Positions 1 through 64,000 of a DNA stretch of 64,000 bases are shown here, in pieces. The DNA comes from Myxococcota bacterium. Lineage in GTDB: Bacteria > Myxococcota_A > UBA9160 > SZUA-336. The stretch spans positions 576,001 through 640,000 of the forward strand of contig CBDFGR010000003.1 in NCBI GenBank assembly GCA_965247115.1. The letters run 5' to 3'. How positions within the stretch are numbered: the stretch's first letter is position 1; every line of letters starts with the position of its first letter. The notes below the pieces were generated by a model, which was not told the DNA's origin, did not search any database, and saw nothing but the letters and a program-made list of their open reading frames with translations. A program made the position numbers and the translations under genes.

Positions 1-2
1 GC

Positions 3-524
3 AAACGGCAGCGTGGACAGCCAGTCGGCGACGAGAAAGCGCGGCCGGCGGCGCGTAGGGTGCTCGCGCGCCACGGCGTGCGCAATCATGAGACCGTCGT
101 ACGGGAGCACGCCCGAGCGGTTCGCCACAAAAAGCACGGGCCCGCGGTCCGGAATTTCCCCGGCTCCCACGGCCCGGACGCGCCACCAGGTGTCGTACAG
201 GAAGTCCAGAAGCACCCGAGCGCTCTCCACGTATTCGGGCTCGAGCCCGAACTCGTCGATGCTCTGGGAGGTGCATGCTCGTTCCCCTGCGAAGACCCTC
301 CCGCGCAGCGCATCGTAGAGCTCGACCAGGCTCAGCTCTTCGAGCCGACGGCCGAGCCACGCGAAGACTCCGCCGGGAGGGTCCGACGCCTCGGCGGCGG
401 GGTCGCCCACGGATCCGAAGCCGCGCTCGAGCTGCACGCGCAGCTCCGCGACGGAGGCGCGCAGCTCGTCCAGCTCCAGGCTCGACGAGCCGCGAGCCGG
501 CCCGGGTTGCGGCTGGACGCTCAT
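3..524 (-). CDS. Lysophospholipid/glycerol acyltransferase family protein (Rv0502-like), 3'-truncated by window edge
   Basis: Not in the ORF track. Manual translation from ATG 524 (ATGA overlap with the epimerase stop): MSVQPQ...IDEFGLEPEYV...FLYDTWWRV...GPVLFVANRSGVLPYDGLMIA...RFLVADWLSTLPF. Confidence 0.8.
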   Translation of the reverse strand, partial: MSVQPQPGPARGSSSLELDELRASVAELRVQLERGFGSVGDPAAEASDPPGGVFAWLGRRLEELSLVELYDALRGRVFAGERACTSQSIDEFGLEPEYVESARVLLDFLYDTWWRVRAVGAGEIPDRGPVLFVANRSGVLPYDGLMIAHAVAREHPTRRRPRFLVADWLSTLPF

Positions 525-1525
525 CGGTACTTCCTGAGCTTGCGACTCACGACGAAGCTCATCCACGCCTCCTTGGTCGTGTACTCCGGCTCGAAGCCCA
601 GCACGCTCCGCGCCCGCTCCGTATCGACGACCCAGAGGAAGCGAAGGTAGTCGTAGAATGCCGCAGGGGCGTCGCCCGTTCTCATCAGCGAGGTCAGGAA
701 GTCGAGACGGTAGAGGAGTGGATGAGGCCAGGGGAGCGAGCTCTTGCCGGCAAGTCGCAGGAGCGTGGAGAGCGGCAGCACGCCAGCCCCAGCCAGGTTG
801 AAGGGACCTGACGCATCCCGCGTCAGCGCGAGCTCGACCGCCCGCAGCAGATCCTCTTCGTGCAGGAGCTGCATCAGCGGGTCGTAGCCCAGCAGCGTCG
901 TCACCCTGGCCCCGGAGAAGTGCCGAGCCACCGGCCCTTCGACTATCGGCCCCGCGACCCAGCACGGACGCAGCGACGTGACCACGAGCTGCGGGTGGCG
1001 CCTGGCGAAGATCCACAGCAGACCCTCCATCTCGGCCCGGTCCCGGACGGAGTGCGATGCGGGATGGGGGCGCAGACGCCGCTCCTCGCTGAGAAAGTTC
1101 GGGTTGTCCGGGTGGGCTCCGTAGACCTCCGCGCTGCTCACGACCACGAGCTTGTGCACGTCCGCTGCACCGCACGCGTTCATCACGTGTAGTGACCCGA
1201 TCAACTCGAGCTCGTGCGATCTCTCCACGTGGTGGGAGGGGTGCGTCAGGAAGGCGGCGTGCAACACCACCTCACAGCGCTCTTTCTCGAGGATCTCGGC
1301 GACGACCGCGTCCGCGGTCGGCTCCGCCAGGTCCACGCGGTGGAAGCGCACGCGCCCCTCGAGTCGGGCTGGCAGGCGCTGGTCGAGCGCGACCACCTCC
1401 ATGGCCGGTTCGAGCTCGCTCAGGCGTTCCGCCAGGCGGCCGCCGACAAAGGTCGCCAGTCCCGTGATCGCCACGCGCCTCGGTTGCTGGCCGGAGCTCA
1501 CGCAAGCGACATATGCGGAAGGCAC
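521..1525 (-). CDS. NAD-dependent epimerase/dehydratase family protein (atypical SDR, Rv0501-like)
   Basis: RRVAITG..FVGG Rossmann start, VVVSSAEVYGAHPDNPNFL, LGYDPLMQLLHEED; start codon uncertain. Confidence 0.85.
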   Translation of the reverse strand: MPSAYVACVSSGQQPRRVAITGLATFVGGRLAERLSELEPAMEVVALDQRLPARLEGRVRFHRVDLAEPTADAVVAEILEKERCEVVLHAAFLTHPSHHVERSHELELIGSLHVMNACGAADVHKLVVVSSAEVYGAHPDNPNFLSEERRLRPHPASHSVRDRAEMEGLLWIFARRHPQLVVTSLRPCWVAGPIVEGPVARHFSGARVTTLLGYDPLMQLLHEEDLLRAVELALTRDASGPFNLAGAGVLPLSTLLRLAGKSSLPWPHPLLYRLDFLTSLMRTGDAPAAFYDYLRFLWVVDTERARSVLGFEPEYTTKEAWMSFVVSRKLRKYR

Positions 1526-1579
1526 CGGGTGGTGTCAATCGCTAGAGTGAGGAATACGTATCCTGCCAGGCAAGCCCCC

Positions 1580-2632
1580 ATGTCAGACGGTCGCCCGCTA
1601 CTCGTTCGGCACCCGCGGTTTCGCGAGCATGCGCCCCGGGGATCCCACCCCGAGTGTCCCGAACGGCTCGATGCGATCGACCGCGCCCTGGAGCCACTGC
1701 AGGACGAGCTACGTGCGATCGAGCCTCGTCCCGCGACGGACGAGGAGGTCCTGCGCAGCCACAGCCGCTCGCACCTCGATGCGCTCAGCGCGCTCGAGGG
1801 GCGGGACGCCCGTATCGACCCCGACACCTACAGCTCGCCCCGTTCGCTGGAGGTCGCCAGGCTGGCAGCCGGCAGTCTGGCGGACGCGGCGCTCGCCGTC
1901 GCTCGGGGCGAGGCACCGAGCGCGTTCGCAGCCCTGCGACCGCCGGGTCATCACGCGGGGCAGACCCGCGCCATGGGCTTCTGCCTGCTCAACCACGTTG
2001 CGATCGCCGCCGAGGCCCTGCGACAGGAGGCCCGCCTGGAGCGGATCGCGATCGTCGACTGGGACGTGCACCACGGCAATGGCACACAGCAGCTGTTCGA
2101 GACCGAGAGGGACGTCCTCTACATCTCGACCCACCAGTATCCCTTCTATCCCGGAACAGGAGCGCTCGAGGAGCGGGGACTGGGGAAGGCCCTGGGTGCC
2201 ACCGTGAACCTGCCGCTTCCCGCCGGATCGGGCGATGCGGAGTACGGGCAAGTGTTCGACGAGCTGATCGTGCCAGTCCTGCTCGAGTTCCACCCCGAGC
2301 TGATCCTGGTCTCCGCAGGCTTCGACGCCCACAGCCGCGATCCCCTCGGATCCATGAACGTGACCACCGGTGCGTTCGGGCTGTTCACCGCACGCCTGCG
2401 CGCCGTCGCGGAGCAGGCGTGTGGAGGACGCCTGGTGATCGCGCTCGAGGGGGGCTACGACCTCAATGCCCTCGGCGCAAGCGTCGCCGAGGTGGCCGGA
2501 GTCCTGCTCGCTCCCGAGGTCCCTAGAGCCAGCTTTCCCTCGCCCTCCCCCGCTGGCCGTCGACTGGTGCAGACGTTTGCCCAGGCTCACGGCGCGCAGT
2601 GGCAGGATTTGGGCGGAGCAGGCCAACAGTGA
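1580..2632 (+). CDS. Histone deacetylase-family (class II-like) amidohydrolase
   Basis: HPECPERL, RPPGHHA, GFCLLNHVA, VDWDVHHGNGTQ, SAGFDAHSRDPL, LEGGYD. Confidence 0.95.
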   Translation: MSDGRPLLVRHPRFREHAPRGSHPECPERLDAIDRALEPLQDELRAIEPRPATDEEVLRSHSRSHLDALSALEGRDARIDPDTYSSPRSLEVARLAAGSLADAALAVARGEAPSAFAALRPPGHHAGQTRAMGFCLLNHVAIAAEALRQEARLERIAIVDWDVHHGNGTQQLFETERDVLYISTHQYPFYPGTGALEERGLGKALGATVNLPLPAGSGDAEYGQVFDELIVPVLLEFHPELILVSAGFDAHSRDPLGSMNVTTGAFGLFTARLRAVAEQACGGRLVIALEGGYDLNALGASVAEVAGVLLAPEVPRASFPSPSPAGRRLVQTFAQAHGAQWQDLGGAGQQ

Positions 2633-2757
2633 GCGCCGTTGGTCGCGGACGCGCCCCATATGTTGGGGCTAGAGCTGTGGAGAACCCCTATATCCGGTAG
2701 CGCCCCAAAGGGCTCCCTGGGCTACACAGAAAGTGCTGAAAACATTGGATTTTCTGG

Positions 2758-2805
2758 TTGACGGTGGGCGGGAAAAGGGAGATAGTGGTGCCGAGTGGGA
2801 ATGGG
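2758..2805 (+). promoter_or_regulatory. sigma70-type dcw promoter overlapped by MraZ boxes
   Basis: TTGACG(2758)-17 bp-GATAGT(2781); GTGGG/GTGGT at 2764, 2785 and 2795 (roughly 10-bp phasing) upstream of mraZ. Confidence 0.7.
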
Positions 2806-2890
2806 TCCCACCGGGCTCATGCGCTGACTGGGGGGGAGCGCTGGCCTTGTGGGGCCCCCTTCCCACCGGTTTGCGTGGGGGCGGGGCTGC

Positions 2891-3295
2891 GTGTTCTTCG
2901 GGAGTCACGAGCACGTACTTGACGACAAAGGTCGTACAAGCCTTCCAAAGGAGTTCAGGGACATCCTGAAGAGCCAGAAGGCCGACCCCTGGCTCACCGC
3001 TGGCGCCCACTGCCTGGCGATCTTTCCCAACGACCAGTTCGAGGAGATCAAGGCCAGGCTCACGGAAGACGCACTGCCCGCCGCGGAGATCGTGCGTCGG
3101 CAGCGCCTCGTGCTCGGGAATGCCGCCCGCTGCAGACTCGACGGGCAGGGCCGCATTCTCGTGCCGCAGACGCTTCGCAATCACGCGAGGCTGCAGCGAG
3201 ACATCGTGTTCGCGGGGCGCGGCACCCTCATCGAGGTCTGGGATCGCGCACTTTGGAGAACCGAGATGGATCTGGCGCGCTCGGAGACCGTGTGA
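2891..3295 (+). CDS. mraZ: Division/cell wall cluster transcriptional repressor MraZ
   Basis: MFFGSHEHVLDDKGRTSLPKEFR ... LDGQGRILVP ... IEVWD; GTG start; first gene of dcw. Confidence 0.95.
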   Translation: MFFGSHEHVLDDKGRTSLPKEFRDILKSQKADPWLTAGAHCLAIFPNDQFEEIKARLTEDALPAAEIVRRQRLVLGNAARCRLDGQGRILVPQTLRNHARLQRDIVFAGRGTLIEVWDRALWRTEMDLARSETV

Positions 3296-4212
3296 GGATG
3301 CTCCACATCCCCGTGATGCTGGAGCAAATCATCCGCCTCCTCCGTCCACGCCCGGGACAGGTCATCGTTGACGCCACGCTGGGCGCCGGCGGGCACGCAG
3401 GGCAGATTCTCGAGGAGCTGGGGCCCGACGGCCAGCTGATCGGGCTCGATCGCGACGCCGAAGTGCTGGAGCACGCCGGCATCCGTCTCAAACCCCACAG
3501 CGACTCCGCGACGCTCGTGCACGCACGTCTGTCCTTCCTCGCGGAGGTCGTTCGGGGTAGCGGCCGCGAGCAGGTCGACGGCGTGCTCATGGACCTGGGC
3601 GTCTCGTCCTTCCAGCTCGACGAGCTCGAGCGTGGCTTCAGCTTCCGAACAGGGGACGCTCCCGCTCCCCTCGACATGCGGATGGACCGGCGTTCCGGCG
3701 CGACTGCCGCCCAGCTCCTGGAACGCTGGGACGAGCCCGAGCTCGTAGACGTTCTGCGCGCGGGGGGAGTTCCCGCGCCGACCCGGATCGCCCGCGCGCT
3801 CCGCTCCGCGCAGCCACTCACGACCACGAGTGACCTGCTCGGCGCACTCGAAGGCGTCCGCCTGCCCAGGCGCCGACACCATCCTGCGACGCTCGTCTTC
3901 CAGGCGTTGCGCATGGCGGTCAACGAAGAGCTCGCGGAGCTCGAAGCGGGCCTCGAGGCGGCGCTAGACCTCCTCGCCCCAGGGGGGCGGCTCGCGGTTC
4001 TGAGCTACCACTCGGGAGAGGATCGACTCGTCAAGGGCTTCTTCGCTCGCGAGGCCAAGGGCTGCATCTGCCCACCCGATCTCCCGGTGTGCGGCTGTGG
4101 TCGCTCGTCGCGAGTGAAGATCGTGGCCCGAGGTGAGCAGGCGAGCGAAACCGAAGTGAGCGCCAACCCGCGGGCTCGCAGTGCCCGGATGCGCGGCGGA
4201 GAGCGAACCTGA
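3292..4212 (+). CDS. rsmH: 16S rRNA m4C1402 methyltransferase RsmH
   Basis: HIPVML, VDATLGAGGHA, DLGVSSFQLD, LDMRMD, FQALRMAVNEEL, SYHSGEDRLVK, NPRARSARMR. Confidence 0.97.
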   Translation: MRMLHIPVMLEQIIRLLRPRPGQVIVDATLGAGGHAGQILEELGPDGQLIGLDRDAEVLEHAGIRLKPHSDSATLVHARLSFLAEVVRGSGREQVDGVLMDLGVSSFQLDELERGFSFRTGDAPAPLDMRMDRRSGATAAQLLERWDEPELVDVLRAGGVPAPTRIARALRSAQPLTTTSDLLGALEGVRLPRRRHHPATLVFQALRMAVNEELAELEAGLEAALDLLAPGGRLAVLSYHSGEDRLVKGFFAREAKGCICPPDLPVCGCGRSSRVKIVARGEQASETEVSANPRARSARMRGGERT

Positions 4213-4568
4213 ACGCCAGGCTGCGCCGAAGCGGGTACGGCCTACGGGCGCTGCTGGCTGGCGTGCTTGGTGTCATCGTGGCTGCCGCCTGCCTCGTCGG
4301 CGCGCGCACGCAGATCACGTCGCTGCGCTACGAGCTGCAGAAATCGCGCAGCGCAGAGACCCAGCTTCGACGCGAAGTGGAGAGGCTCCGCATAGAGGCG
4401 GCCGTGCTGACCGCTCCGAAGCGACTCGAGGCACGCGCACTCGAGCTGGGCATGACCTACCCGCGCTCTGGGCAGGTCGTCTCGCTTGCGCCTTGCGGGA
4501 CCCGGCGCGCAAGCGTTCGCGGCGATTGCACGGGACCCGCCGGGCTCGGTAGTGGAGGCCCCCGGTGA
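4209..4568 (+). CDS. ftsL: Cell division protein FtsL (probable CTG start)
   Basis: Lies between rsmH and ftsI; single TM, coiled coil, 'LTAPKRLEARALELGM'; CTG at 4209 overlaps the rsmH TGA and follows GGAGAG. Confidence 0.85.
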   Translation: MNARLRRSGYGLRALLAGVLGVIVAAACLVGARTQITSLRYELQKSRSAETQLRREVERLRIEAAVLTAPKRLEARALELGMTYPRSGQVVSLAPCGTRRASVRGDCTGPAGLGSGGPR

Positions 4569-6241
4569 GTCGGCGGCGCAGGTCCACGACGCTGCTGGCA
4601 CAGCGCCGGCTGCTGGTTCTCGGCGCCGTGATAGTCGCCGGCCTGATCTGCCTGACGCTTCGGGCCACGCACCTGCAGGCGTTGGACGGGGCCCGTCTGG
4701 CGGAGATCGCGCGCCGGCAGGCCGAGGCCACGCTAAAGCTCGGCTCGCTTCGGGCGGAGATTCGAGACCGGAACGGGACGTTGCTGGCAGTCTCGGCCAG
4801 CGTCCACTCCATTGCTGCGTCCCCGAACGCGGTGACGGACCGCGAGCGGACGGCAGCAGCTCTGGGACGGGTGCTGCAGCGGCCCGTCGCCGACGTGCGA
4901 GCACGTCTGACTCACTCTCGGGGCTTCGTCTGGATCAAGCGCTGGGCCACGCCCAGGGAGGCGGATCGGCTCCGCGAGCTCGATCTGGCAGGCATCCACC
5001 TCCACCCCGAACGCCGCCGCTTCTATCCCAACGGCCAGCTTGCCGCCGCGTATCTCGGCTTCGCGGATCGCGATGGCCGTGGCCTCTCGGGTCTGGAGCT
5101 CGTGTTGGACGCGGAGCTGCGGGGCAGTGTGGCCGCCCTGCCTGCCCGGCGCGACGCCAGCGGCAAGATGCTGCTTGCACCGCATTCCTGGGCCGAGGGG
5201 CGTATCGGTCATCCGGTCACGCTCAGTCTCGACGCGCGACTCCAGCACTTTGCCGAACGTGCCCTCGAGCGCGCACTGGAGCGATCCGGTGCGCGGCGAG
5301 GCACGCTCGTCGCGCTCGATCCACGCAACGGCGACCTGCTCGTCGTCGCCGAGGTGCCAGGGTTCGACCCGAACCGCTTCTGGCTCGAAGACCCGGCGCG
5401 CTTCCGCGCTCGCGCCTTCGTCGACGCCTTCGAGCCCGGGAGCACCCTCAAGCCCTTCACGATCGCACTCGCGATCGAAGCGGGCCTGGTCGAGCCGGGG
5501 GAGGAGTTCGATTGCGAAGACGGGAGCTGGCAGGTGCTCGACCGCCGGATTCGCGACTTCAAACCTCACGGGATCCTGGCGGTGCGTGACATCCTGCGGC
5601 TCTCGAGCAACATTGGCGCCGCGAAGATTGCCAACCGGCTCGGCTCGGAGAGACTCGTCGAGGGGCTGCGGCGCTTCGGGTTCGGGGAGCGCACGGGCAG
5701 CGGATTCCCCGGCGAAGCTCCAGGCGTAGTACGCAACCTTGGCGAGGCACAGGCCGTCGAACGTGCGAACCTGGCTTTCGGGCAGGGCTTGAGCGTCACG
5801 GCGCTGCAGCTGGCGAGTGCTGCCGCCGTGCTTGCAAACGGGGGACGTCGCATCACGCCGCGTCTCGTCCAGAACGAGGGCGATGCGATCGACGGCCCCG
5901 GCGAGCGCATCGTCTCCGAGCGCACAGCGGCCACGGTGATGGAGATGCTCCGCGCGGCCGTCGCCAGCGGCACCGGCAGGGCCGCTTCGCTCCCAGACTA
6001 CGAGGTCGCCGGGAAGACCGGGACCGCGCAGAAGGTCGTCAACGGTCGCTACTCGCGCGATCGACACGTCGCATCCTTCCTGGGAATGGTCCCGGCGCTG
6101 AATCCAAGGCTCGTCGTGGCGGTCGTACTAGACGAGCCCCAGCAGGGCTACACGGGTGGCCTGGTGGCCGCCCCGGTCTTCCGCGAGGTTGCCAGCTTCG
6201 CGGTCGAACAGCTCGCGGTACCGGTGGAGGGCGCCGAGTGA
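4565..6241 (+). CDS. ftsI: Peptidoglycan transpeptidase FtsI/PBP3
   Basis: EPGSTLK (SxxK), SSN (SxN), GKTGTAQK; N-terminal TM; dcw position. Confidence 0.95.
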   Translation: MSRRRRSTTLLAQRRLLVLGAVIVAGLICLTLRATHLQALDGARLAEIARRQAEATLKLGSLRAEIRDRNGTLLAVSASVHSIAASPNAVTDRERTAAALGRVLQRPVADVRARLTHSRGFVWIKRWATPREADRLRELDLAGIHLHPERRRFYPNGQLAAAYLGFADRDGRGLSGLELVLDAELRGSVAALPARRDASGKMLLAPHSWAEGRIGHPVTLSLDARLQHFAERALERALERSGARRGTLVALDPRNGDLLVVAEVPGFDPNRFWLEDPARFRARAFVDAFEPGSTLKPFTIALAIEAGLVEPGEEFDCEDGSWQVLDRRIRDFKPHGILAVRDILRLSSNIGAAKIANRLGSERLVEGLRRFGFGERTGSGFPGEAPGVVRNLGEAQAVERANLAFGQGLSVTALQLASAAAVLANGGRRITPRLVQNEGDAIDGPGERIVSERTAATVMEMLRAAVASGTGRAASLPDYEVAGKTGTAQKVVNGRYSRDRHVASFLGMVPALNPRLVVAVVLDEPQQGYTGGLVAAPVFREVASFAVEQLAVPVEGAE

Positions 6242-7710
6242 AGTCGCTCGAGGAGCTTGTTCGGGGCCTGGGGACGCGCTTCGACGGCGCCGCCGACACG
6301 CCGATTGCCGAGATCTGCACCGACTCGCGCAAGGTGACGCCCGGTGCCCTCTTTGTAGCGCTGCGGGGGGCCACGACCGACGGGCACCGCTACGCCGCAA
6401 GGGCGCTCCGGCAGGGGGCTGCGGCACTCCTTGCGGAGCAGGTCGTCCCTGGACTCCCGGCCGACGTGCCCACGGCCTACGTCCACGACACCCGCGCGGC
6501 GCTACCGGAGGTGGCCGCGCGCTTCTTCGGCAGACCCGCAGCGGCCATGACCCTGGTAGGCGTCACGGGAACGAACGGCAAGACGAGCACAGTACACATG
6601 ATCGAGTCGATCTTGCAGAGCGCCGGCCAACGTGTCGGAAGCATCGGAACCATCTGCGTCCGGGGCCCGGGGTTCCAGGAGGCCGCGTCCCTCACCACAC
6701 CCGAGTCCGTAGATCTGCAGCGCACACTGGCGCGTATGCGCGAAGCCGGCGTCGATGTCGTCGCGCTCGAGGTCTCCTCGCACAGCATCGCGCTGGGCAG
6801 GATCCGTACGCTGCGTTTCGCCGCCTCCGTCTATACGCACCTGAGCCAGGACCACCTGGACTTCCACCGCGACATGGACGAGTACGCCGCGACCAAGGCC
6901 GAGCTCTTCGGGCCCGAGTACCTCGAGGGGACAGGCGTGCTGAACGCGCGCGATTCGCACACCCGACGACTGATCGAGCGAGCGCGGTCTGCAGGACGCC
7001 CGGTCAAGACCTACGCGCGCGGCCAGGACACTCCGGCGGACCTGTTCACGACTACCGAGCAGATCGCGCTCGAGGGCTCGCAGCTTCGAGTCGCGGACTC
7101 GGAGGGAGAACGCTCGCTGCAGCTCGCACTCGCCGGTGAGTTCCAGATCGAGAACGCGCTCGCCGCAGCAGCCACGGCGCGCGTCCTCGGCGTCGACTGG
7201 GCCTCGATCGAGGCCGGACTGGCGGGCTGTCCCCCAATCCCGGGTCGCCTGGAGCGCGTGCGCGACGGGAAGCCGATCGTGCTCGTGGACTACGCGCACA
7301 CGCCGGGCGCGCTCGATCGCGTGCTCGAGTCCGTCAGACCCCTCGTCTCCGGCAGCCTCATCAGCGTATTCGGCTGCGGTGGGGATCGAGATCGCAGCAA
7401 GCGCGTCCCGATGGCGCGGGCGGCCTGCTCGCACAGCGACCTGTGCATCGCGACGAGCGACAACCCGCGCACGGAGGATCCAGAGAAGATCCTGCGCGAC
7501 GTCGCCGAGGGGCTCTCGGGCGCATTCGAGATCGAGGTCGACCGACGAGCTGCCATCCGCGGCGCCATCCGCCGCGCGAAGCCCGATGACGTGATCGTGA
7601 TCGCGGGCAAGGGCCACGAGAACTACCAGATCCTGGGGCATGAGAAGGTCGAGTTCGACGATCGCGTCGAGGCACGCCGCGCGCTGGCGGAGCGCGAGGA
7701 AGCTACGTGA
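6238..7710 (+). CDS. murE: UDP-MurNAc-tripeptide ligase MurE (meso-DAP type)
   Basis: GVTGTNGKTS, TTPES, EVSSH, VDYAHTP, FGCGGDRD, SDNPR, AGKGHE. Confidence 0.97.
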   Translation: MKSLEELVRGLGTRFDGAADTPIAEICTDSRKVTPGALFVALRGATTDGHRYAARALRQGAAALLAEQVVPGLPADVPTAYVHDTRAALPEVAARFFGRPAAAMTLVGVTGTNGKTSTVHMIESILQSAGQRVGSIGTICVRGPGFQEAASLTTPESVDLQRTLARMREAGVDVVALEVSSHSIALGRIRTLRFAASVYTHLSQDHLDFHRDMDEYAATKAELFGPEYLEGTGVLNARDSHTRRLIERARSAGRPVKTYARGQDTPADLFTTTEQIALEGSQLRVADSEGERSLQLALAGEFQIENALAAAATARVLGVDWASIEAGLAGCPPIPGRLERVRDGKPIVLVDYAHTPGALDRVLESVRPLVSGSLISVFGCGGDRDRSKRVPMARAACSHSDLCIATSDNPRTEDPEKILRDVAEGLSGAFEIEVDRRAAIRGAIRRAKPDDVIVIAGKGHENYQILGHEKVEFDDRVEARRALAEREEAT

Positions 7711-9080
7711 GCTGGACGCTTGGCGAGCTGGCAGGCTTCTGCGACGGCGCGCTGGACGGCGAGGCCGGAGCGATCGTGAGCGGCGTATCCACCGACTCAC
7801 GCAGCATCGGGGACAGTGAGCTCTTCGTCGCGGTTCGCGGCGACACCTTCGACGGACATGACTACGCGGTAGAGGCGCTCGAGCGGGGCGCTGCCGCCGT
7901 GCTGCTGTCTCGCGCCCTGGACCTCCCCGGTGCGACGATCCGTGTGGACAACACCGTCGTCGCGCTGGGAGCGCTGGGATCTGCGCACCGCGAGCGCTTC
8001 GCCGGCCCGGTCGTGGCCATCACGGGCTCGAACGGCAAGACGACGACCAAGGAGATGTGCGCTGGAATTCTGGCAGCGAGTGGGCTGCGTGTTCGCCACA
8101 GTCCCGGGAATCTGAACAACCACATCGGGCTGCCCCTCTCGCTTCTCGGGCTCGAGCTCGAAGACGACGTGCTCGTGGTCGAGCTCGGCATGAACCACGA
8201 GGGCGAGATCGCACAGCTCGCCCGCATCGCCTCTCCCACCGTGGGTGCGATCACGAATGTTGCCCCCGCCCACCTGGGACCGCTCGGCTCGCTGGCGGCG
8301 ATCGCACGCGCAAAAGGTGAGCTCTTCGACGAGATCCGCCCCAACGGCACGGCCGTCGTCAACGCCGACGACCCGCACTGCGTCGAGCAGTCCGAGCGCT
8401 TTGCCGGGCGCAGGCTGAGCTTTGCTCGGAAGGTCGACGCTGACTTCCGCGCCCGAGAAACCGCGTCGACCCGCAAGGGCGAGAGCTTCGAGCTGGAGAC
8501 CGAGGCCGGGCAGTGCCGTGTGGAGCTCCGCGCTCCCGGCACACACCTGATCGAAGACGCCCTGTGCGCCGCCACCGCGGCCATGGCCACGGGCCTGCTT
8601 GCCAGCGAGCCGCTGCAGAGCATGCGCCGCGGTCTGGAGCAGTTCGAGCCCATCGACGGACGCCTGAGGCCGAGGACCACGCCCGGCGGCCTGACGCTGT
8701 TCGACGACACCTACAACGCAAACCCCGAGTCGGTAGCGGCGGCGCTGTCCACGCTCGCGGCCCACAGCTGCGGCGGTCGCTCCGTCGCCGTGCTCGGCGA
8801 CATGCTCGAGCTCGGTCCAAGCTCGGCGGTCCTGCACGCGAACGTCGGCAGGGAGGCCGCCGCGCGCGGCATCCAGCTGCTCGTAGCGGTGGGACCGCTC
8901 TCTGCGCACACCGCCCACGCGGCGGCCGCTTCGGGCGTGAGCGAGACGATCGAGCTGGACGCAGACAGCGCGCCCGCACGCGTGCGCGAGCTCGTCCGTC
9001 CCGGCGATATCGTGCTCGTCAAGGGCTCGCGCGGCATGCGCATGGAGCGCGTGGTGGACGCGCTCATGGATCCGGACTGA
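7707..9080 (+). CDS. murF: UDP-MurNAc-tripeptide--D-Ala-D-Ala ligase MurF
   Basis: ITGSNGKTTTKE, GNLNNHIGLP, ELGMNHEGEI, DDTYNANP, LGDMLELG, LVKGSRGMRME. Confidence 0.97.
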   Translation: MSWTLGELAGFCDGALDGEAGAIVSGVSTDSRSIGDSELFVAVRGDTFDGHDYAVEALERGAAAVLLSRALDLPGATIRVDNTVVALGALGSAHRERFAGPVVAITGSNGKTTTKEMCAGILAASGLRVRHSPGNLNNHIGLPLSLLGLELEDDVLVVELGMNHEGEIAQLARIASPTVGAITNVAPAHLGPLGSLAAIARAKGELFDEIRPNGTAVVNADDPHCVEQSERFAGRRLSFARKVDADFRARETASTRKGESFELETEAGQCRVELRAPGTHLIEDALCAATAAMATGLLASEPLQSMRRGLEQFEPIDGRLRPRTTPGGLTLFDDTYNANPESVAAALSTLAAHSCGGRSVAVLGDMLELGPSSAVLHANVGREAAARGIQLLVAVGPLSAHTAHAAAASGVSETIELDADSAPARVRELVRPGDIVLVKGSRGMRMERVVDALMDPD

Positions 9081-10159
9081 TGCTGTACCACCTCCTCTTC
9101 GAGCAGCTGGCCGGCCAGTTCTCGGCACTGAACGTCTTTCGCTATCTCACGTTTCGCTCGGTCGGCTCCGCGCTCACGGCCCTGCTCATCGCGTTCATCG
9201 TCGGCCCGACCCTGATCAAGTGGCTCGAGAGCCGACAGGTCGGGCAGACGATCCGGGACGATCCTCCCGAACGTCACCAGGAGAAGGCCGGAACGCCCAC
9301 CATGGGGGGCGTACTGATCCTGCTCGCCGTCCTGACGAGCACGCTGCTCTGGGCCGAATGGACGAACCCGTACGTGTGGATCGTGGTGGGCGTGACCGTG
9401 GGCTGCGGTCTGCTCGGGTTCGCGGACGATTACACGAAAGCGGTGCGCAAGCAGCCCGCCGGGATTCGCGCCCGCACCAAGCTGCTCTGGCAGATCGCCA
9501 TCGCCTGCGTGGCCACGATCGTGCTGTTCCGGCTGCCCGGCTTCGACGCACAGATTTCGCTCCCGCTCGTAAAGGATTTCCACCCCTCCATCGGCTGGCT
9601 GTACGTGCCCTTCGCCGTCGTGTTCATCGTGGGGTTCTCCAACGCCGTCAACCTGACAGATGGCCTGGACGGCCTCGCCATCGGACCGACCATGATCACG
9701 GCGGGGGTGATCGGGCTCTTCGCCTACGTCGTGGGCAACAGCGTGATCGCCAGCTACCTCGAGCTCAAATACGTGCCGGGCGTCGGCAGCCTCGCGATCA
9801 TCTGCACGGCGCTGATCGGAGCCGGGCTCGGCTTCTTGTGGTTCAACACCTACCCCGCCTCCCTGATCATGGGAGACACGGGCGCTCTCGCCCTGGGCGG
9901 AGCCCTCAGCACCGTGGCCGTGATCATCCGCCAGGAGGTCGTGCTCGCCGTTGCCGGCGGCATCTTCCTGGTCGAGATGTTCTCCGTCATCGTGCAAGTG
10001 GCCTCGTACAAGCTGCGTCGGCGGCGCGTCTTCCGCATGGCGCCCATCCACCATCACTACGAGCTCCGAGGCTGGCCGGAGCCGCAGATCATCGTCCGCT
10101 TCTGGATCGTGTCGGTGATCCTGGGGCTCGTTGCAGTCTCGACGTTGAAGCTGCGATGA
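9080..10159 (+). CDS. mraY: Phospho-MurNAc-pentapeptide transferase MraY
   Basis: KAGTPTMGG, DDYTK, NAVNLTDGLDGLA, MGDTG, FRMAPIHHHYE. Confidence 0.98.
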   Translation: MLYHLLFEQLAGQFSALNVFRYLTFRSVGSALTALLIAFIVGPTLIKWLESRQVGQTIRDDPPERHQEKAGTPTMGGVLILLAVLTSTLLWAEWTNPYVWIVVGVTVGCGLLGFADDYTKAVRKQPAGIRARTKLLWQIAIACVATIVLFRLPGFDAQISLPLVKDFHPSIGWLYVPFAVVFIVGFSNAVNLTDGLDGLAIGPTMITAGVIGLFAYVVGNSVIASYLELKYVPGVGSLAIICTALIGAGLGFLWFNTYPASLIMGDTGALALGGALSTVAVIIRQEVVLAVAGGIFLVEMFSVIVQVASYKLRRRRVFRMAPIHHHYELRGWPEPQIIVRFWIVSVILGLVAVSTLKLR

Positions 10160-11481
10160 GCTACGAGAACCGACACGTTCTGGTGCTGGGGATGGGCCGC
10201 TCGGGCGCAGCAGCACTCGAGCTGTTGTTGCGCAACGGCGCGCGCGTCAGCGCGTACGATCGCGATCCCGCAGCACTCGCCGATCTTCCAGCAGCGGCGT
10301 CGAGGATCGACCAGGCCGAGCTCCCCGAGTTCTCCGACTACGACGCGGTGATCGCAAGCCCGGGGTTCGCGCTCTCTTCCGCCCAGGAGCTGATGCCCGA
10401 GGTGGATCTCGCGGCGGAGTTCCTGGACCTCCCGATCGTCGGCGTGACGGGCACGAACGGCAAGAGCACCGTCACCGTGATGATTGGCGAGATGCTGCGG
10501 GCGAGCGGCCTCGAGACGGGCGTTGGAGGCAACCTCGGGACCCCGCTCTGTACGTTCGTCGACCAGCCCGAGCTCGAGTGTCTCGTGGCGGAGCTCTCGA
10601 GCTTTCAGCTCGAGCACGCGTGCAAGCTTCGGGTTCGGGTCGCCGTGCTGACAAATCTGGCACCAGACCATCTCGACCGTCACGAGAGCTACGAAGCCTA
10701 CGGAGCCGCGAAAGCCCGCCTCGCCGAGCTCCAGGGCCCCGACGACACCTTGGTCGCGAACCTGGACGACTCCTGGGCGGAACAGGTGGCGCGCTCGGCG
10801 CCCGCTCGGTCGTTCGGTTTCTCGGAACGGCGTGCGCTCGATCAGGGCGCGTTCGTCGACGACTCGGCACTCGTCGTCGTACGCGATGGCGCGGTGCGGC
10901 TTCGCGTAGCGCTCGCAGCGCTCTCGAGTGCGGCGCGCGCTCCACTCGCGAACGCGCTCGCGGCCTGCGCCGCAGCCGTCGCGATGGAGGCGGAGCCGGA
11001 AGCCATCGCCGGAGTCCTGGCGAGCTTCCGGGGCTTGCCACACCGGGTCTCGGAGGTCTGCATCCGCAACGGCGTTCGCTACGTCGACGACTCCAAGGCC
11101 ACGAACCCCGCCGCAGCAGTAGCCAGCCTGAGCGCGCAGGAAGCACCCGTCGTGTGGATCGCGGGAGGTCGCAACAAGGGCCTCGAGTTCTCGCCTCTGG
11201 TCCCCGCCGCCAGCCGCGCGCGGGCAGTGGTCGTCTACGGCGAGTCCGCAACTGAGCTGGCCCGCACCTTCGCGGGCACGACCAACGTCGTCACGAGCTG
11301 CAAGCTCGAGAGCGCCGTGCGCGAGGCCGCTGCCCGCGCGCAGCCTGGCGACGTCGTGCTACTCGCACCCGCCTGTGCAAGCCACGACCAGTTTCGCTCG
11401 TACGAAGAGCGCGGCGACCGCTTCGCCGAGCTGGTACGTGCGCTCCCCGAGAGCGGTGCCGCAGGGGGCGAGACGTGCTGA
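10156..11481 (+). CDS. murD: UDP-MurNAc-L-Ala--D-Glu ligase MurD
   Basis: GMGRSG, TGTNGKSTVT, GGNLG, ELSSFQL, DHLDRH, DDSKATN, PACASHDQF. Confidence 0.97.
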   Translation: MSYENRHVLVLGMGRSGAAALELLLRNGARVSAYDRDPAALADLPAAASRIDQAELPEFSDYDAVIASPGFALSSAQELMPEVDLAAEFLDLPIVGVTGTNGKSTVTVMIGEMLRASGLETGVGGNLGTPLCTFVDQPELECLVAELSSFQLEHACKLRVRVAVLTNLAPDHLDRHESYEAYGAAKARLAELQGPDDTLVANLDDSWAEQVARSAPARSFGFSERRALDQGAFVDDSALVVVRDGAVRLRVALAALSSAARAPLANALAACAAAVAMEAEPEAIAGVLASFRGLPHRVSEVCIRNGVRYVDDSKATNPAAAVASLSAQEAPVVWIAGGRNKGLEFSPLVPAASRARAVVVYGESATELARTFAGTTNVVTSCKLESAVREAAARAQPGDVVLLAPACASHDQFRSYEERGDRFAELVRALPESGAAGGETC

Positions 11482-12584
11482 GCCGGCTCGGAACGCAGCA
11501 GCTGATCGTCGCAGCCACCCTCCTGCTGGGCGGCGGCATCGTCATGATCTACAGCGCCAGCGCCGTCCGCTCCGAGCTCATCTTCGGCAGCTCCTGGGTG
11601 TACGTCGGGCGCCAGCTCGCGGGACTGGGGCTCGGCGTGGTGGGCGCCCTGGTGCTGGCCACGATCCCGCTCGAGTGGTTGCGGCGCCTGGGCTACGTCG
11701 CATACGCCGGCGCGCTCATCGCGTTGATCGCGACGCTGGGCCCGTGGGGCGCGACCGAGAACGGCGCCAGGCGCTGGCTCTCGCTCGGTGTCGTCACCTT
11801 CCAGCCGCTCGAGCTCGCCAAGCTCGGTCTGGTTCTCGGACTGGCGCAGTGGCTGTCGGCTCGCAGTGAGCGGATGCACGACTTTCGCGTCAGCATCCTC
11901 GTGCCCGGGCTGTTCGCGCTGGTGCCCGCCATCGTTCTCCTGCAGCAGCCCGACTTCGGGGGCGCCTCGCTCGTTCTGCTGTTCACCGCCGCCATGATCT
12001 ATGCAGCGGGCGCGCGCCTCGACCATCTTGCCGTCACCGGACTGGTCACGGTTCCCGCCATCTTCGCTGTCGCGCTCCTCGCCGACTACCGCCTGCATCG
12101 TTTCAAGGGCTTCGTCGACCCGTGGGCAGACCCGCTGGGTGGCGGCTACCAGCTCATTCAGTCCCAGCTCGGCTTCGGGGCGGGCGGACTCTTCGGCGCG
12201 GGCTTCGGTGCCGGTCAGCAAAAACTGGGCTACCTGCCCGAGGCCCACACCGACTTCATCCTGTCTGTGATCGGCGAAGAGACCGGCTTGCTCGGCGTGG
12301 TCTGCGTTCTCGTCTGTCTCGCCATCATCGGGCTGGCATCCCTCGGCATCGCCGCGCGCGCCAAGACGCCGTTCGCCCGGCTTGTTGCCGTAGGCGCGAG
12401 CCTGTTGTTCTGGCTTCAGGGAATGCTCAACGCGGGCGTCGCCATGGGTCTGCTCCCTACCAAAGGAACGACGCTCCCACTCGTCTCCTACGGCGGCACA
12501 TCCCTGGCCGTCAGCCTGGCCGCGTTCGGGCTGCTGCTGAACGTCGCGCGCCCCAGCCGGCGCGGGAGGAAGGGATGGCGCTGA
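11475..12584 (+). CDS. ftsW: SEDS peptidoglycan polymerase FtsW
   Basis: NGARRW, FQPLELAK, QPDFG, LPEAHTDFI, LLPTKGTTLPLVSYGG. Confidence 0.97.
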   Translation: MLSRLGTQQLIVAATLLLGGGIVMIYSASAVRSELIFGSSWVYVGRQLAGLGLGVVGALVLATIPLEWLRRLGYVAYAGALIALIATLGPWGATENGARRWLSLGVVTFQPLELAKLGLVLGLAQWLSARSERMHDFRVSILVPGLFALVPAIVLLQQPDFGGASLVLLFTAAMIYAAGARLDHLAVTGLVTVPAIFAVALLADYRLHRFKGFVDPWADPLGGGYQLIQSQLGFGAGGLFGAGFGAGQQKLGYLPEAHTDFILSVIGEETGLLGVVCVLVCLAIIGLASLGIAARAKTPFARLVAVGASLLFWLQGMLNAGVAMGLLPTKGTTLPLVSYGGTSLAVSLAAFGLLLNVARPSRRGRKGWR

Positions 12585-13654
12585 CGGTGGTGTTCGCGGG
12601 TGGGGGCACGGGCGGCCACATCTCCCCGGCGCTGGCGCTGGCCCAGACGATTCGTCGACGCGAGCCCGACGCGAGCCTGCGCTTCATCGGATCGGAGCGG
12701 GGACTCGAGCGCACGCAGGTGCAAGGTGCCGGCTTTCCCATCGACCTGGTTCCGAGCAGACAGGTCCTGGGGCGTGGCGCGTTGGGGACGGTTGCCGCCG
12801 TCCTTGCCGCAGCGCGCGGGATCGTTCGCGCGCTCTCGCTCCTGCGCAAAGCGAGCCCCGCGCTGGTGATCGGCGTGGGTGGGTACGCGTCGGTTCCCAC
12901 TGTGGTCGCCGCCCGCCTCCGCGGGATCCCGATCGTCCTGCTCGAGCCCGACGCCCTGCCCGGACGCGCGAACCGTCTCCTGGCTCGCATTGCCCGACGC
13001 ATCTTCGTGCAGTTCGACGCGGCACTGGAGCACCTGCCGCAGGGGCGTGGTCTGCTCACGGGCCTGCCCGTACGCGAGCTCCCCCCAAGGACGGACGCTG
13101 GGACAACCGCGGAGTGCCACGTCGTGATCACCGGCGGGAGTCAGGGTGCGCGCTCCCTCAACCGTGCCATGAGCGCTGCGCTTCCCCGGCTGGTTTCCCT
13201 GGCCAAGCTCCGGATCACCCACCAGACCGGCGAAGCAGACGTGGACCAGGTCAGAGACGCCTACAGGGCAGCTGGCGTGGAGGCCGAGGTCGCGGCGTTC
13301 TTCGACGATCTGCACGCGCTCATCGCCGCTGCGGACCTGGTCGTCGCACGCGCGGGCGCAAACACCTGCGCCGAGCTCTGCATCGCCCACACGGCATCCA
13401 TCCTGGTGCCCTACCCCTTCGCGGCGAACGACCATCAGACCGCGAACGCCCGCGACCTGGAGCGTTCGGGGGCGTGCGTGGTAATCCCGGACTCGGAGCT
13501 AGACACACGGCTCGCAGACGAGGTCCTCGCACTCGTCTGCAACCCGGAGCGGCGCAGCGAGCTGGCAGACTCCGCGGCCGCGCGCGCTCGCCCCGATGCT
13601 GCGGAGCGGATCTGGGCGGAGTGCAGCGCGCTCATCGAGGAGTCGAGACGATGA
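12575..13654 (+). CDS. murG: GlcNAc transferase MurG
   Basis: GGGTGGHISPALA, GGYAS, TGGSQGA, RAGANT, DHQTANA. Confidence 0.97.
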   Translation: MALTVVFAGGGTGGHISPALALAQTIRRREPDASLRFIGSERGLERTQVQGAGFPIDLVPSRQVLGRGALGTVAAVLAAARGIVRALSLLRKASPALVIGVGGYASVPTVVAARLRGIPIVLLEPDALPGRANRLLARIARRIFVQFDAALEHLPQGRGLLTGLPVRELPPRTDAGTTAECHVVITGGSQGARSLNRAMSAALPRLVSLAKLRITHQTGEADVDQVRDAYRAAGVEAEVAAFFDDLHALIAAADLVVARAGANTCAELCIAHTASILVPYPFAANDHQTANARDLERSGACVVIPDSELDTRLADEVLALVCNPERRSELADSAAARARPDAAERIWAECSALIEESRR

Positions 13655-15030
13655 GACACCGCGTGCAGCACGTGCACTTCGTCGGCATCGGCGGCGTCGG
13701 GATGTGCGGTCTCGCGGAGATCCTGCATGTGAGCGGCTACTCGGTGTCGGGCTCCGATATGCGCGAGAACGCAATGACGCTCCGGCTCCAGGAGCTTGGG
13801 GTGCGCGTCTCGATCGGCCACCAGGCCGCAGCGATCAGAGAGGCCGACGTCGTGGTCTACTCCTCCGCGATCCGCGGCACGAACCCGGAGCTCGTCGCAG
13901 CGGACGAGCAGGGGATCCCGGTGATTCCGCGCGCCGAGATGCTGGCCGAGCTCATGCGGATGAAGTACGGCATCGCCATCGCGGGCTCGCACGGCAAGAC
14001 AACGACGACCTCGCTCGTCGGGGCCGTGCTCGCAGCCGGCGAGCTCGACCCGACGACGATCGTGGGCGGGATGGTCAAGAGTCTTGGTGCGAACTCGCAG
14101 CTCGGCGCAGGGGACATCCTGGTAGCAGAGGCGGACGAGAGCGACGGGTCGTTTCTGCGCCTGGTGCCGACAGTGGTTGTCATCACCAACGTGGATCGCG
14201 AGCATCTCGAGCACTACGGCAGCTACGAGAGGCTGGAGCGCTCGTTTCTCGACTTTGCGAACCGCGTGCCGTTTTACGGCGTGAGCGTGCTGTGCCTGGA
14301 CGACCCCGGAGTGCAGCGTCTGCTGCCCGAGATCTCCCGGCGCACGATCACCTACGGACTGTCGGCGCAGGCGGACGTCGGTGCTGAGCGGATCGTGCCG
14401 CAGGGTCTGGCGACCCGCTTTCGACCACGCGCTCGGGGAGAATCCTTGGGCGAGCTGCGGCTCGCGATGCCGGGGGAGCACAACGTGACAAACGCGCTCG
14501 CAGCACTCGCCGTCGGCCTGGAGTTCGGCGTTCCCTACGAGCGCATCAAGGCCGCGCTCGAGGAGTTCCGGGGAGTCGGGCGCCGCTTCGAGATCCTCGG
14601 CGAGCGCGCTGGCGTACTCGTGATTGACGACTATGCGCACCACCCAGCGGAGATCCGGGCCACGCTCGCCGCAGCCCGGCAGGGCCTCGGGCGGCGCCTG
14701 ATCGCAGTCTTTCAGCCGCACCGCTACACGCGGACGCGCGACCTGTTCGACGACCTCGCCCGCGCGTTTCACGACGCGGACCGGCTCTTGCTGATCGATA
14801 TCTATGCGGCTGGCGAGGAGAAGCTCGCCGGCGTGTCCGCGAGCGCGCTCGCCGAGGCAGCCCGGGAGTTCGGCCACCAGGGGGTGCACTTCGTGGCGGA
14901 GAGGGAGGAGCTCCTCGCCTCGCTGCGGGAGGTCATAGAGCCCGGCGACGCCGTGATCTTCATGGGTGCCGGAGACATCGGCCGGCTCGCACACGCATTC
15001 GCAAGCGGCGGGGAGGGCTCAACCGATTGA
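13651..15030 (+). CDS. murC: UDP-MurNAc--L-Ala ligase MurC
   Basis: HFVGIGGVGM, GSHGKTTTT, EADESDGSF, DDYAHHPAE, FQPHRYTRT. Confidence 0.98.
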   Translation: MRHRVQHVHFVGIGGVGMCGLAEILHVSGYSVSGSDMRENAMTLRLQELGVRVSIGHQAAAIREADVVVYSSAIRGTNPELVAADEQGIPVIPRAEMLAELMRMKYGIAIAGSHGKTTTTSLVGAVLAAGELDPTTIVGGMVKSLGANSQLGAGDILVAEADESDGSFLRLVPTVVVITNVDREHLEHYGSYERLERSFLDFANRVPFYGVSVLCLDDPGVQRLLPEISRRTITYGLSAQADVGAERIVPQGLATRFRPRARGESLGELRLAMPGEHNVTNALAALAVGLEFGVPYERIKAALEEFRGVGRRFEILGERAGVLVIDDYAHHPAEIRATLAAARQGLGRRLIAVFQPHRYTRTRDLFDDLARAFHDADRLLLIDIYAAGEEKLAGVSASALAEAAREFGHQGVHFVAEREELLASLREVIEPGDAVIFMGAGDIGRLAHAFASGGEGSTD

Positions 15031-15937
15031 TGCCGATCTACAGAGCGAGCTTCGCACGCGGTTCGGCAGGCGCGTTCTCTTCGACGAGCCTCTGGCGAAC
15101 TACACGTCTCTGCGTGTGGGAGGCCCCGCCGACGCCCTGGTCCGCGTCGACGACCGGGACGAGCTACACGAGCTGTCGGATCTATGTCGATCTCACGCCG
15201 TACCGATCAGCGTCATCGGCGGAGGCTTCAACACACTCGTCCGGGACGGCGGCCTGCGCGGCGTGGTCGTACGCCTGCAAGGGTTCCGCAAGATCGAGAA
15301 CGTGGCGGGCGGGGGCCTCTTTGCCGAGGCGGGCGTCACGCACTCGACTGTCTCACGCTTCTGTGCCGACCACGGCCTGGGGGGGCTCGAGTTCGCAGTC
15401 GGCATTCCCGGCAGCGTTGGCGGTTGGCTCGTCATGAACGCGGGAATTCCCGACCGCGAGATGAAAGACGTGGTGCGGAGCGTCGACGTGCTCGATCCCG
15501 CCAGCGCTCACATCGAGACACGAGAGCGCGGCTGCCTGCGCTTCTCTTATCGCATGCTCGAGCTCGCGCCTGGGAGCGTGCTGCTGGCCGCTCACTTTGA
15601 AACCTCTAGCGGCGACCCCAAAGAGATCCAGGCAACCATGCGCCGCTACATGTCGGCGCGTCGCGACACACAGCCCGTCGACCAGCGGTCCTGCGGATCC
15701 GTCTTCAAGAACCCGGAGAACGATTACGCCGGGCGGCTCATCGAGGCGGCCGATCTCAAAGGTGCCCGGGAGGGGCGAGCCGAGATCTCGACCCTGCACG
15801 CGAACTTCATCGTGAACCGCGGCGGGGCGAGCGCGAGCGACGTGCTCCGCTTGATCGACCGCGCGCGGGACGCGGTCCGTGCAAAGTTCCAGATCTCACT
15901 CGAGACCGAGGTCCGCGTGACGGGAGCAGAGGCATGA
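15026..15937 (+). CDS. murB: UDP-N-acetylenolpyruvoylglucosamine reductase MurB (start uncertain: ATT 15026 or GTG 14966)
   Basis: YTSLRVGGPAD, GLEFAVGIPGSVGG, MNAG, SCGSVFKNP, HANFIVN, LETEV. Confidence 0.95.
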   Translation: MDADLQSELRTRFGRRVLFDEPLANYTSLRVGGPADALVRVDDRDELHELSDLCRSHAVPISVIGGGFNTLVRDGGLRGVVVRLQGFRKIENVAGGGLFAEAGVTHSTVSRFCADHGLGGLEFAVGIPGSVGGWLVMNAGIPDREMKDVVRSVDVLDPASAHIETRERGCLRFSYRMLELAPGSVLLAAHFETSSGDPKEIQATMRRYMSARRDTQPVDQRSCGSVFKNPENDYAGRLIEAADLKGAREGRAEISTLHANFIVNRGGASASDVLRLIDRARDAVRAKFQISLETEVRVTGAEA

Positions 15938-16674
15938 CGCCGCAAGCTCGCAGGAGCTGGCCATGGCTGCTGGCCGCGGTGGGCTTCGTTGTCACGACCG
16001 TTGCTACCGGCCTTACCTACGCTGCGAGCGCCGCGAACGTGGAGTTGCCCGATCTCCGGGTGAGGCTGCGAGCCTTGGAGCTCGGCACCGTCGAGTTCGT
16101 GGGACTCGAGCGCCTCGACGCGGAGGCGCTCTGGAGCCGCGCGAAGCTCGCGAAGGGCACAGCTCTGATCGACGTCGATGGGAAGCAGGTTGCAGCTCGC
16201 ATCGCGGGGCATCCGCGCGTCGAGCGCTGTACCGTATTGCGGCTCCCGCCCGATCGGCTGCTGATCGGCGTGCGCGAGCGCGTTCCCGCCGCCGTGGACG
16301 CAGAGACGGGCGAAGGCGTCGACGAGCGGGGAGCGTCGTTTCCACTCGTCGACGGCGAGGCGGAACTGCTGCCGCGGGTCGAGGGCAGCGTTCAGGCGGC
16401 CCTTCCACTGCTGCGGGCCGCACACGAGCTGCGCGTACGGATCCGGTCTGTCCGTGCACGCGACCCGAGGGACCTGCGCTTTCGGTCCTGGGAAGACGGG
16501 GTCGACGTACGGGTCGGACGAGACGCGCGCGACTCGCTCATGAGCTGGATCCGTCTGCGCGACAGCGGGCTGATCGAGGTGTACGGAGCGCACCAGGTGG
16601 ATCTCCGATTTGCCGGGAGCGCGGTGCTGCGAGACCTGCGAGAGAAACAGGGGGGTGAGGATGGGACGTCATGA
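15934..16674 (+). CDS. ftsQ: Cell division protein FtsQ/DivIB
   Basis: N-terminal TM, POTRA-like segment (RLPPDRLLIGVRERVP), C-terminal VDLRF; upstream of ftsA. Confidence 0.88.
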   Translation: MTPQARRSWPWLLAAVGFVVTTVATGLTYAASAANVELPDLRVRLRALELGTVEFVGLERLDAEALWSRAKLAKGTALIDVDGKQVAARIAGHPRVERCTVLRLPPDRLLIGVRERVPAAVDAETGEGVDERGASFPLVDGEAELLPRVEGSVQAALPLLRAAHELRVRIRSVRARDPRDLRFRSWEDGVDVRVGRDARDSLMSWIRLRDSGLIEVYGAHQVDLRFAGSAVLRDLREKQGGEDGTS

Positions 16675-17890
16675 CGAGCTGATCGTCGGGCTGGATATCG
16701 GGACCACGAAGATCTGTGCGGTCGTCGCGGAGTCGACTGCGGAGAACGTGGACATCATCGGCATCGGTAGCCACCCGTCGAGGGGTCTGCGGAAGGGTGT
16801 GGTGGTCGATATCGACGCGACCGTCGACTCGATCCGCAAGGCCGTCGACGAGGCGGAGCTCATGGCGGGCTGCGAAATCAACGCCGTCTACGCGGGGATC
16901 GCGGGCGGCCACATCGACGCCCGCAACGAGATCGGCATGGTCGCCATCAAGGACCGCGAGGTGAAGCAGAGCGACGTGAAGCGCGTGATCGACCAGGCGC
17001 AAGCGATCGCCATTCCCGCCGACCGCGAGGTGATCCATGTGATCCCGCAGGAGTACAAGATTGATGGGCAGGACGGCATCAAGCACCCGGTCGGGATGTC
17101 GGGCGTGCGGCTCATCTCGCGCGTGCACATCGTGACCGCGGCCGTGACCTCCGCGCAGAACGTGATCAAGTGCTGCAACAAGGCCGGGCTCAACGTCATC
17201 GATATCGTGCTGGAGCCACTCGCCTCCAGCAAAGCCGTGCTCGCACCCGACGAGACCGAGCTCGGTGTTGCGCTTATCGACCTGGGCGGCGGTACGACCG
17301 ACCTCGCGGTCTTCCAGTCGGGCTCGATCAAGCACTCGGCCGTCCTATCGCTCGGCGGCTATCACCTCACGAACGATGCTGCCGTCGGGCTGCGCACTCC
17401 GTTCGACCAGGCTGAGCGGCTCAAGCGCCGCTTTGGCTGCGCCGCGGCGCGCTACATGCCGAGAGAGGAGCTGCTGGTCGTACCCGGCGTCGGAGGTCGG
17501 CCTCCCCGGGAAGTCAGCCGCAAGACCCTCGCGGAATTCCTCGAGCCGCGCGTCGAGGAGATCCTCACGCTCGTCCACGAGCAGCTCGGCCGCACCGGGT
17601 ACCTCGGGCGCATTCCCTCGGGAATCGTATGCACGGGCGGATCGAGCGCACTCGAGGGTCTGCCCGAGCTGGCAGAGGAGATATTCGAGCTACCGGTGCG
17701 ACGCGGCATCCCGCGCGGCATCGGTGGGCTCGCGGATCGAGTTCAAGGACCGGAGTTCGCGACCGGCGTTGGACTCGCCATGTGGGGTTCTAAACGAAGA
17801 GCGCGTCCCCGCTTTCGGATCTACGACGGCTCCTCGTTTCGAAAGGTTCGTGCACGCATGCGCGACTGGCTTTACGGAGAACTGAGCTAA
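16661..17890 (+). CDS. ftsA: Cell division protein FtsA
   Basis: VGLDIGTTKI, GLRKGVVVDI, IDLGGGTTD, TGGSS, FATGVGL, C-terminal amphipathic helix. Confidence 0.98.
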   Translation: MGRHDELIVGLDIGTTKICAVVAESTAENVDIIGIGSHPSRGLRKGVVVDIDATVDSIRKAVDEAELMAGCEINAVYAGIAGGHIDARNEIGMVAIKDREVKQSDVKRVIDQAQAIAIPADREVIHVIPQEYKIDGQDGIKHPVGMSGVRLISRVHIVTAAVTSAQNVIKCCNKAGLNVIDIVLEPLASSKAVLAPDETELGVALIDLGGGTTDLAVFQSGSIKHSAVLSLGGYHLTNDAAVGLRTPFDQAERLKRRFGCAAARYMPREELLVVPGVGGRPPREVSRKTLAEFLEPRVEEILTLVHEQLGRTGYLGRIPSGIVCTGGSSALEGLPELAEEIFELPVRRGIPRGIGGLADRVQGPEFATGVGLAMWGSKRRARPRFRIYDGSSFRKVRARMRDWLYGELS

Positions 17891-17913
17891 CTTAGCGACA
17901 GGGGGGTAGAGAG

Positions 17914-19086
17914 ATGATTGCTTTCGAGCAGGACAACAACTTGCAGGCGCGAATCAAGGTCGTGGGGGTCGGCGGTGCCGGCGGCAACGCGGTCAACACG
18001 ATGATCGGTGCCGGCCTGAACGGCGTCGACTTCGTGGCGACGAACACGGATGCGCAGGCACTGGGGGAGAACCTGGCAGGGACGAAGCTCCAGCTCGGCG
18101 AGCGGGGCCTCGGTGCTGGTGCCGATCCAGAGCTGGGGAGGAAGTGCGCCGAGGAGTCGCGCGAGCGCTTGCGAGAGCAGCTCGAGTCCGCCGACATGGT
18201 CTTCGTCACCGCGGGACTGGGCGGGGGCACAGGGACCGGCGGGGCGCCGGTAGTGGCGGACGTCGCCAAGGAGATCGGCGCTCTCACCGTCGCAGTGGTG
18301 ACCAAGCCCTTCCTCTTCGAGGGCTCGGTCCGCGCGCGTCAAGCAGAGAGCGGGATCGACGCGCTCCACGACGTGGTGGACACGCTCATCACCATTCCGA
18401 ACACCCGCCTGCTCGAGATGGCGGGTGCGGATACGGTGATCACGGACGCATTCCGGCTCGCAGACGAGGTGCTGCTGAACGCGGTTCAGGGGATCTCGGA
18501 CCTGATCACCGTGAACGGCATGATCAATCTCGACTTCGCCGACGTGCGGACCACCATGAACGAGATGGGCATGGCGCTCATGGGGACCGGCCGCGCCAAG
18601 GGCGACAACCGGGCGGTCACCGCCGCGCAGCAGGCGATCTCGAATCCGCTGCTTGAAGACCTCTCCATCAAGGGGGCGAAGGGCGTGCTGCTGAACGTGA
18701 CTGGCGGCCCGAACATGACACTCCACGAGGTCAACCAGGCTGCCATGCTCATCCAGGAGCAGGCGCACGACGAGGCGAACATCATCTTCGGCTCTGTCAT
18801 CAACGATGAGATGGACGAGGAGATCCGCGTCACCGTGATCGCCACGGGCCTCTCGGACCGGACACGGGTGCGCCGGCGCGAGCTGCACGAGGAGTCGCTG
18901 GACAACGTCACGCCCCTACACCCGCCGGCCCGCGAGGACGGAGACGCAGCAGCAGAGCTCGGCCCCGAAAGTCTTGCGGAGTCCACTCTGGAGACCGGTG
19001 AAGCCGCCGAGGCCGAGTTCATCTCGCCCTTCGACGAGGAGTTCGACGTTCCGGCCTTCATCCGCAAGACGCGTGATTCGGGGTAG
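17914..19086 (+). CDS. ftsZ: Cell division protein FtsZ
   Basis: [18 protein letters not shown] signature, NLDFADV, C-terminal DVPAFIRK. Confidence 0.99.
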
Positions 19087-19087
19087 A

Positions 19088-20152
19088 CGAAGCCAGCATG
19101 TAAGCACCATTCCGCGACCCCGGTCGCTAGCCGGCTGCCGGCAGGCGAGCAGAGGCGCGCGCGATCTCCTCGCCGCCCTGCTCGCCTGCCTGGCCTGCAC
19201 CGTGACCCCCCAGGCACCCGACACTGCAGAGCGCGGGTCGCAGGCCCTACCGACGGGTGCGCAGCTCCTTCGCCCGCACGAGCCCCTCGATCCCGCGAGC
19301 GTGAAGCTCGTGCCGGAGGAGCGCACTGTCGAGTCGAACCTGGTCCTCGACCTCTACACTTGGTTTCATTCCAAGAGCTACACCTCGTCGCGTATCGTCT
19401 TCCCGAGCACGGAGCGGAGCGAGGCGGTTGCGCACCTGCTGCTTCCCGACGGCCCGGGTCCCTACCCCGTCGTCATGGTGTTCCCCATCCTCGGCGGCTC
19501 GCACGTGACGAGCGAGGGCCTCGCGAAGGCCCTGATCTCTGGCGGCTACGCCGTCGCCCGCCTCGAGCGTCCGGAGATCGACCTGGCGGACCCCGCTGTG
19601 GGCCCGCACGAGTTCTCAAAAGCGATCAGCGGCGCCGTCATCGACGGCCGTCGCCTGATCGACTTCCTCGCCACCCATCCGCGTATCGACGCGCATCGCC
19701 TGGCCTCCGCGGGGGTGAGCCTCGGCGGCATCCAGGCGCTGCTCCTGGCACAGACCGACGCGCGCGTGCGAGGCGGCTTCTTCGTGATGGTGGGCGGAGG
19801 TCTCGCCGAGATCCTTTGGGACTCCGCTGAGAAGCCGATCCGAGCCTTTCGCGAGCGCATCCGGGCGGAGCGGGGCCTGGAGACACGCGAGGCGTTTGTC
19901 GAGAGTCTGCGCGACACAACCCGCGAGATAGATCCACTCACATACGCGCCACTGCTCGAGCCCGGTGTCGTACTACTCGCCTCGGGCCGCTTCGATCGCG
20001 TAATGCCGCCCGCACGAACCGAGGCGTTGTGGCAGGCGTTGGGCAGACCGCGCTGGATCCACCTGCCGGTAGGTCACTACCAGCTCGCACCGTTGTTCTG
20101 GTGGACCGCAGCGCGCGGAGCCGAACACCTGAACGTGCTGCTCGCTGATTGA
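19088..20152 (+). CDS. Putative lipoprotein, alpha/beta hydrolase (start unresolved)
   Basis: LLAALLACLAC lipobox-like segment; GVSLGG nucleophile elbow; RFDRVMP and PVGHY candidate Asp/His. Confidence 0.75.
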   Translation, partial: RSQHVSTIPRPRSLAGCRQASRGARDLLAALLACLACTVTPQAPDTAERGSQALPTGAQLLRPHEPLDPASVKLVPEERTVESNLVLDLYTWFHSKSYTSSRIVFPSTERSEAVAHLLLPDGPGPYPVVMVFPILGGSHVTSEGLAKALISGGYAVARLERPEIDLADPAVGPHEFSKAISGAVIDGRRLIDFLATHPRIDAHRLASAGVSLGGIQALLLAQTDARVRGGFFVMVGGGLAEILWDSAEKPIRAFRERIRAERGLETREAFVESLRDTTREIDPLTYAPLLEPGVVLLASGRFDRVMPPARTEALWQALGRPRWIHLPVGHYQLAPLFWWTAARGAEHLNVLLAD

Positions 20153-20320
20153 ATGATCCCGGGACCTACGCACGCGCTTCTGGGTAGCCTCTAGGGGGGA
20201 TCCTCCTACAGGTGCCGAAGCCCAAAGGCGGTTTTCTGACAGATTGACCCAGCCATCATCGCTGGACGGCTCACAGCTGAATCAGGGAAGATAGGGCTAG
20301 AGAGTGGAGGGTCATCTCGC

Positions 20321-20587
20321 TTGCCTCTGTGGATCGCGTGGCCGCTGGTCGTCTCTCTTCAGGTCTATCTGGCCGTGGGACTGGTCGTGGCGGTCGCGCT
20401 CGAGCTCCGCGGTCTCGCGCGGCTCGATCCGGCTGTGACCGGGAGCTCATGGGGCTTCCGGTTCGTGATCTTCCCCGGACTTGTCGCGCTCTGGCCACTG
20501 TTTCTGCGACGCTGGGTTCTGGGCTCGAGCGAGCCCCCGGAAGAGCGAAACGCCCACCGCAACGCAACGCGCGGAGCGCGACCTTGA
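20321..20587 (+). CDS. Small membrane hypothetical protein
   Basis: TTG after GGAGG; two hydrophobic segments around RLDPAVTGSSWGFRFVIFPG; TTGA-coupled to the next gene. Confidence 0.75.
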   Translation: MPLWIAWPLVVSLQVYLAVGLVVAVALELRGLARLDPAVTGSSWGFRFVIFPGLVALWPLFLRRWVLGSSEPPEERNAHRNATRGARP

Positions 20588-21075
20588 TTGCCGGTCTTCG
20601 CCGCCGGCACCGCACTTGGATCGGCCTTCTCGCGCTCGTCGTGCCCGCGGGCTTCCTTCTCGGGGTGCTCGGTCGAGAGGAGCCACGAGTCCTAGACGCT
20701 CTGCCAGCGACCCTCCTGGGTCTCGACGGAGGCACTACGCGCACTGTCTGGGAACATGAGGATCTGTTCGGCACGGTGCCGGTCACCGTGCGCCTGCTCT
20801 CGACGCCCAGCACGACCGAACGCCTGCTGGAGCTCTCGCCGAGAAGCGACCCTCGTCGACCCGACGTATTGGTGTACTGGGCTCCGGCGTCGGCACCGGC
20901 AGATCAGCTGGCGGAAGGAGCCTACCTGCTGGGTCGACTTGCCGGGACTCGCGCGCAGCACTTCGCGCTCCCGCCAGAGGCCAGCGCGGAATCGGGACGT
21001 CTGTATCTCTACAGCCTGGGTCATCAAGAGTTACTCGACTCGGCGCTTCTCCAGGGTGGAGGCCCGGTGCGGTGA
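20584..21075 (+). CDS. Membrane-anchored hypothetical protein
   Basis: MIAGLRRRHRTW + TM, then PDVLVYW...AYLLG...LYLYSLGHQE; coupled on both sides. Confidence 0.75.
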   Translation: MIAGLRRRHRTWIGLLALVVPAGFLLGVLGREEPRVLDALPATLLGLDGGTTRTVWEHEDLFGTVPVTVRLLSTPSTTERLLELSPRSDPRRPDVLVYWAPASAPADQLAEGAYLLGRLAGTRAQHFALPPEASAESGRLYLYSLGHQELLDSALLQGGGPVR

Positions 21076-22124
21076 GTGTCCAGTACAAGGCCGTGCAGTG
21101 GAACCCGCAGAAGAAACGCTACGACCGGGTCCTGGCCGCCGGAGTCGCGCTGTACGTGGGAGCGTTTGTCGGAATGGGCGCGGTGCTACAGCCGAACGCA
21201 ACGGCAGAGACCCTGCTGATTCGCGCGTTCGGGACCGGCGCCCTCCTCCTGCTTCACATCACGCTCTGCATCGGGCCGCTGTGCCGGCTGGATCCACGCT
21301 TCCTGCCGCTGCTCTACAACCGGCGCCACCTGGGTGTGACGACCTTTCTGCTGGGACTCTCGCATGGCGGCTTCGCGATCGCCCAGTTTCACGCGCTTGG
21401 AGACCTGCATCCGCTAGTGAGTGTGCTCGCTAGCAATCCGAGATTCGACAGTGTGAGCCAGTTCCCGTTCCAGCCGTTCGGCCTGGCGGCCCTGACCTTC
21501 CTGTTCCTGATGGCTGCGACGAGCCACGACTTCTGGCTCGCAAATCTGACAGCTCCCGTCTGGAAGGCACTCCACATGGGCGTCTACCTGGCCTATGGAT
21601 CGCTCGTGATCCATGTGTCGTTCGGAGCCCTTCATTCCGAAACCCACCCTGCGCTGCCCGCAATCCTCGCTGTCGGTTTCATGAGTGTGCTCGGCCTGCA
21701 CCTCGCGGCTGGCTGGCGCGAGCGAGCGGGAGATGCCGAGCGGCTGCCACAGGGTGAGGACGGCTACGTCGACGTCTGCGCCGTCGATGCGATCCCCGAG
21801 GCGCGCGCGCACGTGGTCGCGCTTGCTGGCGAGCGCATCGCCGTCTTCCGCTACGACGGCTGCGTGTCGGCAATCTCGAATGTCTGCCAGCACCAGAACG
21901 GACCGCTCGGCGAGGGGAAGGTGGTCGACGGTTGCGTCGTGTGTCCCTGGCACGGCTACCAGTATCTGCCCGACAGCGGGCGCTCTCCCGAGCCTTTCAC
22001 GGAGAAGATCCCGACCTTCCACGTCCGCGTCCGCGACGGTCGCGTGTGGGTCGACCCGAACCCCAACCCCCCCGGCACGCGGGTCGAGCCCGCGCGGGTC
22101 GAGGCGGAGTCCCATGGCAGCTGA
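21072..22124 (+). CDS. Ferric-reductase-like (MsrQ-type) transmembrane domain fused to a C-terminal Rieske [2Fe-2S] domain
   Basis: LLYNRRHLG, SHG, AATSHD, WKALHMGVYLAY..VIH (candidate heme His); Rieske CQHQNGPLGEG...CPWHG. Confidence 0.9.
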   Translation: MSVQYKAVQWNPQKKRYDRVLAAGVALYVGAFVGMGAVLQPNATAETLLIRAFGTGALLLLHITLCIGPLCRLDPRFLPLLYNRRHLGVTTFLLGLSHGGFAIAQFHALGDLHPLVSVLASNPRFDSVSQFPFQPFGLAALTFLFLMAATSHDFWLANLTAPVWKALHMGVYLAYGSLVIHVSFGALHSETHPALPAILAVGFMSVLGLHLAAGWRERAGDAERLPQGEDGYVDVCAVDAIPEARAHVVALAGERIAVFRYDGCVSAISNVCQHQNGPLGEGKVVDGCVVCPWHGYQYLPDSGRSPEPFTEKIPTFHVRVRDGRVWVDPNPNPPGTRVEPARVEAESHGS

Positions 22125-22890
22125 GCCGCGCGACGAGTTCTACATAGGCTGGGAGCCGCACGCTCCGGCCGGCATCCGCTCGCGGTTGCGGCTGGCGGTC
22201 GCCGCCCTCGCCGCCTTTGCGCTACTGCTCGCGGTGGCACTGAGCTCGCTGCAGAATCCGCTTCCGGTGAGCTCGTTCGAGTTCGGCACGACCCGTGAGT
22301 TCGTCGGCTGGGTTGCCGAGACCCCCTACCCGGCCCTGCTCGTTGCGGCGCAGGGCCCAGCAACGCATCCCGTCCGCTTCTCGCGCTACACGCTCGCCGA
22401 GTCCGGGACCAAGTTTGGAGCACAGCAGCTCGCGTCGGGCTTCGACGGACAGCTCGTTCGCCTACAAGGCACATTGATCTACCGCGACGACCAGACGATG
22501 ATCGACGTAGTTCCGGGCTCGCTCACGCCCGTGAGCGAGCCGGCAGAGACCCAGTCGGACGGACGCGGCGAGGAGCTTGGCAGATTCACGCTGCGAGGCG
22601 AGATTGTCGACACGAAGTGCTACTTCGGCGTCATGAACCCGGCGACCGGAAAGGTCCATCGCGCTTGCGCGGCTCGCTGCATCAGTAGCGGCATTCCTCC
22701 GGCCCTGCTGTTGCGCGACCGAGGAGCGGGGTCCGCCACGCTGCTCCTGGTCGATTCCGGAGGAGCGAACGTGAATGAGCGCGTTCTCCACATGGTCGCG
22801 GAGTCGGTGGAGATCACGGGCCGAGTCAAGCGCCTCGAGAACATTCTGGTCCTGTACGCAGATCCGGAACACTACCGGCGCCTGAACTGA
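22114..22890 (+). CDS. Membrane-anchored exported protein with a Cys/His motif
   Basis: DEFYIGW, one TM, GEIVDTKCYFGVMNPATGKVHRACAARCISSGIPP. Confidence 0.8.
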   Translation: MAAEPRDEFYIGWEPHAPAGIRSRLRLAVAALAAFALLLAVALSSLQNPLPVSSFEFGTTREFVGWVAETPYPALLVAAQGPATHPVRFSRYTLAESGTKFGAQQLASGFDGQLVRLQGTLIYRDDQTMIDVVPGSLTPVSEPAETQSDGRGEELGRFTLRGEIVDTKCYFGVMNPATGKVHRACAARCISSGIPPALLLRDRGAGSATLLLVDSGGANVNERVLHMVAESVEITGRVKRLENILVLYADPEHYRRLN

Positions 22891-25395
22891 CGGGCTCGCT
22901 TCTCTGGCGCCAGCGGTGAGGATTGCACGGCTGCGCACGCTCGCCTTCCTGGCGAGCGGCGTGTCCGGCTGCCCGCCCTCGACGGTGCAGAGCTGACCGG
23001 GGACGCGATTGGGCTCGCCTTTCGCGAGCTCGGCCGGGCAGGCGCCCCCGCGCTCGTTCTCCTTCACGGAAGTCCTGGCAGCGTGCAGGACTTCGACTCC
23101 CTGGCCGCGAAGCTGGCGGGGGACCGGCACGTGCTGGTGCCAGACTTACCGGGCTTCGGCCACTCGACGCGGGAGCTTCCCGACTACTCCTCGCGGACGC
23201 ACGCGCGCTACCTCCTGGCCCTACTCGACCAGCTCGGCGTCGCGCGCGCCCATCTGGTCGGCTTCAGCATGGGCGGAGCCGTGGCTCTGAGCGCAGCCGA
23301 CCTCGCACCCGCGCGCGTGGCCTCGATCACGTTGGTCGCCTCGATCGGCGTCCAGGAGTTCGAGCTCTTGGGTAGCTATCATTTGAACCGTCTGGTTCAC
23401 GCGCTCCAGCTCGGTGCCGTCTGGACACTCGAGAAGGCGGTGCCGCACATGGGTCTGCTCGAGCACAGCCCGCTCGGCATCCCGTACGCTCGGAACTTCT
23501 TCGATTCGGACCAGCGCCCGTTGCGCGCCATATTGGAGCGCTACCGGGCTCCCATGCTGATCATCCACGGCCGCAGCGACCTGCTCGTTCCCGTGGCGGC
23601 GGCGCTGGAACACCAACGACTGGTCCCGCAGAGCGAGCTCGAGCTGTTGCAAGGCGGTCACCTGCTCCTGTTTCGGGACTCCGACCGGGTCAAGGAGCGC
23701 CTACTCCGATTCGTGCGGGACGTCGAGAGCGGCCGAGCGCGCACGCGCGCTCGCGCCGCTCCGGAGCGCGTGGCGCGGGCCCAGCTCCCCTTCGACCGCT
23801 CTCAGGCCGGACCGCAGGGACTGCTCGGCTTCCTTGCATTCTTCCTGCTGGTCTTTGCAGCCTCGATGATCAGCGAGGACCTGACGTGCATTGGTGCGGG
23901 GATGCTGGTCGGCGCCGGACAGATCGGCTTCCCGACAGCGACGCTCGCATGTGTGGTCGCGCTCTTTGCAGGGGACCTTCTGCTCTACGTTGTCGGACGC
24001 GTGTTCGGTCGGGCGGCGCTCTCCGTTCCGGGTCTCTCCCGAGTCGCTGCATCGGGCCTGGACCGAACCGCGGCGCGCCTGCGCACGTCCGGTGCGGCCG
24101 TGATCCTGGCCAGCCGCTTCTTGCCCGGCACCCGCCTCGTGACCTATCTCGCCGCAGGTGTGACGCGCTACCCCGTGACTACCTTCGCCTGCTATCTCCT
24201 GATCGCGGCCCTGCTCTGGACGCCGGTCCTGGTCGGATTCAGCGCGCTCGTGGGCACACTCGCCTTTGAATATTTTGCCGTCTTCGAGCGCTACGCCCTA
24301 CCGGCCGTGCTCGGCCTCGCGATCGCGGTCCTGCTGACGGCTCGTTGCCTCGTACCGCTCTGGAGCTTCCGTGGCCGCCGGCTGCTGCTCGGAAGCTGGC
24401 GTCGGCTCACGCGCTTCGAATTCTGGCCGATGTGGGTGTTCTACCCGCCAGTCGCGCTGTGGATCGCAGCGCTCGCACTACGGCATCGCAGCCTGCGCGT
24501 AGTCACCTCGGTCAATCCGGCGATCGAGGGCGGCGGCCTTGTCGGAGAGTCGAAGTGGCGCATCCTCCAGGGGTTGTCCGAGTCGGCGGAATTCGTGGCG
24601 CGCGGCGCACTCCTTGCGCGGGGGAGCGATCGACTGGCCCAGGTGTTCGAGTTTCTCGCCGAGAACGGCGCCCGCTTCCCGGTCGTACTCAAGCCCGACG
24701 TCGGCGAGCGCGGGAAGGACGTCGAGATCGTACGCAACCGCGCCCAGCTCGAGGCCTACCTCGGCGCGCACCCGCCGGACTCGATCGTTCAGGAGTACGT
24801 ACCCGGCGCCGAGTTCGGGATCTTCTACTACCGCCACCCCGACTCCGAACGCGGCGAGATCCTGTCGATCACGGAGAAGCGCATGCTCGAGGTCGTAGGG
24901 GACGGCCGGCGCACGCTCGAGGAGCTCATCCTGCTGGATCCGCGAGCGGTCTGCATGGCGCCGCGCCATCTGACCGTTCATCAGAGTCGTCTCGACTGCG
25001 TGCTCCCTCCGGGCGAAGTCCGGCGCCTGACGGAGGTCGGGACCCATTCCCTGGGAGCGCTGTTCCTGGACGGCGGGTGGGCGTGGAGTACGGAGCTCGC
25101 GGATCGCTTTGATCGCATAAGCCGCGCGTACACCGGCTTCTTCTTCGGACGCTACGACGTGCGCGCCCCCGACCTGGCTGCTTTTCGGCTGGGCCACGCT
25201 TTCCGGATCGTCGAGCTCAATGGCCTCACCTCGGAGGCTACGCACATCTATGATCCGAAGAACAGCCTCTTCGAGGCTTATCGCGTGTTGTTCCACCAGT
25301 GGCAAATCGCCTTCGAGATCGGCGCGGCAAATCGCGCTCGCGGTCACGAGCCGCTAGGTTTCCGTGAGGGCCTCCGACTCGTGCTCCGTCGGTAA
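22891..25395 (+). CDS. alpha/beta hydrolase - DedA/VTT - ATP-grasp-like triple fusion (start unresolved)
   Basis: LVLLHGSPG (upstream of GTG 23083), GFSMGG, HGRSD, GGH; DedA SEDLTCI...GDLLLY..GR, SRFLPGTR; ATP-grasp FPVVLKPDVGERG, QEYVPG, GRYDVR, IVELNG. Confidence 0.85.
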   Translation, partial: RARFSGASGEDCTAAHARLPGERRVRLPALDGAELTGDAIGLAFRELGRAGAPALVLLHGSPGSVQDFDSLAAKLAGDRHVLVPDLPGFGHSTRELPDYSSRTHARYLLALLDQLGVARAHLVGFSMGGAVALSAADLAPARVASITLVASIGVQEFELLGSYHLNRLVHALQLGAVWTLEKAVPHMGLLEHSPLGIPYARNFFDSDQRPLRAILERYRAPMLIIHGRSDLLVPVAAALEHQRLVPQSELELLQGGHLLLFRDSDRVKERLLRFVRDVESGRARTRARAAPERVARAQLPFDRSQAGPQGLLGFLAFFLLVFAASMISEDLTCIGAGMLVGAGQIGFPTATLACVVALFAGDLLLYVVGRVFGRAALSVPGLSRVAASGLDRTAARLRTSGAAVILASRFLPGTRLVTYLAAGVTRYPVTTFACYLLIAALLWTPVLVGFSALVGTLAFEYFAVFERYALPAVLGLAIAVLLTARCLVPLWSFRGRRLLLGSWRRLTRFEFWPMWVFYPPVALWIAALALRHRSLRVVTSVNPAIEGGGLVGESKWRILQGLSESAEFVARGALLARGSDRLAQVFEFLAENGARFPVVLKPDVGERGKDVEIVRNRAQLEAYLGAHPPDSIVQEYVPGAEFGIFYYRHPDSERGEILSITEKRMLEVVGDGRRTLEELILLDPRAVCMAPRHLTVHQSRLDCVLPPGEVRRLTEVGTHSLGALFLDGGWAWSTELADRFDRISRAYTGFFFGRYDVRAPDLAAFRLGHAFRIVELNGLTSEATHIYDPKNSLFEAYRVLFHQWQIAFEIGAANRARGHEPLGFREGLRLVLRR

Positions 25396-25450
25396 CTCCG
25401 CGCCCCGCCGCAACGTAGTGGGAACGGACGAACCGCTAGGAGGAAGATTC

Positions 25451-25915
25451 ATGACAAGCAAGCTCATCTATCGAATCACCGCAGGAACCGCGTTCGCACT
25501 ATTGCTCTGCTACGCACCGCAGGCAGCGGCGGTAGATCCGATCTACACCGGGCTCTTCAGCTCGAAGGCCGTGAGTGGCTACGACGCGGTCGCTTACTTC
25601 GAGGTTGGTCAGCCCGTCAAGGGCTCCGACGAGCACGCCTACGAATGGATGAGCGCGACTTGGCGGTTTTCGAACGCCGAGAATCTGGCGCTCTTCAAGG
25701 GCGATCCCGAACGCTACGCTCCGAGGTACGGCGGCTACTGCGCCTATGCGGTCAGTCGGGGCAGCACGGCCTCGGCCGATCCGGCAGCCTGGTCGATTGT
25801 CGACGGAAGGCTCTACCTCAACTACTCGCTCGACATCCGGGAGCAGTGGCAGGAGGACACCGCGGAGAACATACGCAAGGCCGACGAGCAGTGGCCTGCC
25901 CTCCTGGCCGACTGA
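25451..25915 (+). CDS. Exported YHS-domain protein (Cys form of the YHS (seleno)protein family)
   Basis: Signal peptide; AVSGYDAVAYF, WRFSNAENLALF..DPERYAPRYGGYCAYA, IVDGRLYLNY. Confidence 0.9.
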   Translation: MTSKLIYRITAGTAFALLLCYAPQAAAVDPIYTGLFSSKAVSGYDAVAYFEVGQPVKGSDEHAYEWMSATWRFSNAENLALFKGDPERYAPRYGGYCAYAVSRGSTASADPAAWSIVDGRLYLNYSLDIREQWQEDTAENIRKADEQWPALLAD

Positions 25916-25955
25916 ACGAGTCAGAGATCCGGATCACTCCGGCGGCCGTCCGCTT

Positions 25956-27293
25956 TCAGCTGCTTGCCCAGAGGGAGCTCGTGGATGGGCTCGTCAGCGC
26001 ACTGCGTTGCCATGTGGCCTGCGTCGAGAGAGACACACCAAAGTATCTGGGGACCTCGACTCCCTGCAAGCGCAGGATGAGAGCCACGATGGCAAAGTGG
26101 TGGACCGCGTGACTGCCAAGAAAGGCCAGCTCGCGGGACAAGTTGGAGGCAAGCCAGGCTTCGTCTCGTCCCGCTGCCGGGGCCTCCAGTCGGACCTGGA
26201 GCTCGAGGCTCGGCAGAAACACGAGCTCGCTCCGCACGCTCTCGAGGATGCGCGAGAGACGAACGCGTGCCTCTGCGGAGTGGCGGGCGAGCTGCTGCGC
26301 ACGCGGGCGGCGATCATAGTCAATGCGTCGGGCGCGCACACCTCGGATCAGGCAGTCGAAGGTTTCCAGCACGTGACGCACCTGGTCGCCTACGGTCCCG
26401 TGCTCGAAACCCGGCACTCCACAGCGGAAGCGCTCAGGCTCGAGCTCAGAGAGGAGCCCGTCCAGCTGCTCGAGCAGCTCGACACACTGCGCCGTCTCGC
26501 GCTGAACCTCGCTGATCATCGGCGTGGGCATGCGCGGGTGCCGCGCGACGTGGGTGGCAATCGTTCGCTGGGCGTCTCGCGCGAGGACCTTGCGATCGAA
26601 TCCCGAGAGGAGCTTTGAAGAGAAGGAGATGCGCGCGTCGAAGCCCGGCAGGCGCAGGAGCTGCCACGCGTGAGTGCCGAAGGTCATGTCGGCCCACCAA
26701 CACACCGCGAGTGCGGCCGGATTCTCGCCCCCTTCCGTTGCGTAGGCGAGACTCGCGCAGGCGACCGGAGCCTCGGCGCGCAGCGCCGCCTCGAACAGCG
26801 CGGAGCGAAACCGAAGCACACTCTCGCCCGGAGTGCTGGTTCCTTCCGGGAACAGGATCACGCGCTCCCCAGCGCGGAGCGTTCGCACCATGTCGTCGAT
26901 CGCCGGCAGGACGCCGCGGAGCCGCCTCCGGTCCACGAAGACCGTACCCACGAAGTGGCACAGCGCCCCGATGCCCGGCCAGCTTGCGATCTCGGTCTTC
27001 GCCACGAAGGTCCCGGGGGCGCTTGCAAGCAGCGCCACGACGTCGACGTAGCTCAGGTGATTTGCGACCAGCAGCGAGGCGCGCGGGGGAGGTTCGCCCT
27101 CGACGCGGATCTGCATGCCGATCAGGCGCACACTCACGCGGGCCCAGACCCTCATGAGGTGACACCGAGCGCGGGCACATGGCGCGGAGCGACCGACCAG
27201 CGCTATCGAGACCGCGAGCTGACAGCAGACTAGCGCGAGCGTCCACAGTACGAGTCCGGTTGCTCGCGCGAGCGCGCGAGCGTCAGCCGGCAT
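25956..27293 (-). CDS. PlsC/OlsA-like acyltransferase fused in frame to a DinB-like domain
   Basis: ANHLSYVD, FVAKTEI, LFPEGTST; then TVGDQVRHVLE..IDYDRRPR..RELAFLGSHAVHH..FGVSLST with no intervening stop. Confidence 0.85.
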   Translation of the reverse strand: MPADARALARATGLVLWTLALVCCQLAVSIALVGRSAPCARARCHLMRVWARVSVRLIGMQIRVEGEPPPRASLLVANHLSYVDVVALLASAPGTFVAKTEIASWPGIGALCHFVGTVFVDRRRLRGVLPAIDDMVRTLRAGERVILFPEGTSTPGESVLRFRSALFEAALRAEAPVACASLAYATEGGENPAALAVCWWADMTFGTHAWQLLRLPGFDARISFSSKLLSGFDRKVLARDAQRTIATHVARHPRMPTPMISEVQRETAQCVELLEQLDGLLSELEPERFRCGVPGFEHGTVGDQVRHVLETFDCLIRGVRARRIDYDRRPRAQQLARHSAEARVRLSRILESVRSELVFLPSLELQVRLEAPAAGRDEAWLASNLSRELAFLGSHAVHHFAIVALILRLQGVEVPRYFGVSLSTQATWQRSALTSPSTSSLWASS

Positions 27294-28134
27294 AGTGGTT
27301 GCGCTTCGCGACATCCATCCGCTCGAGGTCGAAGAGGAGGAAGAAGTCGGCGGTTCCGAACTCGCTGTCGAGCGCTGGTTCGCTGCAGACCCGGGCGCCC
27401 ATCGCGAAGTACGCGCGAAACAGCGCGGGGATTGGGGCGGAGGTCGCAGGGCTCGAGGGAGCCCCTGGCACTGCGAATCGCGGCATCGGGCGTAGGCAAA
27501 GCGTGGGGTGCCCGCGACCCTGCGCGGCCAGCTCCGCGGCAGTGGCCCACGCGCAGGCGGGATCCCTTGTCGCGATCGAGCTGCAGCCAAACAGGTAGCG
27601 CTTGCGGTTGTGGAGCATATAGGCACCGATCCCGCGCCAGAGCAGCTCGAGCAGGCGCCGTCTGCGATGGGACTTCTCGATGCAGACGCGGCCCAGCTCC
27701 ACTCCTCTGCCCTCGATCTCAGCGGGCAACGGGCGCAGGTCGAACTCGCGAGCGGAGTAGAAGCCGCCACCCAGCCTGGCGAGCTCGGCAGTCTGGAGCC
27801 GACAGGTGGCAACCGGGTCACCGGTCGCGCGCTCGAGCGCTACCAGATGGTGGCAGGTCGCATCGAACTCGTCGGAGTCGAGCTCGAGCTCGAAGGAGCG
27901 CGAAGAGATGGCGCCGAGCTCTAGATTGAATACGCGGAAGCGCAGTCGCTGGATCGACAGAAGCTCCGCCTGGTCTCGGGCGAAGCGAACGACGTACCGA
28001 CCGGTCTGTACCTCCCAGTCCGGAATCGCCATGTCCAGAGGCGGATGCCCGATCTGTCCGTCCCCGACGGGGTCAAGCAAGGCCACCGGCTCCAGCTCCG
28101 GTTTAGGATTCTCCGCTTCTAGACACGGCTTCAA
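27283..28134 (-). CDS. GNAT N-acyltransferase, OlsB (ornithine/aminolipid N-acyltransferase)-like
   Basis: QRLRFRVFNLELG, DSDEFDATCHHL, GFYSAREFDL, ELGRVCI, YLFGCSS, PALFRAY..GARVC.EPALDSEFGTADF. Confidence 0.88.
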   Translation of the reverse strand: MKPCLEAENPKPELEPVALLDPVGDGQIGHPPLDMAIPDWEVQTGRYVVRFARDQAELLSIQRLRFRVFNLELGAISSRSFELELDSDEFDATCHHLVALERATGDPVATCRLQTAELARLGGGFYSAREFDLRPLPAEIEGRGVELGRVCIEKSHRRRRLLELLWRGIGAYMLHNRKRYLFGCSSIATRDPACAWATAAELAAQGRGHPTLCLRPMPRFAVPGAPSSPATSAPIPALFRAYFAMGARVCSEPALDSEFGTADFFLLFDLERMDVAKRNHYAG

Positions 28135-28380
28135 TACTCCGGCTCCTCTGAAGGCTGTTCTATCGTGATGATGGAGGCACGCCGCCGGTTACTGTAATTG
28201 ATGTGACCACACGCGCGAGCCCGGAGCGCATGCTCGCGGTGTACGTGGAGCCCCGGCTCCCGGAGGGGCTGCGAACCTGATCTCCTGGCCTGGCAGGACG
28301 AGATCTGGCGCAACTTTGAAACTCCCGCGGGCCCCGTGCATCGAGCAAACGAAGAAGGCGCTGTCGCGCGGAGGGATCGA

Positions 28381-30000
28381 ATGACAGCAATCAAGGTCGC
28401 GACCTGGAGCGAGCTCAAGCCATCCAGTCCGACGTACGCTCTGGTCGCGAACGTCGATCTGGTGGTGATCCGCTGGCCCGACCAGGATGAGGTCTCGGTG
28501 CTCTACGGGCGCTGTCTGCACCGTGGCGCCCTGCTCTCCGACGGGGAGGTGCGCGGCAAGGATCTGATCTGCGGCGTGCACCAGTGGGACTATCGCTACG
28601 AGACCGGGGTCAGCGCCTACAACCCAGCCGAGAAGCTCAAGCGCTTCCGCGGCTGGATCGACGACGATGGGGTCTGGGTGGACGAGGACGAGGTCGTGGC
28701 CTGGGAGCGGGAGCATCCGCAGGCCTACGACCGCGACGCTTACCAGGGACTCTACGCCGACCCGCATGGAACACCCGACGAGCCCTTCAACTTCTGGGTC
28801 CAGGAGCTCGCCGAGGTCGGTCTGCAGCGTCGAGGACACCACGGCCGCGTCGATGCGATGGGAGTGCCGCGCCATCTGCTCCCGGAGTGGGACGAGCTCC
28901 AGCTCCTTACCGCCCAGCTGCACCGAGTGCCGCTGCTCGACGCTGAGCCCGTCGCCACGGAGCTGGTGATCGGGCCCGAAGCGCGAAAGCCCCTGCGGCT
29001 CGACATCCCGCTGTTCGTGTCCGACATGAGCTTCGGCGCGCTCTCGGAAGAGGCAAAGATCTCCCTGGCCCGGGGTGCGGAGCTGGCTGGAACGGGGATC
29101 TGCTCGGGCGAGGGCGGCATGCTCCCCGAGGAGCAGAAGAGCAACAGCCGATACTTCTATGAGCTCGCCTCCGCACGCTTTGGCTTCAACATGGAGAAGC
29201 TCCGCGACGTACAGGCCTTCCACTTCAAAGGGGGCCAGGGCGCCAAGACCGGGACCGGTGGTCACCTGCCGGGGTCGAAGGTGGTCGGAAAGATCGCGGA
29301 AGTCCGTGGCCTCGAGCCCGGTCAGGACGCCATCTCTCCCTCTCGCTTCCCGGACTGGGACACGGTCGAGCACTTTCGCCGCTTCGCGGCCGAGGTCCGG
29401 GAGTGCACGGGAGGCATCCCCGTCGGTTTCAAGCTCTCGGCCCAGCACATCGAGCGCGACATCGAGGCCGCCCTGGAAGTCGGCGTGGACTACATCATCC
29501 TGGACGGCCGTGGCGGGGGCACAGGCGCCGCGCCCTTGATCTTCCGAAACAACATCTCGGTTCCCACCATTCCCGCGCTTGCTCGGGCGCGCCGTTGCCT
29601 AGACCGAGCAAAGCACCCCAACGTGACGTTGATCATCACAGGTGGCCTTCGCGTTCCCTCCGAGTTTGCCAAGGCCATGGCCCTTGGCGCAGACGGGGTG
29701 GCGCTCGCGAACTCGGCCATCCAGGCGATCGGCTGCCTGGGCATGCGCGCCTGCAACACGAACAACTGCCCGGTCGGCATCGCGACCCAGAAGCCGGAGC
29801 TGCGCGCGCGCATCGACATCCAGATCGCCGCGAAGCGACTCGAACGCTTCTTCCGGTCCTCGGTCGAGCTCATGCAGGTATTGGCCCGGGCCTGCGGGCG
29901 CCGTCACCTCAACGAGTTCGAGCTTGCGGACCTGACGACCTGGAATCGCGACATGGCGGCTCTCTCCGGGGTCTCCTACGCCGGGGTCACCCAGCCGTGA
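28381..30000 (+). CDS. Rieske-fused FMN-binding glutamate synthase-like protein
   Basis: Rieske CLHRG...CGVH; SDMSFGALS, SGEGG, GQGAKTGTGGHLPGSKV, DGRGGGTGAAP, CLGMRACNTNNCPVG (3Fe-4S); no amidotransferase domain. Confidence 0.92.
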   Translation: MTAIKVATWSELKPSSPTYALVANVDLVVIRWPDQDEVSVLYGRCLHRGALLSDGEVRGKDLICGVHQWDYRYETGVSAYNPAEKLKRFRGWIDDDGVWVDEDEVVAWEREHPQAYDRDAYQGLYADPHGTPDEPFNFWVQELAEVGLQRRGHHGRVDAMGVPRHLLPEWDELQLLTAQLHRVPLLDAEPVATELVIGPEARKPLRLDIPLFVSDMSFGALSEEAKISLARGAELAGTGICSGEGGMLPEEQKSNSRYFYELASARFGFNMEKLRDVQAFHFKGGQGAKTGTGGHLPGSKVVGKIAEVRGLEPGQDAISPSRFPDWDTVEHFRRFAAEVRECTGGIPVGFKLSAQHIERDIEAALEVGVDYIILDGRGGGTGAAPLIFRNNISVPTIPALARARRCLDRAKHPNVTLIITGGLRVPSEFAKAMALGADGVALANSAIQAIGCLGMRACNTNNCPVGIATQKPELRARIDIQIAAKRLERFFRSSVELMQVLARACGRRHLNEFELADLTTWNRDMAALSGVSYAGVTQP

Positions 30001-30028
30001 AGACGCCGACTTGCGGAGGAGCTGCGCG

Positions 30029-31990
30029 ATGACGAGGCAGGTCTGGTACAAAGCGCTCGAGCCCGACGAGCTCAAAGAAGGCCGCGTCAAGCCGATCACA
30101 TGCGGGCTCCGGACGCTGTGCCTCGCCCACTACCAGGGACAGTACTCCGCACTCGACAACAAGTGTCCGCACCAGGGCGGACCGCTCGGTGAGGGGTCGA
30201 TCGAGAAGGGTCTGCTGCGCTGTCCCTGGCACGGCTGGGACTTCGATCCCCTGAGCGGCGCGCCTCCCGGTGGCTACGATGACGGCGTCCCCACGTTCCC
30301 CGTCGACGTGCGAGCGGACGGCATCTACGTCCAGTTGGAGGAGGATCAGCCGAAGGTCGAGACGGTCAGCGACGTGATGGCCCAGACCATGACCAACTGG
30401 GGAGTGCGCTGGGTCTTCGGGATGGTGGGCCACTCGAACCTGGGCCTGGCCGACGCGCTGCGCGTTCAGGAGGAGCGGGGCGCCCTGGGCTACATCGGGA
30501 TTCGCCACGAAGGGGCCGCGTCCTTCGCCGCGTCGGCCTACGGCAAGCTCACCGGCCGCCCCGCGGCCTGCCTGGGCATCGCAGGCCCCGGCTCGACAAA
30601 TCTGTTGACCGGGCTCTGGGATGCGAACGTGGACCGTTCGCCGGTGCTGGCGCTCTCGGGGCAGGTCGACACGCAGGTGCTGGGGCCGGGCGCTTTCCAG
30701 GAAGTCGACCTTCAGGCCGTCTTCGGCAAGGTCGCGCAGTGGAGTCAGCCGGTCCTGCACACGAGTCGCTTCGCCGAGCTGATGAACCTGGCATGCAAGA
30801 GCGCCATCTTGCATCGCGGCGTCTCGCACCTGGTGTTCCCGGACGAGGTTCAGACGCTCCCGGCACCGGCCGGTAGCGAGCCGGGCAGTCCCGAGGGGCG
30901 GCTCACCTCGCGCGCGATCACGCCGCCAGAGGAGTCCGTAGAGGCCGCCCTCGCGCTGCTCGGGCGCTCGACCAGACCACTGATCATCGTGGGCCACGGC
31001 GCGCGCTTCCACATGCCAGAGATCACCGAGCTCGCCGAGGCGCTGCCGGCCCCGGTCATCACTACGTTCAAGGGCAAGGGGTTGATCTCCGACCGCCATC
31101 CCCTCGCGGGGGGTGTGCTGGGTCGCAGCGGCACTCCGATCGCCAGCTGGCTGATGAACGAGGCCGACGCGCTGCTCGTGCTCGGCGCGAGCTTCAGCAA
31201 TCACACGGGCATCACCGACAAGAAGCCGACCATCCAGGTCGACTTCGAGGCGCCTGCGCTCGGCAAGTTCCACGCTGTCGACGTTCCCGTCTGGGGGGAG
31301 ATCGGCGCCACCGTGAAGATTCTGCGCGACCGGCTCGTGCCTGCCGCGGGGGTCAACGATGCACCCGCAGAGGTCGCCGAGCGCTGGGCGATCTGGCGGG
31401 CAGAGAAGGAGCGGCGCCTGGCCGACCAGCGCGGCAAGGGCGTCAACTCGGCCTCGGTCTTCGCGGCCCTCACGCGCCAGGTCGCAGAGGACGCCATCAT
31501 CGCGGTCGACGTCGGCAACAACACCTACTCGTTCGGCCGCTACTTCGAGTGCGCCCGGCAGTCAGTCCTGATGAGCGGCTATTTGGGCTCGATTGGCTTT
31601 GGCCTGCCGGCGGCCATGGGCGCATGGGCCGCCACCCAGGAGGACGATCCGCGCTTCCGCGGCCGCCAGGTCGTGTCGATTTCAGGGGATGGTGGCTTCG
31701 GCCAGTACATGGCCGAGCTGCTCACCGCCGTGAAGTACGGCATGAACATCACGCACGTCCTGCTCAACAACGACCAGCTCGGCAAGATCTCGAAAGAACA
31801 GAAGGCAGGCAACTGGAACGTCTGGCAGACGTCGCTGCACAACCCAAACTTCGCGGAGTACGCAGAACTCTGCGGGGCTCGCGGCGTGCGGGTCACCGAA
31901 GCCGCGGAGCTCGACGATGCGCTCGCGGGGGCGCTCGCCCACGACGGGCCGAGCCTGGTCGAGGTCGTTGCAGACCCCGACCTGATCTGA
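30029..31990 (+). CDS. Rieske-fused ThDP-dependent pyruvate oxidase/acetolactate synthase-like enzyme
   Basis: Rieske CPHQGGPLGEG...CPWHG; IRHEGAASFAA, GPGSTN, GDGG...NN ThDP motif. Confidence 0.92.
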   Translation: MTRQVWYKALEPDELKEGRVKPITCGLRTLCLAHYQGQYSALDNKCPHQGGPLGEGSIEKGLLRCPWHGWDFDPLSGAPPGGYDDGVPTFPVDVRADGIYVQLEEDQPKVETVSDVMAQTMTNWGVRWVFGMVGHSNLGLADALRVQEERGALGYIGIRHEGAASFAASAYGKLTGRPAACLGIAGPGSTNLLTGLWDANVDRSPVLALSGQVDTQVLGPGAFQEVDLQAVFGKVAQWSQPVLHTSRFAELMNLACKSAILHRGVSHLVFPDEVQTLPAPAGSEPGSPEGRLTSRAITPPEESVEAALALLGRSTRPLIIVGHGARFHMPEITELAEALPAPVITTFKGKGLISDRHPLAGGVLGRSGTPIASWLMNEADALLVLGASFSNHTGITDKKPTIQVDFEAPALGKFHAVDVPVWGEIGATVKILRDRLVPAAGVNDAPAEVAERWAIWRAEKERRLADQRGKGVNSASVFAALTRQVAEDAIIAVDVGNNTYSFGRYFECARQSVLMSGYLGSIGFGLPAAMGAWAATQEDDPRFRGRQVVSISGDGGFGQYMAELLTAVKYGMNITHVLLNNDQLGKISKEQKAGNWNVWQTSLHNPNFAEYAELCGARGVRVTEAAELDDALAGALAHDGPSLVEVVADPDLI

Positions 31991-32114
31991 GGCCGCAATG
32001 GACGCTGGAACCCGCTTTGCGTCGCCGAGCGTATGATGCTGGAGTTCGGCTCGGACCCTGCCCGCTGGCTTCTCTGCGGCAATTCTGCAGAGGTCCCTCT
32101 GGTACAGTTCTGCC

Positions 32115-32738
32115 GTGGTCGAGAGCTCGGACTCGGGGGACGACGAAGAGGTCGAGGCTGCGCTCGCCCACCGCCTGCGCTCCGGAGAGGTGGACGCCTT
32201 CGAGGAGATGGCGCACCGCTACGGTGGTGTGATGCTCGCGGTCGCTCGCCGAATCCTACGGGACGAGAACGACGCCCGCGACGCTCTTCAGGACGGGTAT
32301 CTCTCGGCGATTCGCGGCATCGATCGCTTCCGCGGCGACGGGAGCTTGCGGGGCTGGCTCCACAGGATCGTCGCGAACGCCGCACTGATGAAGCTGCGCA
32401 AGCGTCGCCGGCATCCGGAGGAGTCCATCGACGAGCTGCTTCCGAGCTTCTCCCCGGACGGGCACCGGATCGACCCCGGACCGCCGTGGCGCCCCGACGA
32501 GGAGCTAGAGGGCGAGGAGTTGCGCCGAAGCGTGCGAGATTGCATGAAGCGGCTGCCCGCCGGATATCGCGAGGTTCTGGTGTTGCGCGATGTCGAGGAG
32601 TTCGACACGGCCGAGACCGCAGCGCTGCTCGAGGTCACCCATGCCGCAGTCAAGGTGCGCCTCCACCGCGCGCGCCAGGCGCTTCGAACACTGCTCGACG
32701 CGCCCGGTTCCCCGGTCCGAGCGCGTCGTAGACCGTAA
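32115..32738 (+). CDS. ECF RNA polymerase sigma factor
   Basis: DARDALQD, FRGDGSLRGWLHRIVANAALMKLR, LPAGYREVLVLRD, AVKVRLHRAR. Confidence 0.93.
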   Translation: MVESSDSGDDEEVEAALAHRLRSGEVDAFEEMAHRYGGVMLAVARRILRDENDARDALQDGYLSAIRGIDRFRGDGSLRGWLHRIVANAALMKLRKRRRHPEESIDELLPSFSPDGHRIDPGPPWRPDEELEGEELRRSVRDCMKRLPAGYREVLVLRDVEEFDTAETAALLEVTHAAVKVRLHRARQALRTLLDAPGSPVRARRRP

Positions 32739-32749
32739 CAGGTGGCAAT

Positions 32750-33001
32750 GTGACCTGCCGGGAGCTCATCGACTTTCTCGACCGCTACCTAGACGGCGAG
32801 CTGACCAGCGCGGAGGGCGCCGAGTTCGCCGCGCATCTGGAGTGCTGCCCCGATTGTGTGAACTACCTGGAGAGCTATACGCGCACGATCCAGCTCAGCA
32901 AGACCTGGTTCCGGGACCCGGATGAGCCCCTTCCCGAAGGGGTCCCCGAGGAGCTGATCGACGCCATCCGCGCGGCTCGCAGCCAGGACTCCACGGACTG
33001 A
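32750..33001 (+). CDS. Soluble zinc-binding anti-sigma factor (zf-HC2/ZAS)
   Basis: MTCRE..YLDGEL...HLECCPDC (HxxxCxxC); no TM; directly after the ECF gene. Confidence 0.9.
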   Translation: MTCRELIDFLDRYLDGELTSAEGAEFAAHLECCPDCVNYLESYTRTIQLSKTWFRDPDEPLPEGVPEELIDAIRAARSQDSTD

Positions 33002-33029
33002 AGCATCGGTCTCACGTACGGGGGGCATC

Positions 33030-33234
33030 ATGTTCGGCCTCTCCACGGTTCTCGAAGAGGTCGCGCACGTCGCCGCGGCGATCATCGGGCTGCTCGGCTG
33101 CGCTGTGATCGCATACGGAGTGGCGCGCGGCGCCGTGACTCTGACTCGATTGGAGCTGGCCGCCTGGCGGTCATGCGACTCGGCCCCACGAGCGGAGCTG
33201 CGGCGCGATCTTGGCTGCGACTCGGCCCCACGAG
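33030..33234 (+). pseudogene. Truncated DUF1622-like membrane protein
   Basis: N-terminal half (AIIGLLGCAVIAYG...RLE...LRRDLG) breaks at a 19-bp duplication where YLLLGLEF-like sequence is expected. Confidence 0.6.
33174..33234. repeat. 19-bp direct repeat TGCGACTCGGCCCCACGAG x2
   Basis: Identical copies at 33174-33192 and 33216-33234. Confidence 0.95.
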
Positions 33235-33334
33235 GTACTAGCGAGGTACCGGGGGAGCTCGACGGAGAGCTTGATTGCTCAGCACTCAAACTCCCACGCT
33301 CATGTTCCGAAGACAGGAGAGGGAGGCGATCGCG

Positions 33335-33448
33335 ATGAGTGACTCGGCGCATGAAACGACGGGCGGGACGGGGTCGCTGCGCAGGAACCTGCTGCTGCTC
33401 GCTTCCTATCTGGCACTGATGACGCTGATCGCCGTCGCGTACGTCTAG
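33335..33448 (+). CDS. 37-aa single-TM small protein
   Basis: [45 protein letters not shown]; stop overlaps the convergent ndk stop. Confidence 0.65.
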
Positions 33449-33864
33449 CGAGTAACCAGGTCCAGCTCGCGGAAGAAGAACGACACCTCCACGGCGGCCG
33501 TTTCCGCGGCGTCGGAGCCGTGGCAGGCGTTCTGCTCGATGTTTGTCGCGAAGCGCTTGCGCAGGGTGCCCTCGGCGGCCTGGGCTGGATCGGTGGCGCC
33601 CATGAGCGCGCGGTAGGCCTCGATCGCACCCTCGCCTTCCAGACAGCTGACGACGACGGGCCCGGATGTCATGAACTTGACCAGGCCGTCGAAGAAGGGC
33701 CTGTCGCGGTGAACCGCGTAGAAGCTCTCGGCCTGCTCCTTGGAGAGCTGCAAAAGGCGCAGCGCGATCGGACGCAGTCCGGCCACCTCGATGGCCTCGA
33801 GAATCGCGCCGGTCCGCTTCGCCCTCACCGCGTCCGGCTTGATGATCGACAGGGTTCGTTCCAT
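33445..33864 (-). CDS. ndk: Nucleoside diphosphate kinase
   Basis: [33 protein letters not shown]. Confidence 0.98.
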
Positions 33865-33914
33865 TGGACGGCGGAGGGTAGCCGTCGGCCTACCCTGAGC
33901 AAGCGTCCGGCCAG

Positions 33915-34469
33915 TCACAGATCTTCCGGCCGATCGAGATCCCGACCTCGAGCCGGGTCCAGCGGCACGTTGCGCACAGCTCCCGGATGGCGCGCCAGCA
34001 CCGCCCGGCCACCCTCCCCGGGGCCGAGCGTTGCGAGCTCAGGAAAGAAGCGCCGCGAAAAAAGCACCGGGCTGCCTGGCTCGCCGTCGTAGGTGGCGCG
34101 CACGATTCCGCCGTCGCGCGCAAAGGCGTCGAGCAACAGGTCAAAGTCACTTCCCAGGAGATAGGGCTGATCCGCCAGCGCGAAGAGCAGACCCCTGGCA
34201 GCGGCGTCGATGCTCTCGATCGCGGCACGCACCGAAGCCGCCCGCCCGTGCTCGGGGGTCTGGGCGAAGGTCATCGGGATGGCCAGACGGTCCGCCAGCG
34301 CGGCCCCCGCAGCGTCGCCTCCCCGCAGCACGAGACGGACACGCGCGACACGCGTGTCGGACAGCGCACGTAGTACGCGTTCCAGCATGGGCACGCCATC
34401 GATCTCGATCAGGTGCTTGGGGCCACCCATCCGGCTGCCGCGTCCCGCGGCCAGCACGACCGCGTCCAC
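33915..34469 (-). CDS. MocA/MobA-like NTP transferase (molybdenum cofactor cytidylyltransferase family)
   Basis: [42 protein letters not shown]. Confidence 0.88.
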
Positions 34470-34479
34470 GCGCGCCGCT

Positions 34480-35010
34480 TCAGATACGTCGCGAGAGGCC
34501 AAGGACGCGGAGGAGGGCTCGCCAGAGGAGCCGTAGGAAGGCCCAGGCCGGAGGGTGCGCTGCCTTCGTGCTGGCATCGGACTCCCAGTGTTCGAAGGCC
34601 TCGAAGAACTGGCCCGCCAGCTCGCGCGTGAGACCCGACGTCGTGCGCTCCCCGAGCCGACCGACCTGCCCACCCAGCAGTACGTCAGTCTCGTAGCGGA
34701 ATTCGGTTCCCTCGTCCGTCTCGGCTAGCTGCAGCTCCACGTCGGCGTCGACGAAGCCCGCCCCGCCCTTGCCCTGCACGCGCAAGTGCAGGAAGTCCGG
34801 CGCGCGTCGCTCGAGGAAGTCCAGCGAACCGCTGAAGCGACCCTGGAGCGCGGACAGCTTCAGATCCAGGACCGCGTCGTAATGGCTCTTCCCCTTCTGC
34901 TCGAGCGACTCGAGACCCGGGACGCAGCTCTCCATCACGCGAGGGTCGTTGATCCGGGTCCAGGCGTCCGCGAGCGGCGTCGCCACGGTGACCCGACCAT
35001 CGATCTTCAT
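34480..35010 (-). CDS. CoxG/SRPBCC family protein
   Basis: WTRINDPRVMESCVPGLE, GKGGAGF, GGQVGRLGER, QFF. Confidence 0.88.
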   Translation of the reverse strand: MKIDGRVTVATPLADAWTRINDPRVMESCVPGLESLEQKGKSHYDAVLDLKLSALQGRFSGSLDFLERRAPDFLHLRVQGKGGAGFVDADVELQLAETDEGTEFRYETDVLLGGQVGRLGERTTSGLTRELAGQFFEAFEHWESDASTKAAHPPAWAFLRLLWRALLRVLGLSRRI

Positions 35011-35023
35011 GCCGGGGCGCTCG

Positions 35024-35350
<327 letters not shown>

Positions 35351-35773
35351 TCAGTTCGCGAGCGTCACGCGTTCGGACCCACTGGCTGTGGTGCGCTGCG
35401 CGGCCCTGGGGATACGCCCGGTCAAGAGCAGCTCATCCTGGCGGGCGAGCTTGAAGCCGAGCTGGTCGCCTCCGCGAGTGGCCTCCAGCTCCAGGTCCGT
35501 CGCCATGAGCTCGCGTCCCAGGCGAACCAGGGCCTTCAGCTGGGAGGCGGCGGCGCGGTCGAGGCGCCGACCGGGCAGGCCCTTCAGGTCGGAGACCGTC
35601 ATGTGAACGCCCGGCACCTCTCCAGAACCATGGCAGAGCGGGCAGACGTGGCCGAGAGCATCGCGCAGGCTGCGCTCGACGAAGGCAGTCTGGTTAGGAA
35701 GGGCACGCAGGGCCTGGGCCAGACTCTCCTCCAGCCGGAAAGTCACGCGCCGTTTTGGCTGATCTCCCGTCAT
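35351..35773 (-). CDS. Hypothetical protein: ribbon-helix-helix-like N-terminus plus CPLCxGxG motif
   Basis: KRRVTFRLEESLAQAL..LPNQTAFVERSLRDAL, then CPLCHGSG. Confidence 0.7.
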   Translation of the reverse strand: MTGDQPKRRVTFRLEESLAQALRALPNQTAFVERSLRDALGHVCPLCHGSGEVPGVHMTVSDLKGLPGRRLDRAAASQLKALVRLGRELMATDLELEATRGGDQLGFKLARQDELLLTGRIPRAAQRTTASGSERVTLAN

Positions 35774-35776
35774 ATC

Positions 35777-35799
35777 GCGTACAGCAATATGCTGTACGC
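35777..35799. promoter_or_regulatory. Perfect palindrome, candidate operator
   Basis: GCGTACAGCA-ATA-TGCTGTACGC, 3 bp from the ATG of the RHH-like gene. Confidence 0.65.
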
Positions 35800-35944
35800 C
35801 TCGCGCGAGCGCAAGGCCGATTGGACGGGCAACTGCTGCGGGAGAGCATATAATGGTCCCGAACCGCGACCCGGTTCCTATGGGGGATCTTCCTGGGAGC
35901 CGGGGGCAGCGACCCAGGCGTGACCGTACACCCGGAGGTGTGTC

Positions 35945-37717
35945 CTGACTGCGGACAGCGAAGACCAACCCACAGCGACCAGGCCGCGGCGCTCTCGCCG
36001 GCGGCGGCGCCGGCGAGGCTCGAGCTGCGGAGAGGGATCACCGGAGCAGGTGGAGAGCGCTGAGGAATCGAACGGCGAAGCCGCGCCCGTGAAGCAGGCC
36101 AGCGCCGAGGGCGAAGCGCCGGGGCAGCGAGATTCCCGCCCCAGCTTTCGCAGACGAAGACGCAGGCGGCGCAGCGGTCCGAGAGACGAGCGACAGCAGC
36201 AGCTGCTGGACCTGCTGCGGCGGGAGTTCGGGCTGCGTCACTTTCGGCCCGGCCAGGAGGAGACCATCCGCTCGGTGCTCGAGGGTCACGACACGCTCGC
36301 GGTCATGCCAACCGGCGGCGGCAAATCGCTGACCTACCAGCTGCCGAGCCTGCTGCTCCCAGGGCTCACCGTGGTCGTATCCCCGCTGATCGCCTTGATT
36401 CGCGACCAGTTCGAGAAGCTGCGGGCACACGGGATCGAGACGGTTCGCGTGGATAGCTCGCTCACGGGTACGCAGCGGGAGGAGGCGCTGAGCCTGCTCG
36501 AGGCGGGCCAGCAGAAGATCGTGCTGATCACGCCCGAGGGAGCCACGGGGCCCGCGTTCAAGAAGCGCTTGGGGGATGGCCCGATCTCCCTCTTCGTGGT
36601 GGACGAGGCACACTGCGTCTCGGAATGGGGCCACGACTTTCGGCCCTCGTATCTGGCTCTCGGGGCTCTCGCGGAATACCTCGGCAACCCGACGACCCTG
36701 GCGCTCACCGCGACCGCTCCCCCGCTCGTCCGCGAGGAAATCGTCAAGCGCCTGTCCCTCGAAGACCCAACGATCGTGGTGCGCCCCGTCGCACGCCCGA
36801 ACCTGCGCTTCGAGGTGAAGCCCTGCGAGTCGGAGGACATGAAGCGGCGCGAGCTCATCCAGCTGATGCGACGCCTGCGCCGGCCTGGAATCGTCTACTG
36901 CTCGACGGTGAAGGACGTCGAGGAGCTCGGCGCTCTCTGCAGGCTCGCGCGCATTCCGGCAGAGATCTATCACGGCCGCCTGACGAAGGCCGAGCGGGAC
37001 CACGCGCACAAGCGCTTCATGTCTTCCGGCAAGCGAATCGTCATGATCGCGACGAGCGCCTTCGGCCTGGGCGTTGACAAGCCGGACATCCGCTACGTCA
37101 TCCACTATCAGGTTCCGGGCTCCCTCGAGTCCTATGTCCAGGAGGCGGGGAGAGGGGGGCGGGACGGCCTGCCAGCTCGCTGCATCCTGCTGTGGTATGC
37201 GCAGGACATCTCCGTCCAGCGCCACTTCCTGTCTGAAGGCCCCGCGAGTCGCTCGCAGATCAAGAAAGTGATCGACGGCCTGTCTGCCTGGACCGCGGAC
37301 GGGAGAGCAGTGGATGCCGCCGTGCTCGCCATGTCGACGGAGGTCGGCGTCACGCGCACACGCGCGATCCTGGAGGGCTTGCGCGACGCTCGACTCGTGG
37401 AGGAGGTGGAGGGCGAGTTCACACTCGTCGGAACCCCCGACCTGGCCGAAGCCGTGAAGCTCCTCTCGAAGCACAACGAGGAGCGCAAGACTGCAGACCG
37501 CCGCAGGCTCGATGGGATGATCAACTACGCCAATGACACCGAGGTGTGCCGGCTGATTCACATTCGGCGCTACTTCGAGGACGGGGAGCCAACGGCCTGT
37601 GGACACTGTGATGTCTGCGAGCCCAAGCTGCGACGCCGTAGACGGCGCAGCCGGCGTGGCGGGGGCAAGAGTGGCAACTCGCACGGCGGCGGCAGCCACA
37701 GCAGCGCACGAGAGTAG
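35945..37717 (+). CDS. RecQ-family ATP-dependent DNA helicase (probable CTG start)
   Basis: [59 protein letters not shown]...CGHCDVC; GGAGGTG SD 4 nt before CTG 35945; TATAAT at 35849. Confidence 0.93.
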
Positions 37718-37727
37718 GGACGCACGC

Positions 37728-38516
37728 GTGAGCTTCGAGCTCGAACTCGATGTCGCGCGCGAAGCTGCAGAGCGCGCGGCCGAGATCATCTCGCGCTTCT
37801 GCAACGACACGGCGCTGCGGCACTGGGAGAAGTCCGCCGACAACCCGGTCACGCAAGCGGACCTCGAAGCCAACGCTGCCATCGAACGCTGTCTGCGCGG
37901 GGCGTTCCCGGAGGACCAGATTCTGTCCGAGGAGACGGTGGACGCGTGCAAGCGGGATGGCACCGAACGGCTCTGGATCGTAGATCCGCTGGACGGGACC
38001 AAGGAGCTCATCGCCGGCATTCCCGAGTTCGCCGTGTCGATCGGCCTCACAGTCGCCGGGGAGCCGGTCGTCGGCTGTGTCCATCAGCCGACGACCGGCG
38101 AGTGCTACTGGGCGTCAAGGGGAGCGGGAGCTTTTCTCGATGGGACGCGGATCGGCGTGTCGTCCGTGGATCGCCTGTCCTCCGCAACGCTGCTCTCGAG
38201 CCGCACCGAGACGAAGCGCGGGCAGGTCGAGCCCTACGCCCATCTGTTCGCACGCGTCGTTCCGACCGGCTCCGCCGCGGTCAAGCTGGCGCATCTGGCC
38301 TCCGCGCGCGGCGAGCTCTGGCTCTCGACCGCGCCGAAGAACGAATGGGATGTCTGTGCCGGAGACCTGATCCTGCGCGAGGCGGGGGGCATGCTCATCA
38401 GCCTTGGCAGAGGTGAGCGCCGCTACAACCAGGAGAGGCTGCTGCTAGACCCGCCGCTCGTGGCTGGACCTCCGAAGCTCGTGCAGGAGTTCGAGAAACG
38501 GAGCGCGGAGCTGTGA
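37728..38516 (+). CDS. Inositol monophosphatase/CysQ family phosphatase
   Basis: NPVTQAD, ILSEE, WIVDPLDGTKE, EWDVCAG. Confidence 0.93.
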   Translation: MSFELELDVAREAAERAAEIISRFCNDTALRHWEKSADNPVTQADLEANAAIERCLRGAFPEDQILSEETVDACKRDGTERLWIVDPLDGTKELIAGIPEFAVSIGLTVAGEPVVGCVHQPTTGECYWASRGAGAFLDGTRIGVSSVDRLSSATLLSSRTETKRGQVEPYAHLFARVVPTGSAAVKLAHLASARGELWLSTAPKNEWDVCAGDLILREAGGMLISLGRGERRYNQERLLLDPPLVAGPPKLVQEFEKRSAEL

Positions 38517-39205
38517 AGCATCCGATCCTACAAATCCGCTCCGTCTCGGACGAGCTTTACGAGGTCTCCGACTTGCTGGTCGAGAACGTGTCCCGCCAGC
38601 GCTTCTGGCTCTTCGATCTCGAGGCCACCGGCCTGGACACGACACGCGAGCGCGTCACCCAGATCGCTGGCATCCCGATCGAAAACGGACGCATCCTTGA
38701 CGACGAGGCGTTCACCATCTACGTGGCCCTCGACCCCGACGTCGAGATCCCGAAGGTTGTTCAGGACCTGACCGGGATCACGCGCGAGACCCTTATTGGA
38801 GCGCCGGCGTTTCCCGACGCGTGGGAGCGCCACCTCCGCGCCAGCGGCGGCGAAGGGATCTGGGTAGGACAGAGCGTCTTCGAGTTCGACGTGCCCCTGC
38901 TCGAGGCGGAGTTTCGGCGCCACGGCATGCCCGTCGAGCTGCCCCCCGTGCTGGACTCCGTCATGATCGCCACCGCTCTGCTCGGCGACGCCGACGAGCG
39001 CTGGAGCACGAGCAAGCTCCTGTATCACTTCGGCGTGGACACGACGGGCCTGCGTCGGCACGATGCACTCGATGACGTCAAGATTCTCGGTCGCATCCTC
39101 TTGCCCATGTTCGAGCTGATCAAGAACGAGCACGACGACAGGCTCGAGGTTCCCGCGGACCGGCCCCTCCAGGTCCGCTGCCATCCACCGGTCACGAACA
39201 GCTGA
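38513..39205 (+). CDS. DEDDh 3'-5' exonuclease (DnaQ-like)
   Basis: FDLEATGLD, LTGI, FDVPLL, HDALDD. Confidence 0.9.
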   Translation: MKHPILQIRSVSDELYEVSDLLVENVSRQRFWLFDLEATGLDTTRERVTQIAGIPIENGRILDDEAFTIYVALDPDVEIPKVVQDLTGITRETLIGAPAFPDAWERHLRASGGEGIWVGQSVFEFDVPLLEAEFRRHGMPVELPPVLDSVMIATALLGDADERWSTSKLLYHFGVDTTGLRRHDALDDVKILGRILLPMFELIKNEHDDRLEVPADRPLQVRCHPPVTNS

Positions 39206-40347
39206 TGGCGGACGGACCGCTCGCAGGTATCGTCGTCGTCGACCTGACCAGGGTGTTGGCGGGCCCGTACTGCACGATGCAGCTGGTGGATCTGGGTGCG
39301 CGTGTGATCAAGGTCGAGCGGCCGGACGGTGGCGACGATGCGCGCCATATCGGGCCGTTCGTCGGGGGAAAGTCCGCGTACTTCGGCTCGCTCAACCGGG
39401 GCAAGCAGAGCATCGCCCTCGATCTGAAGGCCGCCCCGGATCGCGCGATCTTCGAGAAGCTGCTCGCGCGCGCCGACGTGCTCGTCGAGAACTTCCGGCC
39501 CGGCACGATGGAGAAGCTCGGCTTCGGCTGGGAAGACCTGCAGCCTCGCTTCCCGCGCTTGATCTACGCTGCCGTCTCTGGCTTCGGGCACACGGGACCC
39601 TACTCGCACCGTCCGGCGTACGACATCGTCGTTCAGGGTATGGGCGGAATCATGAGCCTGACCGGTCAGCCCGGTGGCGAGCCGGCGCGTGTAGGCACTT
39701 CGCTCGGAGACATCGTGGCTGGCCTGTTCACCACGGTCGGCATCAACGCGGCGCTCGCGAGCCGGGAGAGCTCCGGCCTGGGCACCAAGATCGACGTCTC
39801 GATGCTCGATTCCCAGGTCGCCATTCTCGAGAACGCGATCGCGCGCTACGCGGCGACAGGCTCCGTCCCCGGTCCGCTGGGAACGCGTCACCCCTCGATC
39901 ACGCCCTTCGCAGCCTTCGCGGCCAAGGACGCACACGTGATCATCGCGGCTGGGAACGACGTCCTGTTCCGAACGCTCTGCACCTGCCTGGAGCGTCCTC
40001 TGCTTGCAGAGGATTCGCGCTTCGCGACGAACGATCTGCGCACACAGCACGAAGCCGCGCTGCGTATCGAGCTCGAGTCGACGCTCCGCCAGCGTACGGC
40101 GGCCGCGTGGCTCGAGCTCCTGCAGCAGGCCGGAGTACCGTCAGGCCCGATCAACGACGTCGAGCAGGTCCTGTCGGATCCTCAGGTCCGCGCACGCAAC
40201 ATGCTCGTGCGCGTCGAGGATCCCGAGACCGGAACGCAGGAGATGGCGGGAAACCCGATCAAGTTTTCGAGCCATCCGGACCCGGAAACCCGCGGCGCAG
40301 TCCCCGCCCTCGATGGCGACCGCGCCGCCATCCTCCGCGAGCTGTAA
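39205..40347 (+). CDS. CaiB/BaiF family III CoA-transferase
   Basis: DLTRVLAGPYCT, GARVIKVE, NRGKQS, ENFRPG, AYDIVVQ. Confidence 0.95.
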   Translation: MADGPLAGIVVVDLTRVLAGPYCTMQLVDLGARVIKVERPDGGDDARHIGPFVGGKSAYFGSLNRGKQSIALDLKAAPDRAIFEKLLARADVLVENFRPGTMEKLGFGWEDLQPRFPRLIYAAVSGFGHTGPYSHRPAYDIVVQGMGGIMSLTGQPGGEPARVGTSLGDIVAGLFTTVGINAALASRESSGLGTKIDVSMLDSQVAILENAIARYAATGSVPGPLGTRHPSITPFAAFAAKDAHVIIAAGNDVLFRTLCTCLERPLLAEDSRFATNDLRTQHEAALRIELESTLRQRTAAAWLELLQQAGVPSGPINDVEQVLSDPQVRARNMLVRVEDPETGTQEMAGNPIKFSSHPDPETRGAVPALDGDRAAILREL

Positions 40348-40349
40348 CC

Positions 40350-40437
40350 GTGGGACCCGGCCGCGGGCGGCCGCGGCCACCCACCTCCGCTCAGGCCTTC
40401 GGCCTTCGCTGCGCGCGCCGCGTTCCGCGGCGCTTGC
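40350..40437 (+). repeat. Structured ~88-bp REP-like repeat, copy A
   Basis: GTGGGACCCGGCCGCGGGCGGCCGCGGCCACCCACCTCCGCTCAGGCCTTCGGCCTTCGCTGCGCGCGCCGCGTTCCGCGGCGCTTGC. Confidence 0.95.
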
Positions 40438-40470
40438 ATGGAGGTCCTATGCGGTGGGGAGGTCCTGGAA

Positions 40471-40629
40471 TCCGAACTTGGGGACGGTCCTTAATCCGAA
40501 CTTCTTTGGCCGAAGTCGGAGCTTTTGGTCTCAGTGAGGCGGGACTCCCGGGCACTTTCGCTAATCTGGCGTCGCTGCGGTCGTCTCACGTGCAATAAGT
40601 TCGAATTACGGACCGTCCCCAAGTTCGGA
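40471..40629. repeat. 33-bp inverted repeat pair (31/33 identical), MITE/REPIN-like
   Basis: 40471-40503 TCCGAACTTGGGGACGGTCCTTAATCCGAACTT versus the reverse complement of 40597-40629. Confidence 0.9.
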
Positions 40630-40669
40630 CTCCGCGATCGATGGGCCCCCGGGCTCATGGGATCTCGCA

Positions 40670-40756
40670 GCAAGCGCCGCGATTGCGGCGCGCGCAGCGA
40701 AGGCCGTAGGCCTGAGCGGAGGTGGGTGGCCGCGGCCGCCCGCGGCCGGGTCCCAC
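40670..40756 (-). repeat. REP-like repeat, copy B (inverted relative to A)
   Basis: Reverse complement matches copy A with loop changes. Confidence 0.95.
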
Positions 40757-41103
40757 TATAGGGTGACGACCAGGGCGACGGTGATGATGGTGCCGATGAG
40801 GGCCAGGGTGTAGGAGGTGATCGCTGGGGCGGCGACGCCTAGGCCGAGGTCGAGGCCAAGGTGGCGGAGGTGGTGCGCGCAGTGCCACAGGGTGAGGGAG
40901 ATCACGAGCCCGAGGAAGATTCGGCCGGCGCCGCTGGAGGCCAGGGCGTAGGCGCGCTCGTAGCGGAGTCCGCTCTCGAAGACGCCCAGCGGTGCCAGCA
41001 GGCAGACACCGATCAGCAGCCCGGGCAGGAAGAAGCCCGCGACGAAGCCTCCCCCGCCGAAGAGCATCCACCACAGAGGCTCGAGCTTGTGTATGAAGTT
41101 CAC
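40756..41103 (-). CDS. frdD: Fumarate reductase anchor subunit D
   Basis: EPLWWMLFGGGG, WHCAHHLRH..DLG; resembles E. coli-type FrdD; GTGA-coupled. Confidence 0.85.
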   Translation of the reverse strand: MNFIHKLEPLWWMLFGGGGFVAGFFLPGLLIGVCLLAPLGVFESGLRYERAYALASSGAGRIFLGLVISLTLWHCAHHLRHLGLDLGLGVAAPAITSYTLALIGTIITVALVVTL

Positions 41104-41528
41104 CCGATGGCTCCTCCCAGGATGAGCAGCACCACGAGCCAGAGTGTGACGAAGCCACCGATCGGTGCGATGCCTAGCAGCGGCATCGGGATCCCCGACG
41201 GGGCCAGCGGGATGGGTCCGAGCTTTCCACCGGCGGGGATCTTGCGACCAACCCAGCCGAAGCGCAGCGCGAAGTAGAGCGTGAAGACCAGCACCAGGCT
41301 GCTCACGAAGAGCATCACCGGCGAGGCAAGGCCCGTGAGGTAGGCGTTCCACGACTCCTCGCCTCCAGCCAGCGCGTTCACTCCCACGAGCAGGATGATG
41401 CAGGCGAGCGCCATGAACACGCTGGTCGCAGCGAACAGCACGTAGTTTCGGTAGTTGGAGAAACCGAACGGATAGCCGTCCGGAGCGCGTGCCTCGAGGG
41501 TGCGAGTCTTGGAACCCGGAGCGCTCAT
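41100..41528 (-). CDS. frdC: Fumarate reductase anchor subunit C
   Basis: 3 TM, YRNYVLFAATSVF; lies between frdB and frdD. Confidence 0.75.
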   Translation of the reverse strand: MSAPGSKTRTLEARAPDGYPFGFSNYRNYVLFAATSVFMALACIILLVGVNALAGGEESWNAYLTGLASPVMLFVSSLVLVFTLYFALRFGWVGRKIPAGGKLGPIPLAPSGIPMPLLGIAPIGGFVTLWLVVLLILGGAIG

Positions 41529-42271
41529 CGAGCACCTCGCTTCGGCAGCAGCTTCGTCCACTGGAGCGCAGCCGTGAGCTTCGTCTGTTGGATCGCCATC
41601 GCGGGGTCGACGTGCTTGGGACAGACCTCGGAGCACTCGTTCGCGTAAGAGCACGACCAGACCCCGTGCTCCCCGCCATGCATGCCCTCCCAGCGCTCCG
41701 CCTCGCCCTCGTCGCGGGAGTCGCGGTTGTAGCGGTAGCCGAGTGCGACGGCTGCGGGTCCAACAAAATCAGGCTCGTTGGCAAGCACAGGGCAGGCGGC
41801 GTAGCACAGCGCACAGTTGATGCACATGCTGAACTGCTTGAATTCCTCGAGCTGCTCGGGAGTCTGCAGGTACTCGCCGTCCTCGAGCTCCTTCTCCACC
41901 TTGCGGATGATCCAAGGCTTTACGTTCTTTAGCTTCTCCATGAAGCTTTCGAGCTCTACGACCAGGTCGCGCACGACGGGGAAGTTCGAGAGCGGCTCGA
42001 TGCGAACCGAGCCGCTGTAGTCCCGAACGAAGGCGGCGCACGTAAGCATGGGCCGGCCGTCTACGAGCATGCTGCAGCTTCCGCACACGCCCATGCGGCA
42101 CGACCAGCGGTGCGAGAGCGATGGATCAAGCTCGTCCTTGATGTAGTTGAGGGCGTCGAGAACCACCCAGTCCGGCTGACACGGAACGTCGTACTCCTGC
42201 CAGACGGGTCCGTCGTCCTTCTCGGGCTGGAATCTCCGGACCTGGACCTTGAGTGAGGTGACGTCCGACAT
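41525..42271 (-). CDS. frdB: Fumarate reductase/succinate dehydrogenase Fe-S subunit
   Basis: SCRMGVCGSC, CINCALCYAACP, CSYANECSEVCPK. Confidence 0.95.
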   Translation of the reverse strand: MSDVTSLKVQVRRFQPEKDDGPVWQEYDVPCQPDWVVLDALNYIKDELDPSLSHRWSCRMGVCGSCSMLVDGRPMLTCAAFVRDYSGSVRIEPLSNFPVVRDLVVELESFMEKLKNVKPWIIRKVEKELEDGEYLQTPEQLEEFKQFSMCINCALCYAACPVLANEPDFVGPAAVALGYRYNRDSRDEGEAERWEGMHGGEHGVWSCSYANECSEVCPKHVDPAMAIQQTKLTAALQWTKLLPKRGAR

Positions 42272-43983
42272 CAGTACTTGCGCTCCTCGGGCTCCCAGCG
42301 CGTCAGCGTAACGGGCTTGTAGCCAAGATCAGGCCCATCCGCAGAGAACTTGACGATGCTGTGTTTGAGCAGATCCGAGTCGTTTCGTGTCGGGAAATCC
42401 GTGCGCGTATGCGCTCCCCGGGACTCCTTACGCTGCTCCGCGCAGATTGCCACGGCCTCGGCCACGTCGATCATGTTGCCGAGCTCGAGCGCCTGCACGA
42501 GCTCCGTGTTGAACACCTTGCTTCCATCTTGCATCCCGAGGTCCGCATAGCGCCCCTTGAGCTGCACAACGGTATCGAACGTGGCGCGCATGGAGTCCTC
42601 CTCGCGGAAGACGCCACAACCCGACTCCATCGTCAGGTTCAGCTCCCGCCGGAGCTGTGCCATGCTCTCGCCACCGGCCTTCGTGCGTAGCGCGTCCATG
42701 CGTGCCTCCTCCGCACGCGCCTGCTCCAGCAAGCTAGCCTCCCCCAGACTCGTCTCGCCGGCGGCGAACTCGACCGCGGCGGTCCCCGAGCGCGCACCGA
42801 ACACCAGGCACTCGGTCAGCGAGTTGGAGCCGAGTCGGTTTGCCCCGTTGATCGAGACGGCGGCACACTCTCCGGCTGCGAACAGGCCCGCGAGCTCCGT
42901 TGCGCCGTTCACGTCGGTATCCACTCCGCCCATCATGTAGTGCACGACCGGGCGGACGGGGATGGGCTCCCAGACCGGATCGATGCCGACGTAGCTCCGC
43001 GCCAGCTCGCGCACGAATGGCAGCTGCTTGTCGATCTTCGCTTCGCCGAGGTGGCGCAGGTCGAGATGAACGTATTCGCCGTAACGGCCCTTGAACCCGC
43101 GACCAGCCTCGAACTCCTTCATGATCGCGCGCGACACCATGTCTCGCGGACCGAGCTCGGCCCTGTTCCCCACACCGTAATCGTAGTCGACCAGGAAGCG
43201 CTCGTCGGCGGCGTTCCGCAGGTAGCCTCCCTCTCCACGCGACGCCTCGGTCATGAGTATGCCCGTCCCCGGCAAGCCGGTCGGGTGGTACTGCACGAAC
43301 TCCATGTCCTTCAGCCCGACGCCGGCGCGATAGGCAAGCGCCATGCCGTCGCCCGTCTTCACGGCCGCGTTCGTCGTGAACGGGAAGATCTTGCCAGCAC
43401 CACCGGTGCAGAGGATGACGGCGCGGCCGAGTACCGCGTGCATCTCTCCGCTGCGGATGTCGAACGCGGCGACGCCGCCGACGCGACCGCCGTCGACCAA
43501 TAGTCGCGTCGCGAAGTACTCGTCGTAGCGCACGATCTGCTCGTACCGCATGGAGTGCTGAAACAGCGCATGCAACATATGAAAGCCGGTCTTGTCGGCC
43601 GCGAACCAGGTACGGTTCACGCTCATGCCGCCGAAGGCGCGCACGGCAACCCGACCGTCGGGGGACCGGCTCCAGGGACAGCCCCAGTGTTCAAGCTGAA
43701 CGAGCTCGCGCGGAGCGGCCTCGACGAACGTCTCGACCGTGTCCTGGTCCGCCAGGAAATCGCTGCCCTTGAGCGTGTCGTACGCGTGCAGTTCGAGGCT
43801 GTCGTCCGGTCCCACGGCGGCGGCCGCGCCTCCCTCTGCGGAGACCGTATGGCTGCGCATGGGATAGAGCTTGGAGACCATGGCAACGGAGAGAGCCGGG
43901 TTCGCCTCCACCGCCGCGATCGCGGCGCGCAGCCCTGCACCGCCCCCACCGACCAGCACGATGTCGTGGCGGCTCACCTCCAC
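42271..43983 (-). CDS. frdA: Fumarate reductase flavoprotein subunit
   Basis: [20 protein letters not shown] (covalent FAD His), [22 protein letters not shown]. Confidence 0.96.
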
Positions 43984-44076
43984 CGGGACTCCTTCCCCCT
44001 CTCGCCGTCCTGTCGGCGGCGGGTGCATGCTACCCGATTCCCGATGCCCGTGTGCAAGACATGCGACAATGGCGGC

Positions 44077-44685
44077 ATGGCCACCCTCGAGTTCTTCTTC
44101 GACTGTTCCAGTCCCTGGACCTACCTCGCGTTCCACCGCGTTGAGGAGCTCTGCAAGGAGGAGGGTGCCGAGCTCGTCTGGCGCCCGATTCTCGTTGGTG
44201 GGGTTTTCAATGAGGTAAATCCGAGCGTGTACGAGCAAAGGGCCAACCCCGTCCCCGTCAAGGCGAGCTACAACGCAAAGGACCTGACCGACTGGGCCCG
44301 CCACTACGGCCTCGCGATCGGCCAGCCTCCGGTCTTCCCGGTAAACAGCGTCAAGGCCATGCGAGGGGCCTTCGTGGCAGAGAAGTCGGGGCGCCTGTCT
44401 GCCTACGCGCGGGCCGTGTTCGAGGCGTATTGGGGCGAGCTCGAGGACGTCTCTCAGGACGAAGTGCTGCGACGAATCGTCCGCCGCGTGGGAATCGACG
44501 AGACGGAGTTCTTCGATGGGATCGCGCAGCAGGAGCAGAAGGACCGGCTGCGAGAGAACACCGCCGAGTTGATGCGGCGCGGCGGTTTCGGGTCGCCCAC
44601 CATGTTCGTCGACGGCAAGGACATGTACTTCGGGAACGATCGACTCGAGCTGGTGCGGGCCGCGCTACGACGGAACTCCGACTGA
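44077..44685 (+). CDS. 2-hydroxychromene-2-carboxylate isomerase / DsbA-like (GST kappa) protein
   Basis: [42 protein letters not shown]. Confidence 0.92.
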
Positions 44686-45903
44686 GGGAATACCAGGTCG
44701 GGGTGGGGAGTGGGATGAGCGGGATCTACTCGACTCCAGCTCTTGCCAGATCTCGTCCGGGTTCCGGGGTGGAGTCGGCCAGAATTCCTGGCTCGATTTC
44801 TCGGACTGGATGGAGTCGGAGATCAGGGCAAGATTTCGGGCAGGGGTGAGGTCGAGGAAGTACGTGATCTCGCGGCGCTGTTCCTCACTCAGCGTCGGTA
44901 GCAGCGAGGCTCTCAAGCGGCGTCGCAGTCGCTCCGGATCTCGGCCCACCTCGGTGCAGATCTGGCGAGAACCGGTCGCGGCCGTGCGCACCGTCCGAAC
45001 TCGATCCGGGCAGCGAGCGGCCAGGGCGCGGGCCAGGTAGCCGCCCCAGCCGAAGCCGACGAGATCGACACGCTCCAGGCGCATGGCGTCGAGCAGGCGC
45101 TCGAGCTGGACTGCGAGGCGCGCGGAGCGAAGGCTGCGGACTCTGCGACGCGACGCACCGAAGCCCGGGAGGTCGATCGCAATGCCGCGGCGCCCGAAGC
45201 TCTCTGCCTTCGCGATCGTGTCCTCGAAGGCGAGCGAGGTGAGACCGATGTCGTGCAGGAAGAGCGCCGGAACGTCGTCCGCCGAACAGCCATGGTCTCG
45301 AAAGAAGACGCGGGTATCGCCCAGCTCGAGGTTGCCCCGCTCCCAGGGCCTCCCGTCGTCTGTCACCTCGCGCTCGCCCTCGAAGCGCAGGCGCAGCTTG
45401 CGCAGCGCCCGTCGATCGAACGCACGCACGAGTGTCCGTGGTAAGCGCAGGGCAACGGCCGAGGCCAGATCGACGAGGGCCGGTGCCCCAGCGGGTGTGG
45501 CGAGGATGTTGCTGGGACTGCGCAGATCCAGGTGGAACACTCCGCGCTGCGCCAGCCCGTCGAGGATTCCCTCGAGGGCGGTGAAGAACGCGGGCGGGAG
45601 GGCGTGCCGATGCCGCCCGTCGAGGGGGAAGCCGTCGATGTACTCCATGGCAAGAGCCCAGCGGTCCAGACGCGTCGCGAACGCAGGCAGCCCGGGCAGA
45701 CCAGCCACACGGGAGAGCAGCCGCAGCTCGTGGCGGAGCAACACCGGAGCTACACAGCTCCGTACCAGGGCCGAGCGAGGCGCGTAGTCCTTGACCACGA
45801 CCGGCGGCCGCCCTTCGCGCGGAACGAGCAACACATCGGGGTTGCCAAAGCCGCCACGGTTGAGGATGCGAACCCCAGGACGGGAGAGATCGCGGCGGTT
45901 CAG
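44665..45903 (-). CDS. RIO/Kdo-like kinase fused to a degenerate alpha/beta hydrolase domain (probable CTG start)
   Basis: VVKDY, MEYIDG, GVFHLDLRSPSNIL, LVDLA; then LFLHDIG, IDLPGFGAS, LVGFGWGG. Confidence 0.8.
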   Translation of the reverse strand: MNRRDLSRPGVRILNRGGFGNPDVLLVPREGRPPVVVKDYAPRSALVRSCVAPVLLRHELRLLSRVAGLPGLPAFATRLDRWALAMEYIDGFPLDGRHRHALPPAFFTALEGILDGLAQRGVFHLDLRSPSNILATPAGAPALVDLASAVALRLPRTLVRAFDRRALRKLRLRFEGEREVTDDGRPWERGNLELGDTRVFFRDHGCSADDVPALFLHDIGLTSLAFEDTIAKAESFGRRGIAIDLPGFGASRRRVRSLRSARLAVQLERLLDAMRLERVDLVGFGWGGYLARALAARCPDRVRTVRTAATGSRQICTEVGRDPERLRRRLRASLLPTLSEEQRREITYFLDLTPARNLALISDSIQSEKSSQEFWPTPPRNPDEIWQELESSRSRSSHSPPRPGIPSVGVPS

Positions 45904-46469
45904 GGGAGCGCCCAGCGCGCGACGAGTGCGAGCATACCGAGGCCGACCCCCAGTGCGGTACCGATCTCGTGGTTGTCCGAGAAGCGAACGGCAGTCCAGC
46001 TCGTCTGCTCACTCTGGTCGGCGGCCAAAGGGACGTACGAGTGGATGCGCGGTAGGAGGCGCGGGACAGCCACCGCGTAGCGACGGAAGGCGTCCCCGTA
46101 GAGCGACTCCAGACGCGCGCCCTCGATGCGATCCTTGTATGGCACGTAGTAGCCGAAGTAGCCGAGCAGAAACGCGCCCAGCAGCAAGGAGGTAGCCGGA
46201 GTGGCAGCGATTGCGGCGAAGCCGGTGGCAATCAGCAGCGTGCCCAGGTAGAGCGGGTGACGTAGGTACGCGTAGGGCCCGGTCACGGTGAGCGCGTCGT
46301 TCTTCAGAAGGTGGCCGGTCGCCCAGAGCCGCAGCGCCTCGCCCAATGCAATCGGAACGGCTCCGAGCAGCAGGGACTGAGCTGTCGGCCGGGCCAGCCA
46401 CAACATGGCAAGCGCCAGCACGTACACCGCCAGCAGCCGCGGCTGGAGCCGTTTTCGTAGCGCGCGCAT
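45900..46469 (-). CDS. Isoprenylcysteine/phospholipid methyltransferase family membrane protein
   Basis: LRLWATGHL.KN..LTVTGPYAYLRHPLYLG, E..RL..YG..F..Y..VPRLLP. Confidence 0.9.
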   Translation of the reverse strand: MRALRKRLQPRLLAVYVLALAMLWLARPTAQSLLLGAVPIALGEALRLWATGHLLKNDALTVTGPYAYLRHPLYLGTLLIATGFAAIAATPATSLLLGAFLLGYFGYYVPYKDRIEGARLESLYGDAFRRYAVAVPRLLPRIHSYVPLAADQSEQTSWTAVRFSDNHEIGTALGVGLGMLALVARWALP

Positions 46470-46500
46470 CGGCGCCTAAGGTAGCACTGCTCCCCGCTTC

Positions 46501-47061
46501 TCAGAAGCTGAGCGCAGCGTGCTCCGAGGGCAGGGAGGACGCGAGAGTTCGGCGTGCGCGATACAGACCCGACTTCACCGCGTCTTCGCTGCGGTTCATC
46601 GTCGACGCGATCTTTCGGATCTGCAGCCGCTCAGCGTGGCGCAGCTCGAGCATCCGTTGCTGATCGGGGGGCAGGTGCTCGATCGCTCTCTGTACGTAGC
46701 GCAACGCCTCGCGCGCTTCGGCCCGAGGTCCGGGCCCCGGGTCGAGTGGCGTGGCTTCAAGCGGCAGGTTCTCGAGCGGGACCAGCCGGGCACGGGCCCG
46801 GCGCCGCAGCCGATTATTGAGAATGTTGCGGGCGATGCCGTAAATCCAGACCACCAGGTCCGAGCGTCCCTGGAAGCGATGAACGCCACAATAGACCGCC
46901 TCGAACACCTCCTGGGCCACATCCTCTGCCTCGACAGGCTCGCCCAGCCTCCGCACCGCAAAGCGATGGATGCGGCCGTAGTAGCTCCGGTAGAGCTCCT
47001 CGAAGGCCCTCGCTTCGCCCTGGCGAATGCGCCTCACCAGCCTGCGGTCGCTCTCTTTCAC
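46501..47061 (-). CDS. ECF RNA polymerase sigma factor
   Basis: AFEELY, AEDVAQEVF, FQGRS...WIYGIARN, AVKSGLYRAR. Confidence 0.92.
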   Translation of the reverse strand: MKESDRRLVRRIRQGEARAFEELYRSYYGRIHRFAVRRLGEPVEAEDVAQEVFEAVYCGVHRFQGRSDLVVWIYGIARNILNNRLRRRARARLVPLENLPLEATPLDPGPGPRAEAREALRYVQRAIEHLPPDQQRMLELRHAERLQIRKIASTMNRSEDAVKSGLYRARRTLASSLPSEHAALSF

Positions 47062-47087
47062 GCTGCACTCACCCCGCGTCAGGAACG

Positions 47088-47103
47088 AGCAAACCCCGTG
47101 CCA
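47088..47103 (-). promoter_or_regulatory. sigma54 (-24/-12) promoter
   Basis: Minus strand TGGCACG-GGGT-TTGCT, consensus spacing, 26 bp upstream of the ECF GTG. Confidence 0.85.
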
Positions 47104-47246
47104 ACAGTGGCGCAGCAGCGGCGCGCAGCGCGCCCGTCTATGTGCGCGATTCTCCGACGCCTTGGCAGTGCGGGGCGGAGCGCGGGTTCTGCGGTGAGAA
47201 GAGGAGTTCCCATTCTGGGGAACCCGAGCTCTCCCCACACTCCGCG

Positions 47247-47720
47247 CTAGAGCTTGTCCGGGGTGAGGAGCCAGACGCCGTCGAGGCGCTTCCAAGTGTC
47301 GACGCGCTTGACCTCGATATCCCACAGCCAGAGCCTTCTCTGGTACGGGCCGGTCAGGATCACTTCCACCACAGCCTCGTCGGGACCGTCGAAGTGGAAC
47401 TCGCTGACGATGACCTTCCGCGGACGCGTGTTCATTATGTTCTGCCGCCGCACCTGGTTAGCCAGCGACGAGTAGTAGTCCATGTAGGCGCTCTCGGAGC
47501 CAAAGAAGGTGCGCAGCGCCGGATTCTCGAAGGTCATGACTGCGTCGATGGGCGTATTCTCGAACACGGAATAGAAGCTCTCGATCCGCTCCGAGAATCG
47601 GGCGACATCCATCACGTCCACCTCGGGAGAGGAGACCGGAGCGCTGCCGCCGCCGAAGCAGCCGAGCAGCAACACGATGAGCAGCGCTAGCCCAGCGTGT
47701 GCCTGACTCACTTGCCTCAC
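47247..47720 (-). CDS. Putative lipoprotein
   Basis: LALLIVLLLGC lipobox; coupled to the ppdK stop. Confidence 0.75.
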   Translation of the reverse strand: MRQVSQAHAGLALLIVLLLGCFGGGSAPVSSPEVDVMDVARFSERIESFYSVFENTPIDAVMTFENPALRTFFGSESAYMDYYSSLANQVRRQNIMNTRPRKVIVSEFHFDGPDEAVVEVILTGPYQRRLWLWDIEVKRVDTWKRLDGVWLLTPDKL

Positions 47721-50446
47721 CTCGTAGGAGTGACGGCCTGGGCGGACGCCAGTCGCGCGATCGGAACGCGGAAAGGCGAGCAGCTCACGTAGTCGAAGCC
47801 CGCGCGCTCGCAGAACTCGATCGTTCGCGGCTCCCCTCCATGCTCGCCGCAGATTCCAACCTTGAGGTCGGGCCGGGTCGCCCGTCCCTGTGCCAGGCCG
47901 TACTCGACGAGCGCGCCCACGCCCTCGACGTCGAGCGTGACAAAGGGATCCTCCGGCAAGAGGGCGCGATCCACGTAGATCGGCAGGAAGCGACTGGAGT
48001 CGTCCCGGGACAGGCCCAGCGTCATCTGGGTGAGATCGTTGGTACCAAACGAGAAGAACTCCGCCGAGTGGGCGATGGATCCCGCGACCAGCGCCGCGCG
48101 CGGCACCTCGATCATGGTGCCCACGCTGTAGCGGATACGGCGCCCGCGCTCCTTCAGCACGACAGCCGCAGTGGCATCGATGAGCTCCCGCAGGGCGGCC
48201 AGCTCGGCAGCCCCGGAGATGAGGGGCAGCATGATCTCGGGTCGGGTGCGGATGCGTTCTGCCGCGCAGTCACAGGCCGCCTCTACGATCGCGCGCGTCT
48301 GCATCTCGTAGATCTCCGGATAGGTAATGGCGAGCCGCGAGCCTCGGTGACCGAGCATCGGATTGAACTCGTGCAACGCCGCCACCTTGCGCTCCAAGTC
48401 TGCGACCGAGCTTCCGAGATCCGCCGCGAGCGTCGACATCTCGTCTTTCGTCTGCGGCAGGAACTCGTGGAGGGGCGGATCCAGCAGGCGAATCGTGACC
48501 GGGCGGCCTCCCATGGCCCGAAAAATCCCGAAGAAGTCGTCGCGTTGCATCGGCAGGATCTCGGCCAGCGCGTCGGCCCGCTCCTCGGCGGACTGGGAGA
48601 GGATCATGCGGCGCACCGCCAGGATCCTCTCCGACTGGAAGAACATGTGCTCCGTCCGGCACAGGCCGATCCCCTGAGCACCGAAGCGCACGGCCGCCTC
48701 TGCATCCGCCGGTGTGTCGGCGTTGGCTCGAACTTGCATGCGTCGGATACCGTCCGCCCAGCGGAGCAGGCGCTGGAACTCCACGCTCAGCTCGGCCTCC
48801 AGCGTCGGCACCTCCCCCTTGAAGATGTTGCCCGTCGATCCGTCCAGAGTGATCACGTCGGTCTCGGTCAGCTCGATGCCGCCCAGGATCGCGATCCGGC
48901 GCTCGATGTCGATCGAGAGCTCCGAGCAGCCGCTCACGCATGACTTACCCATGCCGCGTGCAACGACCGCCGCGTGCGAGGTCATCCCGCCCTGCGCCGT
49001 CAGGATGCCGCGCGCGGCGTGCATACCGTGGATGTCCTCGGGCGAAGTCTCTCGACGCACCAGGATGACATGCTCCCCGCTCTCCGCGGCATCCTTCGCG
49101 TCGTCGGAGCTGAAAACCAGGCGACCGCTTGCCGCACCGGGCGAGGCGGGCAAGCCGCGGCCGATGGGGGGAGGGGCTCCCCGTGAATCGAGGGTCGGGT
49201 GCAGGAGCTGCTCGAGCTGCTCGGGCTCCACGCGGCCCACCGCGGTGCGCTTATCGATCAGGCCCTCGCGGACCATGTCGACGGCGATCTTCACCGCTGC
49301 ACGGGCGGTGCGTTTTCCGCTTCGAGTCTGCAGCAGCCATAGCGTGCCGCGCTGGATGGTGAACTCGAGGTCCTGCATGTCCGTGTAATGGCGTTCCAGG
49401 AGCTTCGCCACGCGCCCGAACTCCCGGTAGGAACGCCCCATCGCCTCCTGAAGAGACGGTGGATCCCCCAGCTTGCTATCGCGCTTGGTAATGGGATGCG
49501 GCGTGCGGATACCCGCCACCACGTCCTCTCCCTGCGCGCGTGGCAGGTACTCTCCGAACAGGCGACGCGCCCCCGTCGACGGGTCGCGAGTGAAGGCAAC
49601 GCCGGTGGCAGAGTCCTCTCCAAGGTTGCCGAACACCATGGCTTGTACGTTGACCGCAGTTCCCCACTCATCGGGAATCCGATTGAGCTTGCGGTACGTG
49701 ACCGCGCGCTGGGTGTGCCAGGACTCGAACACGGCGGAGATCGCGCCCCACAGCTGGTCCATCGGGTCGGCCGGGAAGTCGCGCCCGGTCTCGCGCCGTA
49801 CGATCCGTTTGTACGCCGTGATCAGCTGCTCCAGATCAGCGCTGTCGAGCTCGGTATCCAGCTCCGCTCCGCTGACCTTCTTCCTTGCTTCGAGCTCGTC
49901 CTCGAAGAGCCCGTGCTCGACGCTGAGCACCACGTCGCCATACATCTGGATGAAGCGACGGTAGCTGTCGAGAGCAAAGCGACGATCCCCGCTCTCGCGA
50001 GCCAGGCCCTGCACCGTGAGATCGTTCAGGCCGAGGTTCAAGACGGTGTCCATCATGCCGGGCATGGAGACACGAGCCCCGGAGCGAACGGAGACGAGCA
50101 GCGGGTGTTCGGCGTCGCCGAAGCTGCCGCCCATCGCCTTCTCCACGCGGGACAACCCCTCGAGGACCTCCTTCTTGAGAGCGGCCGAGAGGGTGTGACC
50201 GGAACGGAAGAATTCCACGGAGACCGAGGTCGCGATTGTGAAGCCAGCGGGCACCGGAACGCCCAGCCGTGTCATCTCGGCCAGATTGGCGCCTTTTCCG
50301 CCCAGCAGATCTCGCTGAGACGCCCTCCCCTCCGCGCGACCTGCGCCGAAGAAGTAGACCCGTCTGTCGGCTTTCCGCCTGGCGGGCGCCGGGCGCTTGC
50401 GAGAGCCCTTCTTTCGGCCGGCACTCGCCTTCTTGCGTCTGGCCAA
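47717..50446 (-). CDS. ppdK: Pyruvate, phosphate dikinase
   Basis: LGGKGANLAEM, SVRSGARVSMPGMMDT, GGMTSHAAVVARGMG, GLCRTEHMF, SFGTNDLTQ, GICGEHGG; TTG after GGGAGG. Confidence 0.98.
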   Translation of the reverse strand: MARRKKASAGRKKGSRKRPAPARRKADRRVYFFGAGRAEGRASQRDLLGGKGANLAEMTRLGVPVPAGFTIATSVSVEFFRSGHTLSAALKKEVLEGLSRVEKAMGGSFGDAEHPLLVSVRSGARVSMPGMMDTVLNLGLNDLTVQGLARESGDRRFALDSYRRFIQMYGDVVLSVEHGLFEDELEARKKVSGAELDTELDSADLEQLITAYKRIVRRETGRDFPADPMDQLWGAISAVFESWHTQRAVTYRKLNRIPDEWGTAVNVQAMVFGNLGEDSATGVAFTRDPSTGARRLFGEYLPRAQGEDVVAGIRTPHPITKRDSKLGDPPSLQEAMGRSYREFGRVAKLLERHYTDMQDLEFTIQRGTLWLLQTRSGKRTARAAVKIAVDMVREGLIDKRTAVGRVEPEQLEQLLHPTLDSRGAPPPIGRGLPASPGAASGRLVFSSDDAKDAAESGEHVILVRRETSPEDIHGMHAARGILTAQGGMTSHAAVVARGMGKSCVSGCSELSIDIERRIAILGGIELTETDVITLDGSTGNIFKGEVPTLEAELSVEFQRLLRWADGIRRMQVRANADTPADAEAAVRFGAQGIGLCRTEHMFFQSERILAVRRMILSQSAEERADALAEILPMQRDDFFGIFRAMGGRPVTIRLLDPPLHEFLPQTKDEMSTLAADLGSSVADLERKVAALHEFNPMLGHRGSRLAITYPEIYEMQTRAIVEAACDCAAERIRTRPEIMLPLISGAAELAALRELIDATAAVVLKERGRRIRYSVGTMIEVPRAALVAGSIAHSAEFFSFGTNDLTQMTLGLSRDDSSRFLPIYVDRALLPEDPFVTLDVEGVGALVEYGLAQGRATRPDLKVGICGEHGGEPRTIEFCERAGFDYVSCSPFRVPIARLASAQAVTPTR

Positions 50447-50448
50447 GC

Positions 50449-51333
50449 CTACGACCTCCCTTGCGGATGCGGGCCGACCCACTCCGGACTCTGGTGTGCT
50501 CCCCCGCCCCCCTCCGAAGCGAGACTGGTCTGGGCGCGCGCAGTATCTCCGGGCCTCGCGCCGCCGTCAACCACTCTCGCCTCCTCGAGGACCTGTGCCA
50601 GAAAGCGGCCCGTACGCAGCTCGAAGCCGATGTGGAACTGAAAGAAGCGCCGCATCAGAAGCTCGGCCCGGCGCACGTCGGCCTCGCTGAGGCCCAGCAC
50701 GCCGCGCTCCTTGAGCGGAGTGCGGATCCCCCACTCCAGGGCGGTGAGCAGGTCCGTCGGAGCTCGGAGCACCTCGTCCGTACGACAGGTCGGGCACACC
50801 GCTCCACCCTGCCGGGGATCGAAGCCCACCTCGCCTCCGCCAGGGAGCTCGCTCCCGCACAGCGCGCAGCGCTCGAGCTGCGGACGATACCCCAGGCGAG
50901 CGAGGGTCTTCGCGAGCACCAGCACGGCCAGCAGCCGGTCCGCCTCAGACTCCGAAATCACGTCGAGCGCCCCGATCCCGAAGCGCAGCAGGTCGGACGC
51001 CGGCTCACGCTCCGCGGTCAAGCGGTCGAGCAGCTCGACCAGCTGGCAGGCGATCGCATAGCGCGGCAGCGAGTCGACGAGGCCTCCAAACGAGCCCACC
51101 AGCTTCGCGCTCTCCAGTCGCATGAGGGACGAGCGGGGCGGATCCACGATACGCACATCGAGCACACTGAACACCTCGAGCGTGCCAGGAAAGCGCCGCC
51201 TCGAGCGCCGTGCGCCCTTGGCAATCGCGGAGACACGTCCGAGCTCCTCCGTATACAGATGAACGAGGCGGTCGGACTCTCCGTGGTCGAAGGTCCGCAG
51301 GACCAGGGCGCGCGTTCGATACTCCAGGGGCAC
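50449..51333 (-). CDS. recO: DNA repair protein RecO
   Basis: ALVLRTFDHGESDRLV, IAKGARRSRRRF, CALC...CPTC. Confidence 0.95.
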   Translation of the reverse strand: MPLEYRTRALVLRTFDHGESDRLVHLYTEELGRVSAIAKGARRSRRRFPGTLEVFSVLDVRIVDPPRSSLMRLESAKLVGSFGGLVDSLPRYAIACQLVELLDRLTAEREPASDLLRFGIGALDVISESEADRLLAVLVLAKTLARLGYRPQLERCALCGSELPGGGEVGFDPRQGGAVCPTCRTDEVLRAPTDLLTALEWGIRTPLKERGVLGLSEADVRRAELLMRRFFQFHIGFELRTGRFLAQVLEEARVVDGGARPGDTARAQTSLASEGGGGAHQSPEWVGPHPQGRS

Positions 51334-51386
51334 CCGCAGATCGTCGCCCGTGGCTGCCCGACCTGCAATGCCCGCGTGCTAGAGCA

Positions 51387-52730
51387 TCACAGCAGCAGGG
51401 TGGCGATCAGACAGAAGCTCAGGATGCCCGCGACGTCGATCGAGGTCGTGACGAAGGGGCCGGAGGCCACGGCGGGATCGGCTCCAGCGCGACTCAGGAG
51501 TAGCGGGAGTAGCGTCCCGAGCGTCGCCGCGATGACCATGGAGGCGAAGATGCTGAGCCCGACGACGGCGGGGAAGCTCGAGGACCCATAGCCGAGCAGA
51601 ACGGCGAAGCCCGCCAGGCCCACGCCAAAGGTGAGGGCGAGCAGGAGGCTGGTCCCGACCTCCTGTGCGGCAATGCGCCCGACGGAGCGGAGCTGGAAGT
51701 GGCCGGTTGCGATACCGCGCACGACCACCATGGAGCACTGACTGCCGATGTTGCCTCCCATCGCCAGCACGATGGGCAGGAAGAACGCGATCTGGAGCGT
51801 CTGGCTGAGCAGGCCCTCGAAGCGCGCGAGCAGGTAAATGCCGAGGAAGCCGCCGATGAAGCTGGCACCGAGCCAGGGAAAGCGGATCCAGGCACCGCGC
51901 AGCACGCCGGGAAAGTGGATCTCCTCGGCGGTGGTTCCCGCGAGCTTGAGAATGTCCTCGGTGGCCTCGTCGCGGATGACGTCGATGACGTCGTCCACCG
52001 TCACGACGCCGACCAGCTGGTTTGCAGCATCGACGACAGGGATCGCGAGCAGGTCGTAGCGCGCGACGACCTGGGCCACCTCCTCCTGATCCGTCTCGGT
52101 GGTGACGCGGATCGGCTCTGCGACCATCAGGTCGCGCAGCTGCTTGTCGGGTGGCTGCACGATCAGCTGACGCAGGGACAGCACCCCGACCAGGTGACCA
52201 CGGTCGTCGACCACGTAGACGTAGAAGCTGGCCTCGTGGTCGCCGTGCCGCTGCAGCCGCTCGATGGCCTCCTTGACCGAGATCGTCTCGGGCAGGGCGA
52301 AGTACTCCGGTGACATGATCGAGCCGGCGGAGTCGGCCGGGTGCCCCAGGAGCACCTCGATGTCCTCCGAGAGCTCGCCGAGACAGGCGAGAATCTCGTC
52401 GGCCGCCTCGCGGGGCAGCTCGCGAAGCAGCTCCGCCGCATCGTCGGGCGGCATGGGCTTCACCAGCTCCGCCGCGACAGCGGCGTCGAGGTCCGCCATC
52501 AGCTCGGCCCGCGCCGGCACCTCGAGCAGGGCGAGCACGTCGGCGCGGATCTCGTTCCCGCGAATCAGATCGAAGACGGCGCGCCGGTCCGCGCTCATCA
52601 GCTGATCCAGCACGCGGGCGATGTCCGCCGGGTGGCTCTTGGCCAGCAGGCGGCCAGCGTGTCCCCATGCGCCACGGCGCACGAGCCGGAGCAGGCTGGC
52701 CTGCAGCACGCTGCCTCGTCGATCGGTCAT
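51387..52730 (-). CDS. mgtE: Magnesium transporter MgtE
   Basis: HPADIA, CBS pair, MGGNIGSQ, DPAVASGPFVTTSID. Confidence 0.96.
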   Translation of the reverse strand: MTDRRGSVLQASLLRLVRRGAWGHAGRLLAKSHPADIARVLDQLMSADRRAVFDLIRGNEIRADVLALLEVPARAELMADLDAAVAAELVKPMPPDDAAELLRELPREAADEILACLGELSEDIEVLLGHPADSAGSIMSPEYFALPETISVKEAIERLQRHGDHEASFYVYVVDDRGHLVGVLSLRQLIVQPPDKQLRDLMVAEPIRVTTETDQEEVAQVVARYDLLAIPVVDAANQLVGVVTVDDVIDVIRDEATEDILKLAGTTAEEIHFPGVLRGAWIRFPWLGASFIGGFLGIYLLARFEGLLSQTLQIAFFLPIVLAMGGNIGSQCSMVVVRGIATGHFQLRSVGRIAAQEVGTSLLLALTFGVGLAGFAVLLGYGSSSFPAVVGLSIFASMVIAATLGTLLPLLLSRAGADPAVASGPFVTTSIDVAGILSFCLIATLLL

Positions 52731-52833
52731 AAGCTTCTGCCGAATCCAGGGCCCGCGATCGTCCGCGGGGCCGTGAACTTCGCTCAGCCAGGCGCTGCCG
52801 ACAAGCCGACCCGGGAGACTAGCTCCGCCGGGA

Positions 52834-53619
52834 CTATTCGAGGAGCCGCAGGTACTCCTTCGACTTGCGCCCCCACTCGCCCTTGCCGCCGCGGTCTGCG
52901 GCGACGCGCAGGTGCTCGATCGCGTGGGCCAGCTGGCCCAGCTTTACGTGGGCCCGAGCCATGCGGAAGCGGGCCTCGATCTCGATGGTCCGTGCGCCCT
53001 GCATGGGCCGATCCCTGGCGATCTCCACGGTGCGGCGGAAGTAGCGGAGGGCCTCGACCAAATCGCCCAGCTCGTAGAGCACGATCCCCAGATCCAGATG
53101 GGCCTCGAGGTTGCCGGCCTCCAGGCTCACGGCCTGCACGAAGGCGTCCTTTGCGAGGTTCAGGTTCCCGGACTTGTAGTGAGCCCAGCCCATGTTGACC
53201 AGCGCGCGAGACGGGCCAATGAAGGTCGGGTCGTCGAGCAGCTTCCGGTTCTCGACGATGGCCTCCGCCCAGTTCTCTCGCTGGAGGAGCACTGCCCCCA
53301 GGTTGAGCCGCGCCTCCTGGTGGCCCGGCTCCAGCCGCAACGCCTCACGAAGCTGCGCCTCCGCGTCGCCAAAGAGTCCCTTGATCCGGTAGGCCTCGGC
53401 CAGCCCGAAGTAGGTCTCTGGATCCGCCGGATGAAGCTGCAGCGAGCGTCGGTATTCGCGAATCGCGAGCTCGTACTGGCCCTTCGACAGCTTGATGTCG
53501 CCTAGACGTCGCAGCATGTCGGCTCTCGAGAGGTCCTCTGGGCTCCGGCTGGTGGCGCAGCCTGAGAGCGCGAGACACGCGACGCCGAACACGGCGATGA
53601 ATCGGAGCCTGGGCTTCAT
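52834..53619 (-). CDS. TPR lipoprotein, Tgl/PilF type IV pilus pilotin-like
   Basis: LALSGC lipobox; TPR repeats (EARLNLG, LDDPTF, ALVNMGW); near recO. Confidence 0.8.
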   Translation of the reverse strand: MKPRLRFIAVFGVACLALSGCATSRSPEDLSRADMLRRLGDIKLSKGQYELAIREYRRSLQLHPADPETYFGLAEAYRIKGLFGDAEAQLREALRLEPGHQEARLNLGAVLLQRENWAEAIVENRKLLDDPTFIGPSRALVNMGWAHYKSGNLNLAKDAFVQAVSLEAGNLEAHLDLGIVLYELGDLVEALRYFRRTVEIARDRPMQGARTIEIEARFRMARAHVKLGQLAHAIEHLRVAADRGGKGEWGRKSKEYLRLLE

Positions 53620-53630
53620 GTGGAATCTCC

Positions 53631-54890
53631 TCAGAAAAATGAAAGCAGGCGACCCAGCGAGGAGATCTGGCGTCGATCGCCTCCCTCCCTGCGGATGAGG
53701 TCGACCTTCCCGAGCACTGCGCCAGGCCTCGCAGTCGCGAAGCCACCCTTGCCCCCGATCTCTGCCTCGATGGTCTCCTCGTCAGAGAATTCGAGCATCG
53801 GCTCTCCGTGGAGCTGTTCCAGGTCATCGATCTCTGCAGGCTCCACATCAACCACTTCGGAGTCCGCGCTCTCGGCGAACTCGAAGACGTTTGGCTCCGA
53901 GACCGGAGACACGAGGTCCGTTTCCTCGCTGGCTGGCACCGGGACGTTCAGATCGAGCGAAACCGGCGTATCGTCATTGAAGAGGTCGACCGGCTCGAGT
54001 ACGACGGACTCGAGCGAGAGCACTTCCTCCGCCGCGGCCTCGACTGGTTGCCCGGTCTCGACCGGCGTTCCCAGCTCCATGGCCTCGATCACGAAGGGCT
54101 CGGACTCGACCGTACCCTCCTCGGACCCGGACGCCCAGGAGCTGGCGCTCATCGGCTCTAGCACCATGGGCTCCTCGGCCGCCGTGCCCGGTTGCTCCGG
54201 CTCGATCAGTGGAGCCGAGGGGGTCGGTGCCGTCGGTGCATCGGCCTCCGCAAAGAGAGCCTCCAACGTGATCTCTTCCGGAGGCTCCACGTCCACCGGC
54301 GACACGATCTCCTCCACCGGCTCCAGCAGGGGCGAGTCGGATTCGATCGGACTTCCGAAGCGCTCGGTGCTGTCTCCATCGGGGTACACGTCGACGGGCT
54401 CCAGGAGAATTGCCTCTTCGTCGTTCGACGCCTCGACTGCTGGGGCCGCGCCGACGGGTGCCGCTACAGCTGCATCGTTCTCCAGGGCGGCGAGTGGCTG
54501 CTCGGGCGCGGAGGACAGACGGACCTTTCGGATCAGGTTCCAGTTGAGCAGCCGCTTCGCGCGCCCTGCGTCATCGAGCTCCTGAAAACGGAAATCATCC
54601 ATGCTGAAGCCCATGGCACCCGCAAAGCGCAGGGCCTCCGCCTGAGCCAGCGCAAGCATGGACTCGTCAGTGAGCGGCTCGGAATACATGTACCGCTCGA
54701 CGTGCGGGGGCTCGATGAAGCGGATCAGGACGGCTACGAAGCCGCGCGACCCGTTCCACACGCTCGAGACTCCGGCTACTGCGGATCCCGAGTGATCATC
54801 GATCTGGATGTCCTCGGGACGACTGGAGAAGGAGAGTCCACGCAGCAAGTCGGCGCGTAGCGCCGTCGGACCATCCTCCTTCCTGAACAT
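53631..54890 (-). CDS. Tgl-locus associated hypothetical protein with a long acidic linker
   Basis: AEALRFAGAMGFSMDD domain, E/P-rich linker, terminal LGRLLSFF. Confidence 0.75.
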   Translation of the reverse strand: MFRKEDGPTALRADLLRGLSFSSRPEDIQIDDHSGSAVAGVSSVWNGSRGFVAVLIRFIEPPHVERYMYSEPLTDESMLALAQAEALRFAGAMGFSMDDFRFQELDDAGRAKRLLNWNLIRKVRLSSAPEQPLAALENDAAVAAPVGAAPAVEASNDEEAILLEPVDVYPDGDSTERFGSPIESDSPLLEPVEEIVSPVDVEPPEEITLEALFAEADAPTAPTPSAPLIEPEQPGTAAEEPMVLEPMSASSWASGSEEGTVESEPFVIEAMELGTPVETGQPVEAAAEEVLSLESVVLEPVDLFNDDTPVSLDLNVPVPASEETDLVSPVSEPNVFEFAESADSEVVDVEPAEIDDLEQLHGEPMLEFSDEETIEAEIGGKGGFATARPGAVLGKVDLIRREGGDRRQISSLGRLLSFF

Positions 54891-54984
54891 CCGGCCCCCC
54901 GGTGGCGACCCGCCGGGAGGCAGAGCCGCGCAAAGGGGAGTATCGGAGCGATCCGGGAGGACTTGAGCCAGCAGCTGCGTACTT

Positions 54985-55138
54985 GTGGGACCCGGCGCGC
55001 GGGCGGCCGCGCGCCACCCACCTTCGCTCAGGCCTGCGGCCTTCGCTGCGCGCGCCGCGGCCGCGGCGCTTGCTGTGGGACCCGGCGCGCGGGCGGCCGC
55101 GCGCCACCCGCCTTCGCTCAGGCCTACGGCCTTCGCTG
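54985..55138 (+). repeat. REP-like repeat, tandem copies C (54985-55073) and D (55075-55138, partial)
   Basis: GTGGGACCCGGCGCGCGGGCGGCCGCGCGCCACCC... twice. Confidence 0.95.
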
Positions 55139-55160
55139 GCGGTTGTTGTGGGGGGTGGGG

Positions 55161-56063
55161 TTAGAAGTGCGTGAGGGAGCGGAACTCTGCGTAGCGGTCG
55201 TCGACTTCGGCGCGGGTTAGGGGGCGTAGGCGGTCTAGGCTGAAGCGCTCGACGCAGAAGGATGCGAGGGTGGAGCCGTAGATGATGGCGCGGCGTAGGG
55301 ATTGCGGGTCGCTGGGATCTGAGCCGGCGAGGGCGCCCATGAAGCCTCCGGCGAAGCTGTCGCCTGCGCCGGTGGGGTCCTGGACCTCCCGCAGAGGGAA
55401 GGCGGGGGCGGCGAAGATGCCGTCTGTGTCGAACAGCAGTGCGCCGTGCTCGCCCCGTTTGATGACGACTGTGGTGGGGCCCAGCTCCCGGATTTTCTCT
55501 GCAGCCCGAACCAGGTTGGACTCACCCGTCAGCTGCTGGGCCTCCTCGTCGTTGATGATCAAGCCATCGACGCGCGCGAGCGTCTGACGCAGCTCTGCGG
55601 AGGTTCCCTCGATCCAGAAGTTCATCGTATCCATCGCGACGAACCGCGGAGACCTGGTCTGCTCGAGCACGGTCAGCTGCAACGAGGGGTGGATGTTCGC
55701 CAGAAAGACGAGTTCCGAATCCCGGTACGCCTCTGGCAGCTTCGGCTCGAAGTTCTCGAACACACCGAGCTCGGTGAAGAGCGTGTCGCGCCGGTTCATC
55801 GACGCGTGGTACCGCCCTCCCCAGCGAAACGTCGGCCCATCCGCCCGCTGGATGCCCTGGATGTCGATGCCCTTGGCGCTCAGAAAGTCGAGGTGCTCCT
55901 GCGGGAAGTCCGTTCCCGCAACGCCGACGGCCCGAACCCGGGCAAAGAAGCTGGATGCGACGGCGAAATAGCAGGCTGCCCCGCCCAGTACCGCCTTCGC
56001 GTTTCCGGTCGGCGCCTCGATGTCATCGAGCGCCACCGAACCGACGACCAGGACGTTCGACAC
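55161..56063 (-). CDS. PfkB-family carbohydrate/nucleoside kinase
   Basis: VVGSVALD, LGGAA, INDEEA, KRGEHG, DPTGAGDSFAGG. Confidence 0.95.
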   Translation of the reverse strand: MSNVLVVGSVALDDIEAPTGNAKAVLGGAACYFAVASSFFARVRAVGVAGTDFPQEHLDFLSAKGIDIQGIQRADGPTFRWGGRYHASMNRRDTLFTELGVFENFEPKLPEAYRDSELVFLANIHPSLQLTVLEQTRSPRFVAMDTMNFWIEGTSAELRQTLARVDGLIINDEEAQQLTGESNLVRAAEKIRELGPTTVVIKRGEHGALLFDTDGIFAAPAFPLREVQDPTGAGDSFAGGFMGALAGSDPSDPQSLRRAIIYGSTLASFCVERFSLDRLRPLTRAEVDDRYAEFRSLTHF

Positions 56064-56942
56064 TCAGCTCACGCCCGGCGCGGCCTGCCTCAGCGTCTCA
56101 CCGATCTGTGCCGGAGATTCCGCGATCGGGATGCCGACCTTCTCGAGCACGCGCTTCTTCTCCTCCGCCGTTCCGCGCCCCCCGGAGATGATCGCTCCAG
56201 CGTGCCCCATGCGCTTGCCGGGCGGTGCGGTGGCGCCGGCGACGAAGCAGACGACAGGCTTGGTCATCTCGCTCTGCACGAACTCCGCGGCCTCCTCTTC
56301 GGCCGTACCGCCGATCTCTCCAATCATCACCACGGCCTTCGTCTGCTCATCAGCCTGAAACAGCGCGAGGGTGTCGACAAAGCTCATGCCGGGGATGGGA
56401 TCCCCGCCGATGCCCACGCAGGTCGTCTGACCGATGTCGAGGCGCGTGAGCTGGTCGACGGCCTCGTACGTGAGCGTGCCCGAACGGGACACCACACCGA
56501 CGCTGCCGGGCTTGAAGATCGAGTAGGGGGCAATCCCAATGCGGACCCTCTGCACCGGATCCAGGAGCCCGGGACAGTTCGGTCCGATCAGACGGGCCTC
56601 CGAGTCCCGCATCATGGCGCGCACGCGCAACATATCGCGAACCGGCACGTGCTCGGTGATTGCACAGATCAGCTTGATCCCCGCGTCGATGGCCTCGAGG
56701 ATCGCGTCCGCAGCGCCCGCCGGGGGCACGAAGAGCGCCGAGGCGTTGGCCCCCGTCTCCCTCACCGCGTCGCGGCAGGCGTGGAAGACGGGCAGGCCGC
56801 AGAGCTCTTGACCGCCCCTGCCCGGGGTCACTCCAGCAACGACCTTTGTACCGTACTCGAGCGACAGCGTAGTGTGTTGCTGGCCCACCCGGCCCATGCC
56901 CTGGATCAGAACCCGCGTATTCGCGTCGACCAGGATACTCAC
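56064..56942 (-). CDS. sucD: Succinyl-CoA synthetase alpha subunit
   Basis: IGPNCPG, SRSGTLTYE, GIGGD, KRMGHAGAII. Confidence 0.98.
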   Translation of the reverse strand: MSILVDANTRVLIQGMGRVGQQHTTLSLEYGTKVVAGVTPGRGGQELCGLPVFHACRDAVRETGANASALFVPPAGAADAILEAIDAGIKLICAITEHVPVRDMLRVRAMMRDSEARLIGPNCPGLLDPVQRVRIGIAPYSIFKPGSVGVVSRSGTLTYEAVDQLTRLDIGQTTCVGIGGDPIPGMSFVDTLALFQADEQTKAVVMIGEIGGTAEEEAAEFVQSEMTKPVVCFVAGATAPPGKRMGHAGAIISGGRGTAEEKKRVLEKVGIPIAESPAQIGETLRQAAPGVS

Positions 56943-58096
56943 TGGCTCACCGCCTCCATGATCTTCTCCGCGGCATCTCGCATACCGTCCGCTGGCGTGA
57001 TGCCGAGTCCCGCGTTCGCGAGCATCTCACGAGCCTTCTCGGCGTTCGTCCCGTCGACTCGTACGACCAGCGGGACCACCACGTTGAGGTTCTTCGCAGC
57101 CTGAATGATGCCCTCGGCGACCAGATCACAGAGCACGATCCCACCGAAGATGTTGACGAGGATTCCCTCCACGTTCCCGTCAGAGAGAATCAGGCGAAAC
57201 GCCTCGCTGACTCGCTCGACGTCGGCGCTGCCTCCAATGTCGAGAAAGTTCGCCGGCTCCCCACCCTGTTGCTTGATGATATCCATGGTCGCCATCGCCA
57301 GTCCGGCGCCGTTCACCATGCAGCCGATGTTCCCGGAGAGCGACACCCATGACAGATCGTGCTCGGCGGCCTGACGCTCTCGCTCGTCCTCCTCGTCTGG
57401 ATCGCGCAGCGCCTCGATGTCGGGGTGACGGCGAAGAGCGTTGTCATCGAAGTTGAGCTTGCAGTCGAGCGGGATCACGTCTTCGCCCGAGAGGATCAGC
57501 GGGTTGATCTCGGCGAGCGAGCAGTCCGTGTCGACGAACAGGCGGTACAGCTTGGTCAGCAGGCCGATGAACTTGGCGACGTGACCCGGCGAGAGTCCGA
57601 GATCCAGGCCGAGGTTCCGCGCCTGGTAGTCGCAGATGCCCGCGAGGGGGTCGACTTGCACCGTCAGGATCTTCTCGGGGGACTCCCCCGCGACCTGCTC
57701 GATCTCCACGCCACCCTCGGTGGAGGCGAGGACGGCGACGTTCTGCGTCGCGCGATCGACGAGAATCGCGAGGTAGAGCTCGTCGTCGATCTCGCTGAGC
57801 GCCTCTACGTACACCTTCTGCACCTTCTTGCCATCGGGCCCCGTCTGCGGGGTGACGAGCTGCATCCCGAGCATGTCCTCTGCGATCTGGCGCGCATCCC
57901 CAGTCGATCGGGCCACGCGGATACCGCCTCCTTTGCCCCGCCCGCCTGCGTGAATCTGAGCCTTGATGACGACCTCTCCCCCGACGTCCGTGGCCGCTTC
58001 CTCTGCCGCGTCCGGCGAGCTCGCGGCCCTACCCGGCGGCACCTCGATGCCGAACTCTCGCAATAGCGCCTTGGCCTGGTACTCGTGGACATTCAT
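56939..58096 (-). CDS. sucC: Succinyl-CoA synthetase beta subunit
   Basis: MNVHEYQAK, KAQIHAGGRGK, EINPL, NGAGLAMATMD, NIFGGI. Confidence 0.98.
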   Translation of the reverse strand: MNVHEYQAKALLREFGIEVPPGRAASSPDAAEEAATDVGGEVVIKAQIHAGGRGKGGGIRVARSTGDARQIAEDMLGMQLVTPQTGPDGKKVQKVYVEALSEIDDELYLAILVDRATQNVAVLASTEGGVEIEQVAGESPEKILTVQVDPLAGICDYQARNLGLDLGLSPGHVAKFIGLLTKLYRLFVDTDCSLAEINPLILSGEDVIPLDCKLNFDDNALRRHPDIEALRDPDEEDERERQAAEHDLSWVSLSGNIGCMVNGAGLAMATMDIIKQQGGEPANFLDIGGSADVERVSEAFRLILSDGNVEGILVNIFGGIVLCDLVAEGIIQAAKNLNVVVPLVVRVDGTNAEKAREMLANAGLGITPADGMRDAAEKIMEAVSQ

Positions 58097-58112
58097 CTGT
58101 TTGCGACGCCCT

Positions 58113-59042
58113 TCAGAGCTTGATACCGGCGACCAGCGCCTGCACGTGCGAAATGCTCTCGTCGAGCTGGGCGCGCTCGTCCGGCTCAAGCTCGAGCTCG
58201 TAAATCTGCTCGACGCCAGCGGCTCCGAGCTTGCAGGGGACCCCCACGTAGATGCCCGACGTCCCGTACTCGCCTTCCAGGTAGGCCGCGCATGGGAAGA
58301 CGCGCTTCTGGTCGCGCAGCACGGCCGCCGCCATCGCGACCGACGCGACGGCGGGCGAGACGAACGCCGAGCCCGTCTTCAGGAGTCCTACGATCTCGCC
58401 ACCCGCTCCCTGTACGCGCTTCACGATCTCGTCGATCTTGTGGCGTGGCAGCAGGTCGAGCAGCGGAATGCCGCTCACGCTGCAGTAGCGGGGCAGCGGG
58501 ACCATGGTGTCGCCGTGACCACCGAGGACCATCGCAACCACATCCCGGACCGCAACGCCGAGCTCCTGACTGACGAAGTACTTGAAGCGGGCGCTGTCGA
58601 GTACTCCGGCCATGCCGAAGACGCGCTCCTTGGGAAAACCCGTGAGCTCCTTCATCGCCCAGACCATGGCATCGAGCGGGTTGGAGACCACGATGACGAT
58701 CGCAGCGGGCGAGTGGGTGCGGATTCCCTCCGCCACCTGCCGGATGATCGCGAGGTTCGTGTTCAGTAGATCGTCGCGGCTCATACCCGGCTTGCGCGCC
58801 AGTCCGGCAGTGACAATGTAGAGATCTGAGCCTGCGGTATCGGCGTAGTCGTTCGTTCCGGTAACGCTCGACGCGCTGCCCCAGGCCTCCAGCGCGTGGC
58901 CGATATCGAGTGCCTTGCCCTGGGGCACACCCTCGATCACGTCGAACAGGACGACGTCGCCCAGCCTCGACTCCGCGATCAGCTGGGCCTGGACCCCGCC
59001 GATGTTCCCGGCCCCGACGAGCGAGACCTTGGGTCTGCCCAC
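58113..59042 (-). CDS. mdh: Malate dehydrogenase (LDH-like type)
   Basis: GAGNIG, RKPGMSRDDL, SNPLDAM, LDSARF, GGHGDTM. Confidence 0.97.
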   Translation of the reverse strand: MGRPKVSLVGAGNIGGVQAQLIAESRLGDVVLFDVIEGVPQGKALDIGHALEAWGSASSVTGTNDYADTAGSDLYIVTAGLARKPGMSRDDLLNTNLAIIRQVAEGIRTHSPAAIVIVVSNPLDAMVWAMKELTGFPKERVFGMAGVLDSARFKYFVSQELGVAVRDVVAMVLGGHGDTMVPLPRYCSVSGIPLLDLLPRHKIDEIVKRVQGAGGEIVGLLKTGSAFVSPAVASVAMAAAVLRDQKRVFPCAAYLEGEYGTSGIYVGVPCKLGAAGVEQIYELELEPDERAQLDESISHVQALVAGIKL

Positions 59043-59043
59043 C

Positions 59044-60294
59044 TCAAGACTCCATGTTCTCGAGAATGGCGTCGCCGAACTCGGAGCACTTGAGCATAGT
59101 CGCGCCTTCCATCAGCCGGTGGAAGTCGTACGTGACGCGCTTCTGGGCGATCGCCCTCGAGATTCCCCTCTCGATCAGGTCCGCCGCTTCGCCCCATCCC
59201 ATGTGATTGAGCATCATGACGCCGGAAAGGATCACCGAGCTCGGGTTCACCTTGTCCTGGCCCGCGTACTTGGGGGCCGTCCCGTGTGTGGCCTCGAAGA
59301 TGCCGTGTCCGGTCTCGTAGTTGATGTTGGCCCCCGGAGCGATGCCGATGCCCCCGACCTGGGCGGCCAGCGCGTCAGACAGGTAGTCGCCGTTCAGGTT
59401 CAGCGTGGCGATGACGTCGAACTCGCGCGGACGAGTCAGTACTTGCTGGAGCGTGATGTCCGCGATCGCGTCCTTGACCAGGATCTGACCGTCCGGCGGT
59501 TTTCCGTCGCAGTCGTCCCAGCCGATGGCCTTGCCACTGAACTCGCGCCGCGTGAGCTCGTAGCCCCAATCCCGGAAGGCACCCTCGGTGAACTTCATGA
59601 TGTTCCCCTTGTGCACCAGGGTGACGCTCTTGCGGTCGTGCTCGATCGCGTAGTTGATCGCCGCGCGGACCAGGCGCTCGGTACCCTCGCGGGAAACGGG
59701 CTTGACGCCGATGCCGCTCGTGTCCGGAAACCGGATCTTGTCTACGCCGAGCTCCTCGCGCAGAAACTCAATGACCTTCTTCGCCCCGGGACTCTCGGCC
59801 TCCCACTCGATGCCGGCGTAGATGTCCTCCGAGTTCTCGCGGAAGATCGCGATATCCACGTCCTGGGGCCGCTTGACCGGGCTGGGAACTCCCTCGTACC
59901 AGCGGACGGGTCGCAGGCAGACGTACAGATCGAGGATCTGGCGCAGGGCGACATTGAGGCTGCGGATGCCGCCTCCAACGGGTGTTGTCAGCGGGCCTTT
60001 GATGCCGACGAGCAGCTCGCGAAACTTGTCCACAGTGTCGTCGGGAAGCCACTCGCCCGTCGCGTCGAAGGCCTTCTGTCCAGCGAGCACTTCGTGCCAT
60101 GCGATCGTACGGCTACCGCCGAACGCCTTCTCGACGGCGCCGTTGAACACACGCACCGACGCAGCCCATATGTCCGGTCCGGTTCCGTCGCCCTCGATGA
60201 ACGCGATGATCGGGTCGTCCGGGACCTCGAGAGATCCGTCGGGACGACGTCGGATCGCGGTTCCGGGCAGGCGCACTAGGTCTGCGGCAGCCAT
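59044..60294 (-). CDS. icd: NADP-dependent isocitrate dehydrogenase (E. coli type)
   Basis: [57 protein letters not shown]. Confidence 0.98.
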
Positions 60295-60361
60295 CCCCTC
60301 GTCCTCCTCAGTCGGCGCGCAGTATAGTGGCGCACCCTGGGAGCGGCAAGCTGAGCGCGAC

Positions 60362-60985
60362 TCAAGCGCTCGTTCGCTCCACGCGCCGTGCCGCCTGTTC
60401 AAACTCGCTACGCAGCTCGTCGTACGTCCTCGTCACGGGATACTGAGGAAACTCCGCGACGACGTTGTCTGGCGGACGAAACAGAATACCGGCATCGGCG
60501 ACTGCGAGCATACTCGTGTCGTTGTACGAATCCCCGGCGGCGATCGTTCGGAAGTTGAGCTCGCGCAGGTGAATCACCGATTCCCGCTTCTGATCGGACA
60601 TGCGCAGGCGGTAGTCCGTGATGCGTCCGGACGCATCTATCTCGAGGTCGTGACAGAACAAGGTGGGGAACCCCAGCTTGCGCATCAGCGGCTCTGCAAA
60701 CTGGTAGAACGTGTCGGAGAGGACCACGACCTGAAAGTGCTCGCGCAGCCAGGCCAGAAACCCCTCCGCTCCCTCGAGCGGATCGAGCTCGGCGATCACA
60801 CGCTGAATGTCGCCAATTCCAAGCTGATGCCGCTCGAGGATCTCCAGACGTCCGCGCATGAGCACGTCGTAGTCCGGCTCGTCCCGCGTGGTGCGTCGCA
60901 GCGCAGGGATGCCCGTCCGCTCGGCAACGTTGATCCAGACCTCGGGAACGAGCACCCCCTCCAGATCCAGACACGCGATGATCAC
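60362..60985 (-). CDS. thrH: Phosphoserine phosphatase/homoserine phosphotransferase ThrH
   Basis: [40 protein letters not shown]. Confidence 0.95.
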
Positions 60986-61047
60986 ATCGCGCAATCTAAC
61001 AGATCGTGTTGCAGGGACTGCGGCGACCGCTTGCAGGGACCCACGCC

Positions 61048-61159
61048 GTTGGAGGTCGGGAACGTCCCCCGGCGGACTCCGCTCCCTGCGTGCTCAGGGG
61101 AGTTGCTCGCCTCTGGCACCGCTACCACAGTCCGCCGGGGGACGTTCCCGACCTCCAAC
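61048..61159. repeat. Perfect 31-bp inverted repeat with 50-bp spacer
   Basis: GTTGGAGGTCGGGAACGTCCCCCGGCGGACT (61048-61078) and its exact reverse complement (61129-61159). Confidence 0.95.
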
Positions 61160-61180
61160 TACTTGCCTGGCCGGCAACCT

Positions 61181-61264
61181 GCAAGCGCCGCGAATGCGCG
61201 CGCAGCGAAGGGCTTGGCCCTGAGCGGAGGTGGGTGGCCGCGGCCGCCCGCGGCCGGGTCCCAC
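61181..61264 (-). repeat. REP-like repeat, copy E
   Basis: Reverse complement matches copy A; hairpin variant AGGGC-CAA-GCCCT. Confidence 0.93.
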
Positions 61265-61280
61265 AAGGTAGGATCGGAGG

Positions 61281-61724
61281 ATGGAAGAGCGGGCACTCGT
61301 GAAACGAGAAGGGACGGCTATCGATCGAACGGCGCGGCGGTGGGCGCTCGCGCGGGATGTGATCGCGCTGCAGCTCAAGCTGGTGCTCGAGGGGATCCGG
61401 GACGTGGTGCTGGGTCCGCTGGGGCTGATCGCAGGGCTCGCGGGCGTCCTTACCGATCCGGAACGGCCCGCTCGCCTGTTTCGCGGGGTGCTGCGCGGCG
61501 GCGTGCGCTTCGATCGGTGGCTCAACCTCTTCGGAGCTCTGGAGCGCTGCGACGCACACGACCCCGAAGAGCCCGCGCTCCCAGTTGAGACGAGCGCGGA
61601 TGACTGGCTCAACAAGATCGAGCAAGCGGTCGTCGACCAGTACGAGAGAGGTAGTCTCACGCGTTCCGCAAAGGATCGCATCGATCGCCTCATCGGCGCC
61701 GCTCAGAAGAGGACCAGTCCCTAG
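61281..61724 (+). CDS. Conserved-looking hypothetical protein
   Basis: GGAG SD; RDVIALQLKLVLEGIRDVVLGP, FDRWLNLFG, YERGSLTRSAKDRID. Confidence 0.75.
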   Translation: MEERALVKREGTAIDRTARRWALARDVIALQLKLVLEGIRDVVLGPLGLIAGLAGVLTDPERPARLFRGVLRGGVRFDRWLNLFGALERCDAHDPEEPALPVETSADDWLNKIEQAVVDQYERGSLTRSAKDRIDRLIGAAQKRTSP

Positions 61725-63298
61725 ATCTGGCGGCCGTCCTTCGACCAGTAGCGGTCTCGCACTCGTCGGCGGTAGATCTTCCCCGCGTCCGTCCTGGGTA
61801 GGGCGGCATCGAAGTCGATGCTGCGGGGGCACTTGAAGTGAGCCAGGTGAGCGCGGCAGTGGTCGAGGAGATCACTTGCCAGGGCTTCGCTCGGATCTTG
61901 GCCTTCTGCCGGCTGCACCACGGCCTTGACCTCCTCGCCCCATTCCTCGTTCGGGACGCCGACTGTTGCGACGTCGGCGACGGCCGGATGCAGCATCAGG
62001 GCTTCGTCGACCTCGGCCGGATAGATATTGACGCCGCCCGAGATGATCAGCTCTGACGTGCGTCCGGTGAGGAAGACGTAGCCGTCCTCGTCCGTGTACC
62101 CCACATCTCCGAGCGTGAAGTAGTCCCCCGAGTAGGAGGACTCGGTCTTCTCGCGGTCCTTGAAGTACTCGAAGCGTCCCACTTCCGGGGCGCGGAAGTA
62201 GATCGTGCCGATCTCTCCGCTCGGAAGTTCTCGCCCATGGTCGTCGCGGACGTCGACCTGCTCTCCGCCAACAGGCTTACCAACGCTGCCGGGCTTCGTG
62301 AGCCATTCTTCCGAGCCGATGAAGGTCCCTCCGCCCTCGGTGGCGGCGTAGTACTCCCAAAGGATCGGGCCCAGCCATTCGATCATCGCCTTCTTCACGT
62401 GCACGGGCGTCGGTGCTGCGCCGTGGATGATGCTGCGAAACGAGGAGAGGTCGTGGCGGGTCCGGATCTCTTCGGGCAGGGCCAGCAGGCGGTGGAACAT
62501 GGTCGCCACCATGTGCGTGTGCGTCACGCGGTGCTCCTCGATCAGACGCAGCATCTCCGCAGGCTCCCACGAGTCCATGAGCACGCTGCCGATTCCGATC
62601 CCCAGGGGCATCGCGAGATTGAACGCGAGTGGAGCGGTGTGATAGAGCGGCCCGGTACAGATGACGCGATCCGTCTCGGGAGAGAAGGCGCAGGCCTTGA
62701 TCACCTCGAGTCCCAGTCCCCCGATGGCAGCGGCCTCGCGCCGGTACACACCCTTGGGTCGGCCCGTCGTGCCCGACGTGTAGAGCATGGTGGTGCCAAG
62801 CGACGGATCGTCGATGTCCTCCATCGCTTCAGCGTCGAGAGCAGCGCGGTAGTCCTCGAAGCCGTCGATCGAACCGCCGAGCCCGAGCTTCACCCTGGCC
62901 GGCGCCGCAGCGGCTGCGCCCAGAGCGACGTCCGCAAAGCGAGCATCGGCGATGAACGCCTTCGCCTCGCAGTTGTCGACGATGTACGAGACCTCGTCCG
63001 CTTGCAGATGCCAGCTGATGCAGGTCAACCGAAAGCCCGCGCGCAGGACCCCGGCGAAGACCTCGGCGAACTCTGGCCGGTTCGAACACAGGAGAGCGAC
63101 CGCGTCTCCGTTCCCGAGCCCGCGGGAGCGCAGCGCCCGGACCAGCTGATTGGCCTGCGCGTTGAGCTCCGCATAGCTGCGGTTCCCGTGGGGCGAGAAG
63201 ATCGCGGTCCGCTCGGGGGCATCCCGCGCGGTCAGCGCCACGCCCATGCCCACGGCCCCGGCTTCGAATGGATTCCGCCAGGTCTGCCCGCTCGCCAT
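61721..63298 (-). CDS. Acyl-CoA synthetase (AMP-binding family)
   Basis: YTSGTTGRPKGV, EYYAATE, GDVGY, IISGGVNIYPAE, GKIYRR. Confidence 0.95.
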   Translation of the reverse strand: MASGQTWRNPFEAGAVGMGVALTARDAPERTAIFSPHGNRSYAELNAQANQLVRALRSRGLGNGDAVALLCSNRPEFAEVFAGVLRAGFRLTCISWHLQADEVSYIVDNCEAKAFIADARFADVALGAAAAAPARVKLGLGGSIDGFEDYRAALDAEAMEDIDDPSLGTTMLYTSGTTGRPKGVYRREAAAIGGLGLEVIKACAFSPETDRVICTGPLYHTAPLAFNLAMPLGIGIGSVLMDSWEPAEMLRLIEEHRVTHTHMVATMFHRLLALPEEIRTRHDLSSFRSIIHGAAPTPVHVKKAMIEWLGPILWEYYAATEGGGTFIGSEEWLTKPGSVGKPVGGEQVDVRDDHGRELPSGEIGTIYFRAPEVGRFEYFKDREKTESSYSGDYFTLGDVGYTDEDGYVFLTGRTSELIISGGVNIYPAEVDEALMLHPAVADVATVGVPNEEWGEEVKAVVQPAEGQDPSEALASDLLDHCRAHLAHFKCPRSIDFDAALPRTDAGKIYRRRVRDRYWSKDGRQI

Positions 63299-63404
63299 CT
63301 GGATCCCGTCCCCGCTCGCTCGAGTTTGCGGGATTCTAGCGCTAGCGAGGAGCCGCGGGGCCAGGTCGCGGCGCCCGGCCGGGGTCCCTTGACCGCCTGG
63401 CCTC

Positions 63405-63423
63405 GATATTGATATTCATTATC
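63405..63423. promoter_or_regulatory. Fur box
   Basis: GATATTGATATTCATTATC, 17/19 match to GATAATGATAATCATTATC; TTGACC at 63389. Confidence 0.85.
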
Positions 63424-63552
63424 AGTATCGTATCAGAGGAAGTCATGGCGTGACGTCGCGGACGCTCCTCTCGTTTCCGGGGCCAGAGGTCCAGCGAGAT
63501 CCAGAGCCCAAGAGCGCGCGACCGACCGCCGCGCCTCACGGAGGGAACTCGC

Positions 63553-64000
63553 ATGGGCCGGAACCGAGGACTGAATTGGACACTGTGGGCGCTGTTGTCG
63601 TGCTCGCTATGCGTCGCCACCGTGCGCGCAGACGAGCTCTCGCAGCGCGAGCTGGCACAGCAGGACCAGATTGCAGAGCTGGCACAGCAGCTCTCGATCG
63701 TGGTCGACGAGGTGGCCCGACTTCGTACCCAGCTGGCGGTGCCCGAGGAGGATACGGAGCTGGAGAGCGTCCACGGGCTGGGTCCGGCCGCGTCGAAGGT
63801 CTACGGCATCGGGCGCGGGCTCTCGCTGGGCGGCTACGCCGAGGGTGTGTACACGAACCAGATTGGCGACGCGGACGGGAACGGCGAGGCCACCGCGGAC
63901 ATGCTGCGCATGGTCCTCTACACGGGCTACAAGTTCACGGACAGCCTCGTCTTCAATACAGAGCTCGAGTTCGAGCACGCGGGCACCGGAGGTGGGGGCG
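63553..64000 (+). CDS. Outer-membrane porin-like protein (partial)
   Basis: Not in the ORF track. GGAGGG SD; signal peptide, coiled coil, GLGPAASKVY..GLSLGGYAE, RMVLYTGYKF...FNTELEFEHA beta-strands. Confidence 0.8.
   Translation, partial: MGRNRGLNWTLWALLSCSLCVATVRADELSQRELAQQDQIAELAQQLSIVVDEVARLRTQLAVPEEDTELESVHGLGPAASKVYGIGRGLSLGGYAEGVYTNQIGDADGNGEATADMLRMVLYTGYKFTDSLVFNTELEFEHAGTGGGG

Follow-up and report, generated by a model that had tools for sequence, protein, structure and literature searches.

A Rieske-fused STEAP/MsrQ-type haem protein and its partner genes in a Myxococcota cluster, possibly an electron conduit to the cell envelope

The closest described relatives of the gene cluster analyzed here are MsrPQ (YedYZ) and the SigF/NrsF-MsrPQ-MrpX hypochlorite system of Azospira suillum, which, like the core of this cluster, are built on a six-helix haem protein of the YedZ/STEAP type. 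STEAP2-4, NOX and FRE enzymes have the same transmembrane fold. According to passages of PMC3591440, ferric-reductase-domain (FRD) proteins normally carry electrons outward, and in the YedZ/STEAP group an Arg replaces the first canonical His while the other canonical His are kept; a figure legend in that paper (model M4, Zhang et al. 2013) lists for bacteria an FRD architecture that includes Rieske and FMN domains, for which these passages give no function, partners or operon. For the lipid genes the nearest systems are the OlsB/OlsA pathways (also OlsF and GlsB/GlsA) of acyloxyacyl aminolipid synthesis, together with the ATP-dependent cerilipin taurine transferase and the serine-glycine lipids, where an amide is formed on a lipid carboxyl, the chemistry expected of an ATP-grasp enzyme; the gene for the taurine transferase is not known, per an excerpt of PMC12971839. 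In Vibrio cholerae an ornithine-lipid synthase (VCA0646, a second OlsF) ends the four-gene operon vca0646-0649, which resembles the present cluster in having an ornithine-lipid synthase; its function is given as not known, and no redox core is mentioned, in excerpts of PMC12186959 and PMC11573629. Our literature search found no paper on the whole system.

The window is the whole 64,000-nucleotide stretch of Myxococcota DNA that was analyzed. ORF calling found twelve genes at 20321-33001, as the earlier note had proposed, and two further ORFs between ftsZ and ndk that its gene span had left out. Gene junctions overlap by 4, 4, 11 and 11 nt, and GC content across the cluster (64-69%) is like that of the remainder of the window. 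The features are as follows.

18974-20152, alpha/beta hydrolase gene, extra ORF in the ftsZ-ndk interval
20321..20587, + strand, g1, 88-aa two-helix membrane protein, core subunit by conservation and neighbourhood
20584..21075, + strand, g2, 163-aa single-anchor protein with a TTG start
21072..22124, + strand, g3, six-helix ferric-reductase-domain (YedZ/STEAP-type) haem protein with a C-terminal Rieske [2Fe-2S] domain (Pfam, AF2)
22114..22890, + strand, g4, membrane-anchored tandem OB-fold protein, predicted periplasmic (AF2, conservation)
22916..25395, + strand, g5, alpha/beta hydrolase fused to DedA/VTT and to an ATP-grasp ligase
22951..22960, no strand, junction of a strain-specific deletion of about 79 nt (10-nt overlap) at the g5 5' end
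25392..25417, + strand, GTAAC-N17-CGTA, a SigF (ECF16)-type promoter motif before g6
25451..25915, + strand, g6, exported YHS-domain (seleno)protein family member, Cys form (NF041384)
25956..27293, - strand, g7, OlsA-like O-acyltransferase (27293-26541) fused to a DinB-like domain (26540-25956)
27283..28032, - strand, g8, OlsB-like N-acyl amino acid synthase, GNAT (PF13444)
28381..30000, + strand, g9, Rieske fused to a GltB-type FMN/[3Fe-4S] enzyme (Pfam, motif)
30029..31990, + strand, g10, PoxB-family (pyruvate oxidase) ThDP enzyme with a fused Rieske domain (TPP N, M and C domains)
32115..32738, + strand, g11, ECF sigma factor (best model PRK11922, below cut-off)
32750..33001, + strand, g12, soluble zinc-finger anti-sigma, ZAS (PF13490 above cut-off)
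33030-33338, degenerate DUF1622-like ORF in the ftsZ-ndk interval

The earlier note had read this region as one stress-induced regulon in which Rieske-fused oxidases feed a membrane module alongside lipid remodelling, and as a whole that interpretation is partly supported. In many phyla its sub-modules do occur together and in physical linkage. A single obligate pathway does not describe the data, however: 38 of 50 core-bearing genomes gave no Rieske-TPP enzyme, and of 11 proteobacterial genomes in which the core is divergent, 10 gave no ligase and one had it. Rather there are three modules: the core g1-g4; a lipid module of OlsB, OlsA::DinB, hydrolase-DedA-ATP-grasp and YHS; and the Rieske-GltB and Rieske-TPP oxidases. 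Patterns detected are consistent with an envelope oxidant-defence electron conduit that has optional donors and to which the lipid genes would be coupled, a reading to which we give an even chance.

Subunit g3 is a STEAP/MsrQ-fold haem protein that keeps the FRD fold and the haem His. PF01794 scores above cut-off, the AF2 model has pLDDT 88.8, and the best fold matches are STEAP metalloreductases (STEAP4, Z 17.0, rmsd 3.8, 202 aligned), with NOX5-TM at Z 16.1. R84, R85, H86, H98, H152, D153, H168, H181 and the four ligands of the Rieske motif (C272-x-H...C291-x2-H) are invariant in 94 of 94 rows. What we take to be the canonical FRD positions, assigned by eye from the RRxLG...H spacing against the MsrQ motif, have R84/R85 in place of the first His, with H98, H168 and H181 kept in all 94. 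The invariant H86 could belong to a second haem, judging from conservation, and H107 is poorly kept in the divergent-core group (4/14). Unlike the NOX/FRE long form, g3 has no FAD/NADPH dehydrogenase domain; its C-terminal domain is instead the Rieske domain, predicted to lie on the cytoplasmic side. The core shares with MsrPQ the Arg signature, the three canonical His, a paired periplasmic partner and, in some lineages, a SigF-type motif, but departs from it in the cytoplasmic Rieske fusion, in two extra small membrane subunits, and in a partner that is an anchored tandem-OB protein with a Cys/His/Met site rather than a Tat molybdoenzyme. No MsrP family occurs among neighbour families found in at least 4 of 80 loci; the PF00174 genes of this genome are elsewhere, and an MsrP-like gene lies on contig C1.

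The other three subunits are less familiar. For g4, 290 homologues were gathered, none falling in a described family, and structure search with the AF2 model (pLDDT 88.7) gave generic OB-fold matches only (best Z 7.5), while the residues of its site, D166-K168-C169...M174...H182-x2-C185-x3-C189, are invariant in 101 of 101. Searches of Pfam and NCBIfam gave no match for g1, in which G20, W58 and H79 are invariant in an alignment of 61 rows; R6 and H9 of g2 are invariant in 47 rows. Homologues of g2 are frequently cut down to an N-terminal helix of about 50 aa, a short form that is present in Rhizobium, and several loci have a gap of about 150 nt between g1 and g3, as for short g2. In 34 fully flanked loci g1, g3 and g4 were found together in 33, 34 and 34, respectively. 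Complex prediction on Rieske partners, proposed in the earlier note, was run for g3-g4, and the pair passed with a score of 0.75 against 0.00 for the best control, at a mark that 116 of 157 solved pairs, and 2 of 215 mismatched ones, also reached, a calibration that is only rough here because our own alignments and haem were used. Runs share at least 65% of contacts, with partner pLDDT of at least 78, and contacts place g4 173-176 and 179-189 (M174, H182, C185, C189) on g3 105-112. The model therefore predicts that g4 binds g3 with its Cys motif docked at the g3 periplasmic face. Electrons would then pass from the cytoplasmic Rieske through the STEAP/MsrQ-type haem to the Cys/His/Met site of g4, and the conduit's probable role would be to re-reduce envelope components harmed by oxidants, e.g. 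reactive chlorine. If so, it would be an extra inner-membrane route for reducing power besides DsbD and MsrPQ, with Rieske input and a new kind of periplasmic acceptor, across at least 13 phyla, and the so far unannotated families of g1, g2 and g4 would gain a concrete, testable role.

The STEAP likeness also invites another explanation, that the core is a metal reductase or metal-delivery system in which Cu or Fe sits in the g4 site and is reduced by the electrons, to be imported, exported or loaded into a cofactor. Cu is typically bound by Cys, His and Met, a CopD gene follows the core in Rhizobium binae, and heavy metals also trigger ECF16 sigmas (PMC7826278 supplement). Against this, metal importers, TonB receptors and multicopper oxidases are missing from the neighbour families in at least 4 of 80 loci, and the recurrent neighbours are thiol, Met and lipid enzymes, so that we regard metal reduction as quite unlikely. 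The neighbours counted in the 80 loci are TANGO2 (25), DoxX (20), MsrAB (8) and TlpA (4), and with YHS, NrsF and chlorite-dismutase-family genes they reproduce the redox-stress setting suggested earlier. TANGO2 is a homologue of a human disease protein.

In the lipid module, the two acyltransferases and the YHS protein of the earlier note were recovered. PF13444 is above cut-off in g8, and g7 matches PF01553 with PlsC-type (HX4D) motifs NHLSYVD and FPEG; both score well under the cut-offs of the OlsA (128-134 bits) and OlsB (117-123 bits) models, with ornithine a possible head group. The YHS match of g6 is 161.6 bits against the NCBIfam cut-off of 70, with C97 kept in 28 of 28 rows. A DinB-like domain is present, as claimed, and is fused in frame to OlsA here and in four other near-identical strains, but the fusion is found in none of 18 homologous loci holding both; the domain has a weak sub-threshold MDMPI_N match (E 0.011), with H56, H144, H147 and H148 kept in 38 of 38 rows. 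The DedA fusion reported earlier also exists, with a C-terminal ATP-grasp ligase that had been missed, in which K101, E275 and N277, the ATP-binding Lys and the metal-binding E-x-N, are invariant in 45 rows. Its closest solved relatives in a profile search are the ATP-grasps of glutathione synthetase (GshAB) and cyanophycin synthetase (E 4e-11). In this strain g5 is damaged by a frameshift at its 5' end. Contigs of runs X5, X6 and X9, from three studies, have 69 extra letters plus the 10-nt overlap at 22951-22960, while in run X1, which is probably the source sample, the sequence is identical to the window. The true start is likely GTG 22916, out of frame here, and homologues begin with a signal anchor; reading from GTG 23083, the first in-frame start, which lies inside the hydrolase domain, leaves DedA and ligase intact.

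Ligase, DedA, DinB, TANGO2 and YHS are outside the described OlsB/OlsA pathways. An acyloxyacyl amino lipid possibly made by OlsB and OlsA may receive a second amine on its carboxyl from the membrane-anchored ATP-grasp, be flipped by DedA and be turned over by DinB, hydrolase and TANGO2. In this clade the conduit may serve the lipid system or at minimum the same stress response. The ATP-grasp would then be a named candidate for the gene of ATP-dependent amide extension of ornithine lipid, stated as not known in a 2026 review. A bolder version, unlikely in our view, is a lipid-anchored periplasmic redox buffer: OlsB/OlsA and the glutathione-synthetase-like, membrane-bound ATP-grasp would make a sulfur-bearing acyl-dipeptide lipid which, flipped outward by DedA, scavenges HOCl or electrophiles. 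DinB, TANGO2 and the hydrolase would process its conjugates, and g1-g4 would re-reduce it with electrons that oxidases of amino acids and 2-oxoacids hand over Rieske-to-Rieske; the long-missing extender of aminolipid head groups, e.g. the cerilipin taurine transferase, would belong to this ligase family.

How tightly the modules belong together bears on two further alternatives. The g3 tree carries 13 phylum labels, and we estimate about 1400 stretches with the system in GTDB. Of 50 core-bearing genomes of this clade, all have the ligase, about half of the time within 10 kb, and 45 gave OlsB; in an Acidobacteriota sample the ligase is in 10 of 10 core-bearing genomes against 6 of 140 in the background, and in relatives in 6 of 8 against 0 of 52. 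These counts are not independent, as all 80 rows of the lipid-linked group fall in a single clade (SH-aLRT 97, quick tree). Genomes G023, G049 and G364 yielded no ligase, and the ligase occurs without the core in 6 Acidobacteriota and 12 Pseudomonadota, with loci in Salinivibrio, Paracoccus and Azospirillum. Tight nesting of core and ligase in this clade could suggest that the core is a lipid-tailoring oxidoreductase, with g4 oxidizing a periplasmic substrate such as a lipid head group and electrons moving inward, or with the His of g1, g2 and g3 forming a cytoplasm-side oxygenase that acts on the aminolipid. H79 of g1, H9 of g2, and H86, H152 and H168 of g3 are predicted on the cytoplasmic side, and the g3 Rieske domain resembles dioxygenase ferredoxins. 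The same residues are, however, invariant in 14 divergent rows from genomes mostly without the ligase, and the outward flow normal for FRD proteins runs the other way; such tailoring is very unlikely. Alternatively, the cluster may be a co-regulated envelope-stress island of three independent modules brought together by a common stress signal, without any direct chemical link. Every module is found without the others, gene order and orientation are shuffled between loci, and haloarchaeal plasmids carry the Rieske oxidase pair in stretches that, where examined, lack core genes. This would not readily account for the ligase accompanying the core in all 50 core-bearing genomes of this clade even when the two are far apart, nor for g9 abutting g1 on the same strand in one gene run, with g10 alongside, in 8 of 11 proteobacterial loci, and we consider it rather unlikely. 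Loci L099, L100, L109, L112, L048 and L028 have a similar linkage of g9/g10 with the core.

The three intact Rieske motifs anticipated in the earlier note are in g3, g9 (C45...C64) and g10 (C46...C65), all above the Pfam cut-off, and their scaffolds are indeed unrelated, a ferric-reductase transmembrane domain, the FMN domain of GltB and a TPP enzyme of three domains. With the GltB synthase domain g9 (539 aa) shares the FMN barrel (PF01645, 293.9 bits) and the [3Fe-4S] motif C452-x5-C-x4-C, matching PDB glutamate synthase at E 1e-34 over residues 214-477 only; it adds the Rieske domain and has no glutaminase (amidotransferase) domain, nor is there an amidotransferase gene in the cluster. With PoxB (3eya, E 2e-75) g10 shares three domains and the ThDP motif GDG...NN, its N-terminal Rieske being extra. 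Both are below all equivalog cut-offs (best for g10, 386 bits against 742). By FMN-dependent oxidation of amino acids and ThDP-dependent oxidation of 2-oxoacids, respectively, g9 and g10 may be optional donors to g3, transferring electrons Rieske-to-Rieske and bypassing NAD(P)H. The Rieske-TPP enzyme was found in 12 of the 50 core-bearing genomes (in relatives, 4/8 against 1/52), therefore another donor must usually serve.

An ECF sigma with a zf-HC2 anti-sigma was correctly recognized in the earlier note, g12 having H29-x3-C-x2-C, no transmembrane segment and a sub-threshold TIGR03988 match next to the ECF gene. The switch built on them is the least supported element of that reading: of about 107 loci compared, 4 have a sigma of at least 40% identity to g11 near the core, and one of these (L161) has a ZAS match. 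A g11 paralogue (54% identical), with its own ZAS, is on contig C1, and comparison of the regions upstream of g1, g8, g9 and g11 revealed no common motif. The adjacent pair appears poorly linked to the core, and a SigF/NrsF-type promoter motif would fit better. The g6 motif agrees with the Caulobacter SigF promoter GTAACC-CGTA as quoted in the PMC7826278 supplement, and the pattern, picked after seeing the g6 site, occurs 17 times in this genome against 2-9 times for 15 other spacers, including sites before the sigF-nrsF pair (C3:2204279), dsbD, a DUF3179 gene and a multihaem cytochrome. It is absent before g1, g8 and g9 in the window, was not found up to 3 kb upstream of g3 in 11 proteobacterial loci, and is not enriched before g1 across phyla (5/76, 2.8 expected). 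Control may lie with a redox-sensing ECF, the distal SigF/NrsF more probably than g11/g12. SigF of Azospira is specific to reactive chlorine (PMC4436054). Cultured hosts on offer are Saltatorellus ferox and Rhizobium leguminosarum WSM1689. The motif precedes g1 in L023, L028 and Rhizobium operons, in Rhizobium as GTAAC-N17-CG(T/A)A, and there a sigma factor, NrsF and a chlorite-dismutase-family gene are next to the core.

The twelve-gene cluster (g1–g12) is a real, widespread and previously undescribed modular system, and in the open-access literature we found no paper describing either its core, the predicted four-protein membrane redox unit g1–g4, or its ligase module. What appears to be new here is the nesting of core and ligase in whole genomes together with its proteobacterial exception, the g3–g4 model, the SigF-type motif with its Rhizobium locus, and the g5 deletion. 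In the source genome (5.17 Mb, 98% complete) the ORFs are flanked by ftsZ and a hydrolase gene on one side and by ndk on the other, with overlaps of 4, 4 and 11 nt at the g1–g4 junctions and 11 nt between g8 and g7. GC is flat, ruling out a horizontal island by composition, and scans for sigma-70 promoters (0 vs 1.0) and terminators (6 vs 6.1) gave nothing beyond chance. The three Rieske fusions claimed in the earlier note hold up, with domains above the Pfam cut-off and intact ligands on FRD (ferric-reductase-domain; g3), GltB-FMN (g9) and TPP (g10) scaffolds; mutual identity of these domains is just 27–36%.

A pattern scan of GTDB returned 589 stretches from 29 of 64 parts (about 1400 are estimated overall), of which the best 80 were used, and the 34 of these with 9.5 kb on either side formed the full-locus set. 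By tblastn, all 34 full loci have g3, 33 have g1 and 22 have a full-length g2, this last protein being frequently reduced to its first helix alone. In a quick tree built from 94 g3 sequences, drawn from loci with near-full-length g3, an 80-row group that includes the window (SH-aLRT 97) separates from 14 divergent rows, and the window's g3 groups loosely with Myxococcota records, which suggests that phylum for the genome. The g3 model has six helices and a Rieske domain (pLDDT 88.8), its fold matches STEAP4 (Z 17.0), STEAP1 and NOX5-TM, and the YedZ/STEAP Arg and five His are invariant in 94 of 94 rows. An FRD architecture that combines Rieske and FMN domains is listed in PMC3591440, as is the Arg signature of the YedZ/STEAP group, and the supplements of that paper may include g3-type proteins. 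Tat export of the Rieske domain was rejected, as the RR pair represents the FRD signature within TM3 instead of a signal ahead of the final helix. Six helices, a basic N-terminus and a basic loop at 70–86 imply a cytoplasmic C-terminus. The model of the partner g4 (pLDDT 88.7) combines a single anchor with two OB folds; of 7997 candidates scored, 290 are homologues of g4, none with a family name. Fold searches with g4 returned generic OB folds only (Z up to 7.5), which does not establish a new fold, and no named family was found for it in the ESM Atlas. Invariance of its K168, C169 and M174 in the scanned loci arises by selection because these were in the scan pattern; D166, H182, C185 and C189 were outside it. 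A stand-alone homologue of about 130 aa of the g4 C-terminal Cys-bearing OB domain occurs in 11 of 150 sampled Acidobacteriota (e.g. G129:C13:8738-9031).

Complex prediction for the membrane domain of g3 with one haem and g4 gave a score of 0.75, the best control reaching 0.00. The score mark is met by 116 of 157 solved pairs and 2 of 215 mismatched pairs, a calibration that is only rough here since our own alignments and a ligand were used; at least 65% of contacts agreed between runs, with partner pLDDT at least 78. In the predicted contact, the g4 region with M174, H182, C185 and C189 lies on g3 residues 105–112, at the periplasmic end of TM3. The model supports a conduit that would run from Rieske centre to haem to g4 site, and we consider it probable that g3 and g4 form a membrane electron conduit. 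Our leading reading, held at about even odds, is that electrons would flow outward along this path and serve envelope oxidant defence, with g9 and g10 as optional donors. An alternative explanation could be a unit for metal reduction; Cys/His/Met binds copper and STEAP4 is the leading fold match of g3, yet this reading is distinctly improbable. We do not retain an intersubunit His2-Cys-Met copper site with H107 of g3 as a general feature, this His being present in 4 of the 14 divergent rows. The cluster, with its putative electron conduit, would work like MsrPQ or STEAP but belongs to neither.

The lipid module is represented in the 34 full loci by ATP-grasp (18), DinB-like (18), OlsB-like (17), DedA (16), YHS (13), hydrolase (9) and OlsA-like (6) genes, counts that include a few low-identity paralogues. 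A whole-genome search covering 50 of the 80 (the 34 genomes with full loci and 16 others picked for longer loci) found the ligase, the ATP-grasp part of g5, in all 50 core-bearing genomes and OlsB in 45. Among 60 relatives g3 occurs in eight, with the ligase in six of these vs none of the other 52. Of 150 sampled Acidobacteriota, the ten with full-length g4 all have the ligase, as do 6 of the other 140; in the 113-genome phylum of genome G098, g4 and ligase each occur in 11 and are shared in 10, three of these being seeds and the set probably one clade. The working reading after the 50-genome search, that the core always needs the lipid module, is rejected by a sample of 400 Pseudomonadota in which divergent g4 was found in 11, the ligase in 13 and both in one; a 45-row ligase profile, with a positive control included, gave no match in the other ten genomes with divergent g4. 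Since the g3 tree splits the 80-row group from the divergent rows, the ligase link is a property of one clade, and these counts cannot be treated as independent.

Small core-less modules contain the ligase as well, SDR-VTT-ligase-DinB-NRDE in Salinivibrio and ligase-hydrolase-VTT in Paracoccus. Among solved structures the ligase is most closely related to glutathione and cyanophycin synthetases; ATP-grasp enzymes activate carboxylates by converting them to acyl phosphates, and many DinB proteins are thiol transferases. Direct coupling of the core to a sulfur-bearing lipid is rather unlikely, and a core engaged in lipid tailoring or inward electron flow is highly improbable. Komagataeibacter plasmids (matches H22–H26 and H29) carry the ATP-grasp family; these are acetic-acid bacteria, relatives of the cerilipin producer, for which a passage of PMC12971839 states the taurine-transferase gene as unknown. 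A sequence search of the PDB found no relative of the YHS protein g6; YHS selenoproteins are among those listed in PMC1976440.

The Rieske oxidases were rejected as obligate donors, Rieske-TPP occurring in only 12 of the 50 core-bearing genomes searched; among the relatives it is present in 4 of the 8 with g3 vs 1 of the 52 others. In 8 of 11 proteobacterial loci g9 and g1 adjoin on one strand and g10 lies next to them, and a genome search did not find g9 in the other three genomes. Haloarchaeal plasmids also carry the TPP enzyme, with GltB-like, DUF3179, peroxiredoxin and TauE genes as neighbours, and because the pair is seen both there and at the core, g9/g10 is a separable module that repeatedly joins it. 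A glutaminase domain is missing from g9, and g10 resembles PoxB. We infer oxidative chemistry feeding a Rieske centre. A fourth Rieske fusion, to an FMN reductase, lies directly 5′ of g1 at L050:6976-8172; its family, seen in 4 of the 80 loci, may provide an alternative donor. An SDR gene, a candidate NAD(P)H-linked partner, is often just before g1, in Rhizobium too, and one precedes the VTT-ligase operon in Salinivibrio; examples of these SDR genes are at L113:7477-8223, at about 4600-5340 in L138 and L139, and at 7538-8284 in L127. Elsewhere in the source genome, L135 (G000:C2:699000-719000) holds two Rieske-less GltB-FMN paralogues whose clusters also contain amidotransferase, glutamine-synthetase-like and sarcosine-oxidase-like genes, resembling N-methylglutamate pathways.

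Neighbour families recurring in the 80 loci included SDR (26), TANGO2 (25), ECF sigmas (23, the representative being TIGR02943-type), DoxX (20), MsrAB (8) and VOC (8), with Rieske-FMN reductase (4) and TlpA (4) rarer. TANGO2 is an Ntn hydrolase, and the TANGO2 gene of the source genome is situated elsewhere. Only four loci have a sigma at least 40% identical to g11 close to the core, one of them with a match to a ZAS anti-sigma, the class of g12. A GTAAC-N17-CGTA site lies upstream of g6 and is absent before g1, g8 and g9 of the window; genome-wide the N17 spacing gives 17 sites vs 2–9 for 15 other spacers, the pattern having been picked after the g6 site was seen. Some of these sites precede a sigF-like gene with nrsF behind it, dsbD (with an MsrP-like gene two genes downstream), a gene for a multihaem cytochrome and one for a DUF3179 protein, and the supplement of PMC7826278 gives the SigF promoter as GTAACC-CGTA. 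The site also precedes g1 in loci L023 and L028, and the same motif type stands before an SDR-g1-g4 operon on two Rhizobium plasmids, in one case with genes for a sigma factor, NrsF and a chlorite-dismutase-family protein next to it. Across phyla there was no enrichment before g1 (5 of 76 vs 2.8 expected), none was found within 3 kb upstream of g3 in the 11 proteobacterial loci, and neither fixed pattern nor de novo dyad search gave a universal promoter motif before g1. That the modules are co-regulated without shared chemistry is somewhat doubtful. At L131 (G000:C3:504400-509200) two converging units, each preceded by a SigF-type motif, hold genes for DUF3179, an MFS transporter and two cytochromes c, one SoxA/TsdA-like with a repeated NPCAAK-type motif and the other multihaem. 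A segment duplicated at G000:C3:685204 and C3:2399466 carries in every copy GTAAC-N17-CGTA and a 316-aa low-GC3 ORF, for which a Pfam search gave no match. A further site was seen in the window, possibly an autoregulated promoter:

32007–32033, plus strand: GGAAC-N17-CGTAT upstream of g11 (ECF sigma); not seen before the C1 paralogue.

The earlier reading of g5 as a DedA fusion was sound as far as it went, having overlooked the ATP-grasp domain. A usable start before its hydrolase domain is absent; sequencing run X1 agrees with the window as one piece across the 5′ region, and contigs from three other studies have about 79 extra nt at 22951–22960, so that assembly error was rejected. By arithmetic on coordinates the extra length brings GTG 22916 in frame, and therefore the hydrolase domain is probably lost in this strain, the start at 23083 still allowing DedA and ligase to be produced. 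The TGA stop of g4 (22888–22890) lies directly 5′ of in-frame g5 hydrolase coding sequence, and readthrough would fuse both. OlsA and the DinB-like domain form a single ORF here (g7) and are separate in 18 of 18 homologous loci with both; assembly error was rejected for this fusion too, four other strains having merely a synonymous change near the junction. Two further ORFs flank the cluster:

18974–20152, plus strand: exported-looking alpha/beta hydrolase between ftsZ and g1, near the core in 0 of 80 loci.
33030–33338, plus strand: DUF1622-like ORF (likeness by eye; Pfam search without match), degenerate in look, 18 nt being directly duplicated in it (33175 and 33217).

Intact DUF1622 genes are near the core in 5 of the 80 loci.
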